From contig JAZNWF010000004.1 of assembly GCA_045593165.1 (NCBI GenBank), forward strand, positions 216 through 64,215: 64,000 nucleotides of DNA. Direction: 5' to 3'. Origin of the DNA: Eubacteriales bacterium. Lineage in GTDB: Bacteria; Bacillota; Clostridia; Oscillospirales; CAG-382. Below, in pieces: positions 1 through 64,000 of this stretch. The notes below the pieces were generated by a model. It did no database searches. It was not told the origin of the DNA and saw only the letters and a list, made by a program, of their open reading frames with translations. The translations under genes were made by a program, and so were the position numbers. How positions within the stretch are numbered: the first letter of the stretch is position 1; each line of letters begins with the position of its first letter.

Positions 1-274
1 AACCGACGCAAACTACAACCAGGATCTTATGGATACCTACAATGCACTCGTTGCTAAGTACAATGGTGGCGAAGCAATCTACAACGAAACTATCGAAGTA
101 GACAGCGACTTCTACCTTGGTGTAAACGCAGCACGTGACACCTACTACGTAACCAACGGCGCAGCAGTAGAAGAACCCGTTGAACCCGGCGACGCTTCCA
201 ACATGCTCGTATTCGCGATCCTCGCTCTCGTAGCAGTTGCAGGTTCTGCAGTAGTTGTTAAGACTCGCAAGTAA
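1..274 (+). CDS. C-terminal fragment of a secreted/cell-surface protein; the ORF is open at the left window edge
   Basis: Frame 2 is open from nt 2. The C-terminus is ...VEPGDASN, then a ~20-aa hydrophobic helix, then KTRK, which looks like a C-terminal anchor. A strong terminator follows. Confidence 0.5.
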   Translation, partial: TDANYNQDLMDTYNALVAKYNGGEAIYNETIEVDSDFYLGVNAARDTYYVTNGAAVEEPVEPGDASNMLVFAILALVAVAGSAVVVKTRK

Positions 275-297
275 TTAAAAGATTATAGATCTTCAAA

Positions 298-327
298 GAA
301 AGACGGCTGTTAGCCGTCTTTCTTTTT
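298..327 (+). terminator. Rho-independent terminator
   Basis: Perfect 10-bp stem GAAAGACGGC / GCCGTCTTTC with a 5-nt loop, followed by a T-run. Confidence 0.85.
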
Positions 328-340
328 GCTTCAAGAACTA

Positions 341-369
341 TTGATACTATATTTGTTATATGATATAAT
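341..369 (+). promoter_or_regulatory. Sigma-A type promoter
   Basis: TTGATA (341-346), 17-nt spacer, TATAAT (364-369), with TG upstream of the -10. Confidence 0.55.
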
Positions 370-394
370 ACGAATGAAAGAAGGTGCATACCAT

Positions 395-1045
395 TTGAAA
401 ACAAGATTATGTATTATATCATTTCTCCTGATTTGCCTTTTTTTAGCATCGTGTCAGGAAAATGCGAAAAATGACTCGCCCGATATTCTTGACGTTACCT
501 CTGTCGAGGAATCGTATGACGTTTCTATTGAATCGGAAGCATCAAACGACCGATTCGAAGAAGAAGAAGAAGAAGAAGAAAGCATAGCTAATCCGCAAGC
601 ATATATTGAGGTCATGCGCGAGGGCGAAGCAAATATTATTCCCGTCGAGATAGCAAAAGGTACGGTTGGCAAGTATACTATTGCCTATGATCCCGAATAT
701 TTTGTTTTTTCGTCCGAGGAAAGTGTTGACAGATTCATATACGAAAGCTGGGGCGATAACCCGAGCGTTTATTATAACGTAACGATATGCAATACCGATG
801 CCGAGGCCTTTATATCCGACAAAAAAGCTTCGAACGGCGAGCCTTACTACGAATTTGAAACCTTAATAGGTAACTACAAGGCGAAAGCTATATATTTCGA
901 AAGCGATAACATTTGCTTGCACTATTACGTTATAGACTGTGAAAACGCGGCGTACGTTATCGAAGCACAGTTTGTTACCGAAATGTACGAAGGACTTTAC
1001 GCTATTATGCAGGCTCTTTTTGACACGTTCACAATAACCCAATAA
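395..1045 (+). CDS. Acidic lipoprotein of unknown function
   Basis: A TTG start at 395 lies 7 nt after AGAAGGTG and gives MKTRLCIISFLLICLFLASC, a canonical lipoprotein signal with lipobox LASC. The in-frame ATG at 374 sits at the predicted transcription start with no RBS. The tracked TTG at 326 lies inside the upstream terminator. The protein contains an E8 run. Confidence 0.7.
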   Translation: MKTRLCIISFLLICLFLASCQENAKNDSPDILDVTSVEESYDVSIESEASNDRFEEEEEEEESIANPQAYIEVMREGEANIIPVEIAKGTVGKYTIAYDPEYFVFSSEESVDRFIYESWGDNPSVYYNVTICNTDAEAFISDKKASNGEPYYEFETLIGNYKAKAIYFESDNICLHYYVIDCENAAYVIEAQFVTEMYEGLYAIMQALFDTFTITQ

Positions 1046-1064
1046 GCAAAAAAGAAGAAGACTT

Positions 1065-1098
1065 TGCGAGACTTCTGATAAGGAAGTCTCGCAGTTTT
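1065..1098 (+). terminator. Rho-independent terminator
   Basis: 11-bp stem TGCGAGACTTC / GAAGTCTCGCA followed by GTTTT. Confidence 0.8.
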
Positions 1099-1099
1099 A

Positions 1100-1262
1100 T
1101 TCGCCAAATATATTTGGCGAGTGATATTGCTTCGCAGTGATATGATGCTTCGCATCGTGATATTCGGCTACGCCGAGTTTGGCGAATAAAATAACACTGA
1201 AACCGAAAGGTTTCAATAACACTATTGCTTTGCAATAATATCACTCCGACGAAGTCGGAATA
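1100..1262. repeat. Array of short hairpins separated by GTGATAT / ATAACAC / ATATCAC words
   Basis: Hairpins seen: TCGCCAAATATATTTGGCGA, TGCTTCGCA (twice), CGGCTACGCCG, GAAACCGAAAGGTTTC, ATTGCTTTGCAAT and TCCGACGAAGTCGGA. GTGATAT occurs three times in the 5' half, and its complement-like words ATAACAC (twice) and ATATCAC occur in the 3' half. Confidence 0.5.
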
Positions 1263-1266
1263 AAAC

Positions 1267-1295
1267 TTGAATAATATAGACTGGTATGTTATAAT
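1267..1295 (+). promoter_or_regulatory. Sigma-A promoter with extended -10
   Basis: TTGAAT (1267-1272), 17-nt spacer, TGT-TATAAT (1290-1295). Confidence 0.6.
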
Positions 1296-1392
1296 AAAAT
1301 GGGTTTGGGAATGGCCCAATAAAGCGTTTGTATTTACAGATGCGATGCTGGTTCTTTTGAATCAGTTCGATAAATAAGAAGTTGGTGGAGGC

Positions 1393-1824
1393 ATGGTAGT
1401 GACATTTGGAGAACGCTTATATGAATTGCGCAAAACGAAAAATATATCACAAGAAGAGATGGCGGAATTATTGGATGTGTCCCGACAATCGATTTCGAAG
1501 TGGGAGAACGATAAGGCATACCCAGAGCTGACAAGACTTCTCTTTATGAGTGAATATTTTGATGTCTCTTTGGATTATTTAATTAGGGGAACAGAAGAGA
1601 ATAAAAATAAAGAAGATGCAACAGTAAGCTACAAGGCCAAAAATATGTTATTGGTTTGGAATAACTTTGTATCAAACTTATCAGGCAATCAACGAAAATT
1701 ACTGGTAGCATTATATGTTTTATTGATATGTGTTTGTATTATTGTTATTGTTAGTTTTCTTTATGGAGCAGGATATGCGATAGGAAAATTCATCGGCTAT
1801 ATACAAAATGACCTTAATTTGTAA
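1393..1824 (+). CDS. XRE-family HTH transcriptional regulator with a C-terminal transmembrane helix
   Basis: The N-terminus FGERLYELRKTKNISQEEMAELLDVSRQSISKWENDK is a typical HTH_3 domain. The C-terminus has one hydrophobic helix (LLVALYVLLICVCIIVIVSFLYGAGYAIG). RBS GGTGGAGG lies before the ATG. Confidence 0.85.
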   Translation: MVVTFGERLYELRKTKNISQEEMAELLDVSRQSISKWENDKAYPELTRLLFMSEYFDVSLDYLIRGTEENKNKEDATVSYKAKNMLLVWNNFVSNLSGNQRKLLVALYVLLICVCIIVIVSFLYGAGYAIGKFIGYIQNDLNL

Positions 1825-1925
1825 ATGCAACGGCAAGTTTACACAAGTGCAACCGTGATTTTATGGTGCTATTTGAAAAAAGATGTTACTTTCTATTCGT
1901 AAATTTTATTTAGGAGGTAACATAA

Positions 1926-2090
1926 ATGAGTAAAATTAGTAATATCGTAAATGAAATTAAGGCTTGGGTAAATGCAGGAACAGAAAATGAGATTTTTATT
2001 AGGAGAGTACTAGTTGTTAGTTTAACACTGCTTGCGTTATATAAATTAGGATATGCCGTAGGAGTGTTCTTGGCACATAGTGGTTTGTAA
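1926..2090 (+). CDS. Small membrane protein (54 aa), absent from the ORF track because it is under 60 aa
   Basis: TAGGAGGT RBS lies 6 nt before the ATG at 1926. Product: MSKISNIVNEIKAWVNAGTENEIFIRRVLVVSLTLLALYKLGYAVGVFLAHSGL. Its TM segment resembles the TM tail of the upstream XRE protein. A terminator follows. Confidence 0.6.
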   Translation: MSKISNIVNEIKAWVNAGTENEIFIRRVLVVSLTLLALYKLGYAVGVFLAHSGL

Positions 2091-2156
2091 ACTGATAATT
2101 GGATGCAAAATTTCAGTTTGTCCGTTCGACAAATTCCAATTTATCGAACAGAATAA

Positions 2157-2194
2157 AACAACCCCGACAGACTTAAATATCTGTCGGGGTTTTA
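2157..2194. terminator. Bidirectional rho-independent terminator
   Basis: AACCCCGACAG / CTGTCGGGGTT stem flanked by an A-run and a T-run, lying between convergent genes. Confidence 0.8.
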
Positions 2195-2240
2195 ACATCC
2201 TTATGAGAAGTAGCCATTGCGAAGTCTTCTTCTTTTTTTA

Positions 2241-3278
2241 TTAATCCAAAAGGTAAGCAAGTAAAAGATTCAACGTATTTTCTATACCCTTTATATGAGT
2301 ACGCTCCATACCGTGACTGCAATATACAGCCATACCGAATGCGGCGGCACGCAGATTATTGCCCGCGCGGACAGCGGCATTTGCATCGGTTCCGTAGCGG
2401 TAGAAAATATCTACGTTATAATCACATCCGACCTTTTCGGCAAGTGCAATAAGATGGCTTGTAAGCGTATAATCATACGGCGCGGCATTATCCTTTGCGC
2501 AGATGCTTACGGATTTTTCGTTACCGTCGTAACCAGGGCCGATAAGCCCGATATCGAGCGCGACATATTCCGAAACACACTCGGGCACGTAAGTACCGCC
2601 AAAGCCGATCTCCTCACCGTAAGGAAAAGCGAAAACCGTTTTATATTTAGGCTTTAGATCGTTTTCCTTCATATACTTAAGCGCAGTAAATACACACGCC
2701 ACCGCCGCTTTATCATCGATAAAGCGCGATTTGATATAACCGTTCTCTGTAATTTGACAACGCGGTTCGACCGAAATGAAATCACCGTTACGTATACCGA
2801 GTGCACGAACGTCATCCTTGGATTTTACATCCTCGTCGAGTAAAACGATCATAGTATTTTCATTACGCTCGAGCGTACGGGCATCATCAAAAACGTGCAC
2901 AGAATGTGATTGACAAGCGAAAAGCCCCGTGTATTCCCTGCCGTCACGCGTGTGAACGGTTACCGTTTCGCCCTCCAAATTTGCATAATTCACGCCGCCA
3001 AGCTGACGCACGCGTATAAATCCGTTTGCATCTATCGTACGCACCACCATACCTATCGTATCGGCATGTGCACCGACAAGCACGGTTTTTGAATTATCCT
3101 CGCCGTCGACCGTGATATACGCTGTGCTTTTATTATCATACGTAACCTTTTCACCAAGCATTTCGGCATAGCGTTCTAATACCGGATTCAACTTTACGTA
3201 ATAACCGGTAGGGCTCGGCACATCAATTATTTCCTTAAAGCAGGAGCAGAAAAAATCGTTATCGGTCTTGAATTTCAT
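2241..3278 (-). CDS. M42 family metallopeptidase (glutamyl aminopeptidase / FrvX-like)
   Basis: 345 aa. GAHADTIGMVVRTIDANGFIRVRQLGG and the FPYGEEIGFGG region are typical of the M42 family. Confidence 0.8.
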   Translation of the reverse strand: MKFKTDNDFFCSCFKEIIDVPSPTGYYVKLNPVLERYAEMLGEKVTYDNKSTAYITVDGEDNSKTVLVGAHADTIGMVVRTIDANGFIRVRQLGGVNYANLEGETVTVHTRDGREYTGLFACQSHSVHVFDDARTLERNENTMIVLLDEDVKSKDDVRALGIRNGDFISVEPRCQITENGYIKSRFIDDKAAVACVFTALKYMKENDLKPKYKTVFAFPYGEEIGFGGTYVPECVSEYVALDIGLIGPGYDGNEKSVSICAKDNAAPYDYTLTSHLIALAEKVGCDYNVDIFYRYGTDANAAVRAGNNLRAAAFGMAVYCSHGMERTHIKGIENTLNLLLAYLLD

Positions 3279-4986
3279 TATTTACCTCCGAAAATTTATG
3301 ATATAGGGCATCAGACATCTGTTTAAAGCGAACAGTATCGACCTTTTGAACCCTTCGATCATACGTAAGCAGTCCGTTCGTTTCGTCCTCAACGTCGCTT
3401 ACCTGCGTCAACACGGCTGCACAAAGTCCGTTTTCAATATTAGCCATAATTTCGCCTTCATACAGATCTACAAGTGCTTTTTCGAGCTCCTCACAGCTTT
3501 TGAAAAATCGGTATCCGTAGTTTTTATCCAGATTGAACGAATGTCCCTCGATCTTACAGGAATAGCCGCCGAATTCGGAAAGTACCATAGGTCTGCCCTT
3601 GACCGATTTCAGCCTTACGGGCTTGAAATACACGTGGTCGCTTTCAACGTCGGTTTGCTCGACCTTGAACCAACCCGACGTGGTGTCGTAAATACGTGAT
3701 GGGTCAAGCTTTTTGAGCATTTTATAATAATAAGGTGCGTTGAACTGTCCCCATCCCTCGTTGAAAACAGTGTAATATACTACCGAAGGGTGATTGTACA
3801 AATGCTCGACGATTCCCTTGCAGGTTTCGGTAAAGTGCTTTTTGCGTTTCGCGCTGACGCGATGCGAAATACCCTTTCTGAAAAGCACGGTCGGCAGTGC
3901 CGTATCGACAAGAAAGCTGTAACGTCCGCTGTTTATCATATCCTGCCAAACGAGCATTCCGTGCTTATCGCAATAATAGTAAAATATATCAGGCTCGAGC
4001 TTAATATGCTTACGAAGCATATTAAACCCGCACGCCTTCATTTTTAAAATATCCTCCTCGTATCCGCGCTCGCTCGCGGGGAGAAATATACCGTCACTGT
4101 AATAACCTTGGTCGAGCAATCCGTGCGAAAAAATCGGTTTGCCATTCAGGCAAATCAAAGCAACACCGTTGATTTCCCTTATACTAACAGTACGCAACGC
4201 AAAATAGGAATCGACCCTATCATCACCCGATATCACCGAAAAATCATAAAGCTTGGGGTTATCGGGTGTCCAGCACACACCGTTTTCAACATCTAAACGG
4301 AAGCGACTTCCTTTGAATTTATATTCCCTTCCGTTGAAAAGCAATGTTTTTTGAGGCTTTCCGCCGAAAACCTCGATATCAACTCCGTTTAAATCGGGCG
4401 AGAGCTTGATACCTTGTATATAATCGTCACAAACGCTTTCTATCCAAACGGTCTGCCATATACCGCTTATTTTCGTATACCACATTCCGCCGCGCTTATA
4501 GGTTTGCTTTCCGTAAGGAAGATCGATATCGAGGGGGTCGCGCGCGATAACCCTTAACGTATTCTCGCCAACAGACACGTATTTAGTTATATCAAAGCTG
4601 AAAGGAAGATAGCCGCCAACGTTTTCGCCGACCGATTTTCCGTTTACGTATACGCTTGCATATTGATCGCACGCACCGAAATGCAAAATAACTTTATCCT
4701 TTACAAAACCGTGCGTTAAAGTAAACGTACGCTCGTATATAAGCTCGTCGCATTTATTAACCGGATGGAATATTCCGGATATACGGCTTTCGGGAGGAAA
4801 AGGCACCTTTATGGTTCCTGTATATACCGTTTTACTCTCTTCCCTTACGGAAAAATTCCAATCGCCGTTAAGGCACAGATATGAATCCCTTTTCAGTTGG
4901 GGGCGCGGATATACGGAAAACGGTGTTGCGTTATCGATTAATTCTTTTTCAAAGTCTGTTTGTAAATGCACCAATTTCGATTCCAT
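3259..4986 (-). CDS. Glycoside hydrolase family 2 protein
   Basis: 575 aa. GH2 sugar-binding and TIM-barrel signatures are present (NGKSVGENVGGYLPFSFDIT, FNMLRKHIKLEP, VFNEGWG). It overlaps the downstream M42 gene by 20 nt. Confidence 0.75.
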   Translation of the reverse strand: MESKLVHLQTDFEKELIDNATPFSVYPRPQLKRDSYLCLNGDWNFSVREESKTVYTGTIKVPFPPESRISGIFHPVNKCDELIYERTFTLTHGFVKDKVILHFGACDQYASVYVNGKSVGENVGGYLPFSFDITKYVSVGENTLRVIARDPLDIDLPYGKQTYKRGGMWYTKISGIWQTVWIESVCDDYIQGIKLSPDLNGVDIEVFGGKPQKTLLFNGREYKFKGSRFRLDVENGVCWTPDNPKLYDFSVISGDDRVDSYFALRTVSIREINGVALICLNGKPIFSHGLLDQGYYSDGIFLPASERGYEEDILKMKACGFNMLRKHIKLEPDIFYYYCDKHGMLVWQDMINSGRYSFLVDTALPTVLFRKGISHRVSAKRKKHFTETCKGIVEHLYNHPSVVYYTVFNEGWGQFNAPYYYKMLKKLDPSRIYDTTSGWFKVEQTDVESDHVYFKPVRLKSVKGRPMVLSEFGGYSCKIEGHSFNLDKNYGYRFFKSCEELEKALVDLYEGEIMANIENGLCAAVLTQVSDVEDETNGLLTYDRRVQKVDTVRFKQMSDALYHKFSEVNNEIQDR

Positions 4987-5071
4987 AAAACGCCTCCTTG
5001 ATATTTATTATATTATAAAATACAAATCGTTTTATTGCAAGAAAAATCCGCCCTTTCGAGCGGATTCTTTA

Positions 5072-6340
5072 CTAATCAAGCATTATTTTAACTATTTCCT
5101 CATCGGTGGGCTGCATACCTACTCTGCCGATATGACCGACACAGCTTATCGTTTCGCCCGTATCATCCTGCAATATTCCCGTATTGGATTCATACGCTTT
5201 GCCCTGCATTGCAAGTGCGTGAGCGAACAGCGCCGCATCAAGCGCAGACGATATCTTCGCCGCGCACGACGCCTTTGCTCCATCGCAAATTATGCCCGGA
5301 ATATCCGCAAGAGTATTGTCGATAGTATCCTTTATTTGCTTGAGCGTGCCGCCGAGCATATAGGTTATCGAAGCACCTGCCGCACAAGCCGCCGATACTG
5401 CGCCGCAGAATGCCGAAAGCTTGCCGATATATTCCTTCTGATAAACCGTCATCAAGCTTGAAAAGACAAGCGCACGACGCATGGTTTCCTCGGGAATGCC
5501 CTTTTCCCTTGCGTATACGATGATCGGAACGGTAGAGGTGATGCCCTGATTACCGCTTCCCGAGGTTATAATTACAGGCATATCGCAACCATCCATACGA
5601 GCTTCGGACGCGGCGGACGAATATGAACGTATTTTTGTAAACACGCTGTTTGCATATACCTCAAGAATCGATTTTCCGATACCAACGCCGTAATCGCCCT
5701 TCATTCCGCGCTCGGCAATTGCCATATTACAGCTTATTTGCTTATCGGTAAGCTCGCGTATCTTATCGATTTCCACTTCATTGGCAAAGGCAAGTATATT
5801 TTCAATGCTCAAAGCACTTCTGTCGGCAACCTCGCTTGCCGCCTGTAAGCTCTCGTCAACAAAAAGCATTTCGCCATTTTTGGTAATACGTACGATATTG
5901 ATATGGCTGTAACGCACCTCGACGCTCACGTTATCGTTCCCTGCATACATTTCTATAATAAAATGAAGCGGCACAGAGGATGCAAGATATTCTACCTTAC
6001 AGCGATCTTCCTTTATAAAAGCCTTGGTCTTTGCCAGCCCCTCGGGAGTAACTGCCTCTAAAACCTCCATATCGCGTTTTGCATCGCCCGATATTGCACC
6101 AAGGACACACGCAGGCTCGATACCCGTCATTCCGCCCGAATTGGGAATACGCACACAGCGTACGTTTTTGATCATATTGCCGCTACACTTTGCAAGTATA
6201 TGTTCGGGCTCGCATCCCAGCACGTCACGCGCCTTGGCAGCGGCATAAGCCAACGCGATCGGCTCGGTACAGCCCATAGCGGGAACAAGCTCTTCGCGCA
6301 GAATATCCAAAAACGAGCATTTTATCTTTTCATTCAACAT
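5072..6340 (-). CDS. UPF0597/YhaM-type L-cysteine desulfidase family protein (serine dehydratase alpha-like)
   Basis: 422 aa. The N-terminal motif PAMGCTEPIALAYAAAKA and the GSGNQG region are typical of this family. Confidence 0.7.
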   Translation of the reverse strand: MLNEKIKCSFLDILREELVPAMGCTEPIALAYAAAKARDVLGCEPEHILAKCSGNMIKNVRCVRIPNSGGMTGIEPACVLGAISGDAKRDMEVLEAVTPEGLAKTKAFIKEDRCKVEYLASSVPLHFIIEMYAGNDNVSVEVRYSHINIVRITKNGEMLFVDESLQAASEVADRSALSIENILAFANEVEIDKIRELTDKQISCNMAIAERGMKGDYGVGIGKSILEVYANSVFTKIRSYSSAASEARMDGCDMPVIITSGSGNQGITSTVPIIVYAREKGIPEETMRRALVFSSLMTVYQKEYIGKLSAFCGAVSAACAAGASITYMLGGTLKQIKDTIDNTLADIPGIICDGAKASCAAKISSALDAALFAHALAMQGKAYESNTGILQDDTGETISCVGHIGRVGMQPTDEEIVKIMLD

Positions 6341-6507
6341 AAAACCCCTCCGTAAAAGCGGTTTATCTGTATTTTTTTGTATTATATCACGCTTTTTTTA
6401 TTTTGTAAATGGGGTTTAATGCATCTTGTTTTTTGTATTATTTTAATAAATTTGTTTTTTACGTTTGCATACATTATACAAAATTCAAATTTATTCGGTT
6501 GCTTCCC

Positions 6508-6536
6508 TTGACTTTATCTGCAAAGCGTGCTAATAT
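6508..6536 (+). promoter_or_regulatory. Sigma-A promoter of T-box operon 1
   Basis: TTGACT (6508-6513), 17-nt spacer, TAATAT (6531-6536). Confidence 0.65.
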
Positions 6537-6542
6537 ACTAAA

Positions 6543-6829
6543 GAACTTAAATGCGTTTGAGCAGGAACAAGTAGATTTAGACGGGCCCATACAGAGAGTT
6601 GTCGGTTGGTGCGAGGCAACGGGAAAAGCTATTTTGAATTCATCCTGTGAGCTGTGCACCGAACAAAAGGTTATCTTTTAAGTAAGCTGCAACGGGCGTT
6701 CCCGTAACAGAACAAGAGTGTTATTGCACTCCCCGAGGCCGCAATCGCGAGAAAGCGGTAAATAGAGGTGGTACCACGAGTCTTCTCGTCCTCTGTATTC
6801 TTTTCAGGAATACAGAGGATTTATTTTTT
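6543..6829 (+). promoter_or_regulatory. T-box riboswitch leader, specifier UUC (Phe)
   Basis: Stem I has GA motifs (GAgCAGGA / TCCTGtGA), an AGAGAG bulge and a TGGTGCGAG distal loop. The specifier loop reads GAA-TTC-A (TTC at 6639-6641). The T-box sequence is GAGGTGGTACCACGAG (6765-6780). The terminator is CCTCTGTATTC/GAATACAGAGG plus a T-run (6790-6829). Confidence 0.85.
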
Positions 6830-6859
6830 GTAAATTATTTTAATATAAAGGTGATAAAA

Positions 6860-8167
6860 ATGGAACAAAGGTATTATCAAAAAGAAATTGAGACCATGCC
6901 CGTTGAGGAGATGAAAAAGCTCCAATCCGAAAAGCTGGTACGTCAGGTAAAGCACGTTTATGAAAACGTTCCTTATTACCGTAACCTTATGGATGAAAAG
7001 GGTGTTAAGCCCGAAGATATCAACGGTATTGAGGATCTTCACAAGCTTCCCTTCCTTACCAAAGCCGATCTTCGCGATGCATATCCTTACGGACTTCTCG
7101 CAAAGCCGCTTGACGAATGCGTACGTATTCAGTCTACCTCGGGCACAACCGGACGCCGTGTTGTTGCTTTCTACACACAAAATGACGTAGACCTTTGGGA
7201 AGATTGCTGTGCACGTGCTATCGTTGCTGCCGGCGGAACCAACAAGGACGTATGTCAGGTTGCATACGGCTACGGTCTTTTCACAGGCGGTCCCGGTCTT
7301 AACGGCGGCTCACACCGTGTAGGTTGCTTGACGCTTCCTATGTCTTCGGGTAATACCGAACGTCAGATTCAATTTATGACCGACCTTTCCGCAACTATTC
7401 TTTGCTGTACCCCCTCCTACGCCGCATATATCGGCGAAACCTTGAAGGAAAAGGGCTATAAGCCCGAGGATATTCCCTTGAAGGCAGGTATTTTCGGTGC
7501 AGAGCCATGGACCGAGGAAATGCGCAAAAATATTGAAGAAACCTTGGGTATAAAGGCATACGACATCTACGGTCTTACCGAAACCTCCGGCCCGGGCGTG
7601 TCGTTCGAATGCTGTGAGCAGACCGGTATGCATATCAACGAGGACCACTTCCTTGCGGAAATTATTGATCCCGACACGGGCGAGGTTCTTCCCGAAGGAA
7701 GCAAGGGCGAGCTTGTATTCACCTCGCTCGACAAGGAGGCGTTCCCGCTTTTACGTTACCGCACACGTGATATCTGCGTGCTCTCGCGCAAGAAGTGCTC
7801 CTGCGGACGTACGCTTATTAAAATGGCGAAGCCAATGGGCAGAACCGACGATATGCTTATCATCCGCGGCGTAAACGTGTTCCCGAGCCAGATCGAAACC
7901 GTACTTCTTAACGAAGGATACGAGCCTAATTACCAGATCATCGTAGACAGACAGAACAACAACGACACGTTCGACATTAACGTTGAAATGACAGCAGAAA
8001 AATTCTCGGACAAGGTAACCGAAATTCTTGCTATGGAAAAATCTCTTGCAAACGCGATGAAGACTATGCTCGGCATCAATCCTACCGTTCATCTTGTCGC
8101 ACCCAAGACTATTGCGCGAAGCGAAGGCAAGGCTGTCCGCGTAGTTGACAAGCGCAAATTGGTTTAA
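6860..8167 (+). CDS. paaK: Phenylacetate--CoA ligase family protein (PaaK / F390-synthetase-like adenylate-forming enzyme)
   Basis: ATG at 6860 lies 6 nt after AAGGTG; the tracked start at 6851 is a GTG inside the RBS. Motifs seen: YYRNLMDEKGVKPEDI, LPFLTKADLRDAYP, QSTSGTTGRRVV, YGLTE, MLIIRGVNVFPSQIE. Confidence 0.85.
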   Translation: MEQRYYQKEIETMPVEEMKKLQSEKLVRQVKHVYENVPYYRNLMDEKGVKPEDINGIEDLHKLPFLTKADLRDAYPYGLLAKPLDECVRIQSTSGTTGRRVVAFYTQNDVDLWEDCCARAIVAAGGTNKDVCQVAYGYGLFTGGPGLNGGSHRVGCLTLPMSSGNTERQIQFMTDLSATILCCTPSYAAYIGETLKEKGYKPEDIPLKAGIFGAEPWTEEMRKNIEETLGIKAYDIYGLTETSGPGVSFECCEQTGMHINEDHFLAEIIDPDTGEVLPEGSKGELVFTSLDKEAFPLLRYRTRDICVLSRKKCSCGRTLIKMAKPMGRTDDMLIIRGVNVFPSQIETVLLNEGYEPNYQIIVDRQNNNDTFDINVEMTAEKFSDKVTEILAMEKSLANAMKTMLGINPTVHLVAPKTIARSEGKAVRVVDKRKLV

Positions 8168-8188
8168 TTAAAGAAAGGGGATATCACA

Positions 8189-8620
8189 ATGGCAATTAAA
8201 CAGTTGACCGTATTCGTAGAAAACAAACAGGGCGCGCTCGTTTCGATTACCGACACGCTCGCACAGAACAACGTGAATATCAGAGCCCTCTCGATTGCCG
8301 AAACAAACGATTTCGGTATACTCCGTCTTATTGTAAATGATGAAGCCACCGCTGAAAAGACTCTTGCGGAAAAGGGTTATCTTATAAAGGTGACAGAGGT
8401 AGTCGGTGTTAAGATAGGCGATGCACCCGGCAAGCTTACCGCCGCGCTCGATGTGCTTGACAGATCGGGTATCAATATGGAATATCTTTACGCGTTTATG
8501 GCGCGTACCGAAAAGCACGCATACGTAGTTCTTCGCGTTGAAGACAATGAAATTGCAGAGGCTGCACTCGAAAACGCAGGCTTCCACCTCATTACAGACG
8601 CAGATATCTGCAAGCTTTAA
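8189..8620 (+). CDS. Tandem ACT-domain (amino-acid-binding) protein
   Basis: 143 aa. Two beta-alpha-beta-beta-alpha-beta ACT-like halves are visible (LTVFVENKQGALVSITDTLAQNNVNIRALS and VGVKIGDAPGKLTAALDVLDRSGINMEYLY). It is co-operonic with paaK. Confidence 0.75.
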   Translation: MAIKQLTVFVENKQGALVSITDTLAQNNVNIRALSIAETNDFGILRLIVNDEATAEKTLAEKGYLIKVTEVVGVKIGDAPGKLTAALDVLDRSGINMEYLYAFMARTEKHAYVVLRVEDNEIAEAALENAGFHLITDADICKL

Positions 8621-8637
8621 TTTAATTTAATTAAAAA

Positions 8638-8672
8638 GCATCGGACGTCGATTTGGCATCCGATGCTTTTTT
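8638..8672 (+). terminator. Rho-independent terminator
   Basis: GCATCGGA / TCCGATGC stem followed by TTTTTT. Confidence 0.8.
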
Positions 8673-8698
8673 GATTGCAGATATTTAGCGAAAAAGCC

Positions 8699-8727
8699 TT
8701 GACAAACAAGGCGTATTGTGATAAAAT
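8699..8727 (+). promoter_or_regulatory. Sigma-A promoter of T-box operon 2
   Basis: TTGACA (8699-8704), 17-nt spacer, TAAAAT (8722-8727), with an upstream TGtGa. Confidence 0.65.
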
Positions 8728-8734
8728 TCATCAC

Positions 8735-9016
8735 AATAATAAACGCAGTGATGCGGAATAGTATGCAAAAGCATTCGCCGTACAGAGAGATGCCGTTTGG
8801 TGCGAGGCATTGGGAATTCTTTGCAGAACTCACCGCGGAGCGGCTGCCGTGAAAATCAGACGTAAGGGCAGACGGGAGCTCCCGTAACAGAGTAAAGATG
8901 TTTTTGCATCTAAGGGCATCCGCAACGGATGAAGAAGAGTGGTACCGCGGAAAAGTTAACTTTGTTTTTAACGTTTTCGTCTCTTTGAACCGACAAGGAG
9001 ACGGGAGCGTTTTTTT
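8735..9016 (+). promoter_or_regulatory. T-box riboswitch leader, specifier CUC (Leu)
   Basis: GA motifs GAtGCGG / CCGCgGA; AGTA in the 5' specifier loop; upper helix TGCAAA/TTTGCA; AGAGAG bulge; TGGTGCGAG distal loop. The specifier reads GAA-CTC-A (CTC at 8829-8831). The T-box sequence is AGAGTGGTACCGCGG (8936-8950). A terminator hairpin at 8972-9009 is followed by T7. Confidence 0.85.
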
Positions 9017-9070
9017 GTCGGTTGAACTAAATCTTCTTTGAAAATTTCCGGATCACGAAAGGGTTAGAAA

Positions 9071-10459
9071 ATGAAAAAAATCAACATTTCCGATATCACA
9101 CTCAAAAAGCTTTCGCAGGATCGCAGCTTCTCGCTTCTTTTCCGTGAAAAGACCGCAATCGCAGTATGTGCAGATTCGCTCGGTGCAAACACTGTTGAGC
9201 TTGCACCCGTGAAGAACGCGCGCGAGGATGCTATCATTTGTAAAACGATCTCGCAAAACGTACGCAACGCAACACTAGCTATACCCGTAGGCTTTACTGC
9301 CGACGAGGTTCAGACTGCTTGGGAATGCATAAAGGATGCCAAATCTCCTCGTTTGCAGATAGAGATTCCCGCATCCACCGTTTTGATGGAATACACATAC
9401 CACATCAAATCCGAAAAAATGCTTACGAAAATTGCAGAATTGGTAAAATGTGCAAAATCGTTCTGCGAGGATATCGAATTCTCCGCGCTTGACGCAACGC
9501 GCGCAGACGTTGATTTTCTCGTTGCCGCGGCAAAGGAAGCAGAAAGTAACGGTGCGAGCATTATTACCATTTGCGATGATGCAGGAGTATCTCTCCCGCA
9601 AGATATCGCGAATCTTACCGCAAAGGTAAAGGAAAACGTATCCATACCTGTATACGTTCAGGTATCCGATAAAATCAACATGGCGGTCGCTTCTGCAATT
9701 GCGGCGATCTCCGCAGGTGCAGACGGTATCAAATGCGCTATGGCAGGCAAGGACGTTCTTCTCACCGGCGAGTTGGCTGATGCGCTTAAAGCCTGCAATT
9801 CGCAGATAGGCGCAGAAACCGATTTAAATAACACAAAAATCCATACAAGTATAGAGGATATGCTTTCCAATATCAATCACGAAGCATATGAAAACGAAGC
9901 AACAGTAAGTGAAAAGAAGAGAATGCTTCTCGATGCTGACAGCACAATTGCACAGGTAGCACATGCAACACAGATACTTGGCTACGAATTATCCGATTCC
10001 GATATCGGTAACGTACACAAGGCGCTTATCCAGGTATGTGAAAAGAAGGATACCGTAGGTGCAAAGGAGCTCGAAGCGCTTATTGCAAGCTCGGCTATGC
10101 AAGCTCCCTCTACATATCATCTCGAAAGCTACACTACCAACAGCAGTAATCTTGCAAGCTCTATGTCGCAGGTTACATTGAAATGCAACGGCGAAACCAT
10201 TTGCGGTGTCAGCACGGGCGACGGACCTATTGATTCGGCATTCCGAGCTATTGAACAGTGTATTGGCTTCCATTACGAATTAGACGATTTTCAGGTACAG
10301 TCCGTAACTGAAGGAAAGGAAGCGTTGGGCTCTGCTCTCGTACGCTTGCGTAACAACGGCAAGCTATATTCGGGTAACGGCATTTCGACCGATATTGTTG
10401 CGGCAAGCATAAGAGCATACATAAATGCACTCAACAAGATCGTATTCGAGGAGGCATAA
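9071..10459 (+). CDS. 2-isopropylmalate synthase (LeuA) paralog with degenerate catalytic motifs and an intact LeuA C-terminal regulatory domain
   Basis: It is collinear with LeuA, but DTTLRDGEQ is replaced by DITLKKLSQ, the H-x-H metal motif by QVSDK, and no HESGIHQDG is present. The C-terminus GDGPIDSAFRAIEQCI...GKEALGSALVRLRNNGKLYSGNGISTDIVAASIRAYINALNK matches the LeuA allosteric domain. Confidence 0.7.
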   Translation: MKKINISDITLKKLSQDRSFSLLFREKTAIAVCADSLGANTVELAPVKNAREDAIICKTISQNVRNATLAIPVGFTADEVQTAWECIKDAKSPRLQIEIPASTVLMEYTYHIKSEKMLTKIAELVKCAKSFCEDIEFSALDATRADVDFLVAAAKEAESNGASIITICDDAGVSLPQDIANLTAKVKENVSIPVYVQVSDKINMAVASAIAAISAGADGIKCAMAGKDVLLTGELADALKACNSQIGAETDLNNTKIHTSIEDMLSNINHEAYENEATVSEKKRMLLDADSTIAQVAHATQILGYELSDSDIGNVHKALIQVCEKKDTVGAKELEALIASSAMQAPSTYHLESYTTNSSNLASSMSQVTLKCNGETICGVSTGDGPIDSAFRAIEQCIGFHYELDDFQVQSVTEGKEALGSALVRLRNNGKLYSGNGISTDIVAASIRAYINALNKIVFEEA

Positions 10460-10460
10460 A

Positions 10461-12920
10461 ATGAAAATCGTATTCTCAACAAAAAACGTAAGCAGGTCAT
10501 CCTTTCTCGACACCTGCCGTTATGCGTACGATTACGGTTTTGAAGGCTTCGAAATATACGATGCCATCAAGGAGCGCAGTCAGCATCACGACAGCATTTT
10601 ACGCCGCGACCGTGTTTCAGACGCAAAAAGAAAGCTGATAAACCGCAATCTTTCCGTATCCGCACTCAGCTATCCCTATTCACTTGAACGTAACGACGCG
10701 AATGCGGAAACGATTTTGAAATACGTGGATATGGCGGCAAGCGCGGGCATCGCTTATATTATAGTCCGTATTGAAAATGAAGTTGAATTCGACGTATTAA
10801 AGGAAAAATTAGAGCCTGCAGTCAAGCGTGCAGAAATCTCCGACGTCGGTATACTTTTGGAAACCGTAGGATACCTTTCCGACACGGAAAAGGTAATAGA
10901 AATAATCAACCGCTTTTCTTCTGCCGCAATAGGCGCATCGTGGAACGTACGAGGCACTTATTTCGGCGCAGGTGAAACGGCTGAAACCACCATCAAGGTA
11001 CTCGGCGCATACATAAAATACGTACGCTTGGGCGATATGAAGGACGGCAAGACCGTGCTTATCGGAGAGGGCGAGCTTCCTGTGGAAAAGCTCCTCGGTG
11101 CGCTTTCCTCGCTGAATTTCGACGGATTTATCTGCGCGGCGTGGAACGAGGAAATAAACGACGCAGATATCGTGCTCACCCATTTCACAAATTACATCGC
11201 ATCTTTAAGCCGCGACAAAAAGGAGCACGACCGTTATTATTACAACCGCTCGAGAACCGGCACGTTCGTATGGAAGAAATACGACGTTATCGACGCAACC
11301 TTCTCCGACGTGCTTGACACAATGGTAGAAAACTACCCCGACCAGTACGCCTTCAAATACCCAACGCTTGATTACACGAGAACCTACGAGCAGTTCCGCC
11401 GTGACGTAGACGAATGTGCGGCAGCGCTCATTTCTTTGGGCGTAAAGGCGGGCGACCACGTCGCTGTTTGGGCAACCAACGTACCCGAATGGTATATTAC
11501 CTTCTGGGCAACCACAAAAATCGGTGCAGTTCTGGTAACGGTAAATACCGCATACAAGATTCACGAAATAGAATACCTGTTAAAGCAGTCCGACACTCAT
11601 ACGCTCGTTATGATCGAGTACTGTAAAGACATCAACTACAAGGAAATTATACAAGAGCTCTGCCCCGAGCTTGAAACGCTTACTCCCGGAAAACCGCTTT
11701 ATTCGAAAAACCTTCCCTTCTTGCGCAACGTTGTAACCGTTGGATTTTCGATGAACGGCTGTCTGGATTGGAATCAGATGCTTTCGCGTTCCTCGCTCGT
11801 TCCCCGCGAAGAAGTGCGCAGACGCGCTTCCTTGGTTAAGCCCGATGACGTATGTAATATGCAATATACCTCGGGTACGACAGGCTTCCCCAAGGGTGTT
11901 ATGCTCACTCACCGCAACATAGTAAACAACGGCAAGACAATCGGCGACAGAATGGACCTTTCCACCGCCGACCGTATGATGATACAGGTTCCGATGTTCC
12001 ATTGCTTCGGCATGGTGCTTTCGATGACCTCTATGATGACCCACGGCGGCACGCTTTGCCCTATTCCCTATTTCTCGCCCAAATCATCGCTTGCCTGCGT
12101 AAACGACGAGCACATAACCTGCTTCAACGGCGTTCCTACTATGTTTATCGCGATGTTCAACCACAAGGATTTTGCAAAAACCGACTTCTCGTATATGAGA
12201 ACCGGTATCATGGCAGGCGCAAACTGCCCTGCAGACCTTATGCGCCGTGCGGCAGATGAAATGAAGATGCGCGAGATAATCTCAGTTTACGGACAGACCG
12301 AGGCTTCGCCCGGCTGTACTATGGGCGAGGTAAACGAGGACATTGACCACCGCGTTGAAACGGTAGGCAGCCCCTTCCCCGGTGTTGAATGCAAGGTTAT
12401 CGACCCCGAAACGGGAGAAGAACTTCCCGACGGAGAAAGCGGCGAATTTGTAGCGCGCGGCTTCAATATTATGAAGGGTTATTACAAGATGCCCGAGGCA
12501 ACCGCACAAGCGATCGATGCTGACGGTTGGCTTCACAGCGGTGATATATGCTGTCGCACCCCCGACGGATACTACAAAGTAACCGGCAGATTGAAGGATA
12601 TGATAATCCGCGGCGGCGAAAACCTTTACCCGCGCGAAATCGAAGAGTTTTACCTTACCAACCCTAAGGTACGCGACGTTCAGGTTGTTGGCGTTCCCGA
12701 CGAAAAGTACGGCGAGGAATGCTGTGCGTGGGTAATACTCCACAAGGGCGAAACGGCAGACGAAAACGAAATGAAGGAATTCGGCAATGCGTTTATCGCG
12801 CGTCACAAGGTTCCGAGATATTTCCTTTTCGTCAATGAATTCCCGATGAATGCCGCAGGTAAAATACTCAAATACAAGATGCGTGACGAATCTGTTGAGA
12901 TTTTAGGGCTCAAAAAATAA
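10461..12920 (+). CDS. Fusion protein: xylose-isomerase-like TIM barrel (sugar phosphate isomerase/epimerase fold) plus an AMP-dependent acyl-CoA ligase (FadD/YngI-like)
   Basis: ATG at 10461 follows GAGGAGG; the tracked start at 10425 overlaps the upstream gene. About 270 N-terminal aa look like a TIM barrel (FEGFEIYD, ILLETVG, YVRLGD). The C-terminal part has AMP-binding motifs: MQYTSGTTGFPKGVMLTHRN, YGQTE, GWLHSGD, IIRGGENLYPREIE, AAGKILK. Confidence 0.75.
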   Translation: MKIVFSTKNVSRSSFLDTCRYAYDYGFEGFEIYDAIKERSQHHDSILRRDRVSDAKRKLINRNLSVSALSYPYSLERNDANAETILKYVDMAASAGIAYIIVRIENEVEFDVLKEKLEPAVKRAEISDVGILLETVGYLSDTEKVIEIINRFSSAAIGASWNVRGTYFGAGETAETTIKVLGAYIKYVRLGDMKDGKTVLIGEGELPVEKLLGALSSLNFDGFICAAWNEEINDADIVLTHFTNYIASLSRDKKEHDRYYYNRSRTGTFVWKKYDVIDATFSDVLDTMVENYPDQYAFKYPTLDYTRTYEQFRRDVDECAAALISLGVKAGDHVAVWATNVPEWYITFWATTKIGAVLVTVNTAYKIHEIEYLLKQSDTHTLVMIEYCKDINYKEIIQELCPELETLTPGKPLYSKNLPFLRNVVTVGFSMNGCLDWNQMLSRSSLVPREEVRRRASLVKPDDVCNMQYTSGTTGFPKGVMLTHRNIVNNGKTIGDRMDLSTADRMMIQVPMFHCFGMVLSMTSMMTHGGTLCPIPYFSPKSSLACVNDEHITCFNGVPTMFIAMFNHKDFAKTDFSYMRTGIMAGANCPADLMRRAADEMKMREIISVYGQTEASPGCTMGEVNEDIDHRVETVGSPFPGVECKVIDPETGEELPDGESGEFVARGFNIMKGYYKMPEATAQAIDADGWLHSGDICCRTPDGYYKVTGRLKDMIIRGGENLYPREIEEFYLTNPKVRDVQVVGVPDEKYGEECCAWVILHKGETADENEMKEFGNAFIARHKVPRYFLFVNEFPMNAAGKILKYKMRDESVEILGLKK

Positions 12921-12956
12921 CGAGGATAAAATTCCGCATTTTTTCCGGAAAAACTA

Positions 12957-12985
12957 TTGACAACGCGCTTAAATGAGAGTATAAT
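12957..12985 (+). promoter_or_regulatory. Consensus sigma-A promoter of T-box operon 3
   Basis: TTGACA (12957-12962), 17-nt spacer, TATAAT (12980-12985). Confidence 0.75.
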
Positions 12986-13009
12986 CCCTTACATCGAAAT
13001 TTGAATATC

Positions 13010-13272
13010 ACAAACAACTATGACGAAGACGGTCGGATTGCCAAATCTTCAGAGAGTTGGCGGTTGCTGCGAGCCAACGATGAAGCTTTCCAATGACCCA
13101 TCACTTCCGAGTTGGAGGACCGAAAATTTTATGAGTAGGCTCCTTCCGTAAAGCTGCGTTAAAGCAAGGGCTTGTCAGAGCCTATAAGGTGGCGGAATTT
13201 ATTTCCGCAATTTGAGTGGTACCGCGAGTTGTATGACCCGTCTCAAAGCAAAACTTTGGGACGGGTTTTTTG
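13010..13272 (+). promoter_or_regulatory. T-box riboswitch leader, probable specifier AUC (Ile)
   Basis: GA motifs GAcGAAG / CTTCcGA; AGAGAG bulge; GTTGGC/GCCAAC helix with a GCTGCGA distal loop. ATC-A (13100-13103) sits directly 5' of the basal helix, in the same register as the other two T-boxes. The T-box sequence is TGAGTGGTACCGCGAG (13213-13228). The terminator is ACCCGTC/GACGGGT plus T6 (13236-13272). Confidence 0.75.
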
Positions 13273-13331
13273 TTTTATTCAAATCTGAATTATCCGTATG
13301 GAGCGTACAGAAACGAAAGGAGCAAAACGAC

Positions 13332-15632
13332 ATGGAAATGAATTTGAAAGAGGTAGCAGGCAGAATCAAAGCGCTGCGCGAGGCAAAGGGCTATTCGCAG
13401 GAGGAGCTTGCAAAGCTTACCGGTGTATCGGTTGAGGATTACAAGCTTTTAGAGCAGGGCGAAACCGATTTCAGCTTTACCTTCATCTACAAGTGTGCAA
13501 AGGCGTGCAACGTTGAGGTTGTTGACATTATCGAGGGTACGAGTACTACTCTTACCTCGTTTGCAATTACCCGTAAGGGCGAGGGTCTTGAAATAATTAA
13601 AAAGCAGGCAGGCGTTTATTACAACCTTGCACCTAAATTCAAGGATAAGCTTGCCGAGCCGTTTTTGGTAAAGATGCCCTATATGGCAGAGGAGCAGAAC
13701 GCGCCTATCAAGCTTAATTCGCACAACGGTCAGGAATTTGACGTTATCGTTAAGGGCTCACTCAAGGTCCAGGTCGGCGGACATATTGCCGTTTTGAACG
13801 AGGGTGACTCGATATTCTACAACAGTATCATTCCCCACGGTATGATTGCTGTAAGCGAGGGCGGATGTGAATTCCACGCTGTCGTTTTGAATCCGCAGGA
13901 CGGTGACTACGCCGAATCCTATCCCGAAGCACCGTTCATCGCCGCAAAGACCGCCATCTCCGAAAACACGGTAAAAACCGTTGCAGATAACTTTATCGAA
14001 TCCTCATACGACGAAAACGGCGTATTTAACGGTATCGCCTTCAAGAACGACGACAAATTTAATTTCGCGTTTGACTGTGTAGATGCTATCGCAGAAAAGG
14101 ACCCCGACAAGCTTGCTATGCTTTGGGTTTCCAACGATAAAGCTGAACGCAGATTCACCTTCCGCGATATGAAGCGTTACTCGGCAAAGACAGCCAACTA
14201 TTTTGAATCGCTCGGTATTAAAAAGGGCGACACCGTAATGCTTGTATTGAAGCGTCATTATCAATTCTGGTTCTGTATGCTCGCACTCCACAAGATCGGC
14301 GCGATCGCTATCCCTGCTACCAACCAGCTTGTTGAGCACGACTTTACGTACAGATACAAGGCTGCACAGGTTAAAGCAATCGTATGCACCGCAGATGGCG
14401 AGGTTTCAACCGAGGCAGAAAAGGCTGCAAAGGATTTTCCCGGCATGATCAAGGTTCTCGTTGGCGGCAAAAAGGACGGTTGGAACGACTTTAATCTTGA
14501 AATGGAACGCTTCAGCACTCATTACGAACGCACCGAAGATTCTCCCTGCGGAAATGATCCGATGCTGATGCTTTTCACCTCCGGAACAACCGGTTATCCC
14601 CGCATCGCAACGCATTCCTTCAAGTATGCCTTAGGTCACTACCCCACCGCAAGACATTGGCACAACGTCAATCCCAACGGTCTGCACTTCACCATCTCCG
14701 ATACAGGCTGGGGCAAGGCGCTTTGGGGCAAGCTTTACGGACAATGGCTCTGTGAAGCGGCTACCTTCACCTATGACTTCGACAGATTCCGTTCGGAAGA
14801 TATTCTTCCCCTCTTTAAGCAATATAACATCACTACCTTCTGCGCACCTCCTACAATGTACCGATTCTTTATCAAGGAAGACCTTTCGAAATACGATCTT
14901 TCCTCTATCGAATATGCCACCACTGCAGGCGAAGCGCTCAACCCCGAGGTATTCAATCAGTTCAAAAAGGCTACCGGTCTTACCATTATGGAGGGCTTCG
15001 GTCAGACTGAAACCACGCTTTCTATCGCAAACTTCGTAGGATCTACTCCCAAGATTGGCTCTATGGGTAAGCCCAGTCCCTTGTACGACGTCAAGATCCT
15101 CGATCCCGACGGAAACGAATGTAAGACGGGCGACACGGGTGAGATCTGTATCAGCACCAAGAACGGAACTCCTTGCGGCTTATTTATCGGATATTATCTC
15201 GACGAGGAAAAGACCAACGACGTTTGGCACGACGGTTATTACCACACAGGTGACCAAGCGACTATGGACGAGGACGGATATCTTTGGTACGTTGGACGTA
15301 TCGACGACGTTATCAAATCTTCCGGTTACCGTATCGGCCCGTTCGAGATCGAAAGCGTTATTATGGAGCTTCCCTACGTGCTTGAATGTGCTATCACGCC
15401 CGTTCCCGATGAGATCCGCGGTCAGATCGTTAAAGCGACCATCGTTCTCACCAAGGGCACTGTAGGCACTGACGCACTGAAAAAGGAAATTCAGGAATAC
15501 GTAAAGACACACACCGCACCTTATAAGTATCCCAGAATAGTAGATTTCGTTGACGAGCTTCCCAAGACCATCAGCGGCAAGGTAAGACGTGTCGAGATCC
15601 GCAAAAAAGATTTGGAAAAATCCAACGGTTAA
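13332..15632 (+). CDS. Tripartite fusion: XRE-type HTH plus cupin plus an AMP-forming medium/short-chain acyl-CoA synthetase (ACS/MACS family)
   Basis: ATG at 13332 follows AAGGAG; the tracked start at 13212 lies inside the T-box terminator. HTH_3: LKEVAGRIKALREAKGYSQEELAKLTGVSVEDYKLLEQGE. Cupin: NSHNGQEFDVIVKGSL...GDSIFYNSIIPHGM. ACS core: LFTSGTTGYPRIA, GFGQTE, YHTGD, SSGYRIGPFEIES, ISGKVRR. Confidence 0.8.
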   Translation: MEMNLKEVAGRIKALREAKGYSQEELAKLTGVSVEDYKLLEQGETDFSFTFIYKCAKACNVEVVDIIEGTSTTLTSFAITRKGEGLEIIKKQAGVYYNLAPKFKDKLAEPFLVKMPYMAEEQNAPIKLNSHNGQEFDVIVKGSLKVQVGGHIAVLNEGDSIFYNSIIPHGMIAVSEGGCEFHAVVLNPQDGDYAESYPEAPFIAAKTAISENTVKTVADNFIESSYDENGVFNGIAFKNDDKFNFAFDCVDAIAEKDPDKLAMLWVSNDKAERRFTFRDMKRYSAKTANYFESLGIKKGDTVMLVLKRHYQFWFCMLALHKIGAIAIPATNQLVEHDFTYRYKAAQVKAIVCTADGEVSTEAEKAAKDFPGMIKVLVGGKKDGWNDFNLEMERFSTHYERTEDSPCGNDPMLMLFTSGTTGYPRIATHSFKYALGHYPTARHWHNVNPNGLHFTISDTGWGKALWGKLYGQWLCEAATFTYDFDRFRSEDILPLFKQYNITTFCAPPTMYRFFIKEDLSKYDLSSIEYATTAGEALNPEVFNQFKKATGLTIMEGFGQTETTLSIANFVGSTPKIGSMGKPSPLYDVKILDPDGNECKTGDTGEICISTKNGTPCGLFIGYYLDEEKTNDVWHDGYYHTGDQATMDEDGYLWYVGRIDDVIKSSGYRIGPFEIESVIMELPYVLECAITPVPDEIRGQIVKATIVLTKGTVGTDALKKEIQEYVKTHTAPYKYPRIVDFVDELPKTISGKVRRVEIRKKDLEKSNG

Positions 15633-15634
15633 TA

Positions 15635-15675
15635 AAAAAGCCACGCTTCCCAAACAGGAAGCGTGGTTTGTTTTT
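15635..15675. terminator. Bidirectional rho-independent terminator
   Basis: CCACGCTTCC / GGAAGCGTGG stem flanked by an A-run and a T-run, between convergent genes. Confidence 0.8.
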
Positions 15676-15703
15676 GCTTTATCCGATTTTCTGACGGTTT
15701 GCT

Positions 15704-16924
15704 TTAAAGCGAATATTTACGGAATATCTTTTTACCCTTCTTGAGCTTGATGCCCTCAGCAAGCGCAGCTTCCGAAACGGTCTGACCGACGGAGGTTACC
15801 TTTTCACCGTCGATGCTGATGCCGCCCTGCTCGATAAGACGGCGGGCTTCACCCTTGCTCTTTGCAAGCTCGCCCAACACAAGAAGATCGATAACGCTGA
15901 TATTGCCGTCAACCAAAAGCGAAGCGTCTACAACGGTTGAGGGCATATTTGCGTCGTCGCCCTCGCCGCTGAAGAGTGCACGCGAGGTTGCTTCCGCCTT
16001 CTTTGCCTCTTCCTCGCCGTGAACGAGCTCGGTAAGGCTATACGCGAGTATGGATTTCTTTTCGTTGATGCGCGAACCGTCCCATTTTTCCATTTCGTCG
16101 ATTTCTTCGATAGGAATGAAGGTGAGCATACGGATGCACTTCATAACGTCAGCATCATCAACGTTGCGCCAATACTGATAAAATTCAAAGGGCGAGGTCT
16201 TGTTGGGATCGAGCCATACTGCATTGCCTGCGGTCTTGCCCATTTTCTTGCCCTGCGAGTCGGTAAGGAGGGTTATCGTCATCGCATTAGCGTCCTTGCC
16301 GAGCTTACGTCTTATAAGCTCGGTACCGCCGAGCATATTCGACCACTGGTCGTCGCCGCCAAACTGCAGATTGCAATCGTAGTTCTTGAAAAGATAATAG
16401 AAGTCGTAGGACTGCATTATCATATAGTTGAATTCGAGGAAGGAAAGACCCTTCTCCATTCTTTGCTTGTAGCATTCGGCTCTGAGCATATTGTTTACCG
16501 AGAAGCAGGCACCGACGTCGCGAAGCATATCAACGTAATTGAGGTTCAACAGCCAATCGGCGTTGGTGATCATCATTGCCTTATCTTCACCGAATTCGAT
16601 AAACTTTTCCATCTGCTTTTTGAAGCAATCGGCGTTATGGTCGATATCTTCCTTGGTGAGCATTTTTCTCATATCGCTTCTGCCCGAGGGGTCGCCGATC
16701 ATTGTCGTGCCGCCGCCGATAAGCGCAATAGGCTTGTTGCCCGCCATCTGAAGACGCTTCATAAGAGTGAGCGCCATAAAATGACCTGCGGTAAGGCTGT
16801 CTGCGGTGCAGTCAAAGCCGATATAAAACTTTGCCTTGCCGTTATTGACAAGCTCTCTGATCTCTTCCTCATTGGTTACCTGAGCTATCAGTCCGCGCGC
16901 TTTTAATTCTTCATAAATCTGCAT
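15704..16924 (-). CDS. tyrS: Tyrosine--tRNA ligase
   Basis: 406 aa. The class I HIGH-like motif (TADSLTAGHF), the KMGKT (KMSKS) motif and a C-terminal S4 domain are present. Confidence 0.95.
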   Translation of the reverse strand: MQIYEELKARGLIAQVTNEEEIRELVNNGKAKFYIGFDCTADSLTAGHFMALTLMKRLQMAGNKPIALIGGGTTMIGDPSGRSDMRKMLTKEDIDHNADCFKKQMEKFIEFGEDKAMMITNADWLLNLNYVDMLRDVGACFSVNNMLRAECYKQRMEKGLSFLEFNYMIMQSYDFYYLFKNYDCNLQFGGDDQWSNMLGGTELIRRKLGKDANAMTITLLTDSQGKKMGKTAGNAVWLDPNKTSPFEFYQYWRNVDDADVMKCIRMLTFIPIEEIDEMEKWDGSRINEKKSILAYSLTELVHGEEEAKKAEATSRALFSGEGDDANMPSTVVDASLLVDGNISVIDLLVLGELAKSKGEARRLIEQGGISIDGEKVTSVGQTVSEAALAEGIKLKKGKKIFRKYSL

Positions 16925-16998
16925 TTTTCCGATGCCTCCTATAAAATAAAGCCGAATAGGAAAAACCTTATCGGCGATAACTGTCCTTTGATTTGCAT

Positions 16999-17027
16999 AT
17001 TATATCATATTCGGTCATAAAAATCAA
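16999..17027 (-). promoter_or_regulatory. Sigma-A promoter for tyrS
   Basis: On the minus strand: TTGATT, 17-nt spacer, TATAAT. Confidence 0.55.
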
Positions 17028-17228
17028 TCCTTTTTAAGCATAAGTTAATGCTGCAGATAACGCCATTACAGCAAAAGGACACCTTTTGGCGCACCTGCGA
17101 TAAAGCAGGTGCACCTTCTCTTGCTGTACAGCAAGATATGTGTTATAATAAAAATAAGTCAATAATCTCTGCAAGGACAACTGAGGTATTCGTATGCTAA
17201 AATGTAAGCACAGAAAGGAGATGACTTT

Positions 17229-18431
17229 ATGGAAAACAAAAACTTAATTGACAAAGCCATCGGATTCATACAAAAGAATCCAAAAGACAATCTGTCGCTA
17301 CAGAGTATTGCAGATAACGCAGGATTTTCACTCACCTACTTTGATGCAATCTTCAGACAGCATACGGGATACAGCCCCGTGGAATACTCTCGTATTTACA
17401 AACTCACAAGAAGCGCACTTGAACTTCGCAGAACGCAAAAAAACATACTTGAAATTGCTCTTGACTTCGGCTATGCAAGCCCCGAAAGTTTCACTCGCGC
17501 CTTCAAAAACTTTTACAGTATCACGCCGAGTGAATACCGTGAAAAGTATTCTGGAGAGGCAGTCACTTGGCACGATCTTTCCGGTAAAATTGCAATCAGC
17601 CATTTCAGAAGAAGTTTTCCGGAATTAAAGGTGTCGGATATTGACCTCGCTCTGGACTTTTGCTTTACACATAATCCTCTTAAGTATGCCGAGGATATTG
17701 TAGGAATGACGGTTGCAGAGTCTGAGATCCTTACGCTTGGGAATCCCGAAAATCTTGAGCATTTTGTTTATGTGTCGGATTACAATTCCGTAGAGCCTGC
17801 CGTAATGCTCATCTGCGAAACAGAGGCAGACGCACTGCCTTATTTGAATCTATTCGGCAAACTCACAAATCCGAGATTCTCTGTACGCAGATCGGTTGAT
17901 ACGGAATGGGAGCTCTTTGATGCCGAAGTAGCAAAGTTAGGGCTTACCTGCCGTTACAGATACGATATGATCTATCCCAAAGATACGGTTTCTGTTCCTG
18001 AATATGAAGGTCTGGGAATTCGCTTGCTCACCATAGAAGATATGCCTTTAATAAAAACCTTCAAGCAAAGCGGCGGATGTGCAGAATGCCATGTCAGAGC
18101 AATCCAAATTCACTTTGATGGCAAGGGAAATGTAGGAATGACACCTATGGGGATTTTTGAAAATGAAGAACTGATTTGCCTCGCTATGCCTGATCTTGAT
18201 CAAATCAGAGAACTCAAAAAATATGATATTGGTGCTATTTTTACGATCAATACAACAAGCGAAGAAAAAGCTATCGACTTGATATGGAGATATGCTATTG
18301 ATTACTGTTTGAGAGACAATGCTACCATTGGAAACGCTAACTCAGACGAGGATGACTCACCTCTTGGAGTAGCAGTTTGTGAAAAAGTAGGCCTCGTAAA
18401 AGTTGCTAAAAATTGCGGTTATAGTAAATGA
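17229..18431 (+). CDS. AraC-family regulator with an N-terminal HTH and a C-terminal effector domain of uncertain, possibly GNAT-like, fold
   Basis: The first ~105 aa form a double HTH_18 (LSLQSIADNAGFSLTYFDAIFRQHTGYSPVEY...FGYASPESFTRAFKNFYSITPSEYR). The remaining ~295 aa are unassigned. Confidence 0.75.
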   Translation: MENKNLIDKAIGFIQKNPKDNLSLQSIADNAGFSLTYFDAIFRQHTGYSPVEYSRIYKLTRSALELRRTQKNILEIALDFGYASPESFTRAFKNFYSITPSEYREKYSGEAVTWHDLSGKIAISHFRRSFPELKVSDIDLALDFCFTHNPLKYAEDIVGMTVAESEILTLGNPENLEHFVYVSDYNSVEPAVMLICETEADALPYLNLFGKLTNPRFSVRRSVDTEWELFDAEVAKLGLTCRYRYDMIYPKDTVSVPEYEGLGIRLLTIEDMPLIKTFKQSGGCAECHVRAIQIHFDGKGNVGMTPMGIFENEELICLAMPDLDQIRELKKYDIGAIFTINTTSEEKAIDLIWRYAIDYCLRDNATIGNANSDEDDSPLGVAVCEKVGLVKVAKNCGYSK

Positions 18432-18780
18432 TCCTCGCCCCGCCTCGCGCGGGGCTTCGCTTTTGTGTCCACAAAAGCAGTGCTTGTCAGGAAAAGAAGA
18501 CAGGCTCTCGGAGCATACAAACCAAAGGCTCCCTCCGGGAGGGAGCTCCCGACGGAGTCGGGGGAGGGAGAGCGCGTTACAATTAAATTTATTAAAACTA
18601 AAGTCACGCGGGCTCTTTCCGTCACGCTCCGCGTGCCACCTTCCTCCCGGAGGAAGGCTTTACTATCGCCCGACTGTATGGGAAAGGAGTACGAACAAAT
18701 CGTCCGTACTCCTTTGGTTTTAGGCAGGTAAAACCTGCTTTATGGAAGGCACCCCTTCGGTGTCCTTTTGATTATATTTT
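18432..18780. repeat. GC-rich, hairpin-dense intergenic block between convergent genes
   Basis: At least 8 consecutive stem-loops: CCCCGC..GCGGGG, CTTTTGTG..CACAAAAG, GCTCCCT..AGGGAGC, CCCGAC..GTCGGG, CCTTCCTCC..GGAGGAAGG, GGAGTACG..CGTACTCC, AGCAGGT..ACCTGCT, GGACACC..GGTGCC. Local GC is well above the flanks. Confidence 0.5.
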
Positions 18781-18787
18781 GATGAAA

Positions 18788-19408
18788 TCAGGTATTCTTC
18801 ATTATAACCGATCCAACGCATTCACTTACGTGCTCGCAAGCGTCGGCACAGGATTCAAGGCAATCGAATACCTTACGCCAGGAAACTATTGCAAGAATAT
18901 CGTTGGATTCCTTTGTAAGATCACGCATTGAAGAGAGGTAAAGCTTGTCGCATTCCTCCTCGACGTCATTAAGCTCGATAATAAGCTCGTGTATCTTCTT
19001 GGACTTTTTGAAATTTTCAAACTCTCCCATAAGCGTGCAGAGAAGCTCGCAGGATTTTACGATATTTTTAGCAAACGCAACGGCAGAGGGATATACTGTC
19101 TGAATATTGTATATATAGAACTTCTGCAATATTTCTTCGATTTTATCGGTGACCTCGTCGAGATTATGGCTTAACATATCCAAATCCTCACGGTCGATGG
19201 GAGTTACGAACGCCTTTGCCAATGCTTCTGTCATTTCGTGCTTCTTGTTATCGGCGTTATGCTCGATAGCGTGCATTTCCTCAAGCATAGTCGTGATATT
19301 TTCGGGGTCGTAATTTTCAAGACATTTTACAAGATAGCATGCTGCCTGCTTGGAAAGCTCGGTGCTTGCAGAGAAGTTATCGAAATAGAATTTATCGCCC
19401 TTAGCCAT
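18788..19408 (-). CDS. DUF47 / PhoU-like putative phosphate transport regulator
   Basis: 206 aa, helical and acidic. It lies immediately downstream of the Pit transporter, which is the conserved pairing. Confidence 0.75.
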   Translation of the reverse strand: MAKGDKFYFDNFSASTELSKQAACYLVKCLENYDPENITTMLEEMHAIEHNADNKKHEMTEALAKAFVTPIDREDLDMLSHNLDEVTDKIEEILQKFYIYNIQTVYPSAVAFAKNIVKSCELLCTLMGEFENFKKSKKIHELIIELNDVEEECDKLYLSSMRDLTKESNDILAIVSWRKVFDCLESCADACEHVSECVGSVIMKNT

Positions 19409-19422
19409 TTTTTATTTTCCTT

Positions 19423-20484
19423 TCAAGTAAATATCATCATAAACAGTTTAGTCATCAAGAAGCCCACAAGTCCGCATCCGGGGAAGGTAAGCACCCAAGT
19501 GAATACCATTTCCTTAACCACGCCGAAGTTGATTGCAGAAACCCTCTTCACCGCGCCAACGCCCATAATAGACGTTGTCTTTGCGTGTGTGGTTGATACA
19601 GGCAAGCTGAATACCGAGCAGAACAGAAGCGACAATGCCGCCGCGATATCCGCCGAGAAGCCCTGATATTTTTCGAGCTTAACCATATCCATACCAACTG
19701 ATTTGATTATCTTTTTGCCGCCCATAGCAGTACCGAGTGCCATTACTACCGAGCAGAGAACCATAAGCCACATATATTCGCCTGCGATATCTATATCGGA
19801 GGGCAGGCTTTCACCCTTGGACATATACACGCAAAGCAGGATAACGCCCATAAACTTCTGACCGTCCTGCGCGCCGTGCATAAATGCCATCGATGCCGCA
19901 CCCGCGATCTGCGCACCCTTGAAGAAGGGTTCGGTTTTAGGTCGATTTGCTTTGTAGAATAGAATGGTAACCAATTTACAAACTATCCAACCCAAGCCAA
20001 AGCCGAGTGCAACCGAAATGCCGATACCGTATACGACCTTTATCCATTCGTCGCCGTTTACACCGCCCAAGCTGTTGTGAAGTGCTATGGCACTACCGGT
20101 AAGACCTGCGATCAGCGCGTGGCTTTCGCTGGTGGGAATACCGAACACCCAAGCAAGCGTTGCCCAAAGAACTATAGCAAACAACGCCGCGCTTAACGCG
20201 ATAATGGCTTTATCGGGGTCTGCGCCGAAATCCACCATTTTGGTTATCGTTTCGGCAACGGTAGCGTTGATGAGCGTCATTACGAAAACGCCCAAGAAAT
20301 TGAACACCGCCGCCATAAGTATTGCCGCCTTTGGTGGCATACACCTTGTTACGACACACGTTGCGATAGCATTGGGAGCATCCGTCCAACCGTTTACCAG
20401 AATTACGCCTAACGTCAGCGATACTGCGATAAACAGAAGCGGATTATCCGTCATTTGATTCCAAAATGCTAAAATAGAATCCAT
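19423..20484 (-). CDS. pit: Inorganic phosphate transporter, PiT family
   Basis: 353 aa polytopic membrane protein. The NGWTDAPNAIAT and GAQDGQKFMG motifs are typical of PitA/PHO4. Confidence 0.85.
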   Translation of the reverse strand: MDSILAFWNQMTDNPLLFIAVSLTLGVILVNGWTDAPNAIATCVVTRCMPPKAAILMAAVFNFLGVFVMTLINATVAETITKMVDFGADPDKAIIALSAALFAIVLWATLAWVFGIPTSESHALIAGLTGSAIALHNSLGGVNGDEWIKVVYGIGISVALGFGLGWIVCKLVTILFYKANRPKTEPFFKGAQIAGAASMAFMHGAQDGQKFMGVILLCVYMSKGESLPSDIDIAGEYMWLMVLCSVVMALGTAMGGKKIIKSVGMDMVKLEKYQGFSADIAAALSLLFCSVFSLPVSTTHAKTTSIMGVGAVKRVSAINFGVVKEMVFTWVLTFPGCGLVGFLMTKLFMMIFT

Positions 20485-20644
20485 ACTTTACCGTTCCTTT
20501 TCTGCCGTTGATCGAAAACACGATATTTACAGTTTGTCGCAAGAAGCAAAAAATATGCTCCTTCAATTATTGTATAATATTTTATAAAAATGTCAATACG
20601 CTTATCCCCATAAACATACTTTCTTAATCAAATATTAAATTCTA

Positions 20645-20691
20645 TATAAAAAGCGTTACGGAAAGTGCTGTCGCACCAAGCTCGTAACGCT
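20645..20691. terminator. Terminator downstream of glnA
   Basis: AGCGTTACG / CGTAACGCT stem flanked by A/T runs. Confidence 0.55.
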
Positions 20692-20718
20692 TTTATTGTG
20701 ATTTATGAAGACATCACT

Positions 20719-22140
20719 TTAAAGATTATAATATCTTTCGAATTCGGCAGGATGAGGTATAGAAGCAAGCTGTCTGCATTCGTCACGCTTTGTCTTGATG
20801 AAATTGCGGATAAGCTCCTCGGGGAATACTCCGCCCTCGGTAAGATAAGCAAAATCCTTTTCTAAACAGTCGAGTGCCTCGTCAAGCGACACGGGAAGAC
20901 TCTGAAGCTTTGCCTTTTCCTCTTCGGGCAGGTTATAAAGGTTCATATCGTAGGGACCCCAGCCGTTTGCATGAGGATCGATCTTATTCTTTACACCGTC
21001 AAGCCCTGCCATAAGGATAGCCGCATAGCAGAAATAGGGGTTGCAGGTCGCATCGGGATTACGAAGCTCAAAGCGACGCTTATCGGGGCTCTTTGCATAT
21101 GCGGGAATACGAATAACCGCACTGCGATTGGAGGTTGCATAACCAACGGTTACGGGCGCTTCGAAGCCGGGCACCAAGCGCTTGAAGGAGTTGGTGCTGG
21201 GGTTGGTGATAGCACACAGTGAGCCGATATGCTTCAAAAGACCGCCGATGAAATAATGTGCGGTTTCGCTGAGATGCGAATAGCCGTTATCGTCGGAAAA
21301 TACAGGAACACCGTCCTTGAACAGAAGCATATGGACGTGCATACCGCTGCCTGCCTCACCGTATATGGGCTTTGGCATAAATGTTGCGCTCTTGCCGTAC
21401 TTAAGAGCGGTATTGTGAATGATATACTTTATCATCATCGTAGCGTCAGCCATATGAACGACCTCACCAAGCTGAGGTTCGATTTCGAACTGACCCGAAG
21501 CCGCAACCTCGGGATGATGGTAGTTTATTTCAATGCCTGCCTCTTTCATAAGAAGGCACATTTCACTACGGCATTCATAAGACGTATCGAACGGCTTTGC
21601 GATATGATAGTTCTTCTGCTTCGCAACTACAACACCGTGTCCCTCGTTATCGGAGTTCCAATAGGATTGCTTTGCATCTACGGTAGCACCGATATGCTTG
21701 CCGTCCACGTTCCAGGTAACGTTATCGAAAAGATAAAACTCAAATTCGGGCAATATCTTCATTTCGTCGGCAACGCCGCTGTTCTTCATATATTCTACAG
21801 CCGCTTTGATTATATTGCGGGGATATTGAGCTAAGGGACGGTTTTCGTGAGTATCGATTATCATCGCGTTGCCCGTCATAGAAAGCGTGGGAATATCGCA
21901 GAAGGGGTCGATGACCGCGGTATCGGGATCGGGGATAAAGACCATATCACTTTTTTCAACCACAGCGTAGCCATAGTTTGACGCGTCAAAGCCTATACCG
22001 CTTTTCATCGTATCCTCCGAAAAGTTTTCAGCAGGAATAGTAACGTGACGGTACTGACCGTTTATATCGACCATTTTAAAGTCGACCATTTTAATTCCGT
22101 TTTCTTTGATAAGGTTAAGAACATCGTGAACATTTGCCAT
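20719..22140 (-). CDS. glnA: Glutamine synthetase (type I)
   Basis: Start at MANVHDVLNL (ATG at 22140, RBS AGAGG). GS motifs are present: beta-grasp FKMVDINGQYRHVTIP, EVAASGQFEIE, GSGMHVHMLL, NPSTNSFKRLVPGFEAP. Confidence 0.9.
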   Translation of the reverse strand: MANVHDVLNLIKENGIKMVDFKMVDINGQYRHVTIPAENFSEDTMKSGIGFDASNYGYAVVEKSDMVFIPDPDTAVIDPFCDIPTLSMTGNAMIIDTHENRPLAQYPRNIIKAAVEYMKNSGVADEMKILPEFEFYLFDNVTWNVDGKHIGATVDAKQSYWNSDNEGHGVVVAKQKNYHIAKPFDTSYECRSEMCLLMKEAGIEINYHHPEVAASGQFEIEPQLGEVVHMADATMMIKYIIHNTALKYGKSATFMPKPIYGEAGSGMHVHMLLFKDGVPVFSDDNGYSHLSETAHYFIGGLLKHIGSLCAITNPSTNSFKRLVPGFEAPVTVGYATSNRSAVIRIPAYAKSPDKRRFELRNPDATCNPYFCYAAILMAGLDGVKNKIDPHANGWGPYDMNLYNLPEEEKAKLQSLPVSLDEALDCLEKDFAYLTEGGVFPEELIRNFIKTKRDECRQLASIPHPAEFERYYNL

Positions 22141-22267
22141 AGGCCTATACCTCTTTCGTTCGTTGTTATTAAAAATAATATAGCAAAAACCGTGTTGTCT
22201 TGTCAATATACTGATTAAAACATAATAAAAGCCTCGGTTTCACCGAGGCTTTTATGCATATTCTAAT

Positions 22268-22615
22268 TTAATCGTTTGTGCTTTCTTCGGTTTCCTCAAC
22301 CGCTCTGGCAAGTCCTGCCGCTGCGGATACGGGCATAGAAAATACCATTCCCTGCGCCTTTTGCTGCATACCCATTTTCTTATACAAAGCGTGAAGCACG
22401 TTATCTCGGATATCCTTTTCCACTACAAGCATAAGTATTTCCTTTTCGGCGTGGATGGTAATGCCGAAAAACGCCGCTTCCTTTTCCTTTGCAACGCCAC
22501 GTCCGCTGATAATAGTACCGCCGCGCGCGCCCTGCTCACGTGCTACCTGCATAGCATCCTCCGCGTAGCCCGCGTTTATAATAGCGAAAATTACTTCATA
22601 ATTATTCGTAGCCAT
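22268..22615 (-). CDS. P-II-like family protein
   Basis: 115 aa with a ferredoxin-like beta-alpha-beta repeat pattern (EVIFAIINAGYAEDAMQVAREQGARGGTIISGRG...). It is the last gene of a DUF1538-PII-PII operon. Confidence 0.6.
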   Translation of the reverse strand: MATNNYEVIFAIINAGYAEDAMQVAREQGARGGTIISGRGVAKEKEAAFFGITIHAEKEILMLVVEKDIRDNVLHALYKKMGMQQKAQGMVFSMPVSAAAGLARAVEETEESTND

Positions 22616-22617
22616 AA

Positions 22618-22986
22618 TTAATCCTCCCTGCCCTGCTTGTTATTGCTCAAGAACTGATACATATTTATACTGATAACACTTGAAAGCGGCACGGCTATTG
22701 CTATGCCCTTTCCGTTTCGAATGGTTTCGAATTTGTTCTCAAGACATTTTATGATAGGAGCAACCATATCCTCACGAACCACGCTCAGTATGACCGCCTT
22801 GTGTATGTTAAGGCCGAGCATATCTATTATATCGGAGGTTGCGGTGCCCTTGCCGCCCGTGACCATTTGAAAGTTCACCTCGAACTGACTGAAAATATCA
22901 AGATAGAACTCCGCTTTGGTTCGATCCACTACAGTGATTATAAGCTGCAGCTTCTTTATAGCCGACTCGTTAATTGTGTTTGCCAT
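22618..22986 (-). CDS. P-II-like family protein
   Basis: 122 aa with the same fold pattern (LQLIITVVDRTKAEFYLDIFSQFEVNFQMVTGGKGTA...). A 2-nt gap separates it from the next gene. Confidence 0.6.
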   Translation of the reverse strand: MANTINESAIKKLQLIITVVDRTKAEFYLDIFSQFEVNFQMVTGGKGTATSDIIDMLGLNIHKAVILSVVREDMVAPIIKCLENKFETIRNGKGIAIAVPLSSVISINMYQFLSNNKQGRED

Positions 22987-22997
22987 AGTCTGCCTCC

Positions 22998-24524
22998 TTA
23001 CATAAAATTGATGATATGCTCATCATCTTCAACCTGCAGGATTCGACGCATCGCACGTCTTTCCTTGATCTTATTTGAAACAACCGCCTTGAATCCGAGC
23101 AGCTGGATCGTAATAAGAGGAGCCATAGCAACCAAAGCAACCACACCGAAGCCGTCACGCAGTACCGCACTTTCGCCCTGCAGAGCCGCACATACACCGA
23201 TAGCAAACGGCAGAATGAAGCCCGAGGTCATAGGTCCGCTCGCCACGCCGCCCGAGTCAAACGCGATTGCGGTATAAACAGGCGGAACGAACAACGACAA
23301 CGCCAACGAAATGAAATAGCCCGGGATGATATAGTAAACCAAGGAAAAATCGTATACAATACGTATCACGCTTAACGCGATCGCTACACCTACGCCGGCA
23401 CACAAGCCCAGCATCATCGATTTTTTGCTGACGTAGCCGCCCGTTACATCTTCAACCTGTGCGTTAAGTACGTGGATCGCAGGCTCTGCCATAACGACCA
23501 GAACACCCATAAGGAATCCGAGGCCTATAAGCAAGCCTGTCGGCAAGGACGACAGCTGTGTTCCTATTTTATAACCAATGGGCATATAGCCGACATTAAC
23601 ACCCGTTAAGAATATAACCAATCCGATATAGGTAAAGACAACGCCGACACCTATCTTCATCAGATGTCTTTTTTTAAGCTTAAGGAAAAACACCTGACAA
23701 AGCAGGAAGAAAACGACAATAAGGCCGAGCGCGATAGCAACCTCTTTTGCCACGTGAAGTATATTTTCAAGATACACCTTTACTATATCCGTTTCGACCG
23801 CTCCGTAATTTACCGTATAGTTCAAATCGTTACGGGCAAATATTCCGAGCACCAAGACTGCAAGAATGGGACCTATCGAGCAAAGAGCTACAAGACCGAA
23901 GCTGTTTTCCTGACTGCGACGGTCGCCTAAAACCTTAGAGATACCGACGCCCAGCGCCATAATAAACGGAACGGTTATCGGACCCGTTGTTACACCGCCC
24001 GAATCGAATGCCATAGGAAGCAGGTCAATATTGCCGTTTATCGAAAGCATCAACGCCAAGGCGAACAAAAGCATATAGAACAGCATCAGAATATTGGATA
24101 GGCGGCGTTTGAAGACTATACGCAAAATAGCGATCACCAAAAACGTACCAACGCCAAATCCGACGGTATATATCAAAAGCTTTCCGTTCATAACCGAGCT
24201 TACCTGATTGGCAAGCACCTGCAGATCGGGCTCTGCAACGGTAATAAGCATACCGAGAACGAAGCACACAGCCAAAAGTAATCCGATAGATTTCTGCTTG
24301 GAAAGTCCCGAGCCGACGTGCACGCCCATAGGAGTCATCGCGATATCGGCACCGAGATTAAAGAATCCGATACCGAAAACCAGCAAGATTGCTCCTACCG
24401 TAAAGCTTATCATTTCATATTTATTAAAAGAAAATCCGGGAAGCAGTGCCATCAGATACACCAACAAGGTAATCGGCAATACCGAAACCAACGCTTCTCG
24501 AATCTTCGCAAATAATTCCTTCAA
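22998..24524 (-). CDS. DUF1538-type polytopic membrane protein (internally duplicated)
   Basis: 508 aa in two homologous halves, each with the motif AFDSGGV(T/A)(T/S)GP(I/M)T. There are about 12 TM helices. Confidence 0.65.
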   Translation of the reverse strand: MKELFAKIREALVSVLPITLLVYLMALLPGFSFNKYEMISFTVGAILLVFGIGFFNLGADIAMTPMGVHVGSGLSKQKSIGLLLAVCFVLGMLITVAEPDLQVLANQVSSVMNGKLLIYTVGFGVGTFLVIAILRIVFKRRLSNILMLFYMLLFALALMLSINGNIDLLPMAFDSGGVTTGPITVPFIMALGVGISKVLGDRRSQENSFGLVALCSIGPILAVLVLGIFARNDLNYTVNYGAVETDIVKVYLENILHVAKEVAIALGLIVVFFLLCQVFFLKLKKRHLMKIGVGVVFTYIGLVIFLTGVNVGYMPIGYKIGTQLSSLPTGLLIGLGFLMGVLVVMAEPAIHVLNAQVEDVTGGYVSKKSMMLGLCAGVGVAIALSVIRIVYDFSLVYYIIPGYFISLALSLFVPPVYTAIAFDSGGVASGPMTSGFILPFAIGVCAALQGESAVLRDGFGVVALVAMAPLITIQLLGFKAVVSNKIKERRAMRRILQVEDDEHIINFM

Positions 24525-24761
24525 TCCGCTTCACCGCCTGAAATAATCATACTACAACCATACAATTTAATGTATTTATGTGTACTGTTTTATTATAGCA
24601 TAAACCTATCACCCAAACAAGAAATATTTGCCTTGTTAACAATAAATTTACCGAGCCTTATCTTTTGAAAAATTGTGAGTTTTTACTAATAACGGTTGGA
24701 TCGAAACAGAAAAAACGCCCTTTCGGACGCTTTCTGTTTTAGTATATCTGCGATCAGTATA

Positions 24762-24790
24762 GAAAAAAGACACGGTGCGTGTCTTTTTAC
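24762..24790. terminator. Terminator downstream of ireB
   Basis: AGACACG / CGTGTCT stem flanked by A6 and T5. Confidence 0.7.
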
Positions 24791-24832
24791 ATTCGTCGTG
24801 AAAAATTCCTTATTCTACTGTTTGGTATACGA

Positions 24833-25048
24833 TTAATTGTCTGCCTTGAAATATACTTCAAGAATGCGATAGCTTATTTCTTCGACATCAAGCTTCGCAA
24901 TTAAATCGCGGGCATTGTTGTGAGGTGTTATGTAAGTGGGGTCATTTGTGAAAATATATCCCAATATCTGCGAAATAGGATTATATCCCTTTTCGGATAA
25001 TGCATCATATACGATTTTTAGAGTTTCATCGATGCTCAGATTATTCAT
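24833..25048 (-). CDS. ireB: IreB-family regulatory phosphoprotein (UPF0297/DUF965)
   Basis: 71 aa starting at MNNLSIDETLKIVYDALSEKGYNPISQILGYIFTNDPTYITPHNNARDLI, with RBS AGAGGA and promoter TTGAAA-17-TATACT just upstream. The longer tracked ORF (to 25339) crosses that promoter. Confidence 0.8.
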   Translation of the reverse strand: MNNLSIDETLKIVYDALSEKGYNPISQILGYIFTNDPTYITPHNNARDLIAKLDVEEISYRILEVYFKADN

Positions 25049-25154
25049 ATCCTCTGTTTTTGAAATAGACACGAGAAAGTGCTCCTTTGATTTGTATTTT
25101 AGTTTGTTCAGTATAACACATGGTTCGGTTCTTTTCAATAAAAATAAAATGATT

Positions 25155-25207
25155 CGCTCATCGGAATTATAACCGAATGTGGCAAGTCGACGCTTACCAC
25201 GAAAGCC
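25155..25207 (-). repeat. Copy A of a ~52-nt hairpin element
   Basis: Minus strand: GGCTTTCGTGGTAAGCGTCGACTTGCCACATTCGGTTATAATTCCGATGAGCG. About 80% identical to copy B at 26062-26113, in the same orientation. Confidence 0.6.
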
Positions 25208-25242
25208 AAGAAAACTCACCTTTGAGCGATTCATTCTAGAAT

Positions 25243-25713
25243 TTAACATAAAGAATAAACAGAGACTGCGAGAATAAATATTCCTATTGCAAGCAATGCT
25301 AATTCCGATAAGTGAACGCGACGAGCAAGTTTGATACAAGTGGGATTCTTTGCAGAAATATAAATGTCATATTTATCGCCCTCTTTATAATGCTTTAAGA
25401 CATATTTTTGAGACAATGATTCCCAACATGCTTGTCTATAGGATTTTCCCTGATAACTGTAAATAAAAATCGGAGAACTATGGAGATGACCCTTGAACTG
25501 ATAAAAACCATAATCAATCATTGTTGCAGATACCTTAATCTTACAACGATAAGTGATAATCATAATAGATATTGCTTCGTAACAAAAATAACTACCTACC
25601 GCAAATCCAATCACACTTTCTTTATATTGCGGCAAATGGTTTTCGAGAACAATTATAGCCACAACCGATAAAATCACCAATACCACAATAAAAATCAATC
25701 TATACTTCTTCAC
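25243..25713 (-). CDS. Membrane protein, DUF3592-like
   Basis: 156 aa with two N-terminal TM helices, one C-terminal TM helix and a central beta-rich domain (YSYQGKSYRQ...GDKYDIYISAKNP). Confidence 0.5.
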   Translation of the reverse strand: MKKYRLIFIVVLVILSVVAIIVLENHLPQYKESVIGFAVGSYFCYEAISIMIITYRCKIKVSATMIDYGFYQFKGHLHSSPIFIYSYQGKSYRQACWESLSQKYVLKHYKEGDKYDIYISAKNPTCIKLARRVHLSELALLAIGIFILAVSVYSLC

Positions 25714-25885
25714 TACTATGCCACCTTTCAGCTAAATAAACTGAAATATAATACATAAAATTATAGCACCTATGCATTTATAAATCAATAGCATGTCACC
25801 CAAGGACTCATAACCCTACGGTCGCAGGCGCAACAACACACAGCGCAACCAAAGCAAAAAGGACACCTTTTGGTGTCCTTTGCTT

Positions 25886-25927
25886 TGGTTGCGGAGACAG
25901 GATTCGAACCTGCGACCTCCGGGTTAT
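25886..25927 (-). repeat. Orphan copy of the 3' 42 nt of tRNA-fMet (att-like direct repeat)
   Basis: 41 of 42 nt identical to 26150-26191. It keeps CCC at tRNA positions 39-41, where the full gene has CAC. Confidence 0.8.
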
Positions 25928-26061
25928 CGCTTCGCGCCGCCTTGCGGTGCCCGAAAAAATCTATCGTTCGCGTGGCTCACTTGCTTTTTTCGACCGCTGC
26001 GGGAAACACAGCTCGCTGTATCATCCGCAGGATGCGCGAGCTGTGTTTCCCCAACGAGCCA

Positions 26062-26113
26062 CGCTCGTCGGACTCGTAGCCGAACGTGGCAAGCCGACGC
26101 TTGCCACGAAACC
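26062..26113 (-). repeat. Copy B of the ~52-nt hairpin element
   Basis: Minus strand: GGTTTCGTGGCAAGCGTCGGCTTGCCACGTTCGGCTACGAGTCCGACGAGCG. The 8-bp stem GTGGCAAG/CTTGCCAC has a C-G pair where copy A has U-G. Confidence 0.6.
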
Positions 26114-26149
26114 AAAAAGAAAAACCGTCCTTTTGGACGGTTTTCTTTT

Positions 26150-26225
26150 TGGTTGCGGAGACAGGATTCGAACCTGCGACCTCCGTGTTATGAGCCCGAC
26201 GAGCTACCAACTGCTCTACCCCGCG
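26150..26225 (-). tRNA. Initiator tRNA-Met (CAU)
   Basis: Minus strand: CGCGGGGTAGAGCAGTTGGTAGCTCGTCGGGCTCATAACACGGAGGTCGCAGGTTCGAATCCTGTCTCCGCAACCA. It has the C1xA72 mismatch, an encoded CCA and anticodon CAT. G30 faces A40, breaking one of the three G-C pairs. Confidence 0.9.
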
Positions 26226-26262
26226 ATATTGATTTATATTAACATAAACGTTACTTTTAAAA

Positions 26263-26351
26263 TGGTGCCGGAAACCGGGCTTGAACCGGTACGAGGGGTG
26301 AACCTCACTGGATTTTAAGTCCAGGGCGTCTGCCAATTCCGCCACTCCGGC
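26263..26351 (-). tRNA. tRNA-Leu (UAA), class II with a long variable arm
   Basis: Minus strand: GCCGGAGTGGCGGAATTGGCAGACGCCCTGGACTTAAAATCCAG...GGTTCAAGCCCGGTTTCCGGCACCA. The anticodon loop is CTTAAAA. Confidence 0.9.
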
Positions 26352-26434
26352 GTAGTCCGCTCGATTATATTACCACAAACATTTCACCGTGTCAACCCTA
26401 TTTTTGAAATTCTGTTACTAAATTTTTATCCCCG

Positions 26435-26463
26435 TTGACAGTTTACGCTTATTGAAGTATAAT
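26435..26463 (+). promoter_or_regulatory. Consensus sigma-A promoter
   Basis: TTGACA, 17-nt spacer, TATAAT. Confidence 0.7.
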
Positions 26464-26492
26464 TATTACAACATTATTTTTGGAGGTCGATT

Positions 26493-27356
26493 ATGAAATC
26501 CAAGGTTTATTTTACAAAATCTCTCGATCCGCAAAAGGTTATCGAGCTTTACGATCTCGTAGGCAAAGAATTAAACGGCAACGTTGCCATTAAGCTTCAC
26601 TCGGGCGAGCCCGGCAACCAAAACTTTTTAGGTCCCGATTTCTGGGCGCCCATTATAAACAAGGTTGACGGTACAGCCGTTGAATGCAACACCGCATACG
26701 CGGGTGCACGCAACACCACCGACGCGCATTTGAAAACGCTTGAAAAGCACGGCTGGAGCACTCATTTCAAATTCGATCTGCTCGATGCCGAGGGCGACGA
26801 TTTGGTGCTTGATATTGAAAACGGCAAGCGCATCAACAAAAACTACGTCGGCAAGAATTTAAAAAATTACGATTCGATGCTTGTTCTTTCTCACTTCAAG
26901 GGTCACCCGATGGGCGGCTACGGCGGAGCTTTGAAGCAATTGTCTATCGGTATTGCATCGTCATACGGCAAAGCATACATTCACGGTGCAGGCGAGCCCG
27001 AAAAGATATGGTCCGCTGACCACGATTCCTTCCTTGAATCGATGGCTGACGCGGCAAAATCTATCGTTGAATTCTTCGACGGCAACATCGTTTATATCAA
27101 CGTTATGAAAAACATGTCGGTAGACTGCGACTGCTGTGCCGTTGCAGAAGACCCGAAGATAGCGGACATCGGTATGCTTGCCTCGACCGACCCCGTTGCT
27201 ATTGACAAGGCTTGTCTTGACCTTGTATATGCAAGCGAGGACGAGGGCAAATCGCACCTTATCGAACGCATTGAATCGCGCAACGGCGCGCTTACGATAA
27301 CAGCATCCGAAGCACTGGGAATCGGCTCGACAGCTTACGAGCTTATTGAAATATAA
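26493..27356 (+). CDS. DUF362 domain protein (putative Fe-S binding)
   Basis: 287 aa with the N-terminus KVYFTK...AIKLHSGEPGN and a Cys cluster VDCDCC. Confidence 0.6.
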   Translation: MKSKVYFTKSLDPQKVIELYDLVGKELNGNVAIKLHSGEPGNQNFLGPDFWAPIINKVDGTAVECNTAYAGARNTTDAHLKTLEKHGWSTHFKFDLLDAEGDDLVLDIENGKRINKNYVGKNLKNYDSMLVLSHFKGHPMGGYGGALKQLSIGIASSYGKAYIHGAGEPEKIWSADHDSFLESMADAAKSIVEFFDGNIVYINVMKNMSVDCDCCAVAEDPKIADIGMLASTDPVAIDKACLDLVYASEDEGKSHLIERIESRNGALTITASEALGIGSTAYELIEI

Positions 27357-27357
27357 T

Positions 27358-27391
27358 CAAAAACGGACTTCGTACGAAGTCCGTTTTTTTA
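27358..27391. terminator. Bidirectional rho-independent terminator
   Basis: ACGGACTTCG / CGAAGTCCGT stem flanked by A-runs and T-runs. Confidence 0.85.
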
Positions 27392-27398
27392 TTTCATC

Positions 27399-28934
27399 TT
27401 ACGTTTTATGGCTTTTATACTTTTGCACTATCTCGTCCAATTTACGCTGGGTCATATTTTTAACCGATTCATATTCGGACGTAAAGGAGCCCTGCGGCTT
27501 CTTCATCATACCGCAAACGGTCTTATACATTTCGAGATTGAATATTTCTGCCAAATCACAGGAGCGTCCCGCGAAAATAATATCGAGCATACGCATCGAA
27601 TCGTCATCGCGCGATATCTGATATTGGAGAGTCTGCTCATAATAAACGGGATTCAGCTTTTTATGCGACACAGCGGAAAGTGCTTCGATAAAATATCCCG
27701 CAAGTTCCAGATCCTCCTCGGAAACGTAGGTAGGAATAACGATACAGTTTGTTGACCAGCATCCGATTCGCGACACGTAATTTTCCTGCAGATCGTCGTA
27801 TAGCGGCACGGGAAGAACACCGAAATCACTTTCCATATCGCGAATAAGTTCCAAATTCATTATTGATTCCATTAAGAACAGCAATCTGTCTGCCTTGAAC
27901 TCGGGCACAATAACGTCGCTTACGGGAACTCTGCTTACATTGAAGTAATCATTTGCGGAAATAAATCCGCTTTGCGGGGATTTAAAGTACTCCTGTGCAT
28001 CATTGATGACCGAGATCGCTCTTTGGTTATATACCGACAAGACGGGATAGCCGTCCTTATCGACCTCGACTATATTTTCGGCAGAGCCCGAAAGCATAAC
28101 CGCGATCGCGCTGTCCTGACCGGCAAGACCGTTTACGTCGCCGACGTCGCAGCGATTATTCTCATTGGTATCCTGATAGACCGTTTTTGCCATTTCGTAC
28201 ATACGGTCCTGGGTCCACGCTTTTTCATCAACCATTTCATAAAGCGATTTATAACCGTAATTTTCGGCAAGACCGTAGGATTCCGCCATTTTTTTGTTAA
28301 ATGCTACAAAAAGAGTTGCTTCCTTGCTTACGGTGCCTATATCGCTGATAGCAAAATAGCATTTTCCGCCGATGGTTACGTCGTTATTGAACTCTTGACA
28401 CCACCACTCGCGAGAAAGGTCGATATTCGGAACTCCGTTTAAATCGTATAAAAGATTCTCCATCGAGAGCATACTTCCCTCGATAGAGCAGGGCATAGCG
28501 AACAGATAGTCGCCCGTACCGCTCATAGCGTCCTTTTGTATCTGCGAGAACATTGCTCCGCCATAGCGAGAGGAGGTATATATCACCTCTTCTTCGACCT
28601 TTACTCCCAATTCCGCCTCGACCAATCGGGTACATTCCGCCGCCGTATTGATAACAGACGGTGCCTTTTCGGAACTATACATCGAATTGTTTTCGGGTTG
28701 GATCTGGAAGGTATTTATACTTTGTGCGGTGGCGGTTGTAAGTACACGAACCGTTCTTCCTTCGTAATCTATTTCCTCGGGAATATCGAGTCCGAAAAAT
28801 CTGCCCTCATCTATGCTTTCATCATCAACAGAATCGACAACCGACGAGGTATTTACCGTATCCTCTGCACAGCCCGACATCAAAGTAAGAACAAACACCA
28901 AAACAAGAGCAAGCGAAAAAATACGTTTTTTCAT
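27399..28934 (-). CDS. ABC transporter extracellular solute-binding lipoprotein (large carbohydrate-type SBP)
   Basis: Signal MKKRIFSLALVLVFVLTLMSGC with lipobox. 511 aa. No cognate permease or ATPase gene is adjacent. Confidence 0.65.
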   Translation of the reverse strand: MKKRIFSLALVLVFVLTLMSGCAEDTVNTSSVVDSVDDESIDEGRFFGLDIPEEIDYEGRTVRVLTTATAQSINTFQIQPENNSMYSSEKAPSVINTAAECTRLVEAELGVKVEEEVIYTSSRYGGAMFSQIQKDAMSGTGDYLFAMPCSIEGSMLSMENLLYDLNGVPNIDLSREWWCQEFNNDVTIGGKCYFAISDIGTVSKEATLFVAFNKKMAESYGLAENYGYKSLYEMVDEKAWTQDRMYEMAKTVYQDTNENNRCDVGDVNGLAGQDSAIAVMLSGSAENIVEVDKDGYPVLSVYNQRAISVINDAQEYFKSPQSGFISANDYFNVSRVPVSDVIVPEFKADRLLFLMESIMNLELIRDMESDFGVLPVPLYDDLQENYVSRIGCWSTNCIVIPTYVSEEDLELAGYFIEALSAVSHKKLNPVYYEQTLQYQISRDDDSMRMLDIIFAGRSCDLAEIFNLEMYKTVCGMMKKPQGSFTSEYESVKNMTQRKLDEIVQKYKSHKT

Positions 28935-28946
28935 AAAGTCACTCCT

Positions 28947-29492
28947 TTAATTCAGCATCAAGCGGTTTTTCTTTAATACGTTAACTATTACGGGAATCGC
29001 GATAAGCTGAAGAATTATTCCGGGAATACTTGCCAAAACAGTTTTTGTCCAGATAAGCGCAAATCCGATTTCGCCGTTTGCCATACCTGCAAAGATAAGT
29101 ATAAACATAACAGCGCCCCAAACAAGTCTGCCCGCAACCATAGCGGTAATAAGAGTTACGTAATACATAAAGATATTCTTATTCAATTTCTTATACAAAA
29201 GACCTGCGATAAAGGCGTATGCGGCAAGCTCGAAAGCCATAGCGACCGCACTCGGCATAAGCTCGGGCATCCCGAACATCATAGAGCGAAGCAACGGTGC
29301 GGAGACACCCACCGCCATTCCCCAATAAGGACCGCAGATAAAGCCGCACAATATTACGGGAAGATGCATAGGGCACAACGCCGCGCCGAAGGGCTTGATC
29401 TGTGCAGTCAGAAACGGCAACAGTATCGCAAGCGCGAGAAACATCGCCGAATATAATAATCGCGCAAGCTTTGCATTCGTTTTTTTAGCCAT
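28947..29492 (-). CDS. ECF transporter S component, substrate unknown
   Basis: 181 aa with ~6 TM helices. The N-terminal region LARLLYSAMFLALAILLPF...MHLPVILCGFICGPYWG is typical of ECF S units. Confidence 0.6.
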   Translation of the reverse strand: MAKKTNAKLARLLYSAMFLALAILLPFLTAQIKPFGAALCPMHLPVILCGFICGPYWGMAVGVSAPLLRSMMFGMPELMPSAVAMAFELAAYAFIAGLLYKKLNKNIFMYYVTLITAMVAGRLVWGAVMFILIFAGMANGEIGFALIWTKTVLASIPGIILQLIAIPVIVNVLKKNRLMLN

Positions 29493-29634
29493 AAAACCAC
29501 CGCTTTCTTACAATCTCTGATATATTTCAGTATATCATTCAAGCGACTATATTTCAAGTCCTTTTATTGTATTTGGCTATTGACAGTTTAATTGTATTGT
29601 ATACAATTAAATCATTAGACAAAAGAGGTATCAA

Positions 29635-30129
29635 ATGAGCATAAGACTTGCAAACACAAACGATATAACACGAATAGAAGCGATATTTTTCTGCGCAAAG
29701 CAGTTTATGCGCGAAAACGGAAACAAGCATCAATGGTCGGGCACATATCCCGAGAGGGAGATCATCGAGCGCGATATTTCCACAAAGAGCTGTTACGTAT
29801 ACGAGCTCGATAACCAAATCGTCGGCGTATTTTCGCTTTTTGACGGTCCCGACCCAACGTACGAAAAAATATATGACGGCGAATGGCCGAACGATAACGA
29901 TTACGCAGTTATACACCGCATAGCACTTACCGTTCACGGTAAAGGGATAGCGGAGGAATGCTACGAATTCGGACTGAAGCGCAAGGGTGTGCTTCGCATC
30001 GACACCCACCGCGACAACATACCTATGCAAAGGTCGCTTGAAAAGAACGGTTTTACACGATGCGGCATAATATATCTCGCTTCGGGCGACGAAAGAATCG
30101 CATTTTGTAAGATTGCGGAAAATCATTGA
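29635..30129 (+). CDS. GNAT family N-acetyltransferase
   Basis: 164 aa. An acetyl-CoA binding region (IHRIALTVHGKGIAEE) and the C-terminal LEKNGFTRCG are present. Confidence 0.75.
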   Translation: MSIRLANTNDITRIEAIFFCAKQFMRENGNKHQWSGTYPEREIIERDISTKSCYVYELDNQIVGVFSLFDGPDPTYEKIYDGEWPNDNDYAVIHRIALTVHGKGIAEECYEFGLKRKGVLRIDTHRDNIPMQRSLEKNGFTRCGIIYLASGDERIAFCKIAENH

Positions 30130-30183
30130 AAACACGGCAGAAAAATGCTATAATATTCAAAGTCTATTTATACGGAGAATCCT

Positions 30184-31959
30184 ATGCTTTTCGGCAAACA
30201 CATTAACAAGTATTATTTAAAATATCTGCATTGGCTTCTGTTGGGCGTTTGCTCGCTGATTCTTGTTGACTATATGCAGTTGGTAGTACCCGAGCTGTAC
30301 CGTACGGTAATAAACGGCATTAACAACGGCACGGCAATAAAGGACGGCGTAACCGTACCGTTTGATATGAATTATCTTCTCGACGAGGTGTGCCGTCCGC
30401 TGATTTTCGTTATTATAGCGATGATATTCGGACGCTTCCTTTGGAGGATCTGCTTCTTCGGCTCGGGAATACGCATTGAAACGGCTTTGCGCAACAGAAT
30501 GTTTGACCGTTGCAGAGAACTGAGCCAGCATTATTACCAGCATAACAAGGTCGGAAACCTGATGAGCCTGTTCACCAACGATCTGGAAACGGTTCAGGAT
30601 TGCTTCGGTATGGGCATAATGATGTTTTTCGACGCATTGCTTTTAGGTGTTCTTGCGTTGAATAAAATGTTCAGTATGGACACAACGCTTACTCTGCTTT
30701 CGATGATACCAATGGTCATATTGCTCGTCGGCGGTATGATATTGGGAAAATACATGACGATGAAGTGGGAAACACGTCAAGCGGCGTTCTCTTCCCTTTC
30801 GGATTTTTCGCAGGAAAGCTTTGCCGGCATAGCCGTCATCAAAGCGTTCGTTAAGGAAGCAAAGGAGCTTTTGGCGTTCCGCAAGCTGAACAAGGACAAC
30901 GAGGACGCAAATATTGAATACACAAAGCTTTCGGTAAAGCTGAATATTTCGGTCACACTGCTTGTTGAATCGGTGATATGCGTTATACTCGGCTACGGCG
31001 GATACCTGGTATACAACGGCACGTTTGACGCCGGACAGTTGGTTGAATTCATAGGCTATTTCAACGCTATCGTTTGGCCTATAATGGCAGTTTCGCAGCT
31101 TATTGAAATGCATTCGCGCGGAAAGGCTTCGCTTAACCGTATAAGCGAGCTTTTGGATGCAGTGCCCGAGATAACCGACCGAGAGGATGTAATCGCTCCC
31201 GAAAAGATCGACGGTAAAATCGAATTCAAAAACCTTACGTTCAGATATCCAAGCGGCGAATACGACGTTTTAAGCAACGCATCGTTTACCATTGAAGCGG
31301 GCGAAAACGTAGGTATCGTCGGAAGAACGGGTTCGGGTAAAACCACTATCGCCGACCTTATATTGCGTACCTACAACGTACCCGACGGCACGATATTTAT
31401 CGACGGATACGATATAAATTCTATATCCATAAAATCGCTTCGCGACAACGCGGCGTACGTACCGCAGGATAATTTCCTATTCAGCACCACGATTTCGGAT
31501 AATATCGCGTTTGCATCCGATAACAATGCACCAAACGAAATTGAAGCCGCCGCAAAGCTTTCGGACGTACACAGCAACATCGTTGAATTCACCGAGGGTT
31601 ATGAAACCGTGCTCGGTGAGCGCGGCGTTACCGTTTCGGGCGGACAAAAGCAGCGTATATCTATTGCGAGAGCATTGATGAAAAAGGCTTCGATACTGAT
31701 TCTTGACGATTCGGTATCCGCAGTCGACGTGAAAACCGAAAAGGTCATTCTCGACAATCTCAAAAGCACACGCAAGGGGCTTACGACAATACTGATCGCG
31801 CACAGAATAACCACTATCGAAAATATGGACAAGATCATATTTATTGACGACGGCAAGATAATCGATATCGGAACTCATACCGAGCTTTACGAAAGAAACG
31901 GTGAATATCACAATATGGTAGAGCTTCAGCGTATGAACGATATCGAAGCGGCGATGTAG
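30184..31959 (+). CDS. ABC exporter, fused permease/ATPase (heterodimer subunit 1)
   Basis: A 6-TM domain plus an NBD with Walker A GRTGSGKTT, signature VSGGQKQR and Walker B ILILDD. Confidence 0.85.
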   Translation: MLFGKHINKYYLKYLHWLLLGVCSLILVDYMQLVVPELYRTVINGINNGTAIKDGVTVPFDMNYLLDEVCRPLIFVIIAMIFGRFLWRICFFGSGIRIETALRNRMFDRCRELSQHYYQHNKVGNLMSLFTNDLETVQDCFGMGIMMFFDALLLGVLALNKMFSMDTTLTLLSMIPMVILLVGGMILGKYMTMKWETRQAAFSSLSDFSQESFAGIAVIKAFVKEAKELLAFRKLNKDNEDANIEYTKLSVKLNISVTLLVESVICVILGYGGYLVYNGTFDAGQLVEFIGYFNAIVWPIMAVSQLIEMHSRGKASLNRISELLDAVPEITDREDVIAPEKIDGKIEFKNLTFRYPSGEYDVLSNASFTIEAGENVGIVGRTGSGKTTIADLILRTYNVPDGTIFIDGYDINSISIKSLRDNAAYVPQDNFLFSTTISDNIAFASDNNAPNEIEAAAKLSDVHSNIVEFTEGYETVLGERGVTVSGGQKQRISIARALMKKASILILDDSVSAVDVKTEKVILDNLKSTRKGLTTILIAHRITTIENMDKIIFIDDGKIIDIGTHTELYERNGEYHNMVELQRMNDIEAAM

Positions 31960-31971
31960 GAGGTATTTGAT

Positions 31972-33861
31972 ATGTATGAATTTTATCCTCTTTTAGCCGT
32001 CGGCGCGGTTATCGGCATTATGTCGGTAATCTTCATCTGCGCGTATTTTTCGATAAAGGACCGCAAGGAAGCCATCGGTTTCGACAGAAATATGAAGGAT
32101 TCCGAAATAATAACGCGGTTGATGCAATACGCCAAGCCCCACGCAAAAAGCTTTGTTTTCGTATTGATAATTATGCTGTTTTCGATTTCCTACGATATTA
32201 TCGCGCCTACGTTGGTCGGCAATATCGAGGAAATGATAAAGAAGGATTTTGAATACAGCAAGCTTTTGATATACGTCGCAATTTACGCGAGTATACTTAT
32301 TATTTCGCTTATCTGCACCTACGTTCAGGCAATCGTTTTGCAAAAAACGGGTCAAAAGATACTTTCCGCTCTGCGCGAGGATCTGTTCTCGCACATCGAA
32401 AGCCTTTCGCATTCCCAGCTTCACACTATGCCCGTCGGAAAGCTCGTTACACGCGTTACCAACGATACCAACGCGATATCGATGCTGTTTACGAATATTC
32501 TCGTAAACCTTATCAAGAACGTTTTTGTTATATTCGGTGTTATCGGCGCGATGCTTCTGCTTAACTACGGATTAACGCTTATGGTGCTTTGCTTTGCGCC
32601 GTTTATCGTTCTGTTCACGGTTATTTTCCGTAAATTCTCGCGCAAGGCATACCGAGAGGTAAAGGACGGAACTACCGATATAAACACCTTTCTTTCGGAA
32701 AATCTTTCGGGCATGAAGATAATTCAGATCTTCAACCGCGAAGATCGCAAGATGCAGGAGTTCAACGAAAAGAACGACAAGCTTAAATCCGCAAAATACC
32801 GACAGATGTTCGTGTTCGGCATATTTCGCCCGATGGTATATATGCTGTATATCACGTCGGTGCTCTGCCTGCTTTATTTAGGCGCTCGCGGATACATTAA
32901 CAACGTGGAATTTTTGGGACAGACGGTTACGAGCGGTGTTATAGTTTCGTTTTATATGTATATAACGAAATTCTTCAACCCTATCCAAAGCCTTGCGGAG
33001 CAATTCAACTGGCTTCAATCGGCGTTTGCGTCTGCCGAAAAGATATTCACGGTGTTTGATATCAAGCCCGAAATAGTAGATTCGGACGACACCATAGAAT
33101 TGGAAAACGTTGAGGGCAATATCGAGTTCCGCAACGTATGGTTTGCCTACAACGAGGGCGAATGGGTATTAAAGGACGTTTCATTTAAGGTAAAAGCGGG
33201 CGAAACGGTAGCGTTTTGCGGCTCGACCGGATCGGGAAAAACGACCATCCTTTCGCTTATCTGCCGCAATTACGATATTCAACGCGGCGAAATATTTATT
33301 GACGGTATTGAAATACGTAAAATAAAGATTGCTTCCCTGCGCAAGCATTTCGGACAAATGCTTCAGGACGTATTTCTGTTTTCGGGCACTATACGCTCGA
33401 ACATTTTGCTCCGCGAAGAAGGCATTGACGATAACGAGGTAATGGAGGCGTGCCGATACGTAAACGCCGACAAGCTTATCGACAAGCTCCCTAAAGGACT
33501 TGACGAAGAGGTTATGGAGCGCGGAAGCAACTTTTCCGCAGGACAAAGACAGCTGTTATCGTTTGCAAGAACCATTATTCACAAGCCAGAAATAATGATT
33601 CTCGACGAAGCGACGGCAAACATAGACACCGAAACCGAGGTGCTTATTCAGGACAGCCTCGAAAAGCTTATGAGCATCGGCACCTTGCTTATCGTCGCAC
33701 ACAGACTGTCAACCATACGCCACGCGGACAATATAATCTACCTTTCCCACGGTGAAATAGTCGAGCAGGGCTCGCATACCGAGCTTTTGGAAAAGAAGGG
33801 CAGATATTACGAGCTTTACAAGCTCCAGCAGGACAAGGCTTTACTGAAATCACAAAAATAA
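31972..33861 (+). CDS. ABC exporter, fused permease/ATPase (heterodimer subunit 2)
   Basis: Walker A GSTGSGKTT, signature FSAGQRQL, Walker B IMILDEATA. Confidence 0.85.
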   Translation: MYEFYPLLAVGAVIGIMSVIFICAYFSIKDRKEAIGFDRNMKDSEIITRLMQYAKPHAKSFVFVLIIMLFSISYDIIAPTLVGNIEEMIKKDFEYSKLLIYVAIYASILIISLICTYVQAIVLQKTGQKILSALREDLFSHIESLSHSQLHTMPVGKLVTRVTNDTNAISMLFTNILVNLIKNVFVIFGVIGAMLLLNYGLTLMVLCFAPFIVLFTVIFRKFSRKAYREVKDGTTDINTFLSENLSGMKIIQIFNREDRKMQEFNEKNDKLKSAKYRQMFVFGIFRPMVYMLYITSVLCLLYLGARGYINNVEFLGQTVTSGVIVSFYMYITKFFNPIQSLAEQFNWLQSAFASAEKIFTVFDIKPEIVDSDDTIELENVEGNIEFRNVWFAYNEGEWVLKDVSFKVKAGETVAFCGSTGSGKTTILSLICRNYDIQRGEIFIDGIEIRKIKIASLRKHFGQMLQDVFLFSGTIRSNILLREEGIDDNEVMEACRYVNADKLIDKLPKGLDEEVMERGSNFSAGQRQLLSFARTIIHKPEIMILDEATANIDTETEVLIQDSLEKLMSIGTLLIVAHRLSTIRHADNIIYLSHGEIVEQGSHTELLEKKGRYYELYKLQQDKALLKSQK

Positions 33862-33878
33862 TTTGAGGAGGGCAAAGG

Positions 33879-35024
33879 ATGCAAGATACGACAAAACTGA
33901 TGATGAAGCTTATAATTTCAAATTTCGGGATCGATATTACTCTTCCGAGCAGCATCGACGAAAGCGAATTAAAGCAGCTTTATGCCCTCTCGACAAAGCA
34001 CGACCTCGCGCATATTGTTGCAAGCGCACTTGAAAAGCATGATCTTTTGAACGTTGAGGGCGCAAAAAAGGCGTTTTCAAAGCAAAAGATGATTGCCGTT
34101 TACCGCAGAGCGCAGCTTGATTTTGAAGAACAGCGCTTGTATGCGGTATTGGAAAACGCAGGCATCGACTTTTTGCCTTTAAAGGGTGCTGTGGTAAAGT
34201 CGCTTTATCCCGAAAATTGGATGCGGACAAGCTGTGATATAGATATTCTCGTGAGGGAGGATAACCTTGACTCCGCTGTTTCCGCAATAAAAAACGAATT
34301 GGGATATACAGACAAGGGCAGACATTTCCACGAGCATTCGTTATTGTCGAAAAGCAACGTTCATCTTGAGCTTCACTTTAATATTACCGAAAATATCGAA
34401 ACCCTCGATAAACTTCTTGAACGCGTTTGGGAATATGCTCGTCCTATATCCGACGGATCTCGCAGGCACCTGCTTACAAACGAATATTTTATTTTCCACA
34501 ACGTCGCACATATGCAATATCATTTTGTTGCGGGCGGATGCGGTATAAGACCGTTTATCGACCTTTGGCTGATGCTGAATCAGCTTGATTACGATAAAAA
34601 TGCGCTTCAAATGCTTTTGAATGAAAGCAAAAGCGAGGAATTTTATGCAAATCTTTTGAAGCTTATAAACGTGTGGTTTGAAAACGGCAGTCACACCGAG
34701 CTCACCGAAAAAATGGAGGAATACATTTTAACGGGCGGTGTCTTCGGCTCGCGCGTGAACCGTGCGGCTGTCGACCGCGAGCACAAGGGCAGCAAGTCGA
34801 CCTATATTATTTCGCGTATATTTATGCCGAAAAAGGAATTGGAATCGATTTACCCCAATCTTAAAAAACGTCCATATCTTCTTCCCTTTTATGAAATCAA
34901 GCGTTGGTTCAGACTGCTCGGCAAAAAGGGCAGAAGCAATATGAAGGCCGAAATTATCGCAAATAAGCAGTTGGGCGAAGCTCAAAACGGTGTTCCAGAA
35001 ATGTTAAAGGAGTTGGGGCTGTGA
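33879..35024 (+). CDS. Uncharacterised nucleotidyltransferase-family protein (NTP_transf_5-like)
   Basis: 381 aa. The LKGAVVKSLYPENWMRTSCDIDILV motif fits the family. It is co-directional with the ABC pair. Confidence 0.5.
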   Translation: MQDTTKLMMKLIISNFGIDITLPSSIDESELKQLYALSTKHDLAHIVASALEKHDLLNVEGAKKAFSKQKMIAVYRRAQLDFEEQRLYAVLENAGIDFLPLKGAVVKSLYPENWMRTSCDIDILVREDNLDSAVSAIKNELGYTDKGRHFHEHSLLSKSNVHLELHFNITENIETLDKLLERVWEYARPISDGSRRHLLTNEYFIFHNVAHMQYHFVAGGCGIRPFIDLWLMLNQLDYDKNALQMLLNESKSEEFYANLLKLINVWFENGSHTELTEKMEEYILTGGVFGSRVNRAAVDREHKGSKSTYIISRIFMPKKELESIYPNLKKRPYLLPFYEIKRWFRLLGKKGRSNMKAEIIANKQLGEAQNGVPEMLKELGL

Positions 35025-35503
35025 TAACACATCCTATTCCCCCGTTATTCGATAAAAATTCGAAAATACTGATCTTAGGCAGCTTCCCTTCCGTAAAATC
35101 ACGCGAGGCGATGTTCTTTTACGGTCATCCGCAAAACCGTTTCTGGAGGGTACTTTCATCGGTTTTGAACCATCCGTTGCCTCAAAGCGTTGACGAGAAA
35201 AAGGCCATGCTTGCCCGTTACGGCATCGCGCTTTGGGACGTTATCGCCCAATGCGAAATAACGGGCAGTGCAGATACCTCGATAACCGAAGAAAAGGTAA
35301 ACGATATTTCGATAATTCTTAATAACGCCGACATAAAGGCGATATTTACCAACGGAAAAAAGGCGCATTCGCTTTACGAATCGAGAATTTATCCCGTAAC
35401 GAATATAAAATCGATTTATCTCCCCTCAACAAGCCCTGCGAATGCCGTTTGGTCGCTCGATAAGCTTGTTGAAAGCTGGAAAGTGATAAAGGAATATATT
35501 TAA
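35021..35503 (+). CDS. Uracil-DNA glycosylase superfamily protein (DNA-deoxyinosine glycosylase-like)
   Basis: GTG start overlaps the upstream stop by 4 nt. Motifs: LILGSFPSVKSRE...FYGHPQNRFW and LPSTSPAN. Confidence 0.65.
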   Translation: MITHPIPPLFDKNSKILILGSFPSVKSREAMFFYGHPQNRFWRVLSSVLNHPLPQSVDEKKAMLARYGIALWDVIAQCEITGSADTSITEEKVNDISIILNNADIKAIFTNGKKAHSLYESRIYPVTNIKSIYLPSTSPANAVWSLDKLVESWKVIKEYI

Positions 35504-35538
35504 AAATATTCCTTGCAAAAAAGACGAAAGGAACAACT

Positions 35539-35823
35539 ATGAACAAGCATTGTCCTCATTGCGGCGGAAACATCAGTTTGGCAAGAAGGCTGTTATCTTT
35601 AGAGGGCCATTATGCTAAAGAATGTCCGCACTGTAAAAAGAAGATCAAATTGAAGATACTCGGTATTTTCCCAACGTCAATATGTGTTGCATTGGTTGCT
35701 TGTATTTATTTTTGCAAAATCGATTGGATCAGAATCGTCTGTGCAATTGCCTTGATTGCTTTTTTGCTGTTTGAGAGCGCACATACTCCTATAATCTCGG
35801 GAGAAGACGAGGAAGAAGAATGA
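35539..35823 (+). CDS. Zinc-ribbon membrane protein
   Basis: CPHCGG...CPHCKK, then two TM helices and an acidic tail GEDEEEE. Confidence 0.5.
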   Translation: MNKHCPHCGGNISLARRLLSLEGHYAKECPHCKKKIKLKILGIFPTSICVALVACIYFCKIDWIRIVCAIALIAFLLFESAHTPIISGEDEEEE

Positions 35824-35877
35824 TGTTATCTTTGGGTTTGTTAAATAGCAGGAATTAATAAAACGAAAGTTATGAAC

Positions 35878-35909
35878 AAAAAAGCGGACAAAAATTGTCC
35901 GCTTTTTTA
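35878..35909 (+). terminator. Rho-independent terminator
   Basis: GCGGACA / TGTCCGC stem followed by T6. Confidence 0.8.
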
Positions 35910-35954
35910 TTTTGCGAATATAATGAAAATGATCATTATAAAAAGGGTGATATT

Positions 35955-38273
35955 ATGCCGACAGGCAAGCTTATTGTTGTATTACGAACGGCATCGGGTG
36001 CGTTGCCGATAAACAACGGCTCGATAACCGTTTCCGACGAGCGCGGAAACGCGGTCTTTTACGAATTCCTTACCGCCGCAAGCAGCGGTATAAGCAAGGT
36101 TGCAACATTGGAAACTCCGCCGAAAAGCATATCGCTTGACAGCGACGAGGGCACCGCACGCCCATATTCGCTTTACACAGTGGATATTCGCGCAGAGGGC
36201 TCGTACCGAATGGAAATAACGGGGGTGCAGATGTTTGAGGACACGACCACGCAACTGCCGATAGAGCTTATACCTTTGCCCGAAAACATATCATCGCCCG
36301 ACGACGCTGACATTATAATCATACGTATTCCCGAGCACGTATTACGCTCCACACCGCCGCAAAGCGACGAAAATGCGATTGCCATACCTGCGGTAAATAT
36401 TGCCACGGGTGTTTACATTCCCGAAACGATAACGGTGCATTTAGGCACACCCGACGAGGGAGCGCCGAACGTAACGTTACCCTTTATAGACTACATAAAA
36501 AACGTAGCAAGCAGTGAAATATACCCTACCTGGCCCGAGGAATCGCTTCGCGCAAACATCATCGCGCAGATTTCGCTATCGTTAAACCGCATCTACACCG
36601 AGTGGTACAGAAGCAGAGGATATTCATTTGATATAACAAACTCCACCGCATTTGACCAAGCATTCGTTTACGGGCGAAACGTATTCGAGGAAATGAGTGT
36701 TATCGTTGACGAGATATTCAACAACTACCTTGTACGCCCGAACAGCATCGAGCCGCTTTTTGCATCGTACTGCAACGGAACCACTACAACTTGCGCGGGG
36801 CTTTCTCAATGGGGCACGGTATCGCTTGCAGAGGGCGGTCAAAGCAGTGAGGACATATTGGGATTTTATTACGGCAACGTAATTATTACCGAAACCGATG
36901 ACATTCGTACTCCCGAGGAATCGTATCCTGGCGAGCCCTTATCCAACGGCGACGAGGGCGAAGACGTGCGCATTCTTCAGGAGCAATTGAACCGAATCGC
37001 GATAAATTTTCCTCAGCTTCCGTTAACAGAGGTTACTGGAGTATACGGAGAAAGCACGGTGAATGCCGTCAGCGAGTTTCAACGTCTTTTCGTATTGCCC
37101 GTAACGGGTGTGACCGACAGGGCGACGTGGTACAGAGTTTCGCAGATATATTCCTCGGTAAAGCGGCTTGCGGAAATAACAAGCGAGGGACAGCGTGCAA
37201 CCTACAACCAACAGCTATACCCCGGCTCACCCATAAGCCGTAATTCACGCGGGTCGGAGGTGCAGGAGATTCAATTTTACCTGCAACGGATAAGCAGATT
37301 CAATCCCTTGGTGGAATCACCCGAGTTGGACGGTATTTACGGCAGAGATACCGAGAGGGCGGTTATATCTTTTCAAAACGCTTACGGGCTTACTCCCGAC
37401 GGCGTTATAGACGAAGCGGATTGGAACAGACTTGTTGAGGTGTACAACGGCACCTTGGATAACGTCGAAGAGCCCTCAAACCAGATCACTTCCGTGCCCT
37501 ACCCCGGATACGTGCTATCGCCCGGTGCAAGAGGCGAATATCCGAGATATATCCAGCAAATATTAAATGTTATAAACAACGTATTTATACCCATAAAGGA
37601 GCTTGACGAGGACGGAATATTCGGAACCGCCACACAACAATCGGTCAACTCGTTTGCCGCTATATTCGGATATCCCCAAAACGGAACGGTCGACGAAGCC
37701 TTATGGAACAAAATGAACCAAATCTACCGGGTCGTTGCCGCAGAATGTATTTTCCTGCAGGGCAACGCGGAGGGGACTCGAGATTATGCGGGAACAATGC
37801 TTTCGATAGGAAGCATAGGCGAAAACGTAAGCTACGTTCAGCGGCTTATAAACGAGATATACACCGCCATTCCCTACGTAGGCTCGCTCGACGTTGACGG
37901 CAGATACGGCACAAACACTGCGGCAAGCGTATCGGCATTACAGAGGGTATTCGGGCTTACCGAGACCGGTGCCGTCGACGAAAGCACGTGGTTGCTTATA
38001 AATTACATTTACACGGCGATAGTAAACGGATGTCTGCCGCGAGGCACAAATGCCGTGACCGCAAGTGCAAATATTCTGCCAAGATTACCGCAAAGCATAT
38101 CCGAGCTAAAGGAAATAATGCGCAATAACGGAATAGAGGTCGGCACGGGACCTATGTTCGGATTGAAAAGCAGAAGCGCTTTGGCAAAATGGCAGTCGGC
38201 GCAAGGACTCATCCCATCGGGAGCTCCCGATGCGGAAACGCTTGAAAAACTGCTTAAAAACCGCTTGAAATAA
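35955..38273 (+). CDS. Peptidoglycan-binding protein with about 5 PG_binding_1 repeats (possible cortex/cell-wall hydrolase)
   Basis: ATG at 35955 follows AAGGGTGA. The repeated pattern G..G.DV..LQ..LN.I.......L..DGI(Y/F)G..T..AV..FQ..FGL...G.VD..TW occurs about 5 times. Confidence 0.65.
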   Translation: MPTGKLIVVLRTASGALPINNGSITVSDERGNAVFYEFLTAASSGISKVATLETPPKSISLDSDEGTARPYSLYTVDIRAEGSYRMEITGVQMFEDTTTQLPIELIPLPENISSPDDADIIIIRIPEHVLRSTPPQSDENAIAIPAVNIATGVYIPETITVHLGTPDEGAPNVTLPFIDYIKNVASSEIYPTWPEESLRANIIAQISLSLNRIYTEWYRSRGYSFDITNSTAFDQAFVYGRNVFEEMSVIVDEIFNNYLVRPNSIEPLFASYCNGTTTTCAGLSQWGTVSLAEGGQSSEDILGFYYGNVIITETDDIRTPEESYPGEPLSNGDEGEDVRILQEQLNRIAINFPQLPLTEVTGVYGESTVNAVSEFQRLFVLPVTGVTDRATWYRVSQIYSSVKRLAEITSEGQRATYNQQLYPGSPISRNSRGSEVQEIQFYLQRISRFNPLVESPELDGIYGRDTERAVISFQNAYGLTPDGVIDEADWNRLVEVYNGTLDNVEEPSNQITSVPYPGYVLSPGARGEYPRYIQQILNVINNVFIPIKELDEDGIFGTATQQSVNSFAAIFGYPQNGTVDEALWNKMNQIYRVVAAECIFLQGNAEGTRDYAGTMLSIGSIGENVSYVQRLINEIYTAIPYVGSLDVDGRYGTNTAASVSALQRVFGLTETGAVDESTWLLINYIYTAIVNGCLPRGTNAVTASANILPRLPQSISELKEIMRNNGIEVGTGPMFGLKSRSALAKWQSAQGLIPSGAPDAETLEKLLKNRLK

Positions 38274-38367
38274 AAGAAAATACATTAATTTTTAACACGC
38301 TATTATTGACATTGGCAACGTGAAAGAGTATACTTATTCAATAGCATAAAAATATAATGGAGGACGT

Positions 38368-39165
38368 ATGGAAAAAGACCGCGACGTTAAAAAAGACGCC
38401 GAGATCATAAACAAACACGAATCCCATAAAAAGCTAACCTTAAAACGCAAGCGTATTATCGCTATCGTTTCTGTTATAATAGCCGTCGCCGTAATGCTTT
38501 GGTTAGGATTTTTCCTGACGAAAGCGTTGATGTTTTCCGTCGATACCGACGGCGGAGTAAGAACCGCGGCGAAGAACTTCAGGGACCTGATAAACAGCTA
38601 CGGAAATGCAGGTATTCTGGTTGCATTCGCAATACAGGTGCTTCAGGTAGTTGTTTCGCCCATTCCCGGCGAGGTCATTGAGCTGGGTATGGGAATGTGC
38701 TTCAATTGGTGGGCAGGCGCATTGATATGTCTGCTCGGAGGAGCACTTGCGGCGGCAGTAATAATGCTGTTTGTGAAGAAATTCGGCATAAAGCTGGTAG
38801 AGCTTTTCGTTTCGGCAGAAAAGATAAACGAGCTGAAGTTCATCAACAACGAAAAAAAGCTGAAAACCACCGTCTTACTCTTATATCTCATTCCCGGAAC
38901 ACCTAAAGACCCGTTGATTTTCTTCTTCGGACTTACAAAAATAAGCGTTTGGGACTTTGTGTGGATATCGACTCTTGCAAGAATACCCTCAATAATCACC
39001 TCTACTATTGCGGGCGAGCAGGCGACAAAGGAAAATTTCTGGACAACGGCGATAATTTTGGTTATCACGGGAATTCTCGCGTTGATAGGAATGTTCTTCT
39101 ACAAAAAAATCGTTTCACAAAGACAAAGCAAAAAAGAAAAGCAAACTACTGAAAACAAAGGATAA
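38368..39165 (+). CDS. TVP38/TMEM64 (DedA-related) family membrane protein
   Basis: VVSPIPGEVIELGMG motif with multiple TM helices. Confidence 0.7.
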   Translation: MEKDRDVKKDAEIINKHESHKKLTLKRKRIIAIVSVIIAVAVMLWLGFFLTKALMFSVDTDGGVRTAAKNFRDLINSYGNAGILVAFAIQVLQVVVSPIPGEVIELGMGMCFNWWAGALICLLGGALAAAVIMLFVKKFGIKLVELFVSAEKINELKFINNEKKLKTTVLLLYLIPGTPKDPLIFFFGLTKISVWDFVWISTLARIPSIITSTIAGEQATKENFWTTAIILVITGILALIGMFFYKKIVSQRQSKKEKQTTENKG

Positions 39166-39169
39166 AACA

Positions 39170-40174
39170 ATGGCTGTTACCGTACCCGCGGGCTATTCTC
39201 CCGTACTTAACATACGTCAGACAGAGGTCGCTATAAAAAAGGTCAAGGACTTCTTTGAGCGCGACATCGCTATACAATTAAACCTTACCCGTGTATCCGC
39301 TCCGCTTTTCGTGGATTCGGACAGCGGTCTTAACGATAACCTGAACGGTGTCGAGCGTCCTGTTGCGTTTGATATCCGCGGTATGTCGGGCAACAACGAA
39401 ATCGTTCAATCGCTTGCAAAATGGAAGCGTATGGCGCTTGCTCAATACGGCTTTGAACCGGGCGAGGGGCTGTATACCGATATGAATGCTATCCGCCGCG
39501 ATGAGGACACCGACAACATACATTCGGTTTTCGTTGACCAGTGGGACTGGGAAAAGGTTATAACCGCCGACCAGAGATGCGTAGAAACCTTAAAGCGCGC
39601 GGTCAAGCAGATATACGCTTCGCTTCGTCACACCGAAACCTATATCGCGGAGGATTATGCCTTTGTCGGCAAATTCTTGCCCGAAAGAATAACCTTTATC
39701 ACTGCACAGGAGCTTGAAGACGAATATCCCGAGCTTACGCCCAAGGAACGCGAATACGCCGCAGTAAAGAAGCACGGTGCTGTATTCCTGATGCAGATCG
39801 GCGGAAAATTGAAATCCGGCAACAAGCACGATGGCCGTGCTCCCGACTACGACGATTGGTCGTTAAATGGCGATATTATAGTTTACTACCCCGTTTTAGA
39901 TATCGCGCTTGAGTTATCCTCTATGGGTATCCGCGTAGATGCCGAAACGCTTAAAAAGCAGTTGTCCGAATCGGGATGCGAGGACAGAGCGTCGCTTCCC
40001 TTCCACAAGGCATTGCTCGAAAGCAAGCTGCCGCTTACCATGGGCGGAGGTATAGGACAGTCGAGAATGTGTATGTTCTTCTTGAGAAAAGCACACATCG
40101 GCGAAGTGCAGTCTTCACGCTGGACCGAAGAGGATATGGAGATCTGTAAGGCAAACGATATACATTTATTATAA
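39170..40174 (+). CDS. asnA: Aspartate--ammonia ligase
   Basis: 334 aa. TEVAIKKVKDFFE, LTRVSAPLFV, VQSLAKWKR and GGGIGQSRMCMFFL are AsnA hallmarks. Confidence 0.9.
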   Translation: MAVTVPAGYSPVLNIRQTEVAIKKVKDFFERDIAIQLNLTRVSAPLFVDSDSGLNDNLNGVERPVAFDIRGMSGNNEIVQSLAKWKRMALAQYGFEPGEGLYTDMNAIRRDEDTDNIHSVFVDQWDWEKVITADQRCVETLKRAVKQIYASLRHTETYIAEDYAFVGKFLPERITFITAQELEDEYPELTPKEREYAAVKKHGAVFLMQIGGKLKSGNKHDGRAPDYDDWSLNGDIIVYYPVLDIALELSSMGIRVDAETLKKQLSESGCEDRASLPFHKALLESKLPLTMGGGIGQSRMCMFFLRKAHIGEVQSSRWTEEDMEICKANDIHLL

Positions 40175-40217
40175 TTAACATTGCAAAGCCCTAGCACAAG
40201 GACTTTTGCACATTAAT

Positions 40218-41156
40218 ATGCTTATGAAAATCCACAGCAATACAAGCCAAGCAATCGGAAAAACCCCTTTGATAAAGCTTGGCAACATCGAAAAGGAATA
40301 CTGCTTATCGGCAAAACTGCTTGCAAAGGCAGAAATGTTCAACCTTACGGGTTCAGCCAAGGACAGAGCGGCAAAATATATGATTGACGATGCCATTGAA
40401 AAGGGCATAATTTCTGCGGGTGCAACGATTATCGAACCCACAAGCGGAAACACGGGAATCGGATTGGCGGCTTATGCGGTGCCAAAGGGCTTTACGGTGA
40501 AGATCGTTATGCCCGACACGATGTCGCAAGAACGAATTGAGCTTATTAGGGCTTACGGCGCAGAGGTTATTCTTACCGACGGTAAGCTGGGTATGGCAGG
40601 TGCTGTTTCCGAGGCTGAAAGACTGCATAAAAGCATCGAGAACAGCTTTATCCCCGACCAATTCAAAAATCCGTCGAATGTCAAGGCGCATTATGAAACT
40701 ACCGGCCCCGAAATATGGCACGACACCGACGGAAGCGTTGATATCCTCGTTGCAGGAGTCGGCACGGGCGGCACAATTACGGGTGCGGGCAGATTTTTAA
40801 AAGAAAATAACCCCAACGTAAAAATTGTTGCTATTGAACCGAAACGCTCGCCCGTCCTTTCGGGCGGAAACGCGGCAAGCCACGGATTACAAGGTATAGG
40901 AGCTAATTTTATACCCTATATTTTAGACACAAGCCTTATAGACGAAATTATCGGTGTTGCCGAAGAGGATGCCTTTGAAACCTGCAGAGCACTGGTGAAA
41001 TCAGAAGGAATTTTGGCGGGTATTTCCTCGGGTGCGGCGCTTTTTGCGGCAATTGAGCTTGCCAAAAAGGAAGAAAACAAGGATAAAAGCATCGTTGTTA
41101 TACTGCCCGATAGCGGAAGCAGATATTTATCGACGGGAATATTTGAGGATAAATAG
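40218..41156 (+). CDS. cysK: Cysteine synthase A (O-acetylserine sulfhydrylase)
   Basis: IGKTPLIKL, NLTGSAKDRAA (PLP lysine), EPTSGNTGIGLA and GVGTGGTITG are present. The start is ambiguous between TTG 40206, ATG 40218 and ATG 40224. Confidence 0.9.
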   Translation: MLMKIHSNTSQAIGKTPLIKLGNIEKEYCLSAKLLAKAEMFNLTGSAKDRAAKYMIDDAIEKGIISAGATIIEPTSGNTGIGLAAYAVPKGFTVKIVMPDTMSQERIELIRAYGAEVILTDGKLGMAGAVSEAERLHKSIENSFIPDQFKNPSNVKAHYETTGPEIWHDTDGSVDILVAGVGTGGTITGAGRFLKENNPNVKIVAIEPKRSPVLSGGNAASHGLQGIGANFIPYILDTSLIDEIIGVAEEDAFETCRALVKSEGILAGISSGAALFAAIELAKKEENKDKSIVVILPDSGSRYLSTGIFEDK

Positions 41157-41158
41157 AT

Positions 41159-41992
41159 ATGGATTACAAAAGAATTTTAACGATTCAAGATATATCGTGC
41201 TTCGGTCAATGCTCATTGACGGTTGCATTACCTATACTTTCGGCTTGCGGAGTTGAAACGGTAATTATCCCCTCCGCAGTTCTTTCCACGCACACTAACA
41301 AATTCACGGGTTTTACCTTCCGTGACCTTACCGACGATATCCCCTCGATCGCGGCACATTGGAAAAAGGAAGGTATTGATTTTGATGCTATATACACAGG
41401 ATATCTCGGAAGCGTACGTCAAATAGATATGGTAACCGATATATTCAATACCCTCTCGCGTAAGAATTGCGTAAAGATCGTCGATCCGGCTATGGCAGAC
41501 AACGGCAAGCTATATTACGGGTTTGACGATACGTACGCCGCCGCGATGACAAAGCTTTGCGCAGAAGCGGATATCGTATTACCCAACATTACCGAGGCTT
41601 GCTTTATGACAGGTCACGAATACAAGGAAAAATACGATGAGAATTACGTATATTCAGTACTTGAATCACTTGAAAAAGCAGGAATGAAGGACATCGTTCT
41701 TACGGGTATAAGCTACGACGACGAAACCACGGGAGTTATCGTAAAAACGGGCGATGATATTCAATATTACACCCACAAAAAGCTTCCCGTAGGAAGTCAC
41801 GGAACCGGCGACGTGTTTGCAAGCGCATTTTCGGGTGCTCTGCTTCGCGGAAAGACCGAGTTTGATTCAGCAAGAGTTGCGGCGAACTACACGTTGCGTT
41901 GCATCGAAAATACAGTCGGCGACGAAAGCCACAAATACGGTGTCAAGTTTGAAACCGCTATCCCTTATCTTTTAGACGAGCTGAATAAATAA
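41159..41992 (+). CDS. pdxK: Pyridoxal/pyridoxamine kinase
   Basis: 277 aa. ILTIQDISCFGQCSLTVALPILSACG, YTGYLGS and GTGDVFASAF are present (ribokinase-fold PdxK/PdxY). Confidence 0.85.
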   Translation: MDYKRILTIQDISCFGQCSLTVALPILSACGVETVIIPSAVLSTHTNKFTGFTFRDLTDDIPSIAAHWKKEGIDFDAIYTGYLGSVRQIDMVTDIFNTLSRKNCVKIVDPAMADNGKLYYGFDDTYAAAMTKLCAEADIVLPNITEACFMTGHEYKEKYDENYVYSVLESLEKAGMKDIVLTGISYDDETTGVIVKTGDDIQYYTHKKLPVGSHGTGDVFASAFSGALLRGKTEFDSARVAANYTLRCIENTVGDESHKYGVKFETAIPYLLDELNK

Positions 41993-42027
41993 CAAAAATA
42001 AACCAAGCTGTGTATTTGCAACTTGGT

Positions 42028-42654
42028 TTATTTGCTTTTTATTATGTATTCGAACATATCGAATTTCTTGATGCCGAATTTTTTTAACAGTTCAACGCTT
42101 TTTATACGGTTTTCCTCGTTATTATACCCTTTTATCAACGGTATTCTTGCGGTTATACGTTCGGGCTTGATATGTGACACGAGATATTTCAGATTTTCAA
42201 GCACTATATCGTTGCTTTTCCCCGTATAGCTTTTATATATCGCCTCGTCGGTATCCTTGATATCCACAAAAAAGTGGTCTACCACGCTTGCCGCTATCTC
42301 TACAGATTCGCGCGAAACGTTAAGGCTGGTTTCGGCACATATCCGCCATCTGTCGCCGCATATCGTTCGGAATTCGGAAATAAATTCGGGATAAAGCAAC
42401 GGTTCTCCGCCTCCGAAGGTGACTCCTCCGTTTGTTGCAACAAAATAAAGATCGTCGATCTTAACACGCTCGTAAAGCTCCTGCGGTGTAAGCTTAATAA
42501 CCTTGGTTGTATCCGAAAAGGAATGCGGATTGATACAGTATTTGCACCTCAACGGGCAACCGAAAAAACCGCATAGCGTTGTCACACCGTCCCCGTCGGT
42601 TTGTATCCTATGCCGTGATATTGAAATGAACGGCGTTTTATGTACTTCCGCCAT
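42028..42654 (-). CDS. Radical SAM protein, glycyl-radical-activase-like
   Basis: CPLRCKYCINP (CxxxCxxC) and GGVTFGGGEPLL. 208 aa. No glycyl-radical enzyme is adjacent. Confidence 0.7.
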   Translation of the reverse strand: MAEVHKTPFISISRHRIQTDGDGVTTLCGFFGCPLRCKYCINPHSFSDTTKVIKLTPQELYERVKIDDLYFVATNGGVTFGGGEPLLYPEFISEFRTICGDRWRICAETSLNVSRESVEIAASVVDHFFVDIKDTDEAIYKSYTGKSNDIVLENLKYLVSHIKPERITARIPLIKGYNNEENRIKSVELLKKFGIKKFDMFEYIIKSK

Positions 42655-42655
42655 A

Positions 42656-43207
42656 TCAATACGCGATATCGCCCATAAGCTCTGCTTCGGTTTCCTCGGG
42701 AGGAGGTATCATACCCGCTATCATCTCATCGGATTCCTCGGGCAGCTCGCCAATTTCAAGCTCACTTTCGTCAGTTACGGGAATATCTCCGGTTATATCG
42801 TCAACATATTCCGACGGCGTACCCATAAGTTCATCAGAGGTTTCAACCGCATCGCTGCTTTCGTGGTCAACAGCTTCTCCCATAGTTTCAACAACCTCGC
42901 TGCTTTCGGGGAGAGCTATATCTCCCATGAATTCACGATTACTCAAATGCGTTTCCGTATCGGGTGTACAGCCTGCTGCACCCAAGGTTATCGTTGCGGC
43001 AAGACCTGCTACAGTTACCTTATAGCCAAGGCTTCTTCTGCGTTCAAGCTCCTTTTCCAGATAGCGCACCTCAGCTTCGCATTTAGGACATGTACCCAAG
43101 CAATCGCCCTTGTATTTGCACTCGGTAGTTACATACGTAATATCATTTTCCTCGGCAATACGGCGGCGTATGTCCTTTAATATTTTGCATCGGTTTTTAC
43201 CTTTCAT
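42656..43207 (-). CDS. Membrane-anchored protein with an N-terminal Cys-rich domain and an acidic extracellular tail
   Basis: C-x22-C-x5-C-x3-C-x2-C (CKIL...ECKYKGDCLGTCPKCEAE), a coiled segment, one TM helix (VTVAGLAATITLGAAGC), then a D/E-rich tail. Its stop is 1 nt from the radical SAM start. Confidence 0.5.
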   Translation of the reverse strand: MKGKNRCKILKDIRRRIAEENDITYVTTECKYKGDCLGTCPKCEAEVRYLEKELERRRSLGYKVTVAGLAATITLGAAGCTPDTETHLSNREFMGDIALPESSEVVETMGEAVDHESSDAVETSDELMGTPSEYVDDITGDIPVTDESELEIGELPEESDEMIAGMIPPPEETEAELMGDIAY

Positions 43208-43284
43208 AATCGATCATCCTTTCGTTATAATACCCTTTCACTAAATAATACCCGGTACAGTAAGATTCGGTTGCAAAAATGGTA

Positions 43285-44415
43285 TTAATTCTCGTGCAAT
43301 ATGTCGCGTATGGCAGGCAGACCCTGATTGGTAAAAAATTCAGATGCTTCCGACAAGTCGATGGCAGGTACATAAAATTCGCCCAAAAATCCCGATGTTC
43401 CGCTATCGCGGATATGGAAGCTGTAAACGGGAATGTGGTAATACGGTCCGAATGCATCACAATGGAAAACGTACTCAAACTCACAGCCCTCTATAAGATG
43501 CGTGTCCTTTGTATCGAAATTCAATATTGAAAACGGCTCGACGATGAATTCGCCGTTCAAAAGACGCCTGTACGCTTCATCATAATCGATGCAATCGAAT
43601 TCAAACGTTAGCCCCGAATATTCAAACACCGATTTTCTTATAAGCTTACCGTCATAAAACGTATAATGAATTTTGTGATGAGCAGCAGAAAAAGTTTCGG
43701 CTTCGATCGTATCGGCAGGAGTGTAAAGCGTATAGTCAGTATATACTCCGTTATATTCTTCTGCGTAATAATATGCGATATTATCAATATCCAAGCCCGC
43801 AGCTTCTATAAACGTTTGGTCAAGCGCTATCAGTTCTTCGATCTCCATTTCCGAAGTAAGCTCTGATTCTTCGGTCCTGTATTCGATTTCTATGCTATTG
43901 TATCCGATGCTTATGCTTTCGTAATCAATTTGAGGATATATATAATAGTCGTAATTATATTCCCAATCCTGCTCGGTAACGTCCATATTCATAGCACTGA
44001 AAAATGCCTTTGCTTTATTATTAAGCATTTCAAAATACTCATCAGTAGCTTCGAAGTTATATCCTGCGTGATTTTGCGGATATAAATCATACATAACCTT
44101 CGCTTTTTCGGGCGAAATATCAAGCGCGTTGAATTGATCGGGAATAATTAATTTTTCAGGCTCCCGCTCCGGTTTTGACTCCTCGGGCTGTTCGGGCTGT
44201 TCGGGAATTTCGATATTATTATCGGAAAGAAAATCCTCGAAATTCCATGAATACTCATCCGATATATCACTTTCGTTTTTCTCGATGCCCTCGGATAAGT
44301 TATTATCTGAAATCGCCTTACTTTCGTCGTTACTTACGTTCTCGGTCGCAGTTTCCTCAGCACAAGCCGCAAGCAAAAGAATCAGTGCGACAATTAATAC
44401 AAAAATTCGTTTCAT
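43285..44415 (-). CDS. Acidic lipoprotein of unknown function
   Basis: Signal MKRIFVLIVALILLLAAC (lipobox LAAC). 376 aa, very D/E/Y-rich, with a PEQPEQPEESKPEREPE linker. Confidence 0.6.
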   Translation of the reverse strand: MKRIFVLIVALILLLAACAEETATENVSNDESKAISDNNLSEGIEKNESDISDEYSWNFEDFLSDNNIEIPEQPEQPEESKPEREPEKLIIPDQFNALDISPEKAKVMYDLYPQNHAGYNFEATDEYFEMLNNKAKAFFSAMNMDVTEQDWEYNYDYYIYPQIDYESISIGYNSIEIEYRTEESELTSEMEIEELIALDQTFIEAAGLDIDNIAYYYAEEYNGVYTDYTLYTPADTIEAETFSAAHHKIHYTFYDGKLIRKSVFEYSGLTFEFDCIDYDEAYRRLLNGEFIVEPFSILNFDTKDTHLIEGCEFEYVFHCDAFGPYYHIPVYSFHIRDSGTSGFLGEFYVPAIDLSEASEFFTNQGLPAIRDILHEN

Positions 44416-44541
44416 AAGTGAGCCTCCTCTTTTTAACGGTTACACTTATATAGACGACAGAAACAATGATTTTGTCACATTTTTTTGGAAAAAGTTTATA
44501 AAAAAACACCTGCGGAGGTTCCGCAGGTGCTATAAGCAATT

Positions 44542-45477
44542 TTATGCCTTGCCGTTGCAGCCGAGTACGTTAACGAGCTTGTGCTTAACAAGTTCCTTGA
44601 TGTTAGCACGAGCAGGGCTGAGGTACTGTCTGGGGTCGAAGTGTTCGGGGCTCTGTGCGAAGTGTTCGCGGATAGCAGCGGTCATTGCAAGACGGAGGTC
44701 GGAGTCGATGTTGATCTTACATACTGCCATGGAAGCTGCCTTGCGGAGCATATCTTCGGGAATACCGATAGCGTCGGGCATTCTGCCGCCGTTTGCGTTG
44801 ATGATATCAACGTACTTGGGAATTACAGAGGATGCGCCGTGGAGAACGATCGGGAAGCCGGGAAGTCTCTTTTCAACCTCTTCGAGAATATCGAAGCGGA
44901 GCTGGGGCTTCTGGCCGGGCTTGAACTTGTATGCGCCGTGAGAAGTACCGATTGCGATTGCGAGAGAGTCAACGCCGGTCTTTTCAACGAATTCCTGAAC
45001 CTGATCGGGATCGGTGTAGGAAGCGTCCTTTTCGGAAACGTTTACTGCGTCTTCGATACCTGCGAGTCTGCCAAGTTCGCCTTCAACAGATACGCCGTGA
45101 GCGTGTGCATATTCAACTACCTGACGGGTAAGAGCGATGTTGTCTTCGAAGGAGTGGTGAGAACCGTCGATCATAACGGAGGTGAAGCCGCCGTCGATGC
45201 AGGACTTACAAAGCTCGAAGGTGTCGCCGTGGTCAAGGTGAAGAGCGATAGGAAGACCGGTTTCCTGAATAGCTGCTTCAACGAGCTTTACGAGATAAGT
45301 GTGGTTAGCATATTTTCTTGCGCCCGAAGAAACCTGAAGAATAAGGGGTGCGTTTTCTTCTTTTGCAGCTTCGGTAATACCCTGGATGATTTCCATGTTG
45401 TTAACATTGAAAGCACCGATAGCGTAACCGCCCTTATAGGCTTTTTCGAACATTTCTTTTGTTGATACGAGAGGCAT
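44542..45477 (-). CDS. fba: Class II fructose-1,6-bisphosphate aldolase
   Basis: 311 aa. YAIGAFNVNN, LHLDHG, MIDGS and GTSHGAYKF are present. Confidence 0.95.
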   Translation of the reverse strand: MPLVSTKEMFEKAYKGGYAIGAFNVNNMEIIQGITEAAKEENAPLILQVSSGARKYANHTYLVKLVEAAIQETGLPIALHLDHGDTFELCKSCIDGGFTSVMIDGSHHSFEDNIALTRQVVEYAHAHGVSVEGELGRLAGIEDAVNVSEKDASYTDPDQVQEFVEKTGVDSLAIAIGTSHGAYKFKPGQKPQLRFDILEEVEKRLPGFPIVLHGASSVIPKYVDIINANGGRMPDAIGIPEDMLRKAASMAVCKINIDSDLRLAMTAAIREHFAQSPEHFDPRQYLSPARANIKELVKHKLVNVLGCNGKA

Positions 45478-45624
45478 TTTGAAATCTCCTTTTATACATT
45501 ATTCTTATGCATATTTGTGCATATACAGTTTAGCTTTTTTATATCTAATTGTCAATATTATTTTAAAAATAAATCATTTTTTTCGCTTACTCGATTATAT
45601 TTTAACAAAAATCGACCGAAAACA

Positions 45625-45657
45625 ACAAAAAAGGAACGGAAAACCGTTCCTTTTTGA
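45625..45657 (-). terminator. Rho-independent terminator of the 890-aa gene
   Basis: AAGGAACGG / CCGTTCCTT stem followed by a T-run on the minus strand. Confidence 0.8.
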
Positions 45658-45660
45658 TTT

Positions 45661-48333
45661 TTATTTAATCGTATATGTGCCTACGCAAGCGCGTTTTATC
45701 ATTATATAGTCAACGACATTGACCCTATCCTTTCCGCTTAAAAGCGCCGCCTTTAAATAGTTGCCCGAAAGCGTATAAGTGCCGAGAAAATGACGTTTTA
45801 CGTAAATATAATCGTAGCTTGACACCTTGCCGTCGCCGTCAACGTCGCCCTTTACGATCACAGTCGCCTTTACCGAGGACACGCCGTTTTCGGTCACATA
45901 TACCTTACATCCCGTACCGACAAGGTCCGCAGACGAAAGCTTATTTCCCGCACCGTCGGTTACGTATACCGTTCCCGTAAAGCCTTTTAACAATTCCTCT
46001 ACTGTGGTTTTGGCATATACGCCGTTCAAAATACCGTTCGATATGGAAAGATTTGAATTCGTTATACCAAACGCAGGCTCGGGCTCAACGTCATCGGGAA
46101 ATGCAGGCGCGTTTTCTGCCTTCAGCTTACCCGAAACCGTTACGTAATCTGCCGAGCAATAGCCGCTTGATGAATCGTATTCGGCATTATACCAGCCGTT
46201 TGATGCTTCTCCCACGATAGTAATTTCCGTATCTTTGGGAATCGTAACGATCTTATTTCCGCTTGTAGATGCACTATCACGAAGATTAAGGTTGGACGTT
46301 GTTGTGCCAGAATAAAGCAGCTTGATATATTGTGCCGACGAATATCCGTAAATAAAATTACCGTCTTTATCCGTACCGCTTACCTTATACCAACCGTTTT
46401 CAGCTTCACCGTAGATATATATCTGCGCTCCCAACGCGAACTGTCCGACGGACGTATAGCTTGAGCCGGCACCCTCGCGGACGTAAAGCGCAGAGGTCGT
46501 TCTGCCGTAATAAACGTCACCCGTTGCAACGGAAGTGCCCGGATTTGTAGTAGTGCCCGATGATTGCGAGTCAAGCAAAGCATATCCGTGCACCGCCACG
46601 AGATCGCCTGGGGTGACCAAGCCTACAACATAGCTCCAATCGCCGATTTTATTTATAACCGCATAATCCGTGCCCTCAGCAAGAGTGCGATAGGTAACAG
46701 ACGTTGTATCCGCTTCCGCATAAACCGTAACGTTTTCGGGCGCCGTACCGTACGTAACCGAAAAGCTATCGGGGATTATACGTATATATGAAGAGTTTAC
46801 ATATCCCGTTATTACCGTTCCCGAGGCGTTTGCGCCACTTACGTGATACCAATTCCCTATCGGTTCACCCATGACGGTAACCTTTGAAAGAAACGGGAGT
46901 GTTCCTGCACGATCCGAGGAATTTGACGCTTCCTTGCGCACCGTCAGTGATTCATATCCCGAAACGAGCCCCGAATATATGCGCTGTGACGATGCCACGG
47001 TAACCTCGATTTCACGTTCCGTGCCGCCTGCGGCTCTCGCCGTAATAACCGCGTTGCCTTTTGATTTCGCGGTGATCACACCCGATTGATCAACCGTTGC
47101 GACAGTTTCATCGCTGCTCAACCAAGAAAGATCGGTATCTACCGCATCGGCAGGCGAAATTGCGGTGAGAACCTCATATTTATCCCCTACCGCAAGCGTT
47201 ATGTTATCCTTAACGACCGCTATGGACGTAACGTTACGTTTATTGAGATAGATATTGGAAGCAACGGAATATCCGCTTACAAGAACGCCGTCGCTGTTAT
47301 ATCCCGTTACTTTATAGAACATATTACCGTTGGAATCGGTATATACGGTGTTATCAGTGACCTTGACCGCAGTACCGCGGTATATCTTACCGTTATTGCC
47401 CGCAGTCGCGGAGGGTGAGGTACGCACGTAAACATCACTGTCGATAACCGTTGCATTACAGTCAACGTAAACGATGCAGCAGGCTTCTCTGTCGTTTGCG
47501 AGGGTTGCGGATATAAGAGTCATACCGTGCGCATGCGCAGTTATGTTACCGTTATTATCTACGGTCGCAACAGACGGATTTGCGCTCGACCAGCTGATTT
47601 CGGACGGTGCTTTATCGGACGGATAGAACGAAAGCGCGACCTGATGCGTATCACCTATTTCCAAAAGAACGCGTTCCTCGTCCGCAACGGGAGCAACGAT
47701 TCCGTCGGAATCGGGAGTGAGGTCGTCATAATAGGTCATTCCGTACTGCTCGATAAGCGCTATTACGGTTTCGGCATAGCCGTTATCATCGCAATAGCCC
47801 GCATCGACAATTGCGTGTGCGGCAACAGAATAATCCTTTTCGCCCAATACTGCGGCATATTTCGACTCGTTAATAAAAAGCGAGCTATGGGTATACACGC
47901 TTTCAGCCCAGCTTGCATGTGCACGCCAAGCGGACGTGGTATTCACGTGGCTTTGACCCGATGAAAGCAGATAATCGGCATAGGAATTATACAGAATAGA
48001 GTTTTTTTGGTCGTATACCATCCCCGACCAGGTGCTGTATGCCTTTATACCGAACAGATTTCTGCCGCCTACGGGAAGCGAATAGCGTCCCCAGCCGCCC
48101 TCGTAAATACCTTGTGAAAGGGTTATAGAGGCAAGCACGTCGGTTTTGTAGTAATCCGCCCTTGCAAGAGAGCCGATAACACGGAAGAAATACTGCTGTA
48201 CCGTATTCAGCTTTTTAAAGTCGGTAGTTTCGGTTGGAACCGTATCATCGGCAAAAGCCGACAACGGCAGTGCAAATGCAGATAAAAGCATCACACATAC
48301 CATCACAACCGATATGTATCTGCAAAGTCTCAA
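45661..48333 (-). CDS. Secreted multidomain peptidoglycan hydrolase: N-acetylglucosaminidase plus 2 Big_2 plus multiple SH3b domains plus a C-terminal dockerin
   Basis: Signal peptide ...ALPLSAFA. Glucosaminidase region: LSQGIYEGGWGRYSLPVGGRNLFGIK. Big_2: SWSSANPSVATVDNNGNITA and SWLSSDETVATVDQSGVITA. Repeated SH3-like segment: WYKVSG...GYV.S.YI. C-terminal dockerin: GDVDGDGKVSSYDYIYVKRHFLG followed by a degenerate second repeat. Confidence 0.8.
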   Translation of the reverse strand: MRLCRYISVVMVCVMLLSAFALPLSAFADDTVPTETTDFKKLNTVQQYFFRVIGSLARADYYKTDVLASITLSQGIYEGGWGRYSLPVGGRNLFGIKAYSTWSGMVYDQKNSILYNSYADYLLSSGQSHVNTTSAWRAHASWAESVYTHSSLFINESKYAAVLGEKDYSVAAHAIVDAGYCDDNGYAETVIALIEQYGMTYYDDLTPDSDGIVAPVADEERVLLEIGDTHQVALSFYPSDKAPSEISWSSANPSVATVDNNGNITAHAHGMTLISATLANDREACCIVYVDCNATVIDSDVYVRTSPSATAGNNGKIYRGTAVKVTDNTVYTDSNGNMFYKVTGYNSDGVLVSGYSVASNIYLNKRNVTSIAVVKDNITLAVGDKYEVLTAISPADAVDTDLSWLSSDETVATVDQSGVITAKSKGNAVITARAAGGTEREIEVTVASSQRIYSGLVSGYESLTVRKEASNSSDRAGTLPFLSKVTVMGEPIGNWYHVSGANASGTVITGYVNSSYIRIIPDSFSVTYGTAPENVTVYAEADTTSVTYRTLAEGTDYAVINKIGDWSYVVGLVTPGDLVAVHGYALLDSQSSGTTTNPGTSVATGDVYYGRTTSALYVREGAGSSYTSVGQFALGAQIYIYGEAENGWYKVSGTDKDGNFIYGYSSAQYIKLLYSGTTTSNLNLRDSASTSGNKIVTIPKDTEITIVGEASNGWYNAEYDSSSGYCSADYVTVSGKLKAENAPAFPDDVEPEPAFGITNSNLSISNGILNGVYAKTTVEELLKGFTGTVYVTDGAGNKLSSADLVGTGCKVYVTENGVSSVKATVIVKGDVDGDGKVSSYDYIYVKRHFLGTYTLSGNYLKAALLSGKDRVNVVDYIMIKRACVGTYTIK

Positions 48334-48460
48334 GCAATAAGACCCCTTTCGTCAAAGTTATACATTGTTATGATAACACAAAACCTTAATTATGTCAACG
48401 GAAACAGCCTTTATAAGCAACAAAAAACGCTTTCGACAAAGCATCGAAAGCGTTATGTTC

Positions 48461-49531
48461 TTATTGCAAGCCCTCTTTGAGCTTTTCGGCGCGGTCTGCA
48501 CTGATTAGCGCATCGATCATATCGTCAAGTTTGCCGTTTAAAAAGCTTTCGAGAGAATGTATTGTATATCCGATTCTGTGATCGGTGATCCTGCCCTGCG
48601 GATAATTATACGTACGGATGCGTTCGCTTCTGTCACCCGTGCCGACCTGCGAGCGACGCTCGCTTGCAACAGCCTGCTCCTTTTGGCTGTTATAATAATC
48701 GGCAAGGCGGCTCTTCATAATTTTAAGCGCCTTTTCCTTGTTCTTTATCTGCGAACGCTCGTCCTGACAGTCAACCGTCATACCCGTAGGTATATGAATG
48801 ATTCTTACCGCAGATTCAGTTTTATTTACGTGCTGACCGCCTGCGCCTGCGGAGCGGTGACGGGTTATTTCAAGCTCGTCCATATTAAGCTCGAAATCCA
48901 CGTCCTCGACCTCGGGAAGCACGGCAACGGTAGCGGTTGAGGTCTGGATCCTGCCCTGTGCCTCGGTTTCGGGAACACGCTGAACACGGTGAACGCCGCT
49001 TTCACACTTGAAGCGCGAATATGCGTTTTCGCCCTCGACCATAAACGATACTTCCTTGAAGCCGCCGAGCTCGGTTTCGTTTGCGCTTAAAAGCTCGACC
49101 TTAAAGCCCGACGATTCGGCGTACATCGTATACATACGGTAAAGAACCGCCGCAAAGAGCGATGCTTCTTCACCGCCTGCGCCGCCGCGGATCTCGATGA
49201 TAACGTTTTTATCGTCGTTGGGGTCCTTGGGAAGAAGTAAGATTTTCAGCTCGTCAAGAAGCGGAGCGAGCTTTGAGCGAGCTTCATCCTTTTGCTCCTC
49301 GGCAAGTGCACGAAGCTCAGGATCGTCTTCTATCGAAAGAATCTCGTCCGCATCGGCAATATCGGTTTCCGCCGCCTTATACTCGCGGTATTTTTCTACT
49401 ATCGGAACGAGATTTTTATACTCCTTCATAAATTTCTTATAGCCCTCAAGGTCATTCATCACCTCGGGTGAGGAGAGTGCTTCCTCTATTTCCAGATATC
49501 TTTTTTCAATTTGTGCAAGCTTTGTAAGCAT
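48461..49531 (-). CDS. prfA: Peptide chain release factor 1
   Basis: Start at MLTKLAQIEKRY (ATG at 49531, RBS GGAGGT). The GGQ motif (SAGAGGQHVNKTESAVR) and the PET-type recognition loop (RVPETE) are present. Confidence 0.95.
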   Translation of the reverse strand: MLTKLAQIEKRYLEIEEALSSPEVMNDLEGYKKFMKEYKNLVPIVEKYREYKAAETDIADADEILSIEDDPELRALAEEQKDEARSKLAPLLDELKILLLPKDPNDDKNVIIEIRGGAGGEEASLFAAVLYRMYTMYAESSGFKVELLSANETELGGFKEVSFMVEGENAYSRFKCESGVHRVQRVPETEAQGRIQTSTATVAVLPEVEDVDFELNMDELEITRHRSAGAGGQHVNKTESAVRIIHIPTGMTVDCQDERSQIKNKEKALKIMKSRLADYYNSQKEQAVASERRSQVGTGDRSERIRTYNYPQGRITDHRIGYTIHSLESFLNGKLDDMIDALISADRAEKLKEGLQ

Positions 49532-49591
49532 AGTTTTACCTCCGACGGTATATAAATTCATCAAGGAATTTAAGTTTAAGGAGCGATTGTT

Positions 49592-50524
49592 ATGAAACAG
49601 CAGGATTACTGTTATGAGGGGAAAAGGTTGAAGACCGAACGCAACAGACACTATACCCAAAACGCCGACACTCTTTTTGAAGCTATGGAACAGGGCTTGA
49701 TACTTGAGGGGGTAAGCTATCTTTGCGATTCCGACAGACATCTTCATATTAAAATAGGAGAGATCGACGGTATTATCCCGCGCAACGAGTGTGTTTACAC
49801 GGCAAAGGGGCTACCCGAAAAGGATATCGCAATAATTTCACGCGTAGGAAAGCCCGTATGCTTTAAGGTTATCGGCATCGAACGGAATGAATTCGGCGAG
49901 CCGAAGGTCATTTGCTCACGCAGAGATGCGCAACGCGACTGCATGCGCGAAAAAATCGAAGCATTATGCACGGGAGACGTTATCGAAGCGAGGATAACAA
50001 GGTTAGACCCGTTTGGTGCTTTTTGTGATATCGGTTGCGGTATAATTTCGCTTTTGCCGATTGACTGCATGTCGGTTTCACGAATTTCTCACCCGCGCGA
50101 CAGATTCCGCAACGGTCAAGTAATCAAGGCCGTTGTAAAGAACACCGCCGACGAATTCGGAAGAATAACACTTACGCACCGAGAGTTGCTCGGCACGTGG
50201 GAGGAAAACGCGGCAAAATTCACCTCGGGGCAAACCGCCGCAGGAATCGTACGTTCGATCGAGGATTACGGTGTATTCATAGAGCTCGCGCCCAATCTTG
50301 CGGGACTTGCAGAATGCCGTGACGACATAGAGGTCGGTCAGAGCGCGGCAGTATTCATAAAAAACATTATACCCGACAGAATGAAGGTCAAGCTCGCGAT
50401 AATCGATTGCAGTGATCGCGAATCACCGATTCCCGATTACGAATATCCCGATATCGAGCACATCGACCATTGGAAGTATTCTCCCGACAGCTGTGACAAG
50501 ATAATAGAGAGCGTTTTCGATTAA
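49592..50524 (+). CDS. S1 RNA-binding domain protein (about 3 S1 repeats)
   Basis: GDVIEARITRLDPFGAFCDIG and AAGIVRSIEDYGVFIELAPNLAGL are S1 OB-fold signatures. Confidence 0.7.
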   Translation: MKQQDYCYEGKRLKTERNRHYTQNADTLFEAMEQGLILEGVSYLCDSDRHLHIKIGEIDGIIPRNECVYTAKGLPEKDIAIISRVGKPVCFKVIGIERNEFGEPKVICSRRDAQRDCMREKIEALCTGDVIEARITRLDPFGAFCDIGCGIISLLPIDCMSVSRISHPRDRFRNGQVIKAVVKNTADEFGRITLTHRELLGTWEENAAKFTSGQTAAGIVRSIEDYGVFIELAPNLAGLAECRDDIEVGQSAAVFIKNIIPDRMKVKLAIIDCSDRESPIPDYEYPDIEHIDHWKYSPDSCDKIIESVFD

Positions 50525-51783
50525 TACATAAAATCAAAATCGATATCGTAAATAGAAACGGTGTCGCCTTCCTGAATACCCGCATCCTCGAGCGCTTGAA
50601 TAACGCCCTTGTCGCGCAGAACTCTTTGGAAGAACTGAAGCGATTCGTAATCGTCGAAATTAACGTCGTTGCAAAGTCTGATAAGCCATTCGCCCGTCAC
50701 CTCGTAAATACCGTCAACAACGTTTACCTGAACAGACGTATCGTTTTCGATAGGAATTTCGACGTATTCTTCCTCGTAATACGTCATAGGAGGAAGAGTT
50801 GCAAGTTTTTGGGATACCGCCTTCATCAAATCGGCAACACCCTCGTCCAATCCGCCTGCGATAAGGAATAGCTCGCATTCGTTTTCCTCGGCGTATTTCT
50901 TTATACGCTCAAGGTGCTCTTCGGAATAGCCGAGGTCGATTTTATTACCGACCAATATTTGCGGCCTCGAGGCAAGCTCGGGGCTGTATTTTTCTAATTC
51001 CGCATTGATTTTCAAGATATCCTCAAGCGGATCTTCTCTTTCGGATGCCGAAATATCGAATACGTGGAGTATAAGACGGCAGCGGTCAATATGGCGAAGA
51101 AAATCGTGTCCCAAGCCCAATCCGTCGGATGCGCCCTCGATAAGACCGGGAATATCCGCCATTACGAAGCTTTTTTCATATACGGTAACAACACCCAAAT
51201 TGGGTGCAAGCGTGGTGAAATGATAGTTCGCAATTTTGGGACGTGCCGACGAAACCTCGGAAAGAAGAGTGGATTTACCAACGTTGGGAAATCCGACCAA
51301 TCCGACATCCGCAAGCATTTTAAGCTCGAGAGTTATATTCTTTTCCGCGCCCTTGGTTCCGCTTTTGGCAAAGCGGGGAACCTGACGGGTAGGCGTTGCA
51401 AAATGCGAGTTACCCCAACCGCCCTTGCCGCCTCTGGCAGCAATATAGGGCAAACCGTCGGACATATCGTGTATAACGAGTCCGCTGTCGGGATCACGCA
51501 AAATAGTTCCGCGAGGTACGGGTATTTCAAGATCGACGCCGCCCTTGCCGTGACATCTTTTGCCTATTCCGTCGCCTCCGTTGGGAGCAACAAATTTGCG
51601 GCGGTATTTGAAGTTGAGCAGGGTGTTTTCACCCTCGGCTACAACGAAAACAATGTTTCCGCCTCTGCCGCCGTCGCCTCCGTCCGGACCGCCCTTGGCA
51701 ACGTATTTTTCGCGTCGGAAGGAAACAGCTCCGTTTCCGCCGTCGCCTGCCTTGATATAAATTGTAACTTTATCGATAAACAT
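50521..51783 (-). CDS. obg: GTPase ObgE/CgtA
   Basis: Glycine-rich N-terminus: FIDKVTIYIKAGDGGNGAVSFRREKYVAKGGPDGGDGGRGG. G-domain: GFPNVGKSTLL, DIPGLIEGA, NKID. Confidence 0.95.
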   Translation of the reverse strand: MFIDKVTIYIKAGDGGNGAVSFRREKYVAKGGPDGGDGGRGGNIVFVVAEGENTLLNFKYRRKFVAPNGGDGIGKRCHGKGGVDLEIPVPRGTILRDPDSGLVIHDMSDGLPYIAARGGKGGWGNSHFATPTRQVPRFAKSGTKGAEKNITLELKMLADVGLVGFPNVGKSTLLSEVSSARPKIANYHFTTLAPNLGVVTVYEKSFVMADIPGLIEGASDGLGLGHDFLRHIDRCRLILHVFDISASEREDPLEDILKINAELEKYSPELASRPQILVGNKIDLGYSEEHLERIKKYAEENECELFLIAGGLDEGVADLMKAVSQKLATLPPMTYYEEEYVEIPIENDTSVQVNVVDGIYEVTGEWLIRLCNDVNFDDYESLQFFQRVLRDKGVIQALEDAGIQEGDTVSIYDIDFDFMY

Positions 51784-51856
51784 TTAGAAACCTCCGTTTC
51801 ATGATGTTTTGTTTTCAAAATTGTTTTTAACCGAAAGTCGGTGTGAAGCTTACAGC

Positions 51857-52092
51857 GTTTTCGCTATGCGCCGTATCAAACCTATTTTGACGAGTTCGAG
51901 GCGGATGCAGAGGGAAAAAACGGATTTCGATGCTGTAGCAGCCTACTGCGAGAAATTCGGTTTTTCGCTATGCGCCGTATCAAACCTTTTTGACGAGTTT
52001 GAGGCGGATGCAGAGTGGAAAAACGGATTTCGATGCTGTAGCAACCTACTGCGAGAAATTCGGTTTTTCGCTATGCGCCGTATCAAACCGTC
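51857..52092. repeat. Tandem repeat of 103-104 bp, about 2.25 copies
   Basis: Unit TTTTCGCTATGCGCCGTATCAAACC..TTTGACGAGTT.GAGGCGGATGCAGAG.GGAAAAACGGATTTCGATGCTGTAGCA.CCTACTGCGAGAAATTCGG. Copies at 51857-51960 and 51961-52063 are about 95% identical, and a partial third copy runs from 52064. Confidence 0.85.
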
Positions 52093-52099
52093 AAAACCG

Positions 52100-52152
52100 T
52101 CAAATAAAAAAATAAAGAGTAGTCGGGGACAAATCATTCCCGACTGCTCTTT
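52100..52152 (-). terminator. Rho-independent terminator of the rplU-prp-rpmA operon
   Basis: On the minus strand, GAGCAGTCGGG..CCCGACTACTC stem followed by TTTATTTTTTTATTT. Confidence 0.75.
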
Positions 52153-52165
52153 ATCTTAATAGCAA

Positions 52166-52453
52166 CTAATCTGCGTTTACAGCGTATACGCTGACTTTCT
52201 TTCTGCCGCCTGCCATCGGTTCGAACTTAACAGTACCGTCGATGAGAGCGAAGAGGGTGTCATCGGAGCCGCGGCCAACATTGTTGCCGGGATGAATCTT
52301 GGTGCCTCTCTGACGCATAAGGATGTTGCCGGCAGTTACGAACTGACCGTCCTGTCTCTTAACGCCAAGACGCTTGGATTCACTGTCACGACCGTTCTTG
52401 GTAGAACCAACACCTTTTTTATGTGCAAAGAACTGAATAGACAATCTAAGCAT
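52166..52453 (-). CDS. rpmA: 50S ribosomal protein L27 with the Prp-cleaved N-terminal extension
   Basis: [32 protein letters not shown]. Confidence 0.95.
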
Positions 52454-52477
52454 GGGATTGTGCTCCTTTCGGTAAAA

Positions 52478-52792
52478 TTATTTTACGACTACCGAAATGT
52501 TTTTCGGAAAATCGTTTTCGAGTGCCTTTAATTCTCTTAAAAGACCCGAAATGATCAAATGTGCGCGTTCATCGCTGTTATTCACGCTGAAATCGATAAC
52601 GGCGTTTTCTTCCTCTGTTATTACAGAAGCCAAAACTCCGAAATCCTCGGTAACGGTATTAACGGTAAGCATCACCATCGAGCTGACGGCTGCACATACT
52701 ATATCGCTTCCCTGTTCGGAATAACCCGAATGTCCGCTGACACGGAAATTAACAAATTTGCCGTTCTTTTTAGTGAACGAAGCTTTAATCAT
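52478..52792 (-). CDS. prp: Ribosomal-processing cysteine protease Prp
   Basis: GHSGY...DIVCAAVS catalytic His/Cys pattern, located between rplU and rpmA. Confidence 0.9.
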   Translation of the reverse strand: MIKASFTKKNGKFVNFRVSGHSGYSEQGSDIVCAAVSSMVMLTVNTVTEDFGVLASVITEEENAVIDFSVNNSDERAHLIISGLLRELKALENDFPKNISVVVK

Positions 52793-52795
52793 CTC

Positions 52796-53104
52796 TTATT
52801 TAGAGATGCTGAGGATCTGAAGCTTGGTATAGGGCTGTCTGTGGCCGATGTGCTTCTTGGAATCCTTCTTGGGCTTGTATCTGATTACATGAATCTTTTT
52901 GCCCTTGCCGTTTTTAACGACGTTTGCGGTAACGGTTGCATCAACGGTAGGAGTACCTGCAACGAAACCATTGTCATCGGAATAAGCAAGAACCTTTTCG
53001 AAGGTGTAGGTTTCGCCTTCTTCGATACCGAGCTTTTCAACAAAGATGATATCGCCTTCGCTAACCTTGTACTGCTTTCCGCCTGTTTCCACGATTGCAA
53101 ACAT
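52796..53104 (-). CDS. rplU: 50S ribosomal protein L21
   Basis: [18 protein letters not shown]... Confidence 0.95.
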
Positions 53105-53223
53105 TTGTAAGCACCAATTCCTTTCTTAAGACTCGCTGCGATAGAGGTGCGCTTTGACGCGTCTTCACAAAACCCCATACATGCGGCAAATGAGAGTGTA
53201 ACACAAATAATCCCCGTTGTCAA
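53105..53223 (-). promoter_or_regulatory. rplU promoter plus a ~85-nt 5' leader (candidate L21 leader)
   Basis: On the minus strand: TTGACA (53218-53223), 17-nt spacer, TGT-TACACT (53195-53200), then a GC-rich leader. The L21-leader assignment rests on position only. Confidence 0.4.
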
Positions 53224-53296
53224 TAGGTTTTTCAATGTTTTTCAACTGTTTTTCGCAAATTTCAAGGCGGTACAAAGCTGCACCGCCTTAATATAA

Positions 53297-54073
53297 TTAT
53301 ACGTTCGCATATGATTTGTTTTTAAGCCTTAAATTATCTGCGATCATCGCTATAAATTCGGAATTCGTGGGTTTGCCGCGGGAATTTTGAACGGTATAGC
53401 CGAAGAACGAATTCAGCACGTCAAGATCTCCCCTATCCCAAGCAACCTCAATTGCGTGGCGTATTGCACGCTCAACTCGCGAGCTTGTCGTGCCATACTG
53501 CTTGGCAACCGACGGATACAATATCTTTGTAACAGAGTTTATGTAATCGGTATTGTTTATCGTCATTATTATCGCGGTACGAAGATACTGATAGCCCTTG
53601 ATATGCGCGGGAACGCCTATCTGATGTATTATCTTTGTGACCTGCGCCTCCAAATCTGCTTCATCGCGGTTGGGAACGGTTGCACCGCCGCGGCGTCTTC
53701 CCTTATCTGCAAGACGCTTTACTCGGTCACCCAACGTCGTGAAGTCGATCGGCTTAAGCATACAATAAGTCGCGCCGGCTTCACAGCATTCACGGAATTG
53801 ATCGTCACTCGCATAAGCGGTAACCATTATAAACGCAGGAAAATCATCGGGTATTTGCTTCTTTGCGCTTCGTATAAGCCCTACTCCATCTATCTTTCCG
53901 AGAAAAATATCCGAAATGACTATATTCGGCTTATGCCTGACTATCTTCTGAAAGGCCTCATGCCCATCAGATGCTTCCGCGACAACTTCTATATCCATCC
54001 TTCTTAAGCTTTGGACACATTGATTTCTGAATTCGGCGTTGCTATCCGCCACTAATACCTTCGGCTTTTCCAT
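53297..54073 (-). CDS. spo0A: Sporulation master regulator Spo0A
   Basis: A receiver domain plus the Spo0A-specific C-terminal domain ([17 protein letters not shown]...[32 protein letters not shown]). Confidence 0.95.
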
Positions 54074-54266
54074 AAATTTGTTGCTCCTTAAATGTTTATT
54101 TTCTGTGAAGATATTTTATCACAAAAAAGAACGAACAAGCAATAGATTTTGTCCAAAAATCCTTGATTTGCAAGGACTTTCGTCCGTCACGATTCGTCAA
54201 AAAAGATTCACTTTTCACACGAAAACAGGTCATTTGCGGTATTTCGATGAAAAATTTGTAATTTTT

Positions 54267-54300
54267 TGTCGTTTTTTGTCGAATGACTCATTTTGTCGAA
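54267..54300 (+). promoter_or_regulatory. Cluster of Spo0A-box (TGNCGAA) motifs upstream of spo0A
   Basis: Perfect TGTCGAA at 54277-54283 and 54294-54300. A near-match TGTCGTT lies at 54267-54273. Confidence 0.55.
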
Positions 54301-54618
54301 ATATTATCACAAATACACCGTTTTGTCAACAAAAAACGAATTTACACGATGCTTAATCATCTAAGCTTCTCGACGATTTTCAATTCACAAAAACCGTGTT
54401 TTGTTAACAGGTTGTTCATATTTCCGGCGTTTGTTGTCACTTTTTACCAAACGAGAGGCATTTTACACAAAAATAACGCTTTTTCTTTGTTGTATTTTTG
54501 CAAAAACACTTGCAATCGATATTTTTTTGATATAAAATTATAGAAAGGTAATAATTTTTTGCCTTATACGTAACGTTGATAAAATGATTCACCAACATAT
54601 AACTAAGGAGAAGTTCAA

Positions 54619-55704
54619 ATGAGTAACAAACTTTTTCAGGGATTGATCTATCAAATGCGCGAGGCTGTTGACCGCGAAATCGGCATTATTGACGACAAGG
54701 GTGTCGTTATCGCCTGCAGTCAGCTTACCAAGATAGGCAGTATGCATCAGGAAATCCTCGACGAGCTTTCGTACAGCTACGAAACGCTTGTTATCGGCGA
54801 TTACACCTACCGTCCTATCGGCTCTCACGCAAGAATCGAGTATATCGTATTCGTAAGCGGCAACGATGATATCGCAAGAAGCACCTCTGCTTTGCTTTCG
54901 GTTTCGTTCTCCAATATTAAAACGCTTTACGACGAAAAGTACGATAAGGCTAACTTTATTAAGAATATCATCCTTGATAATATTCTCCCCGGTGATATCT
55001 ATATCAAGTCCAAGGAGCTTCGCTTTGACAGCGAGGTAAACCGTGTTGCTATTCTTATCAGATTTGCAAACTCGGGCGAGATCATTCCCTACGACGTTAT
55101 CCAGAATATGTTCCCCGATAAAGCACACGACTACGTTATCAACGTTGGCGAGTCGGATATCGTTCTCGTTAAGGAACTCAAATCGGCAACCGATCCCAAA
55201 GTACTCGAAACCATCGCAAAGAGCATCGTCGACACCGTTCAGTCGGAATTTTATCTCAAGGTACATATCGGTATCGGTTCTGTCGTCAACAACGTAAAGG
55301 AGCTTGCGCGTTCTTATAAGGATGCACAGGTTGCGCTCGAGGTCGGCAAGGTATTCGACACCGAAAAGAACGTTATCAATTACGAAAGCCTCGGTATTGG
55401 CAGACTTATCTATCAGCTTCCCACCACGCTTTGTGAAATGTTCCTTCAGGAAGTTTTCAAGCGCGGCTCTCTCGAAAGTCTTGACAGAGAAACTCTTCAG
55501 ACCATTCACGCGTTCTTTGACAACAACCTCAACGTATCCGAAACCTCAAGAAAGCTGTTCGTGCACCGCAACACGTTGGTATACCGTCTTGAAAAGATCA
55601 AGAAGCTTACCGGCTTGGATCTTCGCGAGTTCGAGCACGCTATCACATTCAAGGTTGCGCTTATGGTCAAGAAGTATCTCATAAGCAAGCCTTCCATTTA
55701 TTAA
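54619..55704 (+). CDS. PucR/CdaR-family transcriptional regulator
   Basis: C-terminal PucR HTH: NLNVSETSRKLFVHRNTLVYRLEKIKKLTGLDLREFE. Confidence 0.8.
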   Translation: MSNKLFQGLIYQMREAVDREIGIIDDKGVVIACSQLTKIGSMHQEILDELSYSYETLVIGDYTYRPIGSHARIEYIVFVSGNDDIARSTSALLSVSFSNIKTLYDEKYDKANFIKNIILDNILPGDIYIKSKELRFDSEVNRVAILIRFANSGEIIPYDVIQNMFPDKAHDYVINVGESDIVLVKELKSATDPKVLETIAKSIVDTVQSEFYLKVHIGIGSVVNNVKELARSYKDAQVALEVGKVFDTEKNVINYESLGIGRLIYQLPTTLCEMFLQEVFKRGSLESLDRETLQTIHAFFDNNLNVSETSRKLFVHRNTLVYRLEKIKKLTGLDLREFEHAITFKVALMVKKYLISKPSIY

Positions 55705-55716
55705 TAGTGAATCAAT

Positions 55717-56451
55717 ATGAAAGAAAACAAAAAGCTCGCATTTGAAGAAATAAACGATTCAAACGAGTCAATAATCAGCTTTCAGAACGTTTCAATGACC
55801 TATGATAACGTATCAACGGCGTTAAACGACGTTTCGCTCGACATAAACAAGGGTGAATTCGTATTCATCGTCGGTGCAAACGGCGCAGGCAAGACCACTC
55901 TTACCAAGCTATTGATATGCGAGGAGCGTATTTCATCGGGCAGACTGACCGTGAACGGATTTGCGCTGCACAAAATACGCTCGTGGAGAATCCCCAAGCT
56001 CCGCAGAACCATGGGTATGGTGTTCCAGGATTTTAAGCTGTTTGACAATATGACGGTATACGAAAACGTTGCCTTTGCGATGCGAGTAGTAGGCGCAAAG
56101 CCGTCGTTAATAAAAAAACGCGTTCCCATCTTTCTTGATATGGTGGGAGTCAGCCACAAAAGCGATTCCTTCCCGACCGAGCTTTCGGGCGGTGAAAAGC
56201 AGCGTGTGGCATTTGCGCGCGCTATTGTAAATAACCCCGATATAGTTATCGCGGACGAGCCTACGGGTAACATCGACACTGAAATGACCGAGGGTATTAT
56301 GGAGCTTCTTCTGAAGATCAACAAGCTCGGAAAAACCGTAATCGTTATTACCCACGACAGCAATATTGTGCAAAGCTACAGCAAACGCGTAATAAAGCTC
56401 GAAAACGGCACAGTCGTTTCTGATAAGATAGGAGGCGACTTTAACGAATGA
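55717..56451 (+). CDS. ftsE: Cell division ATP-binding protein FtsE
   Basis: Walker A GANGAGKTT, signature LSGGEKQR, Walker B VIADEPTGN. It overlaps ftsX by 4 nt. Confidence 0.9.
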   Translation: MKENKKLAFEEINDSNESIISFQNVSMTYDNVSTALNDVSLDINKGEFVFIVGANGAGKTTLTKLLICEERISSGRLTVNGFALHKIRSWRIPKLRRTMGMVFQDFKLFDNMTVYENVAFAMRVVGAKPSLIKKRVPIFLDMVGVSHKSDSFPTELSGGEKQRVAFARAIVNNPDIVIADEPTGNIDTEMTEGIMELLLKINKLGKTVIVITHDSNIVQSYSKRVIKLENGTVVSDKIGGDFNE

Positions 56452-57530
56452 AACCGAGTGTATTTTTATACAACATAGGGCAAGGCTTCAAGGGTGTTTT
56501 CCGTAACCGGGTTATGACCACCGCCTCGATTCTCGTGCTTATCGCATGTATGATATTGGTAGGTACGTTTTATCTTGTTATCGATACCATCGACCGCAAC
56601 TTCAATGCCATCGACAATTTAAACGTTATTGAAGTGATGTGCAAGAAGGACTTCAGCGAGGGCGAGATCATAGAAATCGGTGAAAAGCTCGCAGACATCT
56701 GCAACGATTCACCCGTTGTTCAATGGACACACGACAAGTGGCCCGAAGACGCACGCGTTCCCAAGGTTGACGAAAGCATCCCCGAATCCAACAACTTCTT
56801 CTACGTTTCCCCCGATGAGCATCTGAAGATGATGGAGGAGCAGTACGGAGATATTATCTCCTCAATTATTACTAACAGCGAGGAGCACGGCAACCACGAG
56901 GGTGAGCACGACAATATCACCACCTCGTTTGCAGACAACCCTTTGCGCGGCAGCTACCGCATAAGATTCGTTAACTTCTCGAACTTCGACGAGGTACAAA
57001 AGGTAAAAACCGCTATCGATGCAATAACCTACACCGATTCGAGCGGTGCACAGATAGACGCGGTTGCTACCGAGGACATAAAGGACCATTTAGAGCTTTA
57101 CAACAACGTAATGAGCATTAAAAACACTCTTTATATTGCAGGGCTTTGGCTAATGGCAATATTCCTGCTTATCTCGTTGTTCGTTATTATGAACACGATC
57201 AAGCTCGGCGTTTATGCACGCAGACACGAAATTACCTTTATGCGCTTATGCGGCGCAACAAAGAGCTTTATACGTATGCCCTTTATCGTGGAGGGTGTTA
57301 TCATCGGCATCCTTTCGGCAGCCATTTCGTTCGGCATTGAATTTTACCTTTACGAATATCTGCTCAAGGATATCATTTCTTCGGCAACCGGTACGACAGG
57401 CGGAAGCGGTATAATATCCGCGCCCTTCTCGGAATACGCGTTATTCGTTGGTGCGGGATTCCTTGCAATAGGTCTTTTCGCCGGCATTATTTCTTCGAGC
57501 ATTTCTTTGAAGAAGTACCTCAAGGCATAA
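56448..57530 (+). CDS. ftsX: Cell division permease-like protein FtsX, with an enlarged extracellular domain
   Basis: N-terminal TM helix, an extracellular domain of about 190 aa, then a 3-TM C-terminal FtsX domain (RRHEITFMRLCGATKSFIRMPF). Confidence 0.85.
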   Translation: MKPSVFLYNIGQGFKGVFRNRVMTTASILVLIACMILVGTFYLVIDTIDRNFNAIDNLNVIEVMCKKDFSEGEIIEIGEKLADICNDSPVVQWTHDKWPEDARVPKVDESIPESNNFFYVSPDEHLKMMEEQYGDIISSIITNSEEHGNHEGEHDNITTSFADNPLRGSYRIRFVNFSNFDEVQKVKTAIDAITYTDSSGAQIDAVATEDIKDHLELYNNVMSIKNTLYIAGLWLMAIFLLISLFVIMNTIKLGVYARRHEITFMRLCGATKSFIRMPFIVEGVIIGILSAAISFGIEFYLYEYLLKDIISSATGTTGGSGIISAPFSEYALFVGAGFLAIGLFAGIISSSISLKKYLKA

Positions 57531-57543
57531 AGGAGCATAATTA

Positions 57544-58776
57544 ATGTTTCGCAAACTAAAAAAGACGCTATTTTTATTGCTCTCGGTATGCATAGTATTC
57601 AGCGCGACAGCAATAAGCACCTCATATGAAACCGTTGAGGCTCGTTCGATAATCGAAATCGAAAACGAGCTAAAGGAATATAAGAATCTTCTTTCGAAAT
57701 TGCAGTCGGAATTAGCAGACATCACTGCAAACATCGCCGATCTCGAGGGCAAATCCGGACAGACTGCCGAGCTTATGGCACAATATCAGGCAGAGATCGA
57801 TTTGCTCGAAAGTGAAATCTCGATAAACAGCGCAATCATGGAATCCTACGATATAAAGCGCGCCGAGGTTCTCACCGAAATGGCGATAGTTCAAGAGGAT
57901 TACGAATACCGCGTATCGATGTATAAAAATCTGATGCAGTTCATATATGAAAACAGCCAAACCAATGCATTTGCATTACTGTTTTCATCGGAAAACTTCT
58001 CGGATTATCTTACACAACGCGACAATTTCAACGACATAATGGCGGCCGCGAGCGTACTTATCAAGGATATTGAGGTTTCGCTTGCGGATTTGGAAACGCT
58101 TGACGCCGAGCTTGCGGAAACGCAGGAAAAATACAGCGAATACGTAAAGGAGCTCAACCGTTCGCAATCCGAGCTTCAAACGAAAATAGAAGAATTCAAG
58201 ACGATTGCAGGCGAATTGAACCTCAACGTAGAAGAGCTCTCCGAGGAATACAAAAACAAAAATGCAACCGTAAAAGAGATCAAGGAGAAGATCGCCGCGC
58301 TCGAAAAAGAACGCAAGGCGTATTACGACAACAGCGCGCCGTTTTTATGGCCCGTTGAAAGCGGTTGGCGTATAACCAGCCGTTTCGGTTGGCGCGGTAA
58401 CCCGTTCGGCGGTTCTTCCTCCGAATATCATAAGGGCATTGACTTTGCCGCACCGCGCGGAACTCCTATTCGCGCGGTACGCGACGGCGTAGTAACACGC
58501 GCGTCCTACAACGGCGGATACGGTGAATGTATAATCATATATCACGGTGACGGTCTTTCCACCCTTTATGCACACTGCGACAACACCTCGAAAACCAAGC
58601 CGGTTTACGAGGTTAAGGTTGGCGACAGCGTAAAGCGCGGACAGATAATAGCTTACGTCGGAACAACAGGCAGATCCACAGGCTATCACCTCCATTTCGG
58701 CGTTATTGATACCAATACATATTCATCGCTTTCGGGTAACTACGTGAATCCCGAAAAATATCTCCCCAAGGGATAA
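57544..58776 (+). CDS. Coiled-coil M23 peptidase (EnvC/PcsB-like FtsEX-associated murein hydrolase or activator)
   Basis: A long coiled coil followed by the M23 motifs HKGIDFAAPRGTPIRA and GRSTGYHLHF. Confidence 0.85.
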   Translation: MFRKLKKTLFLLLSVCIVFSATAISTSYETVEARSIIEIENELKEYKNLLSKLQSELADITANIADLEGKSGQTAELMAQYQAEIDLLESEISINSAIMESYDIKRAEVLTEMAIVQEDYEYRVSMYKNLMQFIYENSQTNAFALLFSSENFSDYLTQRDNFNDIMAAASVLIKDIEVSLADLETLDAELAETQEKYSEYVKELNRSQSELQTKIEEFKTIAGELNLNVEELSEEYKNKNATVKEIKEKIAALEKERKAYYDNSAPFLWPVESGWRITSRFGWRGNPFGGSSSEYHKGIDFAAPRGTPIRAVRDGVVTRASYNGGYGECIIIYHGDGLSTLYAHCDNTSKTKPVYEVKVGDSVKRGQIIAYVGTTGRSTGYHLHFGVIDTNTYSSLSGNYVNPEKYLPKG

Positions 58777-58798
58777 GTATCATTAAAGAAGGATCTTA

Positions 58799-60049
58799 AT
58801 GTTCAAAAAGAAAATCACACCGTTTGCTTGCATAATCATATCACTCATAGTATGTGCAACCACCTTCGTAGGCGTTTATTCACATATGACGATAGTCAAC
58901 AAGGCAGAAGACAGCGCAGAGCGAATAGAAGACGCATCATACGGTAAATACAGCACGCTTAACGAGCTCGACGGCGACGAGGCAACGCGATACAACAAAT
59001 TGGCTTTGTTGCTTACGTTGATCGAGCAACGCTATATCAGAGAATACGATAAGGACGATCTTTGGGATAACGTATACCGTTCGTTGCTCATATCGATAGG
59101 TGACGATTACTCGCAATATCTGACTGCGGAGGAATATAACGCGCTTATAGATTCCGGAAACGGCAATTTCGTAGGCATAGGCGTTCACGCTACGCACGAT
59201 ACGGATACCGGTGGTGTATACGTATTCGGAGCAATCAAGGATTCACCCGCGGAAAAAGCCGGAATCACCGAAGGCGACGTAATTATCGCCGTTGGCGATA
59301 CTAAAATAACCGCGGATAATTATTACGAGGCGCTTGATATGGTACGCGGCGAAGCGGGCACAACCGTTCAGCTTACCGTACAGCGCGGCGAAAGCACCTT
59401 TGATATTACGGTCGAACGCGAAAATGTCGCAAGCGAAAATGTGCTTTATAAAAAATTAGATAACGATATCGGATATATGCGAATCCTTTCGTTTTCCGAC
59501 GAAACCGTTTCCGAGGAATTTGAAGCAAAGATAAAATCGGCACTTGACGAGGGATGCAAAAGCTTCATCTTCGACGTACGGCACAACGGCGGCGGATATT
59601 TAGACGAGATCGAAGCGATTCTCGATCTGCTGCTTCCCGAAGGCCCGATAATAAATATCGTCGACAAGGACGGAAACACCACGACGCATTATTCGGACGA
59701 AGGCTGTATAGACCTGCCTATGACCGTGCTGTGTAACGAAGGCACAGCGTCGGCGGCAGAACTGTTCACGGCCGCTCTGCGCGATTACGAAATGGCAACT
59801 ATAATCGGCAAAACCACGTTTGGAAAAGGAACGATGCAATCCACTACTCCTCTTTCTGACGGAAGTGCATTAAAGCTATCGTACGCATATTACAATCCGC
59901 CCAAAAACGTAAGCTATGACAAGCTCGGAATAACCCCCGATTACGACATCGACCTTGATGAAAAATGGGCAAGCCGCTTTTTTAAGATGCCTATGAATGA
60001 GGACGCGCATCTTTTAAAGGCTATCGAGATACTGAATTCGGCAAAATAA
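58799..60049 (+). CDS. S41 family C-terminal processing peptidase with a PDZ domain
   Basis: PDZ region (SPAEKAGITEGDVIIAVGD); FDVRHNGGGY; catalytic region GTASAAELF...GKTTFGKG. Confidence 0.85.
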   Translation: MFKKKITPFACIIISLIVCATTFVGVYSHMTIVNKAEDSAERIEDASYGKYSTLNELDGDEATRYNKLALLLTLIEQRYIREYDKDDLWDNVYRSLLISIGDDYSQYLTAEEYNALIDSGNGNFVGIGVHATHDTDTGGVYVFGAIKDSPAEKAGITEGDVIIAVGDTKITADNYYEALDMVRGEAGTTVQLTVQRGESTFDITVERENVASENVLYKKLDNDIGYMRILSFSDETVSEEFEAKIKSALDEGCKSFIFDVRHNGGGYLDEIEAILDLLLPEGPIINIVDKDGNTTTHYSDEGCIDLPMTVLCNEGTASAAELFTAALRDYEMATIIGKTTFGKGTMQSTTPLSDGSALKLSYAYYNPPKNVSYDKLGITPDYDIDLDEKWASRFFKMPMNEDAHLLKAIEILNSAK

Positions 60050-60101
60050 ACGCCGTTCAATAAGTAAAATATTATCACATATAAAAGGGAGAAAAAACAA
60101 A

Positions 60102-60575
60102 ATGGCAAAGCAGATCATTGTTTCCCACGAGGGACTCAAAAAGCTTCAGCAGGAGCTTGAGCATCTTAAAACAGTTAAACGTAAGGAAGTTGCACAGGCT
60201 ATTCAGAAGGCTCGCGCATACGGCGACCTTTCGGAAAACAGCGAATACGATGAAGCTAAAAACGAGCAGGCAGAAATCGAAGGCAAGATCGCGCACTTAG
60301 AAGAAACTCTTGAAAACGCTATTGTTCTCGACGACGCAGAGCTCGGCACCGACAAGGTAAGCGTAGGTAACAAGGTTACCGTTCATAACATCGACGAAGG
60401 CGAAGAAACCGAATACAAGATCGTTTCCACCACCGAAGCAGATCCCATTCAGTTCCTTATCAGCGACGACAGCCCTCTCGGCAAGGCTCTTATCGGCCAG
60501 CGCAAGGGCGACAGCATCAACGTTGAAACTCCTATGGGCGTAGTTAAGTACACCATCACCAATATTTCCAAATAA
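60102..60575 (+). CDS. greA: Transcription elongation factor GreA
   Basis: ARAYGDLSENSEYDEAKNEQA motif; 157 aa. Confidence 0.95.
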   Translation: MAKQIIVSHEGLKKLQQELEHLKTVKRKEVAQAIQKARAYGDLSENSEYDEAKNEQAEIEGKIAHLEETLENAIVLDDAELGTDKVSVGNKVTVHNIDEGEETEYKIVSTTEADPIQFLISDDSPLGKALIGQRKGDSINVETPMGVVKYTITNISK

Positions 60576-60602
60576 CCGTTATATAATTAAAGGTAGAAAA
60601 AC

Positions 60603-62105
60603 ATGAGCGAAGAAATCAAGAACACTTCCGCACAGCCGGAGGTTAATTTAGGCGACCTTCTCGCAGTGCGCCGTCAAAAGCTTGACGATCTGCGCGCAGA
60701 CGGCAAGGACCCGTTTGTTATTACTAAATACGACGTTACTCATCACAGCGACGAGATCAAAAACAACTACGACGAGCTCGAGGGCAAGGAGGTTTCTATT
60801 GCCGGCAGACTAATGTCGAAGCGTATTATGGGTAAGGCATCATTCTGCCACGTTCAGGACCTGCCCGGCATGATACAGATATACGTAGCACGCGATAGCA
60901 TAGGCGTTGATGAATACGCAGGCTTCAAGAAGTTCGATATCGGTGATATCGTTGGCTTCGTGGGCACGGTTTTCAAAACGAAAACAGGCGAAATTTCGGT
61001 TCACGCAACTGCAGTAACTCTTCTTTCGAAGAGCTTGCAGATACTGCCCGAAAAGTTCCACGGTCTTACCAATACCGACCTCCGCTACCGCCAGAGATAC
61101 GTTGACCTTATTATGAATGCCGAAACCAAGGACACTATGATAAAGCGTTCGAAGATAATCAGCTCTATCCGTCGCTTCCTTGATGCGCAGGGCTTCCTTG
61201 AAGTTGAAACCCCTATGCTTGTTTCCAATGCAGGCGGCGCGGCGGCAAGACCCTTTGAAACCCATTTCAACGCGCTTAACGAGGATCTTAAATTAAGAAT
61301 CTCGCTCGAGCTTTATCTGAAGCGTCTTATTGTTGGCGGATTGGAACGCGTTTATGAAATCGGCAGAGTTTTCAGAAACGAAGGTCTTGATACGCGTCAC
61401 AACCCCGAGTTCACGTTGATGGAGCTTTATCAGGCGTATACCGATTATCACGGTATGATGGATCTTACCGAAAATATGTACCGCCACGTTGCTATGGACG
61501 TGCTCGGCACCACGAAAATCGTTTACAACGGTGTAGAGATGGACCTCGGCAAGCCGTTCGAGCGTATTACAATGGTAGATGCCGTTAAGAAGTATTCTGG
61601 AGTTGACTTTAATGAGATCAACACTCTCGAGGAAGCACGCGCTATTGCAAAGGAAAAGGGAATCGAATACGAAGCTCGTCATAAGAAGGGCGATATCCTT
61701 AACCTCTTCTTCGAAGAGTTCGTTGAAGAGCATCTTATCCAGCCCACCTTCGTTATGGACCACCCCGTTGAAATTTCTCCGCTTACCAAGCGCAAGCCCG
61801 AAAATCCCGATTACGTCGAACGCTTTGTGTTCTTTATGAACGGCTGGGAAATGGCAAACGCGTATTCTGAGCTTAACGACCCGATCGACCAGCGCGAGCG
61901 CTTTGCGGCTCAGGAGGAACAGTTTGCGGCAGGCGACGAAGAAGCCAACCACACTGACGAGGACTTCCTTAACGCTCTCGAAATAGGTATGCCTCCCACA
62001 GGCGGCATTGGCTACGGCATTGACAGAATGTGTATGCTTCTTACCGACTCGCAGGCAATTCGTGACGTATTGCTATTCCCCACGATGAAAAGTTTGGATA
62101 AATAA
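60603..62105 (+). CDS. lysS: Lysine--tRNA ligase (class II)
   Basis: 500 aa with an OB anticodon-binding domain and class II motifs ([16 protein letters not shown]). Confidence 0.95.
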
Positions 62106-62117
62106 ACGGAGACCTAT

Positions 62118-62306
62118 ATGCAAAAGAAACTTTATAAATCAAGCACGGACAAAAAAATCGACGGTGTATGTGCAGGCATTGCCGAATATGCAGGAATGGA
62201 CCCCACAGTAATTCGTCTTTTGTGGATTCTTGGGACAGTTTTTGTAGGTGCAGGCATATTAGCATATATAGTTGCGGCAATCGTTATGCCACGTAAGCCC
62301 GATTGA
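62118..62306 (+). CDS. PspC domain-containing membrane protein
   Basis: KLYKSSTDKKIDGVCAGIAEYAGMDPTVIRLLW followed by a TM helix. Confidence 0.8.
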   Translation: MQKKLYKSSTDKKIDGVCAGIAEYAGMDPTVIRLLWILGTVFVGAGILAYIVAAIVMPRKPD

Positions 62307-62395
62307 ATAACGACTATACGTCACGTATCATATTGCTATAATTCTTCGGAAAGAGTTACTTTTACAAATTTCATACTGATCAAAAGGTGCGGTTT

Positions 62396-63205
62396 ATGAG
62401 TAATTATATGGGTATTCCTAAGAAAATACATTACTGTTGGTTTGGTAGAAACCCCAAATCAGAGTTAATAGAAAAATGTATCCAATCTTGGCGTGACCGT
62501 TGCCCCGATTACGAAATCATCGAATGGAACGAATCCAATTGTCAGCTAAACGATAATTTATTCATTAAGCAAGCTTATGAAAGCAAAAAATGGGCTTTTG
62601 TATCCGATGTAATAAGATTAAAGGTTCTTTACGAACACGGCGGTTTTTATTTGGATACCGACGTCGAAATTTTAGCGAATAATCCTTTTGAGCAATATAG
62701 AAAATACAAAAACGTCCTTGTTTTTGAAAGTGAAATAAGAATTGCTACTGGATTGTTTTGTGGCGCCCAAAAAAGCTCTGCCGTTATGAAAGCATTGTTA
62801 TCTTCTTATGAAGACTTAGCCTTCAAAGGCGACAGGACGCAAATTAACGTAATTGTTAATCTGCCTGTTATCCAACGCGCTTTCCCTTCTCTCTGTTGGA
62901 GCAACGCAAACCAAGTTATCGAAGACACATACTTTATGAGTTCCAAGGAATATTCTCCGAAAATGTATCATTACGGAGTACATTCGTGGTTAGATGATAA
63001 GGTAGAATACAAGCCGGTCAAAAAGAACAAAGTTAAAAGAATTATTCAAAATCCGAAGGTATTTAATTTTTTGATAAAAAGCAAATTCGGGCGCAAAATA
63101 CTCCCGTGTTATGAATTCGTATGTTACGACTTGATAGATATGGGACCGATGTATTTTATAAAGCTTAACTGCAAAAAAATCAAAAGAAAATTCCAATCCA
63201 AATAA
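62396..63205 (+). CDS. Glycosyltransferase (GT32 / Gly_transf_sug-like, DXD type)
   Basis: ATG at 62396 lies 6 nt after AAGGTG. IPKKIHYCWFG, ASDVIRLKVLYEHGGFYLDTDVE. Confidence 0.7.
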   Translation: MSNYMGIPKKIHYCWFGRNPKSELIEKCIQSWRDRCPDYEIIEWNESNCQLNDNLFIKQAYESKKWAFVSDVIRLKVLYEHGGFYLDTDVEILANNPFEQYRKYKNVLVFESEIRIATGLFCGAQKSSAVMKALLSSYEDLAFKGDRTQINVIVNLPVIQRAFPSLCWSNANQVIEDTYFMSSKEYSPKMYHYGVHSWLDDKVEYKPVKKNKVKRIIQNPKVFNFLIKSKFGRKILPCYEFVCYDLIDMGPMYFIKLNCKKIKRKFQSK

Positions 63206-63214
63206 AAGTACTTA

Positions 63215-63245
63215 AAAAACCGCTTTGCATAAGCGGTTTTTATTT
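63215..63245 (+). terminator. Rho-independent terminator
   Basis: ACCGCTT / AAGCGGT stem followed by TTTTTATTT. Confidence 0.75.
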
Positions 63246-63534
63246 GCAATATTATTCTCATCACAAAAACAAGAACATTTCGAAATAAGCAAGCACTTAA
63301 TCCAAAGAAACTCATTGTTGTTTCGGGTTTGAGTGCTTTTTTGTTGATGGTTTTAAAAAACACATATTGTAGTTTGTTGCACAATTAAATCTTTTTGACA
63401 TATTCGACAATGTTTTTTTTGTTGATAAAATAAATTTGTGCATTTTCACATTTATCTATTGCAAAATCCTATAGGGTGTGATATAGTGAACTCATAGTTT
63501 TGAAAAATTAGCCAATTCGAAGGGAGAAAGAGAA

Positions 63535-64000
63535 ATGAGAAATTTCAAAAAAATGTTATCATTAGTAATAACATTATTGCTGTTGGTCAGCATATTCCCC
63601 GTGGGCCACATCACCACAACTGCAGCAGGAGAAACCGCTGCAAATCTTACTTATGCAAACGGCTGGGACTGGAGTGATAGCTTATGCTACCAGAACCAGA
63701 TTTTCGTTTATGCATCCTCCGGCTCGTCTGCTACCCCTGCAAGCATTCACGGCCAAGGCGTTGGCTTTTTGGCTTGGCAGAACGGCATCGTTTTTGAATA
63801 TAACGAAACGAACGATACTTGGACGGTTATTATTGCCGACTTTGAAGCCGACGGTGTAAACGCGGCTGAATCTGCAACTTTGGGAAGCGACAGATTTGCT
63901 GTTATCTTCCATAATGAAGCTTCTGTTGGTCAGCAAGACAGCTACAACTATCTTATTAATAATGTAGTGTTAGGCGCCGAATTCATTCTTAACGGAAGCA
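63535..64000 (+). CDS. Secreted protein, N-terminal fragment; the ORF is open at the right window edge and is not in the ORF track
   Basis: RBS AGGGAGAAAG, ATG at 63535, signal peptide MRNFKKMLSLVITLLLLVSIFPVGHITTTAAG. The frame has no stop to nt 64000. Confidence 0.65.
   Translation, partial: MRNFKKMLSLVITLLLLVSIFPVGHITTTAAGETAANLTYANGWDWSDSLCYQNQIFVYASSGSSATPASIHGQGVGFLAWQNGIVFEYNETNDTWTVIIADFEADGVNAAESATLGSDRFAVIFHNEASVGQQDSYNYLINNVVLGAEFILNGS

Follow-up and report, generated by a model that had tools for sequence, protein, structure and literature searches.

Three separate transcription units, one per ligase operon, lie in the analysed region of an uncultured ruminant-gut bacterium (Table 1; the window is the whole 64-kb stretch of DNA that was analysed). 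All have the same order: a sigma-A promoter is followed by a transcriptional T-box leader, and this by an AMP-forming carboxylate-CoA ligase gene with a companion module. A sequence-only reading had proposed the leaders, and each was recovered by Rfam model RF00230 (gathering score 93) as a full-length match (model positions 1-219) on the forward strand, with scores of 107-128 bits and E values of 1e-22 to 1e-28. The specifiers, previously read as TTC, CTC and ATC, are placed identically by the covariance model, as UUC (6639-6641) in the Phe leader, CUC (8829-8831) in the Leu leader and AUC (13100-13102) in the Ile leader, and these assignments were checked on the sequence. In each leader the codon is followed by an A (A6642 in the Phe leader) and then by the basal helix, the register originally described. 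The RF00230 alignments also contain the expected AGAGAG bulge, a distal loop of GGUGCGAG or GCUGCGAG, and the T-box sequence (G/A)GUGGUACC(A/G)CG with its UGGU bulge (6769-6772 in the Phe leader). A promoter and an overlapping terminator had likewise been claimed for every leader; the promoter sites match consensus at 9/12 to 12/12 positions, those of the Leu and Ile operons being kept in the orthologous leaders of relatives, and all three terminators were located, at 6788-6820, 8970-9011 and 13235-13267 within the wider spans of Table 1. As terminator hairpins prevail in the unliganded folds of the three leaders (z -3.1 to -4.1), the terminator is their default fold.

Table 1. Features of the three T-box-led ligase operons, with positions in the window.
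Feature	Position	Strand	Evidence or details
Promoter-like site, Phe operon	6508-6536	+	TTGACT, 17 nt, TG-TAATAT; 9/12 plus TG
T-box leader, Phe	6547-6796	+	Rfam RF00230, 112.0 bits, E 6e-24
Intrinsic terminator, Phe leader	6788-6830	+	Overlaps 3' strand of antiterminator; MFE -31.3, z -4.1
PaaK-type aryl-acetate-CoA ligase, 435 aa	6860-8167	+	Pfam AMP-binding + AMP-binding_C_2
ACT-pair protein, 143 aa	8189-8620	+	Pfam ACT_8, 84 bits
Promoter-like site, Leu operon	8699-8727	+	TTGACA, 17 nt, TG-TAAAAT; 11/12 plus TG
T-box leader, Leu	8739-8987	+	Rfam RF00230, 127.8 bits, E 5e-28
Intrinsic terminator, Leu leader	8970-9018	+	Terminator search + folding
LeuA paralogue, 462 aa, first gene of Leu operon	9071-10459	+	Pfam HMGL-like + LeuA_dimer
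Xylose-isomerase-like TIM barrel::FadD-type acyl-CoA ligase, 819 aa	10461-12920	+	Pfam AP_endonuc_2 + AMP-binding + AMP-binding_C
Promoter, Ile operon	12957-12985	+	TTGACA, 17 nt, TATAAT; 12/12
T-box leader, Ile	13011-13248	+	Rfam RF00230, 106.8 bits, E 1e-22
Intrinsic terminator, Ile leader	13235-13272	+	Terminator search + folding
HTH_3 + Cupin_2 + MACS-type acyl-CoA ligase fusion, 766 aa	13332-15632	+	Pfam
Two-way terminator, Ile ligase / convergent tyrS	15638-15669		Terminator search

The initial typing of the ligases as PaaK, FadD and MACS stands, though it left undescribed the TIM barrel fused to the Leu ligase and the HTH_3 and Cupin_2 domains of the Ile ligase. Its statement that the three are unrelated was incorrect: all of them fall, as distant relatives with around 24-25% identity to each other, within a single superfamily. 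The ligase of the Phe operon matches TIGR02155 with 529 bits, under the cut-off of 646, and PDB entries 2Y4O and 4R1L with 414 and 401 bits; phenylacetate is its predicted substrate, without an enzyme assay. Among relatives the next gene after paaK is invariably that of the ACT-pair protein, a candidate amino-acid sensor for the Phe arm, although sensing is only inferred.

The Leu operon begins with a LeuA paralogue that the sequence-only reading had missed; it resembles a classical biosynthesis gene, but its catalytic residues have been lost. LRDGEQ has become LKKLSQ, the Glu of EFSxED is replaced by Leu and HxH by QVS, and the loss is common to 55 LeuA-like orthologues and to over 100 clusters, formed at 50% identity, in this family of roughly 460 aa. 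The DRE-TIM barrel is degenerate, whereas the LeuA_dimer regulatory domain is intact and is the best conserved part. As an isopropylmalate synthase the protein fails membership, with every LeuA model score far under its cut-off; it is instead a candidate leucine sensor, a role that is again inferred. Directly downstream in 76/76 loci is the gene for the ligase, in which the TIM barrel occupies the N-terminal residues (approximately 1-285), and whose homologues are likewise 819 aa long. It carries TSGTTGFPK and YGQTE motifs and scores 666 bits against PRK12583, under the cut-off of 832. No close characterised relative was found, the top PDB match reaching 262 bits, hence the prediction of isovalerate as its substrate rests on context alone. 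An Amidohydro_2 gene, often adjacent, is among the neighbours in 27/80 loci of related species.

In the Ile operon the HTH_3 and Cupin_2 domains are N-terminal to the ligase domain (aa 240-761), which matches MacsMa of Methanosarcina acetivorans (PDB 3ETC) with 677 bits. The top NCBIfam match is MbcS, at 451 bits, under the cut-off of 850. Both the Gly of GFGQTET and the Trp of ARHWHNV are as in Macs enzymes, with Gly where Acs carries its pocket Trp (PMC10455477). MacsMa prefers 2-methylbutyrate and completes the CoA step with it (PMC10455477), and from this nearest characterised relative 2-methylbutyrate is the predicted substrate of the Ile ligase. MbcS uses 2-methylbutyrate and isobutyrate, and isovalerate only poorly (PMC10026030), which fits the presence of a separate ligase type for Leu.

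The same regulatory logic might nonetheless serve other substrates. The Ile ligase, for example, could act on propionate, which would give 2-oxobutyrate and so lead into the usual route to Ile. The TIM-barrel ligase could act on an acid other than isovalerate, perhaps one first processed by its TIM barrel or the amidohydrolase. MacsMa does adenylate C3-C8 acids (PMC10455477), context is all that assigns the Leu ligase its substrate, and neither the TIM barrel nor the Amidohydro_2 neighbour has an explanation; these two and the LeuA-like protein could be signs of other chemistry. We nevertheless regard this alternative as improbable: MacsMa carries out its CoA step with 2-methylbutyrate, the Ile ligase has the Gly at the Acs pocket-Trp position, the Ile- and Val-gated paralogues found in relatives parallel the two MbcS substrates, and the VOR-type enzyme and branched-chain aminotransferase encoded beside the ligases of relatives fit a direct one-step route.

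Comparison of 80 species-representative loci of related species showed that the pairing of gene and specifier is conserved and never crossed. A T-box lies 5' of the genes for the LeuA-like protein and TIM-barrel ligase in 63 of the 73 loci with sufficient upstream DNA, and is absent from the other ten. The 57 Leu-type leaders that were read have CUC (53), CUG (2) or CCC (2), whilst those of HTH-cupin-MACS ligases have AUC (29, all Ile-type) or GUA (19), and never a Leu codon; CUC, AUC and GUA were confirmed by the Rfam model in L044, L060 and L066. All 19 Val-gated (GUA) ligases form a single clade, and the only site in the ligase domain that splits the groups is in the GWGK motif, where Ile-gated ligases and MacsMa have Gly and Val-gated ones Ala. 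PaaK proteins of relatives at 89-91% identity also follow a UUC T-box. Six species have a single operon encoding the LeuA-like protein, ligase, BCAT, VOR and ligase, without a T-box; its leader ORF has 10 Ile/Leu among 12 codons and a terminator 3' of it. In this lineage an Ile/Leu-rich leader-peptide attenuator replaces the T-box, and applies the same logic through a second kind of regulator.

No oxidoreductase, aminotransferase or acid transporter is encoded in the 64-kb window, which does not represent the whole genome. The oxidoreductases of the IOR and VOR types invoked by the sequence-only reading were found beside the ligase genes of relatives. Genes for VOR delta, alpha, beta and gamma subunits lie 3' of the Val-gated ligase in 17/19 loci, in the same orientation and with intergenic distances below 300 nt; a P-loop protein gene stands ahead of them in all 17, and a branched-chain aminotransferase gene is in the same run in 10/17, directly after the ligase in eight. 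BCAT and VOR genes are directly 3' of the TIM-barrel ligase in 11 loci, and in L073, L075 and L080 this arrangement is behind a CUC T-box. The VOR alpha subunit scores 552 bits against VorB (cut-off 399) and the aminotransferase 512 bits (cut-off 307). PaaK orthologues at 76-82% identity are encoded in iorA-iorB-paaK-ACT operons (21/42 contexts; iorA 729 bits, cut-off 651), whilst the paaK-ACT pair of the window, like that of its closest relatives, stands apart from iorAB, behind the Phe T-box.

These associations bear on whether the Leu and Ile ligases might, like MbcS of Staphylococcus aureus, feed branched-chain fatty-acid synthesis and so spare amino acids. Scarcity of Leu or Ile would leave fewer branched acyl-CoA primers derived from 2-oxoacids, and exogenous branched acids would be activated in their place. 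The top NCBIfam match of the Ile ligase is consistent with this, MbcS supplies FabH with 2-methylbutyryl-CoA and isobutyryl-CoA (PMC10026030), and one acyl-CoA could serve both fates. Primer supply needs neither the aminotransferase nor the VOR with which the relatives' ligases are co-operonic, however, and no fab genes are among the recurrent neighbours. The Phe T-box and phenylacetate-type ligase share the design, yet phenylacetyl-CoA is no usual lipid primer, and amino-acid homeostasis is the role suggested by the LeuA-regulatory and ACT modules. Hence we think a primer function unlikely.

We therefore consider it likely, without being certain, that the region comprises three tRNA-switched acid-activation operons for the supply of Phe, Leu and Ile via reductive carboxylation. 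The original proposal of tRNA-sensed acid salvage is supported by comparative genomics in all its computationally checkable parts. Against it count the lack of oxidoreductase, aminotransferase and transporter genes in the window, the stray specifiers CCC (L009 and L025) and UGC (L012), the ten loci in which the Leu genes have no T-box, the scores of all the ligases under NCBIfam equivalog cut-offs, the purely contextual substrate of the Leu ligase, the unexplained TIM barrel, LeuA-like protein and Amidohydro_2 gene, and the additional use of 2-methylbutyryl-CoA and isobutyryl-CoA as fatty-acid primers. The direction of flux is inferred, and VOR, IOR and aminotransferases are reversible, being oxidative in peptide-fermenting organisms; the ligases, VOR or IOR and aminotransferase could thus serve amino-acid fermentation or acid overflow. 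We give this catabolic interpretation very little credence. Uncharged tRNA, or in the leader-peptide lineage a ribosome stalled at Ile/Leu codons, induces in response to a shortage of the amino acid, which is the reverse of a catabolic signal, and AMP-forming ligases spend ATP on the thioester, the energy of which the catabolic direction would conserve via ADP-forming synthetases or phosphotransacylase and kinase.

For amino-acid supply, the inferred response begins with uncharged tRNA-Phe, tRNA-Leu or tRNA-Ile, the anticodon of which would pair with UUC, CUC or AUC in Stem I and the free NCCA end with the UGGU bulge. This pairing would stabilise the antiterminator against the terminator that prevails without it, allowing transcription of the ligase gene. 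Exogenous fermentation acids would then be activated, phenylacetate by the PaaK-type, isovalerate by the TIM-barrel::FadD-type and 2-methylbutyrate by the HTH-cupin::MACS-type ligase. The acyl-CoAs would be reductively carboxylated by 2-oxoacid:ferredoxin oxidoreductases whose genes would lie elsewhere in the genome, IOR in the Phe arm and VOR in the Leu and Ile arms, to phenylpyruvate, 4-methyl-2-oxopentanoate and 3-methyl-2-oxopentanoate, from which an aminotransferase would form Phe, Leu or Ile. The ACT-pair protein, the LeuA paralogue and the cupin with its HTH may add a second layer of control, as inferred end-product feedback on each ligase. An aryl-acid route to aromatic amino acids exists in rumen bacteria and Methanococcus maripaludis. 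The rumen literature describes the formation of Leu from isovalerate, Ile from 2-methylbutyrate, Val from isobutyrate and Phe from phenylacetate (PMC7356843). The operons provide candidate genes and control logic for a rumen pathway otherwise known only from labelling work of the 1960s, in a host that most likely rebuilds waste acids into amino acids.

The leaders are the same RF00230 device as in Firmicutes supply operons (the ilv-leu operon with its Leu T-box, T-box-leuA) and T-box aaRS genes, sharing the K-turn, specifier loop, distal platform, UGGN bulge and competing terminator, and also the logic by which uncharged tRNA turns on supply of its amino acid. What differs is that carboxylate-CoA ligases are gated, and in relatives VOR and aminotransferase also, making this a salvage route rather than a set of aaRS, de novo enzymes or transporters. 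The sequence-only reading placed such control outside the classical regulon, and no report linking T-boxes to CoA ligases was found in the literature searched, which did not cover the Vitreschak 2008 survey; the Wels 2008 T-box survey nowhere mentions CoA or oxidoreductase. T-box-leuA is an already known pairing (PMC2494555), but the leuA-like gene here lacks catalytic residues: its product keeps the DRE-TIM barrel and LeuA_dimer layout of isopropylmalate synthase, whereas the Arg-Asp pair, EFSxED Glu and HxH metal ligands are all replaced. In the iorAB-paaK-ACT clusters of anaerobes a PaaK-type ligase precedes an ACT-pair protein, as in the Phe operon, but IorA/IorB are kept directly before paaK, in contrast to the separate, T-box-led pair of the window. 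The Ile ligase shares the Macs-type GFGQTET Gly and pocket Trp with MacsMa, which like MbcS is a short branched-chain acyl-CoA synthetase preferring 2-methylbutyrate (MbcS also using isobutyrate); unlike them, it is fused to HTH_3 and Cupin_2 domains and has Ile- and Val-gated paralogues, and its family is linked to VOR and aminotransferase, not, as MbcS is, to fatty-acid synthesis. Finally, the Ile/Leu-rich ORF, hairpins and terminator of six relatives resemble the leader-peptide attenuators of branched-chain operons; the window has instead one T-box per amino acid, the leader-peptide form being seen only where the genes are joined in a single operon.

A scan of the whole window with Rfam recovered exactly three T-box leaders (RF00230), each spanning model positions 1-219 and each above the gathering score of 93 bits, with E-values of 1e-22 to 5e-28. 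Chance is excluded as an explanation for these matches, and the three complete leaders recognised in the sequence-only reading are confirmed. In the register of the covariance model, which runs through GAA, the codon, a purine, the basal helix and the GA of the K-turn, the alignments read GAA-UUC-A, GAA-CUC-A and AUC-A, followed in each leader by the basal helix and GA; these are the same codons, at the same coordinates, as had been assigned without database searches. The alignments also place ACAGAGAG and GGUGCGAG in Stem I, at the AG bulge/distal loop platform, and contain T-box sequences with the UGGN bulge, GGUGGUACCAC and AGUGGUACCGC. The AGAGAG bulge, distal loop, GUGGUACC(A/G)CG box and UGGU bulge, all listed in the earlier reading, are present, as are the near-consensus promoter and overlapping terminator that it had claimed for every operon: each has a sigma-70-type promoter, and each leader is closed by an intrinsic terminator that dominates its unliganded minimum-energy fold (z -3.1 to -4.1).

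In T-box regulation, the antiterminator is stabilised when an uncharged tRNA base-pairs with both specifier and UGGN bulge, and a U at the variable position of the bulge matches the A73 discriminator of the tRNA. The three leaders of the window, specifying Phe, Leu and Ile, are genuine T-boxes of the transcriptional type, whose read-through response is inferred only. A further stretch, AAATTTGAATATCAC, is conserved after the -10 box and before the start of the Ile T-box, both in the window (12986-13010) and in orthologous leaders. It could mark where transcription starts or where a protein binds; in the aligned promoter regions it is not palindromic, which leaves it an uncertain candidate for an operator of the HTH domain of the Ile ligase.

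Features of the T-box operons and of the remainder of the window
Feature	Position	Strand	Operon	Basis or content
Phe operon promoter, sigma-70-type	6508	+	1 (Phe)	9/12 matches + TG
Phe T-box leader	6547-6796	+	1 (Phe)	RF00230, 112.0 bits
Phe specifier UUC	6639-6641	+	1 (Phe)	covariance-model register, coordinates matched to sequence
PaaK-type ligase, 435 aa	6860-8167		1 (Phe)	short AMP-binding core + AMP-binding_C_2
ACT-pair protein, 143 aa	8189-8620		1 (Phe)	domain match
Leu operon promoter, sigma-70-type	8699	+	2 (Leu)	11/12 matches + TG
Leu T-box leader	8739-8987	+	2 (Leu)	RF00230, 127.8 bits
Leu specifier CUC	8829-8831	+	2 (Leu)	covariance-model register, coordinates matched to sequence
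LeuA-like protein, 462 aa	9071-10459		2 (Leu), first gene	HMGL-like + LeuA_dimer
TIM-ligase, 819 aa	10461-12920		2 (Leu), second gene	xylose-isomerase-like TIM barrel + FadD-type AMP-binding ligase
Ile operon promoter, sigma-70-type	12957	+	3 (Ile)	12/12 matches
Ile T-box leader	13011-13248	+	3 (Ile)	RF00230, 106.8 bits
Ile specifier AUC	13100-13102	+	3 (Ile)	covariance-model register, coordinates matched to sequence
HTH_3 + Cupin_2 + MACS-type ligase fusion, 766 aa	13332-15632		3 (Ile)	domain matches
Gut-1 RNA	1092-1168	+		RF01706, 58.6 bits
Tyrosyl-tRNA synthetase (tyrS), adjoins T-box operons	15704-16924	-		no T-box of its own
tRNA-Met(CAU) + tRNA-Leu(UAA) genes	26150-26351	-		tRNA genes
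Cell-wall glucosaminidase, 890 aa	45661-48333	-		Big_2 + SH3 + type I dockerin

The earlier description of ligase operons holds in that a ligase is present in all three; it fails for the Leu operon, which starts with a LeuA-like gene rather than with the ligase. The claim that the ligases are unrelated is rejected, because the ANL fold is common to all three, making them distant relatives with domains of approximately 24-25% pairwise identity. The TIM-ligase of the Leu operon has the same length in all homologues as in the window. The closest homologues come from uncultured MAGs labelled as Oscillospiraceae and Clostridia, from ruminant and other animal guts.

Against curated LeuA models, the LeuA-like protein reaches 255 bits at best, below the cut-off of 532. 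In alignment with solved LeuAs, LRDGEQ is changed to LKKLSQ, the Glu of EFSxED to Leu (EFSALD) and HxH to Q-V-S (VQVSD); 55 orthologues share this loss of the Arg-Asp pair, the EFSxED Glu and the HxH metal ligands. The gene was considered as a working leuA and rejected because the catalytic residues are gone; judged by these motifs, the protein is not an isopropylmalate synthase. It retains a C-terminal LeuA_dimer domain (PF08502, 112 bits), the most conserved part among orthologues, with about 0.9 column identity. A search covering 1.8 billion representatives returned full-length proteins of approximately 455-490 aa that share these degenerate motifs and fall into over 100 clusters at 50% identity; the true LeuAs (approximately 505 aa) in the same list retained TLRDGEQ and HCHND. 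The members of this large family cannot be isopropylmalate synthases and risk being annotated as such. We infer that the LeuA-like protein may bind leucine and act together with the ligase, in the role that the ACT protein would have in the Phe arm, another catalytic role of the altered barrel not being excluded; by the same kind of inference, the cupin of the Ile arm, and of the Val arm found in relatives, is perhaps the equivalent sensor.

A scan with one genome per species yielded at least 596 stretches that encode relatives of the TIM-ligase, of which 80 loci with 68-91% identity were retained; all the relatives compared are MAGs. The LeuA-like gene lies immediately 5' of the TIM-ligase in all 76 loci with upstream DNA, and of the 73 with enough leader sequence, 63 carry a T-box ahead of the two genes. 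The 57 such leaders that were read carry CUC in 53 cases, CUG in two and CCC in two, and never an Ile or Val codon, while those before HTH-cupin ligases carry AUC (29) or GUA (19), and never a Leu codon. The gene and specifier pairing read from the window is therefore conserved, and was never crossed between Leu-type genes and MACS-type ligases in the leaders read. In 17 leaders the specifier was set by eye from the K-turn register. A set of nine leaders, from three of the related loci (L044, L060 and L066), was checked with Rfam alignments, which gave the same CUC, AUC and GUA readings. The GUA leaders score 81-91 bits (E 1e-16 to 1e-18), slightly below the gathering score. Relatives have a fourth, valine arm of the same plan, since the Val-gated ligases form a single clade (19/19) separate from the Ile-gated ones. 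The CCC specifiers occur in two Ructibacterium MAGs (L009, at approximately 8400, and L025, at approximately 2690), and UGC is found in place of UUC before paaK in L012 (at approximately 2780); these may reflect a shift in specificity, decay or assembly error.

No 2-oxoacid oxidoreductase or aminotransferase was detected in the 64 kb window, either with Pfam across 39 ORFs or by tblastn with the relatives' VOR and BCAT proteins. The oxidoreductases anticipated by the sequence-only reading were found beside the corresponding genes of relatives. VOR subunits follow 17 of the 19 Val-gated ligases, on the same strand and with gaps of under 300 nt; all 17 runs have a MinD/Mrp-like P-loop protein before the VOR genes, and ten include a class IV aminotransferase, directly after the ligase in eight and after the VOR genes in two. 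The valine arm (L044, 15132-22049; also L060, L066 and 16 other loci) consists of a GUA T-box, an HTH-cupin-MACS paralogue, the P-loop protein and the four VOR subunits: a 68-aa delta with 2x[4Fe-4S], alpha, beta and gamma. The alpha subunit scores 552 bits against NCBIfam VorB (cut-off 399), and the aminotransferase 512 bits against the branched-chain aminotransferase model (cut-off 307). Genes of the P-loop, VOR and BCAT types also lie directly after a TIM-ligase with a CUC T-box in front (L073, L075 and L080) and, with one unclassified ORF between, after an AUC-gated ligase (L058); in 31 of 80 species the Leu genes have VOR genes no more than 10 kb away. In the Phe arm, metagenomic PaaK relatives of 89-91% identity have a UUC T-box, and those of 76-82% identity lie directly after IorA/IorB (IorA scoring 729 bits, above the cut-off of 651) and ahead of an ACT protein; IOR genes precede paaK in 21 of the 42 contexts with enough upstream DNA.

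Other genes recur in these neighbourhoods. The gene of the P-loop protein (223 aa, MinD/ParA/Mrp-like, with the motif GHYGSGKT) immediately precedes that of VOR delta in L073 (13536-14207) and in 31 further loci; its product has no Pfam match and may serve VOR as an assembly or Fe-S factor. A 267-aa Amidohydro_2 gene, of a TIM-barrel metal hydrolase/decarboxylase family, adjoins the Leu ligase (L015 12468-13271 and 26 other loci), and a 30%-identical relative recurs beside iorAB-paaK clusters, such as that at 3459-4286 of a further relative's locus, L101. Searches of the window by tblastn with the relatives' P-loop and amidohydrolase proteins found no counterpart. A plain AMP-binding ligase (544 aa) and a sodium:solute symporter, which may provide the acid uptake step, are often upstream of iorAB-paaK-ACT (L101 4357-7574 and similar metagenome loci).

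The window PaaK scores 529.1 bits against the TIGR02155 equivalog, below the cut-off of 646.3, and 414 and 401 bits against the solved PaaKs of Burkholderia (2Y4O) and Bacteroides (4R1L), and meets the PaaK architecture in domains and length. Phenylacetate is its predicted substrate on indirect evidence only, namely the iorAB-paaK-ACT operons of its orthologues. The Ile ligase domain matches Methanosarcina acetivorans Macs (MacsMa, PDB 3ETC) with 677 bits across 520 residues, its GFGQTET and ARHWHNV aligning with FGQTET and AKYWQNV. It has a Macs-type acyl pocket, in which Gly replaces the Acs pocket Trp (GFGQTET) and an alternative conserved Trp is kept; the roles of these residues, and the preference of MacsMa for 2-methylbutyrate, are those described in PMC10455477. 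Its best NCBIfam match is the MbcS equivalog, at 451.5 bits against a cut-off of 850. The S. aureus MbcS uses 2-methylbutyrate and isobutyrate, and isovalerate only poorly (PMC10026030), a range that, by analogy, matches Ile and Val paralogues of one ligase type with a different type for Leu. The sole ligase-domain position cleanly separating Ile-gated from Val-gated enzymes lies in the GWGK motif (Gly, as in MacsMa, and Ala respectively), and is suggestive only as a clue to substrate. The similarity to MbcS would also fit ligases that supply primers for branched-chain fatty acids; however, this leaves unexplained the aminotransferase and VOR genes of the same operons, the Phe arm and the amino-acid-sensing domains.

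The Leu ligase has no close characterised relative (262 bits at best), and isovalerate is inferred as its substrate because of the specifier and the adjoining VOR and aminotransferase. A PDB sequence search with its TIM-barrel domain gave no usable match, and the AlphaFold model of this domain is poor (pLDDT 53, from a shallow alignment). Substrates other than those predicted, such as propionate for the Ile ligase, remain possible, the strongest case being this enzyme, with its unexplained TIM barrel and frequent Amidohydro_2 neighbour.

Branched-chain and aryl acids are needed by rumen and hindgut bacteria, and ruminants are fed 'isoacid' supplements. The rumen route from acid to amino acid was reportedly the subject of labelling work by Allison; to our knowledge, the genes activating these acids and their control signals have so far been poorly defined. 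In the mechanism envisaged here, shortage of one amino acid would, through the inferred tRNA response, induce the ligase activating the matching acid; an IOR or VOR encoded outside the window would carboxylate the acyl-CoA with reduced ferredoxin, and an aminotransferase, likewise not in the window, would complete the amino acid. Were the ligases instead to act in catabolism, both their induction by uncharged tRNA and the use of AMP-forming enzymes would be at odds with that role. Physiologically, the route has been described in rumen organisms, with label entry in mixed cultures and isolates (PMC7356843). Building on what is observed, namely T-boxes with Phe, Leu and Ile specifiers, their default terminator fold, the gene content, the pairing and the VOR, BCAT and IOR neighbourhood in relatives, we propose that the operons are the unidentified acid-activation genes of this reductive-carboxylation route. 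They would form a four-amino-acid regulon (Phe, Leu, Ile and the relatives' Val) in which each ligase has its own T-box and end-product sensor, including a large and hitherto overlooked family of LeuA paralogues lacking the catalytic residues, as leucine sensors for an isovalerate-CoA ligase, and an HTH-cupin making the Ile and Val ligases DNA-binding regulators. This proposal as a whole is tentative, and could well prove wrong.

Six species (L029, L030, L033, L035, L038 and L055) have a single operon of LeuA-like, ligase, BCAT, P-loop, VOR and ligase genes, and no T-box was found when the leaders of this lineage were searched. These leaders comprise a promoter, a ribosome-binding site and a 34-43-codon ORF (e.g. 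MNMQSFFTANILLLIAIIILAITKPDKNSAVCRVFK), with ten Ile/Leu within 12 codons (L038 8396-8506), followed by hairpins pairing the run of Ile codons and then a strong terminator. In these species, unlike in the window, the T-box is replaced by a short Ile/Leu-rich ORF. The leader has the form of a ribosome-stalling attenuator, which would make expression depend once more on how far tRNA-Ile and tRNA-Leu are charged, by the same logic as the T-box.

Elsewhere in the window, no T-box was found before tyrS (16925-17228 searched, even at E up to 1); a relative's locus, L159, has one before its tyrS. Neither of the tRNA genes at 26150-26351 encodes tRNA-Leu(GAG), the tRNA that the CUC specifier would be expected to pair with. 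The dockerin-bearing glucosaminidase is a hint that this organism may have a scaffold of the cellulosome type, and there is one copy of Gut-1, a motif found in gut metagenomes whose function is unknown.

Together, the locus and its relatives (at least 596 species) provide four candidate ligase families with predicted substrates and VOR and aminotransferase partners, so that what was long a labelling observation becomes open to genetic and enzymological tests, with uncharged tRNA directly reporting when the route is in use. They also supply markers with which amino-acid synthesis from acids could be traced in metagenomes, and add salvage ligases and oxidoreductases to the T-box regulon. No link of T-boxes with CoA ligases or VOR/IOR was found in the literature searched, an earlier passing mention not being excluded; the T-box survey of Wels (2008) does not mention CoA or oxidoreductases. 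The RNA elements themselves are ordinary members of the known T-box family. What is new is their targets, the salvage ligases and, in relatives, VOR and the aminotransferase; the provision of a separate switch and a separate putative sensor for every amino acid; and the protein families involved, a LeuA paralogue family without catalytic residues and the HTH-cupin-ligase fusions.

Follow-up and report, generated by a model that had tools for sequence, protein, structure and literature searches.

A phenylalanine-specific T-box leader upstream of genes for a PaaK-family ligase and a stand-alone tandem-ACT protein

T-box leader RNAs (Rfam RF00230) are known in Firmicutes from, for example, pheST and genes of Phe biosynthesis and transport, and combine a stem I loop with the sequence GAA-codon-A, a UGGN bulge, and a switch between a terminator and an antiterminator. 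The leader described here, located in a 64-kb stretch of DNA that was analyzed as a whole (the window), shares all of these elements; as in the known systems, its codon corresponds to the amino acid that the downstream gene serves, and its mechanism is presumed to be alike. In contrast to the known Phe T-boxes, which precede genes of tRNA charging, classical biosynthesis, or transport, the leader in the window precedes genes for an acyl-CoA ligase (paaK) and an ACT protein. In the searchable literature, we found no paper linking a T-box to paaK or to indolepyruvate:ferredoxin oxidoreductase (IOR, encoded by iorAB), with prior mention possible in surveys outside that literature, and nothing relevant linking an ACT domain to a phenylacetate-CoA ligase. 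The metabolic systems closest to this locus are those that assimilate arylacetates by means of an arylacetate-CoA ligase and IOR, which are found in methanogens and rumen bacteria and have been proposed for Bacteroides. Methanogens assimilate aryl acids with a phenylacetyl-CoA ligase and IOR (PMC6737245), as is also described in a passage of PMC4162585 that cites Porat 2004. An AMP-forming PaaK-type ligase is likewise linked to iorAB in relatives, and the proposed order of acid, CoA ester, 2-oxo acid, and amino acid is common to these systems and to the window (PMC13285125, PMC6737245, PMC4162585). Unlike in these systems, the ligase in the window is uncoupled from iorAB and has its own Phe-specific RNA switch. 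The phenylacetate assimilation route is already known and is not a new pathway.

All features described below lie on the forward strand of the window. The T-box leader spans positions 6547–6796 and is composed of stem I with the specifier loop, stems II/III, the T-box sequence, and the antiterminator. Its match to RF00230 covers the full model (1–219) with a score of 112 bits (gathering score 93, E 6e-24). About 10 nt 5' of the start of this match, a consensus scan places a promoter-like site at 6508–6536 (TTGACT, a 17-nt spacer, TG, and TAATAT), which may function as a sigma-70-like promoter. The sequence-only reading had located GAA-UUC-A in the specifier loop upstream of paaK, and the Rfam alignment agrees: the core of the loop (6636–6642) consists of GAA in the S-turn (6636–6638), the Phe codon UUC (6639–6641), and an A (6642), in the same register as the GAA-CUC-A of the neighboring Leu T-box. 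The antiterminator helix (6762–6796; fold of −12.8 kcal/mol, z −2.7) contains a 7-nt bulge, UGGUACC (6769–6775), in which UGGU is the predicted pairing site for the ACCA end of an uncharged tRNA. The antiterminator shares CCUCUGU with an intrinsic terminator composed of a 15-bp stem (6788–6820) and a U-run (6788–6830 overall; fold of −20.6 kcal/mol, z −7.3), making the two structures mutually exclusive. The structure of the leader was taken from the covariance-model alignment and a comparative fold instead of single-sequence MFE folding, which failed to recover the T-box stem I when this part was folded alone and gave it a z of about 0. The 64-kb window contains no tRNA-Phe gene.

A leader homologous to 6547–6796 precedes paaK-ACT in 35 of 80 related loci, each in a different related genome. 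GAATTC is invariant in all 36 aligned leaders, whereas the flanking loop bases vary, and the Phe specificity that had been claimed from the sequence alone holds across the relatives. The base that follows UUC, usually a purine in T-boxes, is A in 21 of the 36 leaders and C in the other 15. In the comparative fold of the 35 related loci, compensatory changes occur at 27 of the 54 predicted leader pairs; the GGUGGUACC of the antiterminator region is invariant among relatives, and the terminator stem is kept. Based on a score above the gathering score, a GAA-codon-purine specifier loop, and a UGGN-bulge antiterminator that competes with a terminator, sequence comparison confirms 6547–6796 as a real, standard Phe T-box leader, and the recurrence of the same leader before paaK with an invariant GAATTC argues that it is not a chance match. 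In approximately half of the close relatives, paaK-ACT is not preceded by a T-box, which suggests that the RNA control is lineage-specific. Public sequencing runs provided assembled contigs of related strains only, with at most 27% of sampled words in common; in a single fecal metatranscriptome (n = 1), contigs span the promoter, leader, and paaK; these contigs may stem from carried-over DNA, and their depth does not measure expression. The genes iorA and iorB are encoded within approximately 4.5 kb upstream of paaK-ACT in 41 of the 77 informative related loci, and the Phe T-box lies between iorB and paaK in ten of these. The 64-kb window itself encodes neither iorAB or another 2-oxoacid:ferredoxin oxidoreductase nor paaABCDE-type ring-oxidation proteins; given the lack of an oxidoreductase gene in the window, the second step of the pathway is a prediction for the source genome.

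The gene that begins 21 nt past the paaK stop codon (8189–8620) encodes a stand-alone tandem-ACT protein of 143 aa (Pfam ACT_8, "ACT domain pair", PF19571; 84 bits, cut-off 23.5) and is followed by a strong operon terminator composed of a hairpin and a U-run (8633–8671; fold of −21.4 kcal/mol, z −5.4). The earlier proposal that the T-box controls paaK together with a 143-aa protein of two ACT domains is supported, the two genes forming a bicistronic operon. The AlphaFold model of this protein (pLDDT 88) has the β-α-β-β-α-β arrangement (E-H-E-E-H-E) twice, as is characteristic of ACT_8. Its closest match is PDB 2F06 (E 2e-25 by sequence, TM 0.93 with the AlphaFold model), followed in the Foldseek ranking by YdjB (9VP8) and the regulatory subunits of aspartokinase (TM of approximately 0.6); the small subunits of acetohydroxyacid synthase match more weakly by Foldseek (TM of approximately 0.4), and the Pfam model ACT_AHAS_ss also matches the protein. 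The structure 2F06 is that of BT0572, a structural-genomics protein of Bacteroides thetaiotaomicron that belongs to ACT_8, has the same length as the protein in the window, and is 38% identical to it. Directly upstream of the gene for BT0572 lies one for a PaaK-family ligase with 54% identity to PaaK of the window. To our knowledge, T-boxes are absent from Bacteroidota. IlvH/IlvN (2F1F, 6VZ8) and the β subunit of aspartokinase (2ZHO, 2DT9, 3AB2) are, like the ACT protein of the window, small ACT-only proteins encoded beside a catalytic gene of an amino acid pathway (TM 0.4–0.66, Foldseek); the likeness is one of gene adjacency and fold, and the putative partner in the window is instead an ANL-superfamily ligase, for which we know of no ACT regulatory subunit. 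A GALV motif at residues 15–18, which resembles the Phe-binding signature of prephenate dehydratase, was discarded as a candidate ligand signature because only its Gly is conserved in orthologues.

The pairing of the ACT protein with PaaK is conserved across phyla and is seen in B. thetaiotaomicron without an adjoining IOR. The ACT gene is downstream of paaK in 75 of the 78 related loci with room for it, and in 69 loci the gap between the two is no more than 52 nt (12–52 nt), which suggests cotranslation. Given that the ACT gene follows paaK where there is only a T-box, where there is iorAB, where there is neither, and in Bacteroides, we posit that its conserved partner is the ligase and not IOR. 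By analogy with known ACT subunits, we take the tandem-ACT protein to be, most likely, a small-molecule-binding regulator dedicated to the ligase, possibly one that provides end-product feedback; allosteric control through Phe, as the earlier reading suggested, is a hypothesis for this protein. The alternative that retains the most weight, although we consider it the less probable, is that the protein does not regulate PaaK and is an independent amino acid binder that merely shares the transcript; it might, for example, work with IOR or an aminotransferase, buffer a ligand, or regulate something unlinked. Consistent with such independence, it evolves much faster than PaaK (42–89% identity across relatives, as opposed to 80–93%), paaK lacks a neighboring ACT gene in three related loci and is separated from it by 175–1170 nt in six, and the best 150 ACT_8 representatives, almost all of which are stand-alone proteins of approximately 143 aa, include no fusion with a ligase of the "Rosetta stone" type. 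The short gaps in 69 loci and the persistence of the pair with or without iorAB, including in Bacteroides, argue instead for a partnership with the ligase.

The paaK gene (6860–8167) encodes a protein of 435 aa that Pfam, NCBIfam, and a match to PDB 2Y4O assign to the PaaK family of phenylacetate (arylacetate)-CoA ligases. Its start codon is most likely the ATG at 6860, which is preceded by the ribosome-binding site AAGGTGA (6848–6854), and not the GTG at 6851. The protein contains the Pfam domains AMP-binding and AMP-binding_C_2, aligns end to end with the solved PaaK structures 2Y4O (E 4e-123) and 4R1L (E 7e-119), and has orthologues with 80–93% identity in 80 genomes. Its score against the PaaK model TIGR02155 is 529 bits, which is under the equivalog cut-off of 646, and a haloarchaeal model scores 498 bits against a cut-off of 700; the preference for phenylacetate over other aryl acids is therefore drawn from the T-box codon and homology. 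An AMP-forming Bacteroides ligase that is colocalized with IOR has been assayed as an arylacetate-CoA ligase (PMC13285125). We consider PaaK of the window a probable phenylacetate-activating member of its family based on homology, the Phe specifier, and these assays of related Bacteroides ligases (PMC13285125). It is improbable, in our estimate, that the T-box is Phe-specific and the ligase nonetheless acts on another acid related to Phe (3-phenylpropionate, phenyllactate, cinnamate, or arylacetates broadly), or that its product feeds a route other than that to Phe. The score under the equivalog cut-off leaves room for such a substrate, ligases associated with IOR have, in the assays made to date, taken phenylacetate, hydroxyphenylacetate, and indoleacetate as substrates (PMC13285125), and a second ligase of 546 aa, which may divide the substrates with PaaK, accompanies iorAB in relatives. 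However, the end-to-end alignments are with structurally characterized phenylacetate-CoA ligases (E 1e-119 to 1e-123), UUC is invariant over the 36 leaders, and the placement of a T-box between iorB and paaK marks out paaK as the Phe-linked step.

Two further operons downstream of paaK-ACT combine a T-box with an acyl-CoA ligase. A Leu-specific T-box (GAA-CUC-A; 8739–8987, Rfam 127.8 bits), the codon of which is CUC in seven orthologues and the synonymous CUG in one, precedes a gene for a LeuA paralogue that is without the catalytic residues and retains the allosteric, Leu-binding domain of LeuA (9071–10459). This gene forms a conserved pair with one that encodes a fusion of a xylose isomerase-like TIM barrel and an acyl-CoA ligase (10425–12920, Pfam and NCBIfam; the real start is possibly the ATG at 10461). 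An Ile-specific T-box (AUC-A; 13011–13248, Rfam 106.8 bits) precedes a gene for a fusion of HTH_3, cupin, and AMP-dependent acyl-CoA ligase domains (13332–15632, Pfam), orthologues of which at two related loci (L007 and L015) are likewise preceded by a T-box. In orthologues of the Ile T-box, AUCA is invariant and the preceding CCC varies; CCC (Pro), which had been a candidate for the codon of this third T-box, is CUU in one orthologue and was discarded. The presence of Leu and Ile T-boxes, each before another acyl-CoA ligase, supports an anabolic role for paaK. Rumen bacteria reportedly assimilate branched-chain acids by reductive carboxylation, as described by Allison in the 1960s, and the Leu and Ile T-box-ligase operons fit such assimilation.

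Induction by uncharged tRNA-Phe had been taken as an argument that PaaK works in an anabolic direction opposite to that of catabolism. The anabolic claim gains support from the adjacency of iorAB in 41 loci, the sister Leu and Ile T-box ligases, and the published route of IOR plus ligase; the argument from the direction of the ligase itself fails, given that the ligase reaction runs the same way in catabolism and assimilation and only the fate of phenylacetyl-CoA differs. The contrary proposal is that the operon is catabolic or energy-conserving, with IOR oxidizing phenylpyruvate derived from Phe to phenylacetyl-CoA and PaaK either running in reverse (AMP + PPi to ATP) or serving in the disposal of phenylacetate. 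The best-known setting of PaaK is the aerobic catabolism of phenylacetate, and paaK adjoins iorAB in many relatives, as a catabolic operon could also have it. The IOR of B. thetaiotaomicron is, in a report cited in PMC13285125, said to make phenylacetate from Phe. We nevertheless regard a catabolic role as very unlikely: induction by uncharged tRNA-Phe means that paaK is expressed when Phe is scarce, which makes no sense for the breakdown of Phe; ring-oxidation genes of the paaABCDE type are lacking in the window; and the sister Leu and Ile operons point the anabolic way. In addition, AMP-forming ligases are argued to favor CoA-ester synthesis and hence biosynthesis, whereas the catabolic route of fermenters uses a phosphotransacylase and a kinase (PMC13285125). 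Least probable of all, and hardly credible, is that the leader is a decayed, nonfunctional remnant with paaK-ACT expressed constitutively, since the many close relatives without a T-box and the occasional nonpurine after the codon are outweighed by a full-length Rfam match over threshold, functional elements that are all intact and conserved in 35 genomes with compensatory changes, and an antiterminator overlapped by a strong terminator.

On balance, we consider it probable that a Phe T-box attenuator governs paaK-ACT, that the operon salvages phenylacetate to Phe when this anaerobic gut bacterium is short of Phe, and that the ACT protein is the ligase's likely regulatory partner. With ample Phe, the tRNA-Phe would be charged and unable to stabilize the antiterminator, the terminator stem at 6788–6820 would form, and transcription would stop before paaK. 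When Phe is scarce, uncharged tRNA-Phe would pair with UUC through its GAA anticodon and with the UGGU bulge through its ACCA end, so that the antiterminator would form in the tRNA-bound leader and paaK-ACT would be transcribed. PaaK is predicted to form phenylacetyl-CoA from exogenous phenylacetate, a compound plentiful in the contents of the rumen and gut. Reductive carboxylation by an indolepyruvate/arylpyruvate:ferredoxin oxidoreductase, the genes for which presumably lie elsewhere in the genome and adjoin paaK in many relatives, would turn this CoA ester into phenylpyruvate, and transamination would yield Phe. The tandem-ACT protein may regulate the ligase in the manner of the stand-alone ACT subunits of acetohydroxyacid synthase and aspartokinase. 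A broader and more doubtful speculation is that, in this bacterium and its relatives, the three operons form a two-level regulon in which each salvage route from acid to amino acid is gated by a T-box specific for its product and by a dedicated sensor, the gene for which accompanies that of the first ligase of the route or is fused to it. The sets of ligase and sensor in such a tentative regulon would be PaaK with ACT_8, the TIM-barrel-ligase fusion with the dead LeuA, and the third ligase with its fused HTH-cupin.

The Phe T-box-paaK-ACT locus is a real and coherent addition to the T-box regulon and does not involve a new mechanism. It extends the regulon to acid-activating ligases, and the codons of such T-boxes could be used to annotate the substrates of anonymous acyl-CoA ligases. 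The locus also suggests a role, open to experiment, for ACT_8, a widespread family for which the structure 2F06 has been available since 2005. If the two-level regulon were true, it would represent a previously undescribed allosteric control of ANL-superfamily acyl-CoA ligases and would assign functions to ACT_8, a large family to which PDB 2F06 belongs, and to a LeuA-derived pseudoenzyme. The T-box acts as a label of purpose, indicating that Oscillospirales-type gut and rumen bacteria need a PaaK-type ligase when they lack Phe. It thereby offers independent regulatory evidence on whether the module of IOR and AMP-forming ligase makes or consumes phenylacetate, a metabolite of medical interest, in gut anaerobes (PMC13285125). 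The locus and the two operons in which Leu and Ile T-boxes precede ligases tie specific genes and regulators to a requirement long recognized in rumen bacteria, namely that for phenylacetate and branched-chain acids.

The Rfam scan of the whole window identifies three T-box leaders, all on the + strand and scored against a gathering score of 93. The first of these (6547–6796, 112 bits) is preceded by a promoter-like site, TTGACT-17 nt-(TG)TAATAT, at 6508–6536. Aligned to the covariance model, this leader shows UUUUGAA-UUC-A-UCCUG in the specifier loop, which presents the canonical order of an S-turn GAA, a phenylalanine codon (UUC, 6639–6641), and a purine, in the same register as the GAA-CUC-A of the second leader (8739–8987). 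The antiterminator (6762–6796; fold −12.8 kcal/mol, z −2.7) has UGGUACC as its 7-nt bulge and shares the strand CCUCUGU with a terminator that has a 15-bp stem (6788–6820; −20.6 kcal/mol, z −7.3) and is followed on its 3′ side by UUUAUUUUUU. For the first open reading frame, which stops at 8167, ATG 6860 is the most plausible start, lying six bases past AAGGTGA; the second, encoding the ACT protein, spans 8189–8620, and a strong hairpin with a U-run (8633–8671) closes the unit. The sequence-only reading, which had placed a Phe T-box, paaK, and an ACT gene here, was accurate in both coordinates and description.

A scan of species-representative genomes yielded 80 related loci with PaaK orthologues of 80–93% identity, nearly all from uncultured Acutalibacteraceae, Oscillospiraceae, Ruminococcus, or "Clostridia" of goat, sheep, deer, yak, buffalo, and human guts. 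A T-box lies immediately 5′ of paaK in 35 of the 80 and is absent in half of the close relatives. When these 35 leaders are aligned with that of the window (n = 36), GAATTC is invariant, while the remaining specifier-loop bases and most stems vary; the RNAalifold consensus contains stems I and III, the antiterminator helix, and the terminator, and 27 of its 54 pairs show compensatory double changes. The invariant hexamer and the compensatory changes argue that the leader is a maintained and presumably functional Phe T-box, not a chance match. The base 3′ of UUC is A in 21 of the 36 leaders (L001–L068 and the window) and C in 15, where a purine is usual; the deviation is slight. In one relative, L004, about 70 nt are inserted in the leader between stem I and the conserved AGUA element downstream of it.

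The 435-aa product of the first reading frame contains AMP-binding and AMP-binding_C_2 domains. With the PaaK model TIGR02155 it aligns end to end and scores 529 bits, short of the 646 needed for an equivalog call. It aligns over its full length with the solved phenylacetate-CoA ligases of Burkholderia (2Y4O/2Y27, E about 1e-122) and Bacteroides (4R1L, E 7e-119), and we infer specificity for phenylacetate. Low phenylalanine would leave tRNA-Phe uncharged, which would stabilize the antiterminator and allow transcription of paaK-ACT; PaaK would then convert phenylacetate to phenylacetyl-CoA, with ATP cleaved to AMP and PPi, and indolepyruvate/arylpyruvate:ferredoxin oxidoreductase (IOR), with reduced ferredoxin and CO2, would form phenylpyruvate for transamination to phenylalanine. 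The suggestion that PaaK here runs in the opposite, anabolic direction thus stands at the level of the pathway and fails for the ligase reaction, which is identical to that of aerobic catabolism; the difference lies in what becomes of the CoA ester. A catabolic role for the operon is hard to reconcile with its predicted induction by phenylalanine starvation and with PaaK being an AMP-forming ligase. Reductive carboxylation of phenylacetate, isovalerate, and 2-methylbutyrate is classical rumen-bacterial physiology, reportedly described by Allison and co-workers in the 1960s. For methanogens, a route through arylacetate-CoA ligase and IOR has been documented (PMC6737245; PMC4162585, citing Porat 2004). 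In a 2026 study the AMP-forming ligase associated with IOR in Bacteroides was assayed as an arylacetate-CoA ligase, and its authors argued that ligases of this kind favor biosynthesis (PMC13285125).

We sorted the 77 loci with upstream sequence by layout, with gene calls backed by Pfam and T-boxes by Rfam. The layout of the window, T-box-paaK-ACT with the oxidoreductase absent nearby, occurs in 25 loci, and iorAB was not found within the 64-kb window. Ten loci have a 546-aa ligase, iorA, iorB, T-box, paaK, and ACT in this order; 27 have iorA-iorB followed by paaK-ACT without a T-box, usually with the 546-aa ligase ahead of iorA; four more have iorAB slightly farther upstream; and in 11 paaK-ACT stands alone amid unrelated genes. 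IorA contains POR_N, TPP_enzyme_C, and Fer4 domains and IorB a POR domain. The PaaK ligase is therefore tied to IOR by synteny in 41 of 77 loci, and the T-box beside iorAB is positioned to gate paaK-ACT specifically. In L018, L019, L030, L038, L041, L043, L044, L047, and L051 the Phe T-box lies inside the gene cluster, between iorB and paaK (about 5640–5960), with none on the upstream 546-aa ligase or iorAB, suggesting a broader aryl-acid module in which paaK forms the Phe-specific branch. In the relatives L032 (7965–8747) and L057 (4636–5820, 7955–8722) paaK-ACT lies between spoIVB and spo0A; the spo0A of the window is about 45 kb away (53297–54073, − strand), so the T-box-bearing copy may have relocated.

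The 143-aa ACT protein matches the Pfam family ACT_8, "ACT domain pair" (84 bits), and its sole close solved relative is 2F06 (BT0572 of Bacteroides thetaiotaomicron, E 2e-25). Its AlphaFold model (pLDDT 88) is built of two beta-alpha-beta-beta-alpha-beta units and reaches a TM of 0.93 to 2F06; behind 2F06 in structural similarity come YdjB (9VP8) and stand-alone regulatory subunits, those of aspartokinase and acetohydroxyacid synthase. Among the conserved residues are the glycines in both beta1-alpha1 loops (G15, P80-G81) and the motifs DFGILR (41–46) and EYxYAF (98–103). The ACT gene lies 3′ of paaK in 75 of the 78 loci with room for it, with a gap of 12–52 nt in 69 of these, regardless of iorAB or the T-box. 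In B. thetaiotaomicron (L081, 4584–6426) the BT0572 gene directly follows a gene for a 432-aa PaaK-family ligase 54% identical to that of the window, with IOR genes absent alongside, which gives a genomic context to a structure deposited without a function. The conserved partner of the ACT protein is therefore the ligase. ACT_8 comprises 4482 clusters at 50% identity (E 1e-3 or better), with members almost uniformly of about 143 aa and stand-alone; among the best 150 representatives of these clusters, no ligase fusions were found. By analogy to the acetohydroxyacid synthase small subunit and the aspartokinase beta subunit, a second, allosteric layer acting through the ACT protein is a reasonable hypothesis.

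Directly downstream of paaK-ACT are two further T-box operons, each encoding an acyl-CoA ligase. The second leader (8739–8987, +, 127.8 bits) has the Leu specifier CUC; of seven orthologous leaders, six carry CUC and one carries CUG, a synonymous change that is strong evidence for the predicted specifier frame. Under it stand genes for a LeuA-like protein (9071–10459, +) and a TIM-barrel/ligase fusion (10425–12920), a constant pairing, kept in seven metagenomic loci. Aligned to 3EWB and 3RMJ, the LeuA-like protein has lost the R-D-E catalytic motif of the DRE-TIM fold (DTTLRDGEQ to DITLKKLSQ) and the HxH metal-binding motif (HCH(D/N)DLG to QVSDKIN), losses common to ten orthologues down to 50% identity, and keeps the C-terminal allosteric, leucine-binding domain (112 bits); it has the look of a pseudoenzyme recruited for leucine sensing. 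In the fusion (+ strand) a PRK12583-like fatty-acid-CoA ligase is attached to a xylose-isomerase-like TIM barrel (AP_endonuc_2), and the reading frame overlaps the 3′ end of the LeuA paralogue, with an alternative start at 10461 directly past the latter's stop codon. The third leader (13011–13248, +, 106.8 bits) has the Ile specifier AUC-A, invariant in its orthologues, while the CCC just ahead changes to CUU. The gene under it (13332–15632, +) encodes an unusual protein in which an N-terminal HTH_3 DNA-binding domain and a cupin are fused with a complete AMP-dependent acyl-CoA ligase, kept at 86–90% identity in L001, L007, and L015. Parts of the three-unit cluster recur in L005, L007, L015, L048, L092, and L093. 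Adjoining it is tyrS (15704–16924, −), in general a classical T-box-regulated gene, for which a T-box of its own was not found here at the Rfam gathering level; elsewhere, a Gut-1 RNA match lies at 1092–1168 (+; 58.6 bits versus a gathering score of 50).

As an RNA, the Phe leader is a T-box of the ordinary kind, and the pathway is already known; a T-box on paaK, and more broadly on acid-activating ligases, appears undescribed in the searchable literature. It also gives what seems to be the first hint of what ACT_8 proteins may do. Three consecutive T-boxes (Phe, Leu, Ile) before ligases are as expected if phenylacetate, isovalerate, and 2-methylbutyrate are salvaged to the corresponding amino acids. 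Two of the three ligases are accompanied by a separate protein built from a regulatory domain of the amino-acid-sensing type; the third carries a fused HTH-cupin. This pattern suggests that sensing of the end product at the ligase step may be a general design. The boldest reading, in which acyl-CoA ligases are regulated by dedicated sensor subunits for the end product, is tentative and rather doubtful.

Follow-up and report, generated by a model that had tools for sequence, protein, structure and literature searches.

The open reading frame at 9071-10459 (+) raises the question of what a protein built like 2-isopropylmalate synthase (LeuA/IPMS) does once its catalytic site has been lost, in an operon where an acyl-CoA ligase is encoded instead of leuBCD. 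The frame lies in a 64-kb window (the whole stretch of DNA that was analysed, 64,000 nucleotides), is a real gene and encodes a 462-aa product, here called LeuAL. The first-pass annotation had described the protein as collinear with LeuA, and both Pfam and an AlphaFold2 model bore this out. Residues 4-226 matched HMGL-like (PF00682) at 108.7 bits against a gathering score of 29, and residues 331-457 matched LeuA_dimer (PF08502) at 112.4 bits over model positions 4-130 of 131. The features of the locus are listed below with the evidence for each.

8699-8727, + strand: sigma-70-like promoter of the Leu operon, TTGACA, 17-nt spacer and TAAAAT with an extended TG (consensus scan, 11/12 matches)
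8739-8987, + strand: T-box leader with a Leu specifier (Rfam RF00230, 127.8 bits against a gathering score of 93)
8970-9017, + strand: intrinsic terminator of the T-box, 18-pair stem and T run, alternative to the antiterminator (terminator scan, sequence)
9071-9775, + strand: degenerate DRE-TIM (HMGL-like) barrel of LeuAL, aa 1-235 (PF00682, alignments, AlphaFold2)
9776-10090, + strand: shortened linker of LeuAL, aa 236-340, subdomain I deleted and the helical subdomain II that follows kept (alignment with LeuA-length relatives)
10091-10459, + strand: LeuA allosteric (dimerisation) domain of LeuAL, aa 341-462, and stop codon (PF08502)
10461-11210, + strand: N-terminal domain of the downstream fusion protein, aa 1-250, xylose-isomerase-like TIM barrel (Pfam PF01261)
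11286-12920, + strand: C-terminal domain of the fusion protein, aa 276-819, AMP-forming acyl-CoA ligase (Pfam AMP-binding, E = 9e-96, and AMP-binding_C)

The AlphaFold2 model of LeuAL had the LeuA fold with a pLDDT of 89, rising above 90 in the barrel (aa 1-235), and its sole low-confidence segment was aa 271-282. In Foldseek searches the best structural match was 6e1j, and the barrel of Listeria LeuA (3ewb) was matched at an rmsd of 1.8 Å with a TMt of 0.91. LeuAL falls within the DRE-TIM metallolyase superfamily by its (beta/alpha)8 barrel and by a PF00682 score that exceeds gathering. Scores against the NCBIfam LeuA equivalogs were 255.1 bits for NF002086 (cut-off 532) and 237.1 bits for TIGR00973 (cut-off 598.7), and the equivalog match was broken into two stretches with model positions ~263-313 missing. 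As these scores are less than half of the cut-offs, the NCBI pipeline, at least, gives no LeuA call. The expectation in the first-pass annotation that pipelines would label the protein LeuA was therefore wrong for PGAP, which calls the LeuAL homologues "hypothetical protein".

The catalytic site was compared with the LeuA structures 3rmj and 3ewb, six LeuA-length relatives, four of which have fully canonical motifs, and 106 representatives of the LeuAL family. The losses of DTTLRDGEQ, H-x-H, NGIGERAGN and HESGIHQDG that had been read from the sequence alone held up in all of these alignments, with the metal and substrate residues replaced rather than conserved. DTTLRDGEQ reads D8-I-T-L-K12-K13-L-S-Q16 in LeuAL, placing K12 at the substrate-binding Arg and K13 at the metal-ligand Asp of the LeuA R-D pair, and the R-D-x-E of the DRE-TIM signature reads K-K-L-S at positions that are variable across the family. 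The HxH metal ligands are Q197-V-S199, the catalytic Glu (of 'ED') is L140, the GKHSGR motif is replaced, and the NG(I/L)GERAGN loop is reduced to A225-GKDV with four residues deleted. Subdomain I, with HESGIHQDG and the catalytic His, is missing through a deletion of ~35-40 residues that is common to all family members. All LeuA positions involved in catalysis or substrate binding are replaced, and the same columns are variable across the 106 representatives; because of this variability there has been no swap to a new fixed set of residues. The residues of the LeuAL barrel that are nearly invariant are D8, P100, S102, E107, Y108, K113, D141, R144 and D169. With its catalytic residues lost and its fold and purifying selection kept, LeuAL has the marks of a pseudoenzyme, as had been proposed from its motifs, and its reading as a non-catalytic paralogue of 2-isopropylmalate synthase is well supported by the alignments and the model.

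The regulatory domain presented the opposite picture. Mean pairwise identity within the LeuAL family is 57% in this domain versus 34% in the barrel, and among the LeuA-length relatives it is 37-39% versus 46-51%. Domain constraint in the LeuAL family is inverted relative to LeuA. The earlier claim of a conserved C-terminal allosteric domain was likewise sustained by the PF08502 match and by dN/dS, which was 0.01 for the regulatory domain, 0.08 for the linker and 0.10 for the barrel. C-terminal motifs kept in LeuAL and also found in the LeuA-length relatives are G383-D-G385-P-I-D (GDGP codons at 10217-10228), S439-T-D441-I and A449-Y..A453.N455. G383 and G385 are invariant in the family, as are the Gly-rich leucine-site loops GxGPxDA and GxGxSTDI, which are common to the LeuA-length relatives. 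By motif alignment G385 matches G516 of yeast Leu4, a residue of the leucine site in the motif GNGP (PMC6558412). Such strong conservation could stem from protein-protein contacts instead of ligand binding. In LeuA, subdomain I helps to pass the allosteric signal, through His379 and Tyr410 in the M. tuberculosis enzyme (PMC9860122); since this subdomain is deleted in LeuAL, any signal relay must differ from that of LeuA. Separately, the purifying selection on the LeuAL barrel (dN/dS 0.10) is a constraint for which a leucine-sensor model gives no cause.

LeuAL had also been placed at the head of a Leu T-box operon, and the covariance-model match to RF00230 (127.8 bits) with a CUC specifier upstream of the gene agrees with this. 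The promoter lies just 3' of the terminator hairpin of the ACT gene (~8638-8672, read directly in the sequence). Within the leader, GAA-CUC-A (8826-8832) supplies the specifier, whose codon occupies 8829-8831, and AGUGGUACCGCG (8938-8949) is the T-box core; by its score, specifier codon, core and competing terminator the leader is a leucine-class T-box. The LeuAL operon is turned on by uncharged tRNA-Leu via this CUC T-box. Among 88 related loci with a complete LeuAL, 84 had upstream sequence long enough to be judged for the T-box core motif, which was present in 76 and absent in 8. The specifier in the T-box-bearing loci is CUC, with a few CUG; these codons were read from upstream regions aligned with MAFFT and from cmscan alignments, and regular-expression calls were discarded as unreliable. 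Contigs from library X1 (labelled transcriptomic) matched the window at only 90-99% identity, mostly 90-95%, and together covered nearly the whole operon at flat depth; strand and abundance are absent from contigs and DNA carry-over is possible. Neither the window nor 1.2 Mb of sequence from related loci contained a canonical leuA.

The gene directly after LeuAL encodes the TIM barrel/ligase fusion in 88/88 loci. The first-pass annotation was right about this neighbour and off by one on the spacing, as the fusion starts with the ATG at 10461, which leaves 1 nt between the genes instead of 2. The 1-nt gap recurs in 62 of the 88 loci and a 4-nt overlap is found in 5, and the pairing persists in members at 29-51% identity. 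LeuAL and the fusion are co-transcribed and are probably translationally coupled. The ligase domain matched NCBIfam PRK12583 at 666 bits, its PDB relatives are acyl-CoA synthetases, and it is 87-97% identical across the compared loci with one exception at 77% (dN/dS 0.024). A PDB sequence search with the TIM domain of the window's fusion gave no significant match, and an AlphaFold2 model (pLDDT 90), whose nearest structures are UlaE-type sugar epimerases (TM 0.75), supplied the fold assignment instead. The metal site of this barrel is degenerate in the window clade, with E134 kept and N162, G165, R189 and A227 replacing D, H, H and E. In mirror-tree comparisons, which are confounded by differences in evolutionary rate, LeuAL distances tracked the TIM domain with the ligase controlled for (partial r 0.54-0.67), versus a partial r of 0-0.2 against the ligase with the TIM domain controlled for. 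Co-variation of LeuAL with the TIM domain rather than the ligase is only suggestive.

The LeuAL family comprises ~110 clusters at 50% identity with a conserved length of ~460 aa. It was found in at least 595 species-level genomes, and the loci listed were from gut or rumen Clostridia throughout. Proteins P0240, P0252, P0257 and others, which have a LeuAL-like regulatory domain behind other N-termini, were rejected as informative fusions; with no more than weak, partial matches to membrane-protein families and an origin on short contigs, they were treated as chimeric or mis-called genes. We found no description of the LeuAL family in the literature on LeuA pseudoenzymes, T-box-controlled acyl-CoA ligases or isovalerate-to-leucine genetics.

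Genes for a four-subunit oxidoreductase (Fer4, POR_N, TPP_enzyme_C, POR) and an Aminotran_4 protein adjoin the LeuAL/fusion pair in at least 12 loci, a minority of the total, and none were found in the annotated part (~half) of the 64-kb window. From these conserved neighbours, the pathway served is most likely isovalerate to isovaleryl-CoA to 2-ketoisocaproate to leucine. The fusion ligase would convert isovalerate to isovaleryl-CoA, a substrate assigned from context, the four-subunit 2-oxoacid:ferredoxin oxidoreductase would reductively carboxylate isovaleryl-CoA to 2-ketoisocaproate, and the class IV (branched-chain) aminotransferase would convert this to leucine. Anaerobes of the rumen and gut are classically known to use this branched-chain volatile-fatty-acid route. 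LeuAL would dimerise and bind leucine through its constrained regulatory domain like canonical LeuA, and may thereby put this route under leucine control of the kind exerted on the de novo route by canonical LeuA. Two other T-box operons in the window have comparable layouts: the Phe operon encodes PaaK followed by an ACT-pair protein (8189-8620), and in the Ile operon a cupin is fused to the ligase. Each ligase is thus accompanied by a small-molecule-binding module. We regard a role for LeuAL as leucine-sensing regulatory subunit of the adjoining ligase as a serious candidate, judged slightly short of an even chance on the sequence features above. The whole explanation, in which a dead LeuA, an isovalerate-ligase pathway and leucine control by LeuAL go together, we hold to be evenly balanced. 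More tentatively, and with our judgement leaning somewhat against it, the dead LeuAL and the dead sugar-epimerase-like TIM barrel of the fusion might form a heteromeric allosteric switch that puts an ANL-family acyl-CoA synthetase under leucine feedback. We know of no prior description of pseudoenzyme-mediated amino-acid feedback on an acyl-CoA ligase.

Several known systems resemble parts of this arrangement. Relative to LeuA/IPMS (TIGR00973; 3rmj, 3ewb, 1sr9, 3fig), LeuAL has a barrel that superposes at 1.8 Å and has kept the C-terminal domain, but it is without the metal ligands, substrate Arg, catalytic Glu, GERAGN loop and subdomain I, its domain constraint is inverted, and its gene partner is the acyl-CoA ligase. 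HisZ is a catalytically dead histidyl-tRNA synthetase paralogue that acts as regulatory subunit of the short-form ATP phosphoribosyltransferase. Both it and LeuAL are paralogues of an enzyme for the same amino acid in which catalysis is lost, and for LeuAL we propose end-product control of another enzyme, at the first committed step; HisZ differs in fold and ancestry. The small subunit of AHAS (IlvN/IlvH) and the ACT-pair protein of the window are separate small-molecule-binding subunits encoded beside the catalytic-subunit gene, as proposed for LeuAL, but these have an ACT domain, and LeuAL is instead an entire former enzyme of 462 aa whose regulatory fold is that of LeuA. Methylthioalkylmalate synthase (MAM, 6e1j) and the plant IPMS isoforms without a regulatory domain belong to the same superfamily and were repurposed through module loss. 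In MAM the allosteric domain was lost and catalysis kept; LeuAL, with the allosteric domain retained and catalysis gone, is its mirror image. A third ligase in the window has MbcS as its best NCBIfam match. In Staphylococcus aureus MbcS is an AMP-forming branched-chain acyl-CoA synthetase that activates branched short-chain acids (PMC10026030). MbcS feeds fatty-acid synthesis with no LeuA-like partner listed, and the ligase adjacent to LeuAL differs from it in belonging to a PRK12583-like subfamily and in its N-terminal TIM barrel.

The same observations were weighed against other roles for LeuAL. The strict gene order, the tight coupling of LeuAL and the fusion, the co-variation of LeuAL distances with the TIM domain and the presence of two degenerate barrels that are both under purifying selection would also suit a protein on which the ligase depends as a structural partner or activator, on the model of the MbtH-like proteins that are partners of adenylating enzymes, or a scaffold for ligase, oxidoreductase and aminotransferase. 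There would then be no leucine feedback, and the regulatory domain would be conserved as a dimer and docking interface. However, the invariant residues are the Gly-rich leucine-site loops of LeuA, which a pure interface does not need, and the ACT and cupin modules of the sister ligases point to ligand sensing, making this account unlikely in our view. It is less probable still that LeuAL senses leucine and acts on a target other than the ligase, namely the oxidoreductase, the aminotransferase or gene expression. Its conserved leucine-site motifs and the frequent presence of oxidoreductase and aminotransferase genes nearby are consistent with such a target, but the only invariable neighbour is the TIM/ligase fusion (88/88), and the two other genes lie beside the pair at fewer than half of the loci and do not occur in the annotated half or so of the window.

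That LeuAL is still an enzyme, its barrel running a different, metal-independent reaction of the pathway, appears very improbable. The barrel is well folded, under purifying selection and has several nearly invariant residues, as an active enzyme would, but most of these residues also occur in the LeuA motifs DTT, TS, HMEYKLK, EDAxR and PDT (P100 does not and K113 does in part), and we infer that those common to LeuA and LeuAL are scaffold residues. In addition, the pocket and catalytic positions all vary freely within the family and the subdomain that caps the pocket is deleted. Finally, although the catalytic motifs and one subdomain are gone, a functionless, decaying leuA pseudogene is almost certainly the wrong reading and is effectively refuted by selection and conservation, given that the ~460-aa frame is intact across over 100 divergent clusters and no fewer than 595 species genomes, that dN/dS is 0.01-0.10 and that synteny is conserved.

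The conversion of branched-chain volatile fatty acids to Leu, Ile, Val and Phe by reductive carboxylation has been known as physiology in rumen and gut anaerobes since the 1960s. To our knowledge, the genes of the activation step in this route and their control are poorly defined, and the LeuAL locus offers a complete, testable gene set of T-box, sensor candidate, ligase, oxidoreductase and aminotransferase. As LeuAL shares its Pfam architecture with LeuA, domain-based reconstructions may wrongly credit genomes that encode it with step 1 of leucine biosynthesis. If LeuAL is indeed a leucine-sensing regulatory subunit, it would represent the reuse of an allosteric module by retaining the whole enzyme scaffold and dropping catalysis, and it might serve biosensors as a naturally occurring leucine-binding module. 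If the heteromeric switch with the TIM barrel of the fusion is also real, the allosteric module of de novo leucine synthesis would have been moved, as a whole former enzyme, onto the first step of isovalerate reductive carboxylation.

The open reading frame at 9071-10459 (+ strand) is a real reading frame of 462 aa. Pfam placed two domains in its LeuA-like (2-isopropylmalate synthase-like) product, LeuAL.

LeuAL aa 4-226, + strand: HMGL-like barrel (108.7 bits)
LeuAL aa 331-457, + strand: complete LeuA allosteric/dimerisation domain (112.4 bits)

All NCBIfam LeuA equivalogs matched LeuAL, each at less than half of its curated cut-off; the top match scored 255 bits against a cut-off of 532 and fell into two stretches, with model positions ~263-313 missing from the protein. 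LeuAL was aligned to the solved LeuA barrels 3rmj and 3ewb, and 106 LeuAL-family representatives were aligned using MAFFT together with six LeuA-length relatives, of which four have a complete set of canonical motifs. These alignments upheld every motif substitution read in the first-pass annotation. DTTLRDGEQ is replaced by DITLKKLSQ, placing K12 at the substrate Arg and K13 at the metal Asp, Q197-V-S199 stands at the HxH position, L140 at the Glu of 'ED' and A225 at the Asn of NGxGERAGN in a loop shortened by a 4-residue deletion, and GKHSGR is also replaced. The HESGIHQDG segment, previously reported absent, is gone together with accessory subdomain I through a deletion of ~35-40 residues. 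LeuAL fails the score cut-off and lacks the metal site, substrate residues and subdomain I of LeuA; by these membership tests it is not a LeuA, though it descended from bacterial LeuA. The expectation that pipelines would call it LeuA did not hold for NCBI at least, where homologues are labelled 'hypothetical protein'.

The AlphaFold2 model of LeuAL had a pLDDT of 89; its barrel superimposed on that of Listeria LeuA with an rmsd of 1.8 A (TMt 0.91), and over its whole length the model matched M. tuberculosis LeuA, including 3fig, the form with leucine bound. The regulatory domain retained the motifs G383-D-G385-P-I-D, T413.G415..A418.G420, G435.G437.S-T-D441-I and A449-Y..A453.N455. G385, which is invariant across the LeuAL family, is the equivalent of yeast Leu4 G516 in the motif G-N-G-P, reported to lie within the leucine site, where G516S desensitises the enzyme (PMC6558412).

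Representatives of clusters at 50% identity were searched exhaustively with HMMER, which recovered ~110 full-length LeuAL clusters of roughly 460 aa with 29-51% identity to the window protein, distinct from LeuA-length proteins (500-516 aa). Scanning species-representative genomes gave at least 595 loci, and the 80 listed were all from MAGs of gut or rumen Clostridia (Acutalibacteraceae, Christensenellaceae, Oscillospiraceae, Ruminococcus and Eubacteriales). In the family alignment the catalytic and pocket columns were variable and no new fixed residue set was found: the metal-Asp column held E, Q, K, N, D or S and the first-His column E, Q, S, C, R or A. The near-invariant barrel residues D8, S102, M106-E107-Y108, D141-A142-x-R144, D169 and P176 are shared with the aligned LeuA sequences and are probably scaffold residues, while P100 (and, in part, K113) was not found in aligned LeuA. 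Three proteins from the representative library (P0240, P0252 and P0257) joined LeuAL-type regulatory domains (55-60% identity) to membrane-protein fragments (MFS, MBOAT, 7TMR-HDED); their contigs are short, and chimeric assembly or a wrong gene call is the likeliest origin.

Pairs of LeuAL-family members shared on average 34% identity in the barrel and 57% in the regulatory domain, as compared to 46-51% and 37-39% in a small canonical sample of LeuA-length relatives. Judged from these sequences, domain constraint in LeuAL is inverted relative to LeuA. Among close LeuAL relatives dN/dS fell from 0.10 in the barrel and 0.08 in the linker to 0.01 in the regulatory domain, indicating that the gene is functional and that the allosteric domain is its most constrained part. 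The 0.01 value, the Pfam score and the retained motifs bear out the earlier description of this domain as conserved.

LeuAL had also been described as the first gene of a Leu T-box operon, and the leader, its CUC specifier and its terminator confirmed this.

8699-8727, + strand: promoter-like site upstream of the T-box leader
8739-8987, + strand: T-box leader, specifier GAA-CUC-A (127.8 bits)
8970-9011, + strand: terminator of the Leu T-box
10461-12920, + strand: next gene after LeuAL, fusion of a xylose-isomerase-like TIM barrel and an AMP-forming acyl-CoA ligase
10461-11210, + strand: the barrel of this fusion, metal site reduced to E/N/G/R/A

The gap between the two genes is 1 nt rather than the 2 nt first given, with the start codon at 10461. 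Wherever the LeuAL gene was complete (88 loci), the fusion lay directly 3' of it, with a 1-nt gap in 62 and a 4-nt overlap in 5, and the pairing was kept in distant members (29-51% identity). The T-box core motif was present in 76 of the 84 loci with enough upstream sequence to judge, and the aligned specifier column read CUC with few CUG. L019 and L081 carry CUG and L064 carries CCC (Pro at face value); these could be sequencing or alignment artefacts or real variants. The eight loci without the core motif were L086, L087, L091 and one subclade (L051, L052, L056, L058 and L062) with only a promoter-like TTGACA/TATAAT site before LeuAL. Downstream of the pair in this subclade, and reading the same way, come genes for a branched-chain aminotransferase, a small P-loop protein and oxidoreductase subunits alpha, beta and gamma, and then an HTH-cupin-ligase gene.

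The N-terminal domain of the fusion was modelled confidently (pLDDT 90, pTM 0.86) and resembled metal-dependent sugar 3-epimerases such as UlaE (TM 0.75). The E/D/H/H/E metal set is intact in the distant member L084 and partly lost in L086, L088 and L089; in the window's clade E134 is kept with N162, G165, R189 and A227, a state that, according to position, 52 to 65 of 66 complete fusions share. Across the family this barrel loses its metal ligands step by step, and it is a second pseudo-enzyme domain in the system. With dN/dS at 0.07 for this barrel and 0.024 for the ligase, the system combines two cores that evolve slowly (the ligase and the leucine-type regulatory domain) with two faster-evolving, non-catalytic barrels. 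LeuAL pairwise distances correlated with those of the fusion barrel when the ligase was controlled for (partial r 0.54-0.67) and not with the ligase when the barrel was controlled for (partial r 0-0.2), which is compatible with a LeuAL-barrel interface, although the method is a weak one.

At least 12 loci carry genes for a class IV (branched-chain) aminotransferase and a four-subunit 2-oxoacid:ferredoxin oxidoreductase (Fer4 delta, POR_N alpha, TPP_enzyme_C beta and POR gamma) immediately beside the pair, 5' or 3' of it and reading the same way. Together with the ligase, and under a Leu T-box, these two enzymes make up the set expected for making leucine from isovalerate by way of reductive carboxylation, a route that rumen bacteria are known to use. 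From this context we infer that the ligase starts the route: isovalerate would be converted to isovaleryl-CoA, reductively carboxylated to 2-ketoisocaproate and then converted to leucine. An AMP-forming ligase switched on by leucine starvation would be pointless in catabolism. The window and 1.2 Mb of related loci contained no canonical leuABCD, and the annotated part of the window (about half) showed no leuBCD, ilv, oxidoreductase or aminotransferase genes.

The window holds three consecutive T-box operons, each built on an acyl-CoA ligase, which look like a block for amino-acid salvage from volatile fatty or aryl acids; the Phe and Ile operons share the logic of the Leu operon. The protein-coding genes listed outside these operons are ordinary neighbours, apart from the tyrosyl-tRNA synthetase discussed below.

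6547-8620: Phe (UUC) T-box operon, phenylacetate-CoA ligase PaaK and ACT-pair protein
8739-12920: Leu (CUC) T-box operon, LeuAL and TIM/ligase fusion
13011-15632: Ile (AUC) T-box operon, HTH-cupin-MbcS-like ligase fusion
13332-15632: the XRE-type HTH, cupin and MbcS-like acyl-CoA ligase triple fusion itself (766 aa)
1092-1168, + strand: Gut-1 RNA, RF01706 (58.6 bits)
5072-6340, - strand: serine dehydratase alpha-like protein
15704-16924, - strand: tyrosyl-tRNA synthetase
18788-20484, - strand: PhoU-like protein with PHO4-family phosphate transporter
20719-22206, - strand: glutamine synthetase
26153-26351, - strand: two tRNA genes

The triple fusion likely starts at the ATG at 13332, as the ORF finder's TTG start at 13212 falls within the T-box and terminator. 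It is unusual for a ligase to carry a fused DNA-binding domain. Tandem duplicates of this gene are common in related loci (e.g. L022, L028, L031 and L089), and in L022 it lies downstream of an AUC T-box. Despite the three neighbouring T-boxes, the region upstream of the tyrosyl-tRNA synthetase gene, 16925-17228, gave no Rfam T-box match.

LeuAL is a folded LeuA paralogue, kept under selection and stripped of catalysis, with an intact allosteric domain; it is encoded in a Leu T-box operon and tightly coupled to an acyl-CoA ligase fusion. The closest functional analogue known to us is HisZ, a dead HisRS paralogue that regulates ATP phosphoribosyltransferase. MAM synthase kept catalysis and lost the regulatory domain, and LeuAL is its structural mirror image. 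Full-text literature searches returned no description of a LeuA pseudoenzyme or a LeuAL-type operon. That LeuAL acts as a ligand-independent scaffold or activator is unlikely, though it deserves consideration. A leucine sensor with a target other than the ligase seems improbable, and an enzyme with a new activity, given the variable catalytic columns, very improbable. A dead gene is excluded by the selection data.

In the mechanism proposed by analogy, LeuAL would bind leucine at the regulatory-domain dimer. In LeuA, part of the signal relay runs through subdomain I (PMC9860122); LeuAL lacks this subdomain, so its relay must differ. When leucine is plentiful, LeuAL would restrain the ligase by contact with the fusion, probably through its N-terminal barrel, and this fast feedback would supplement the slower T-box control.
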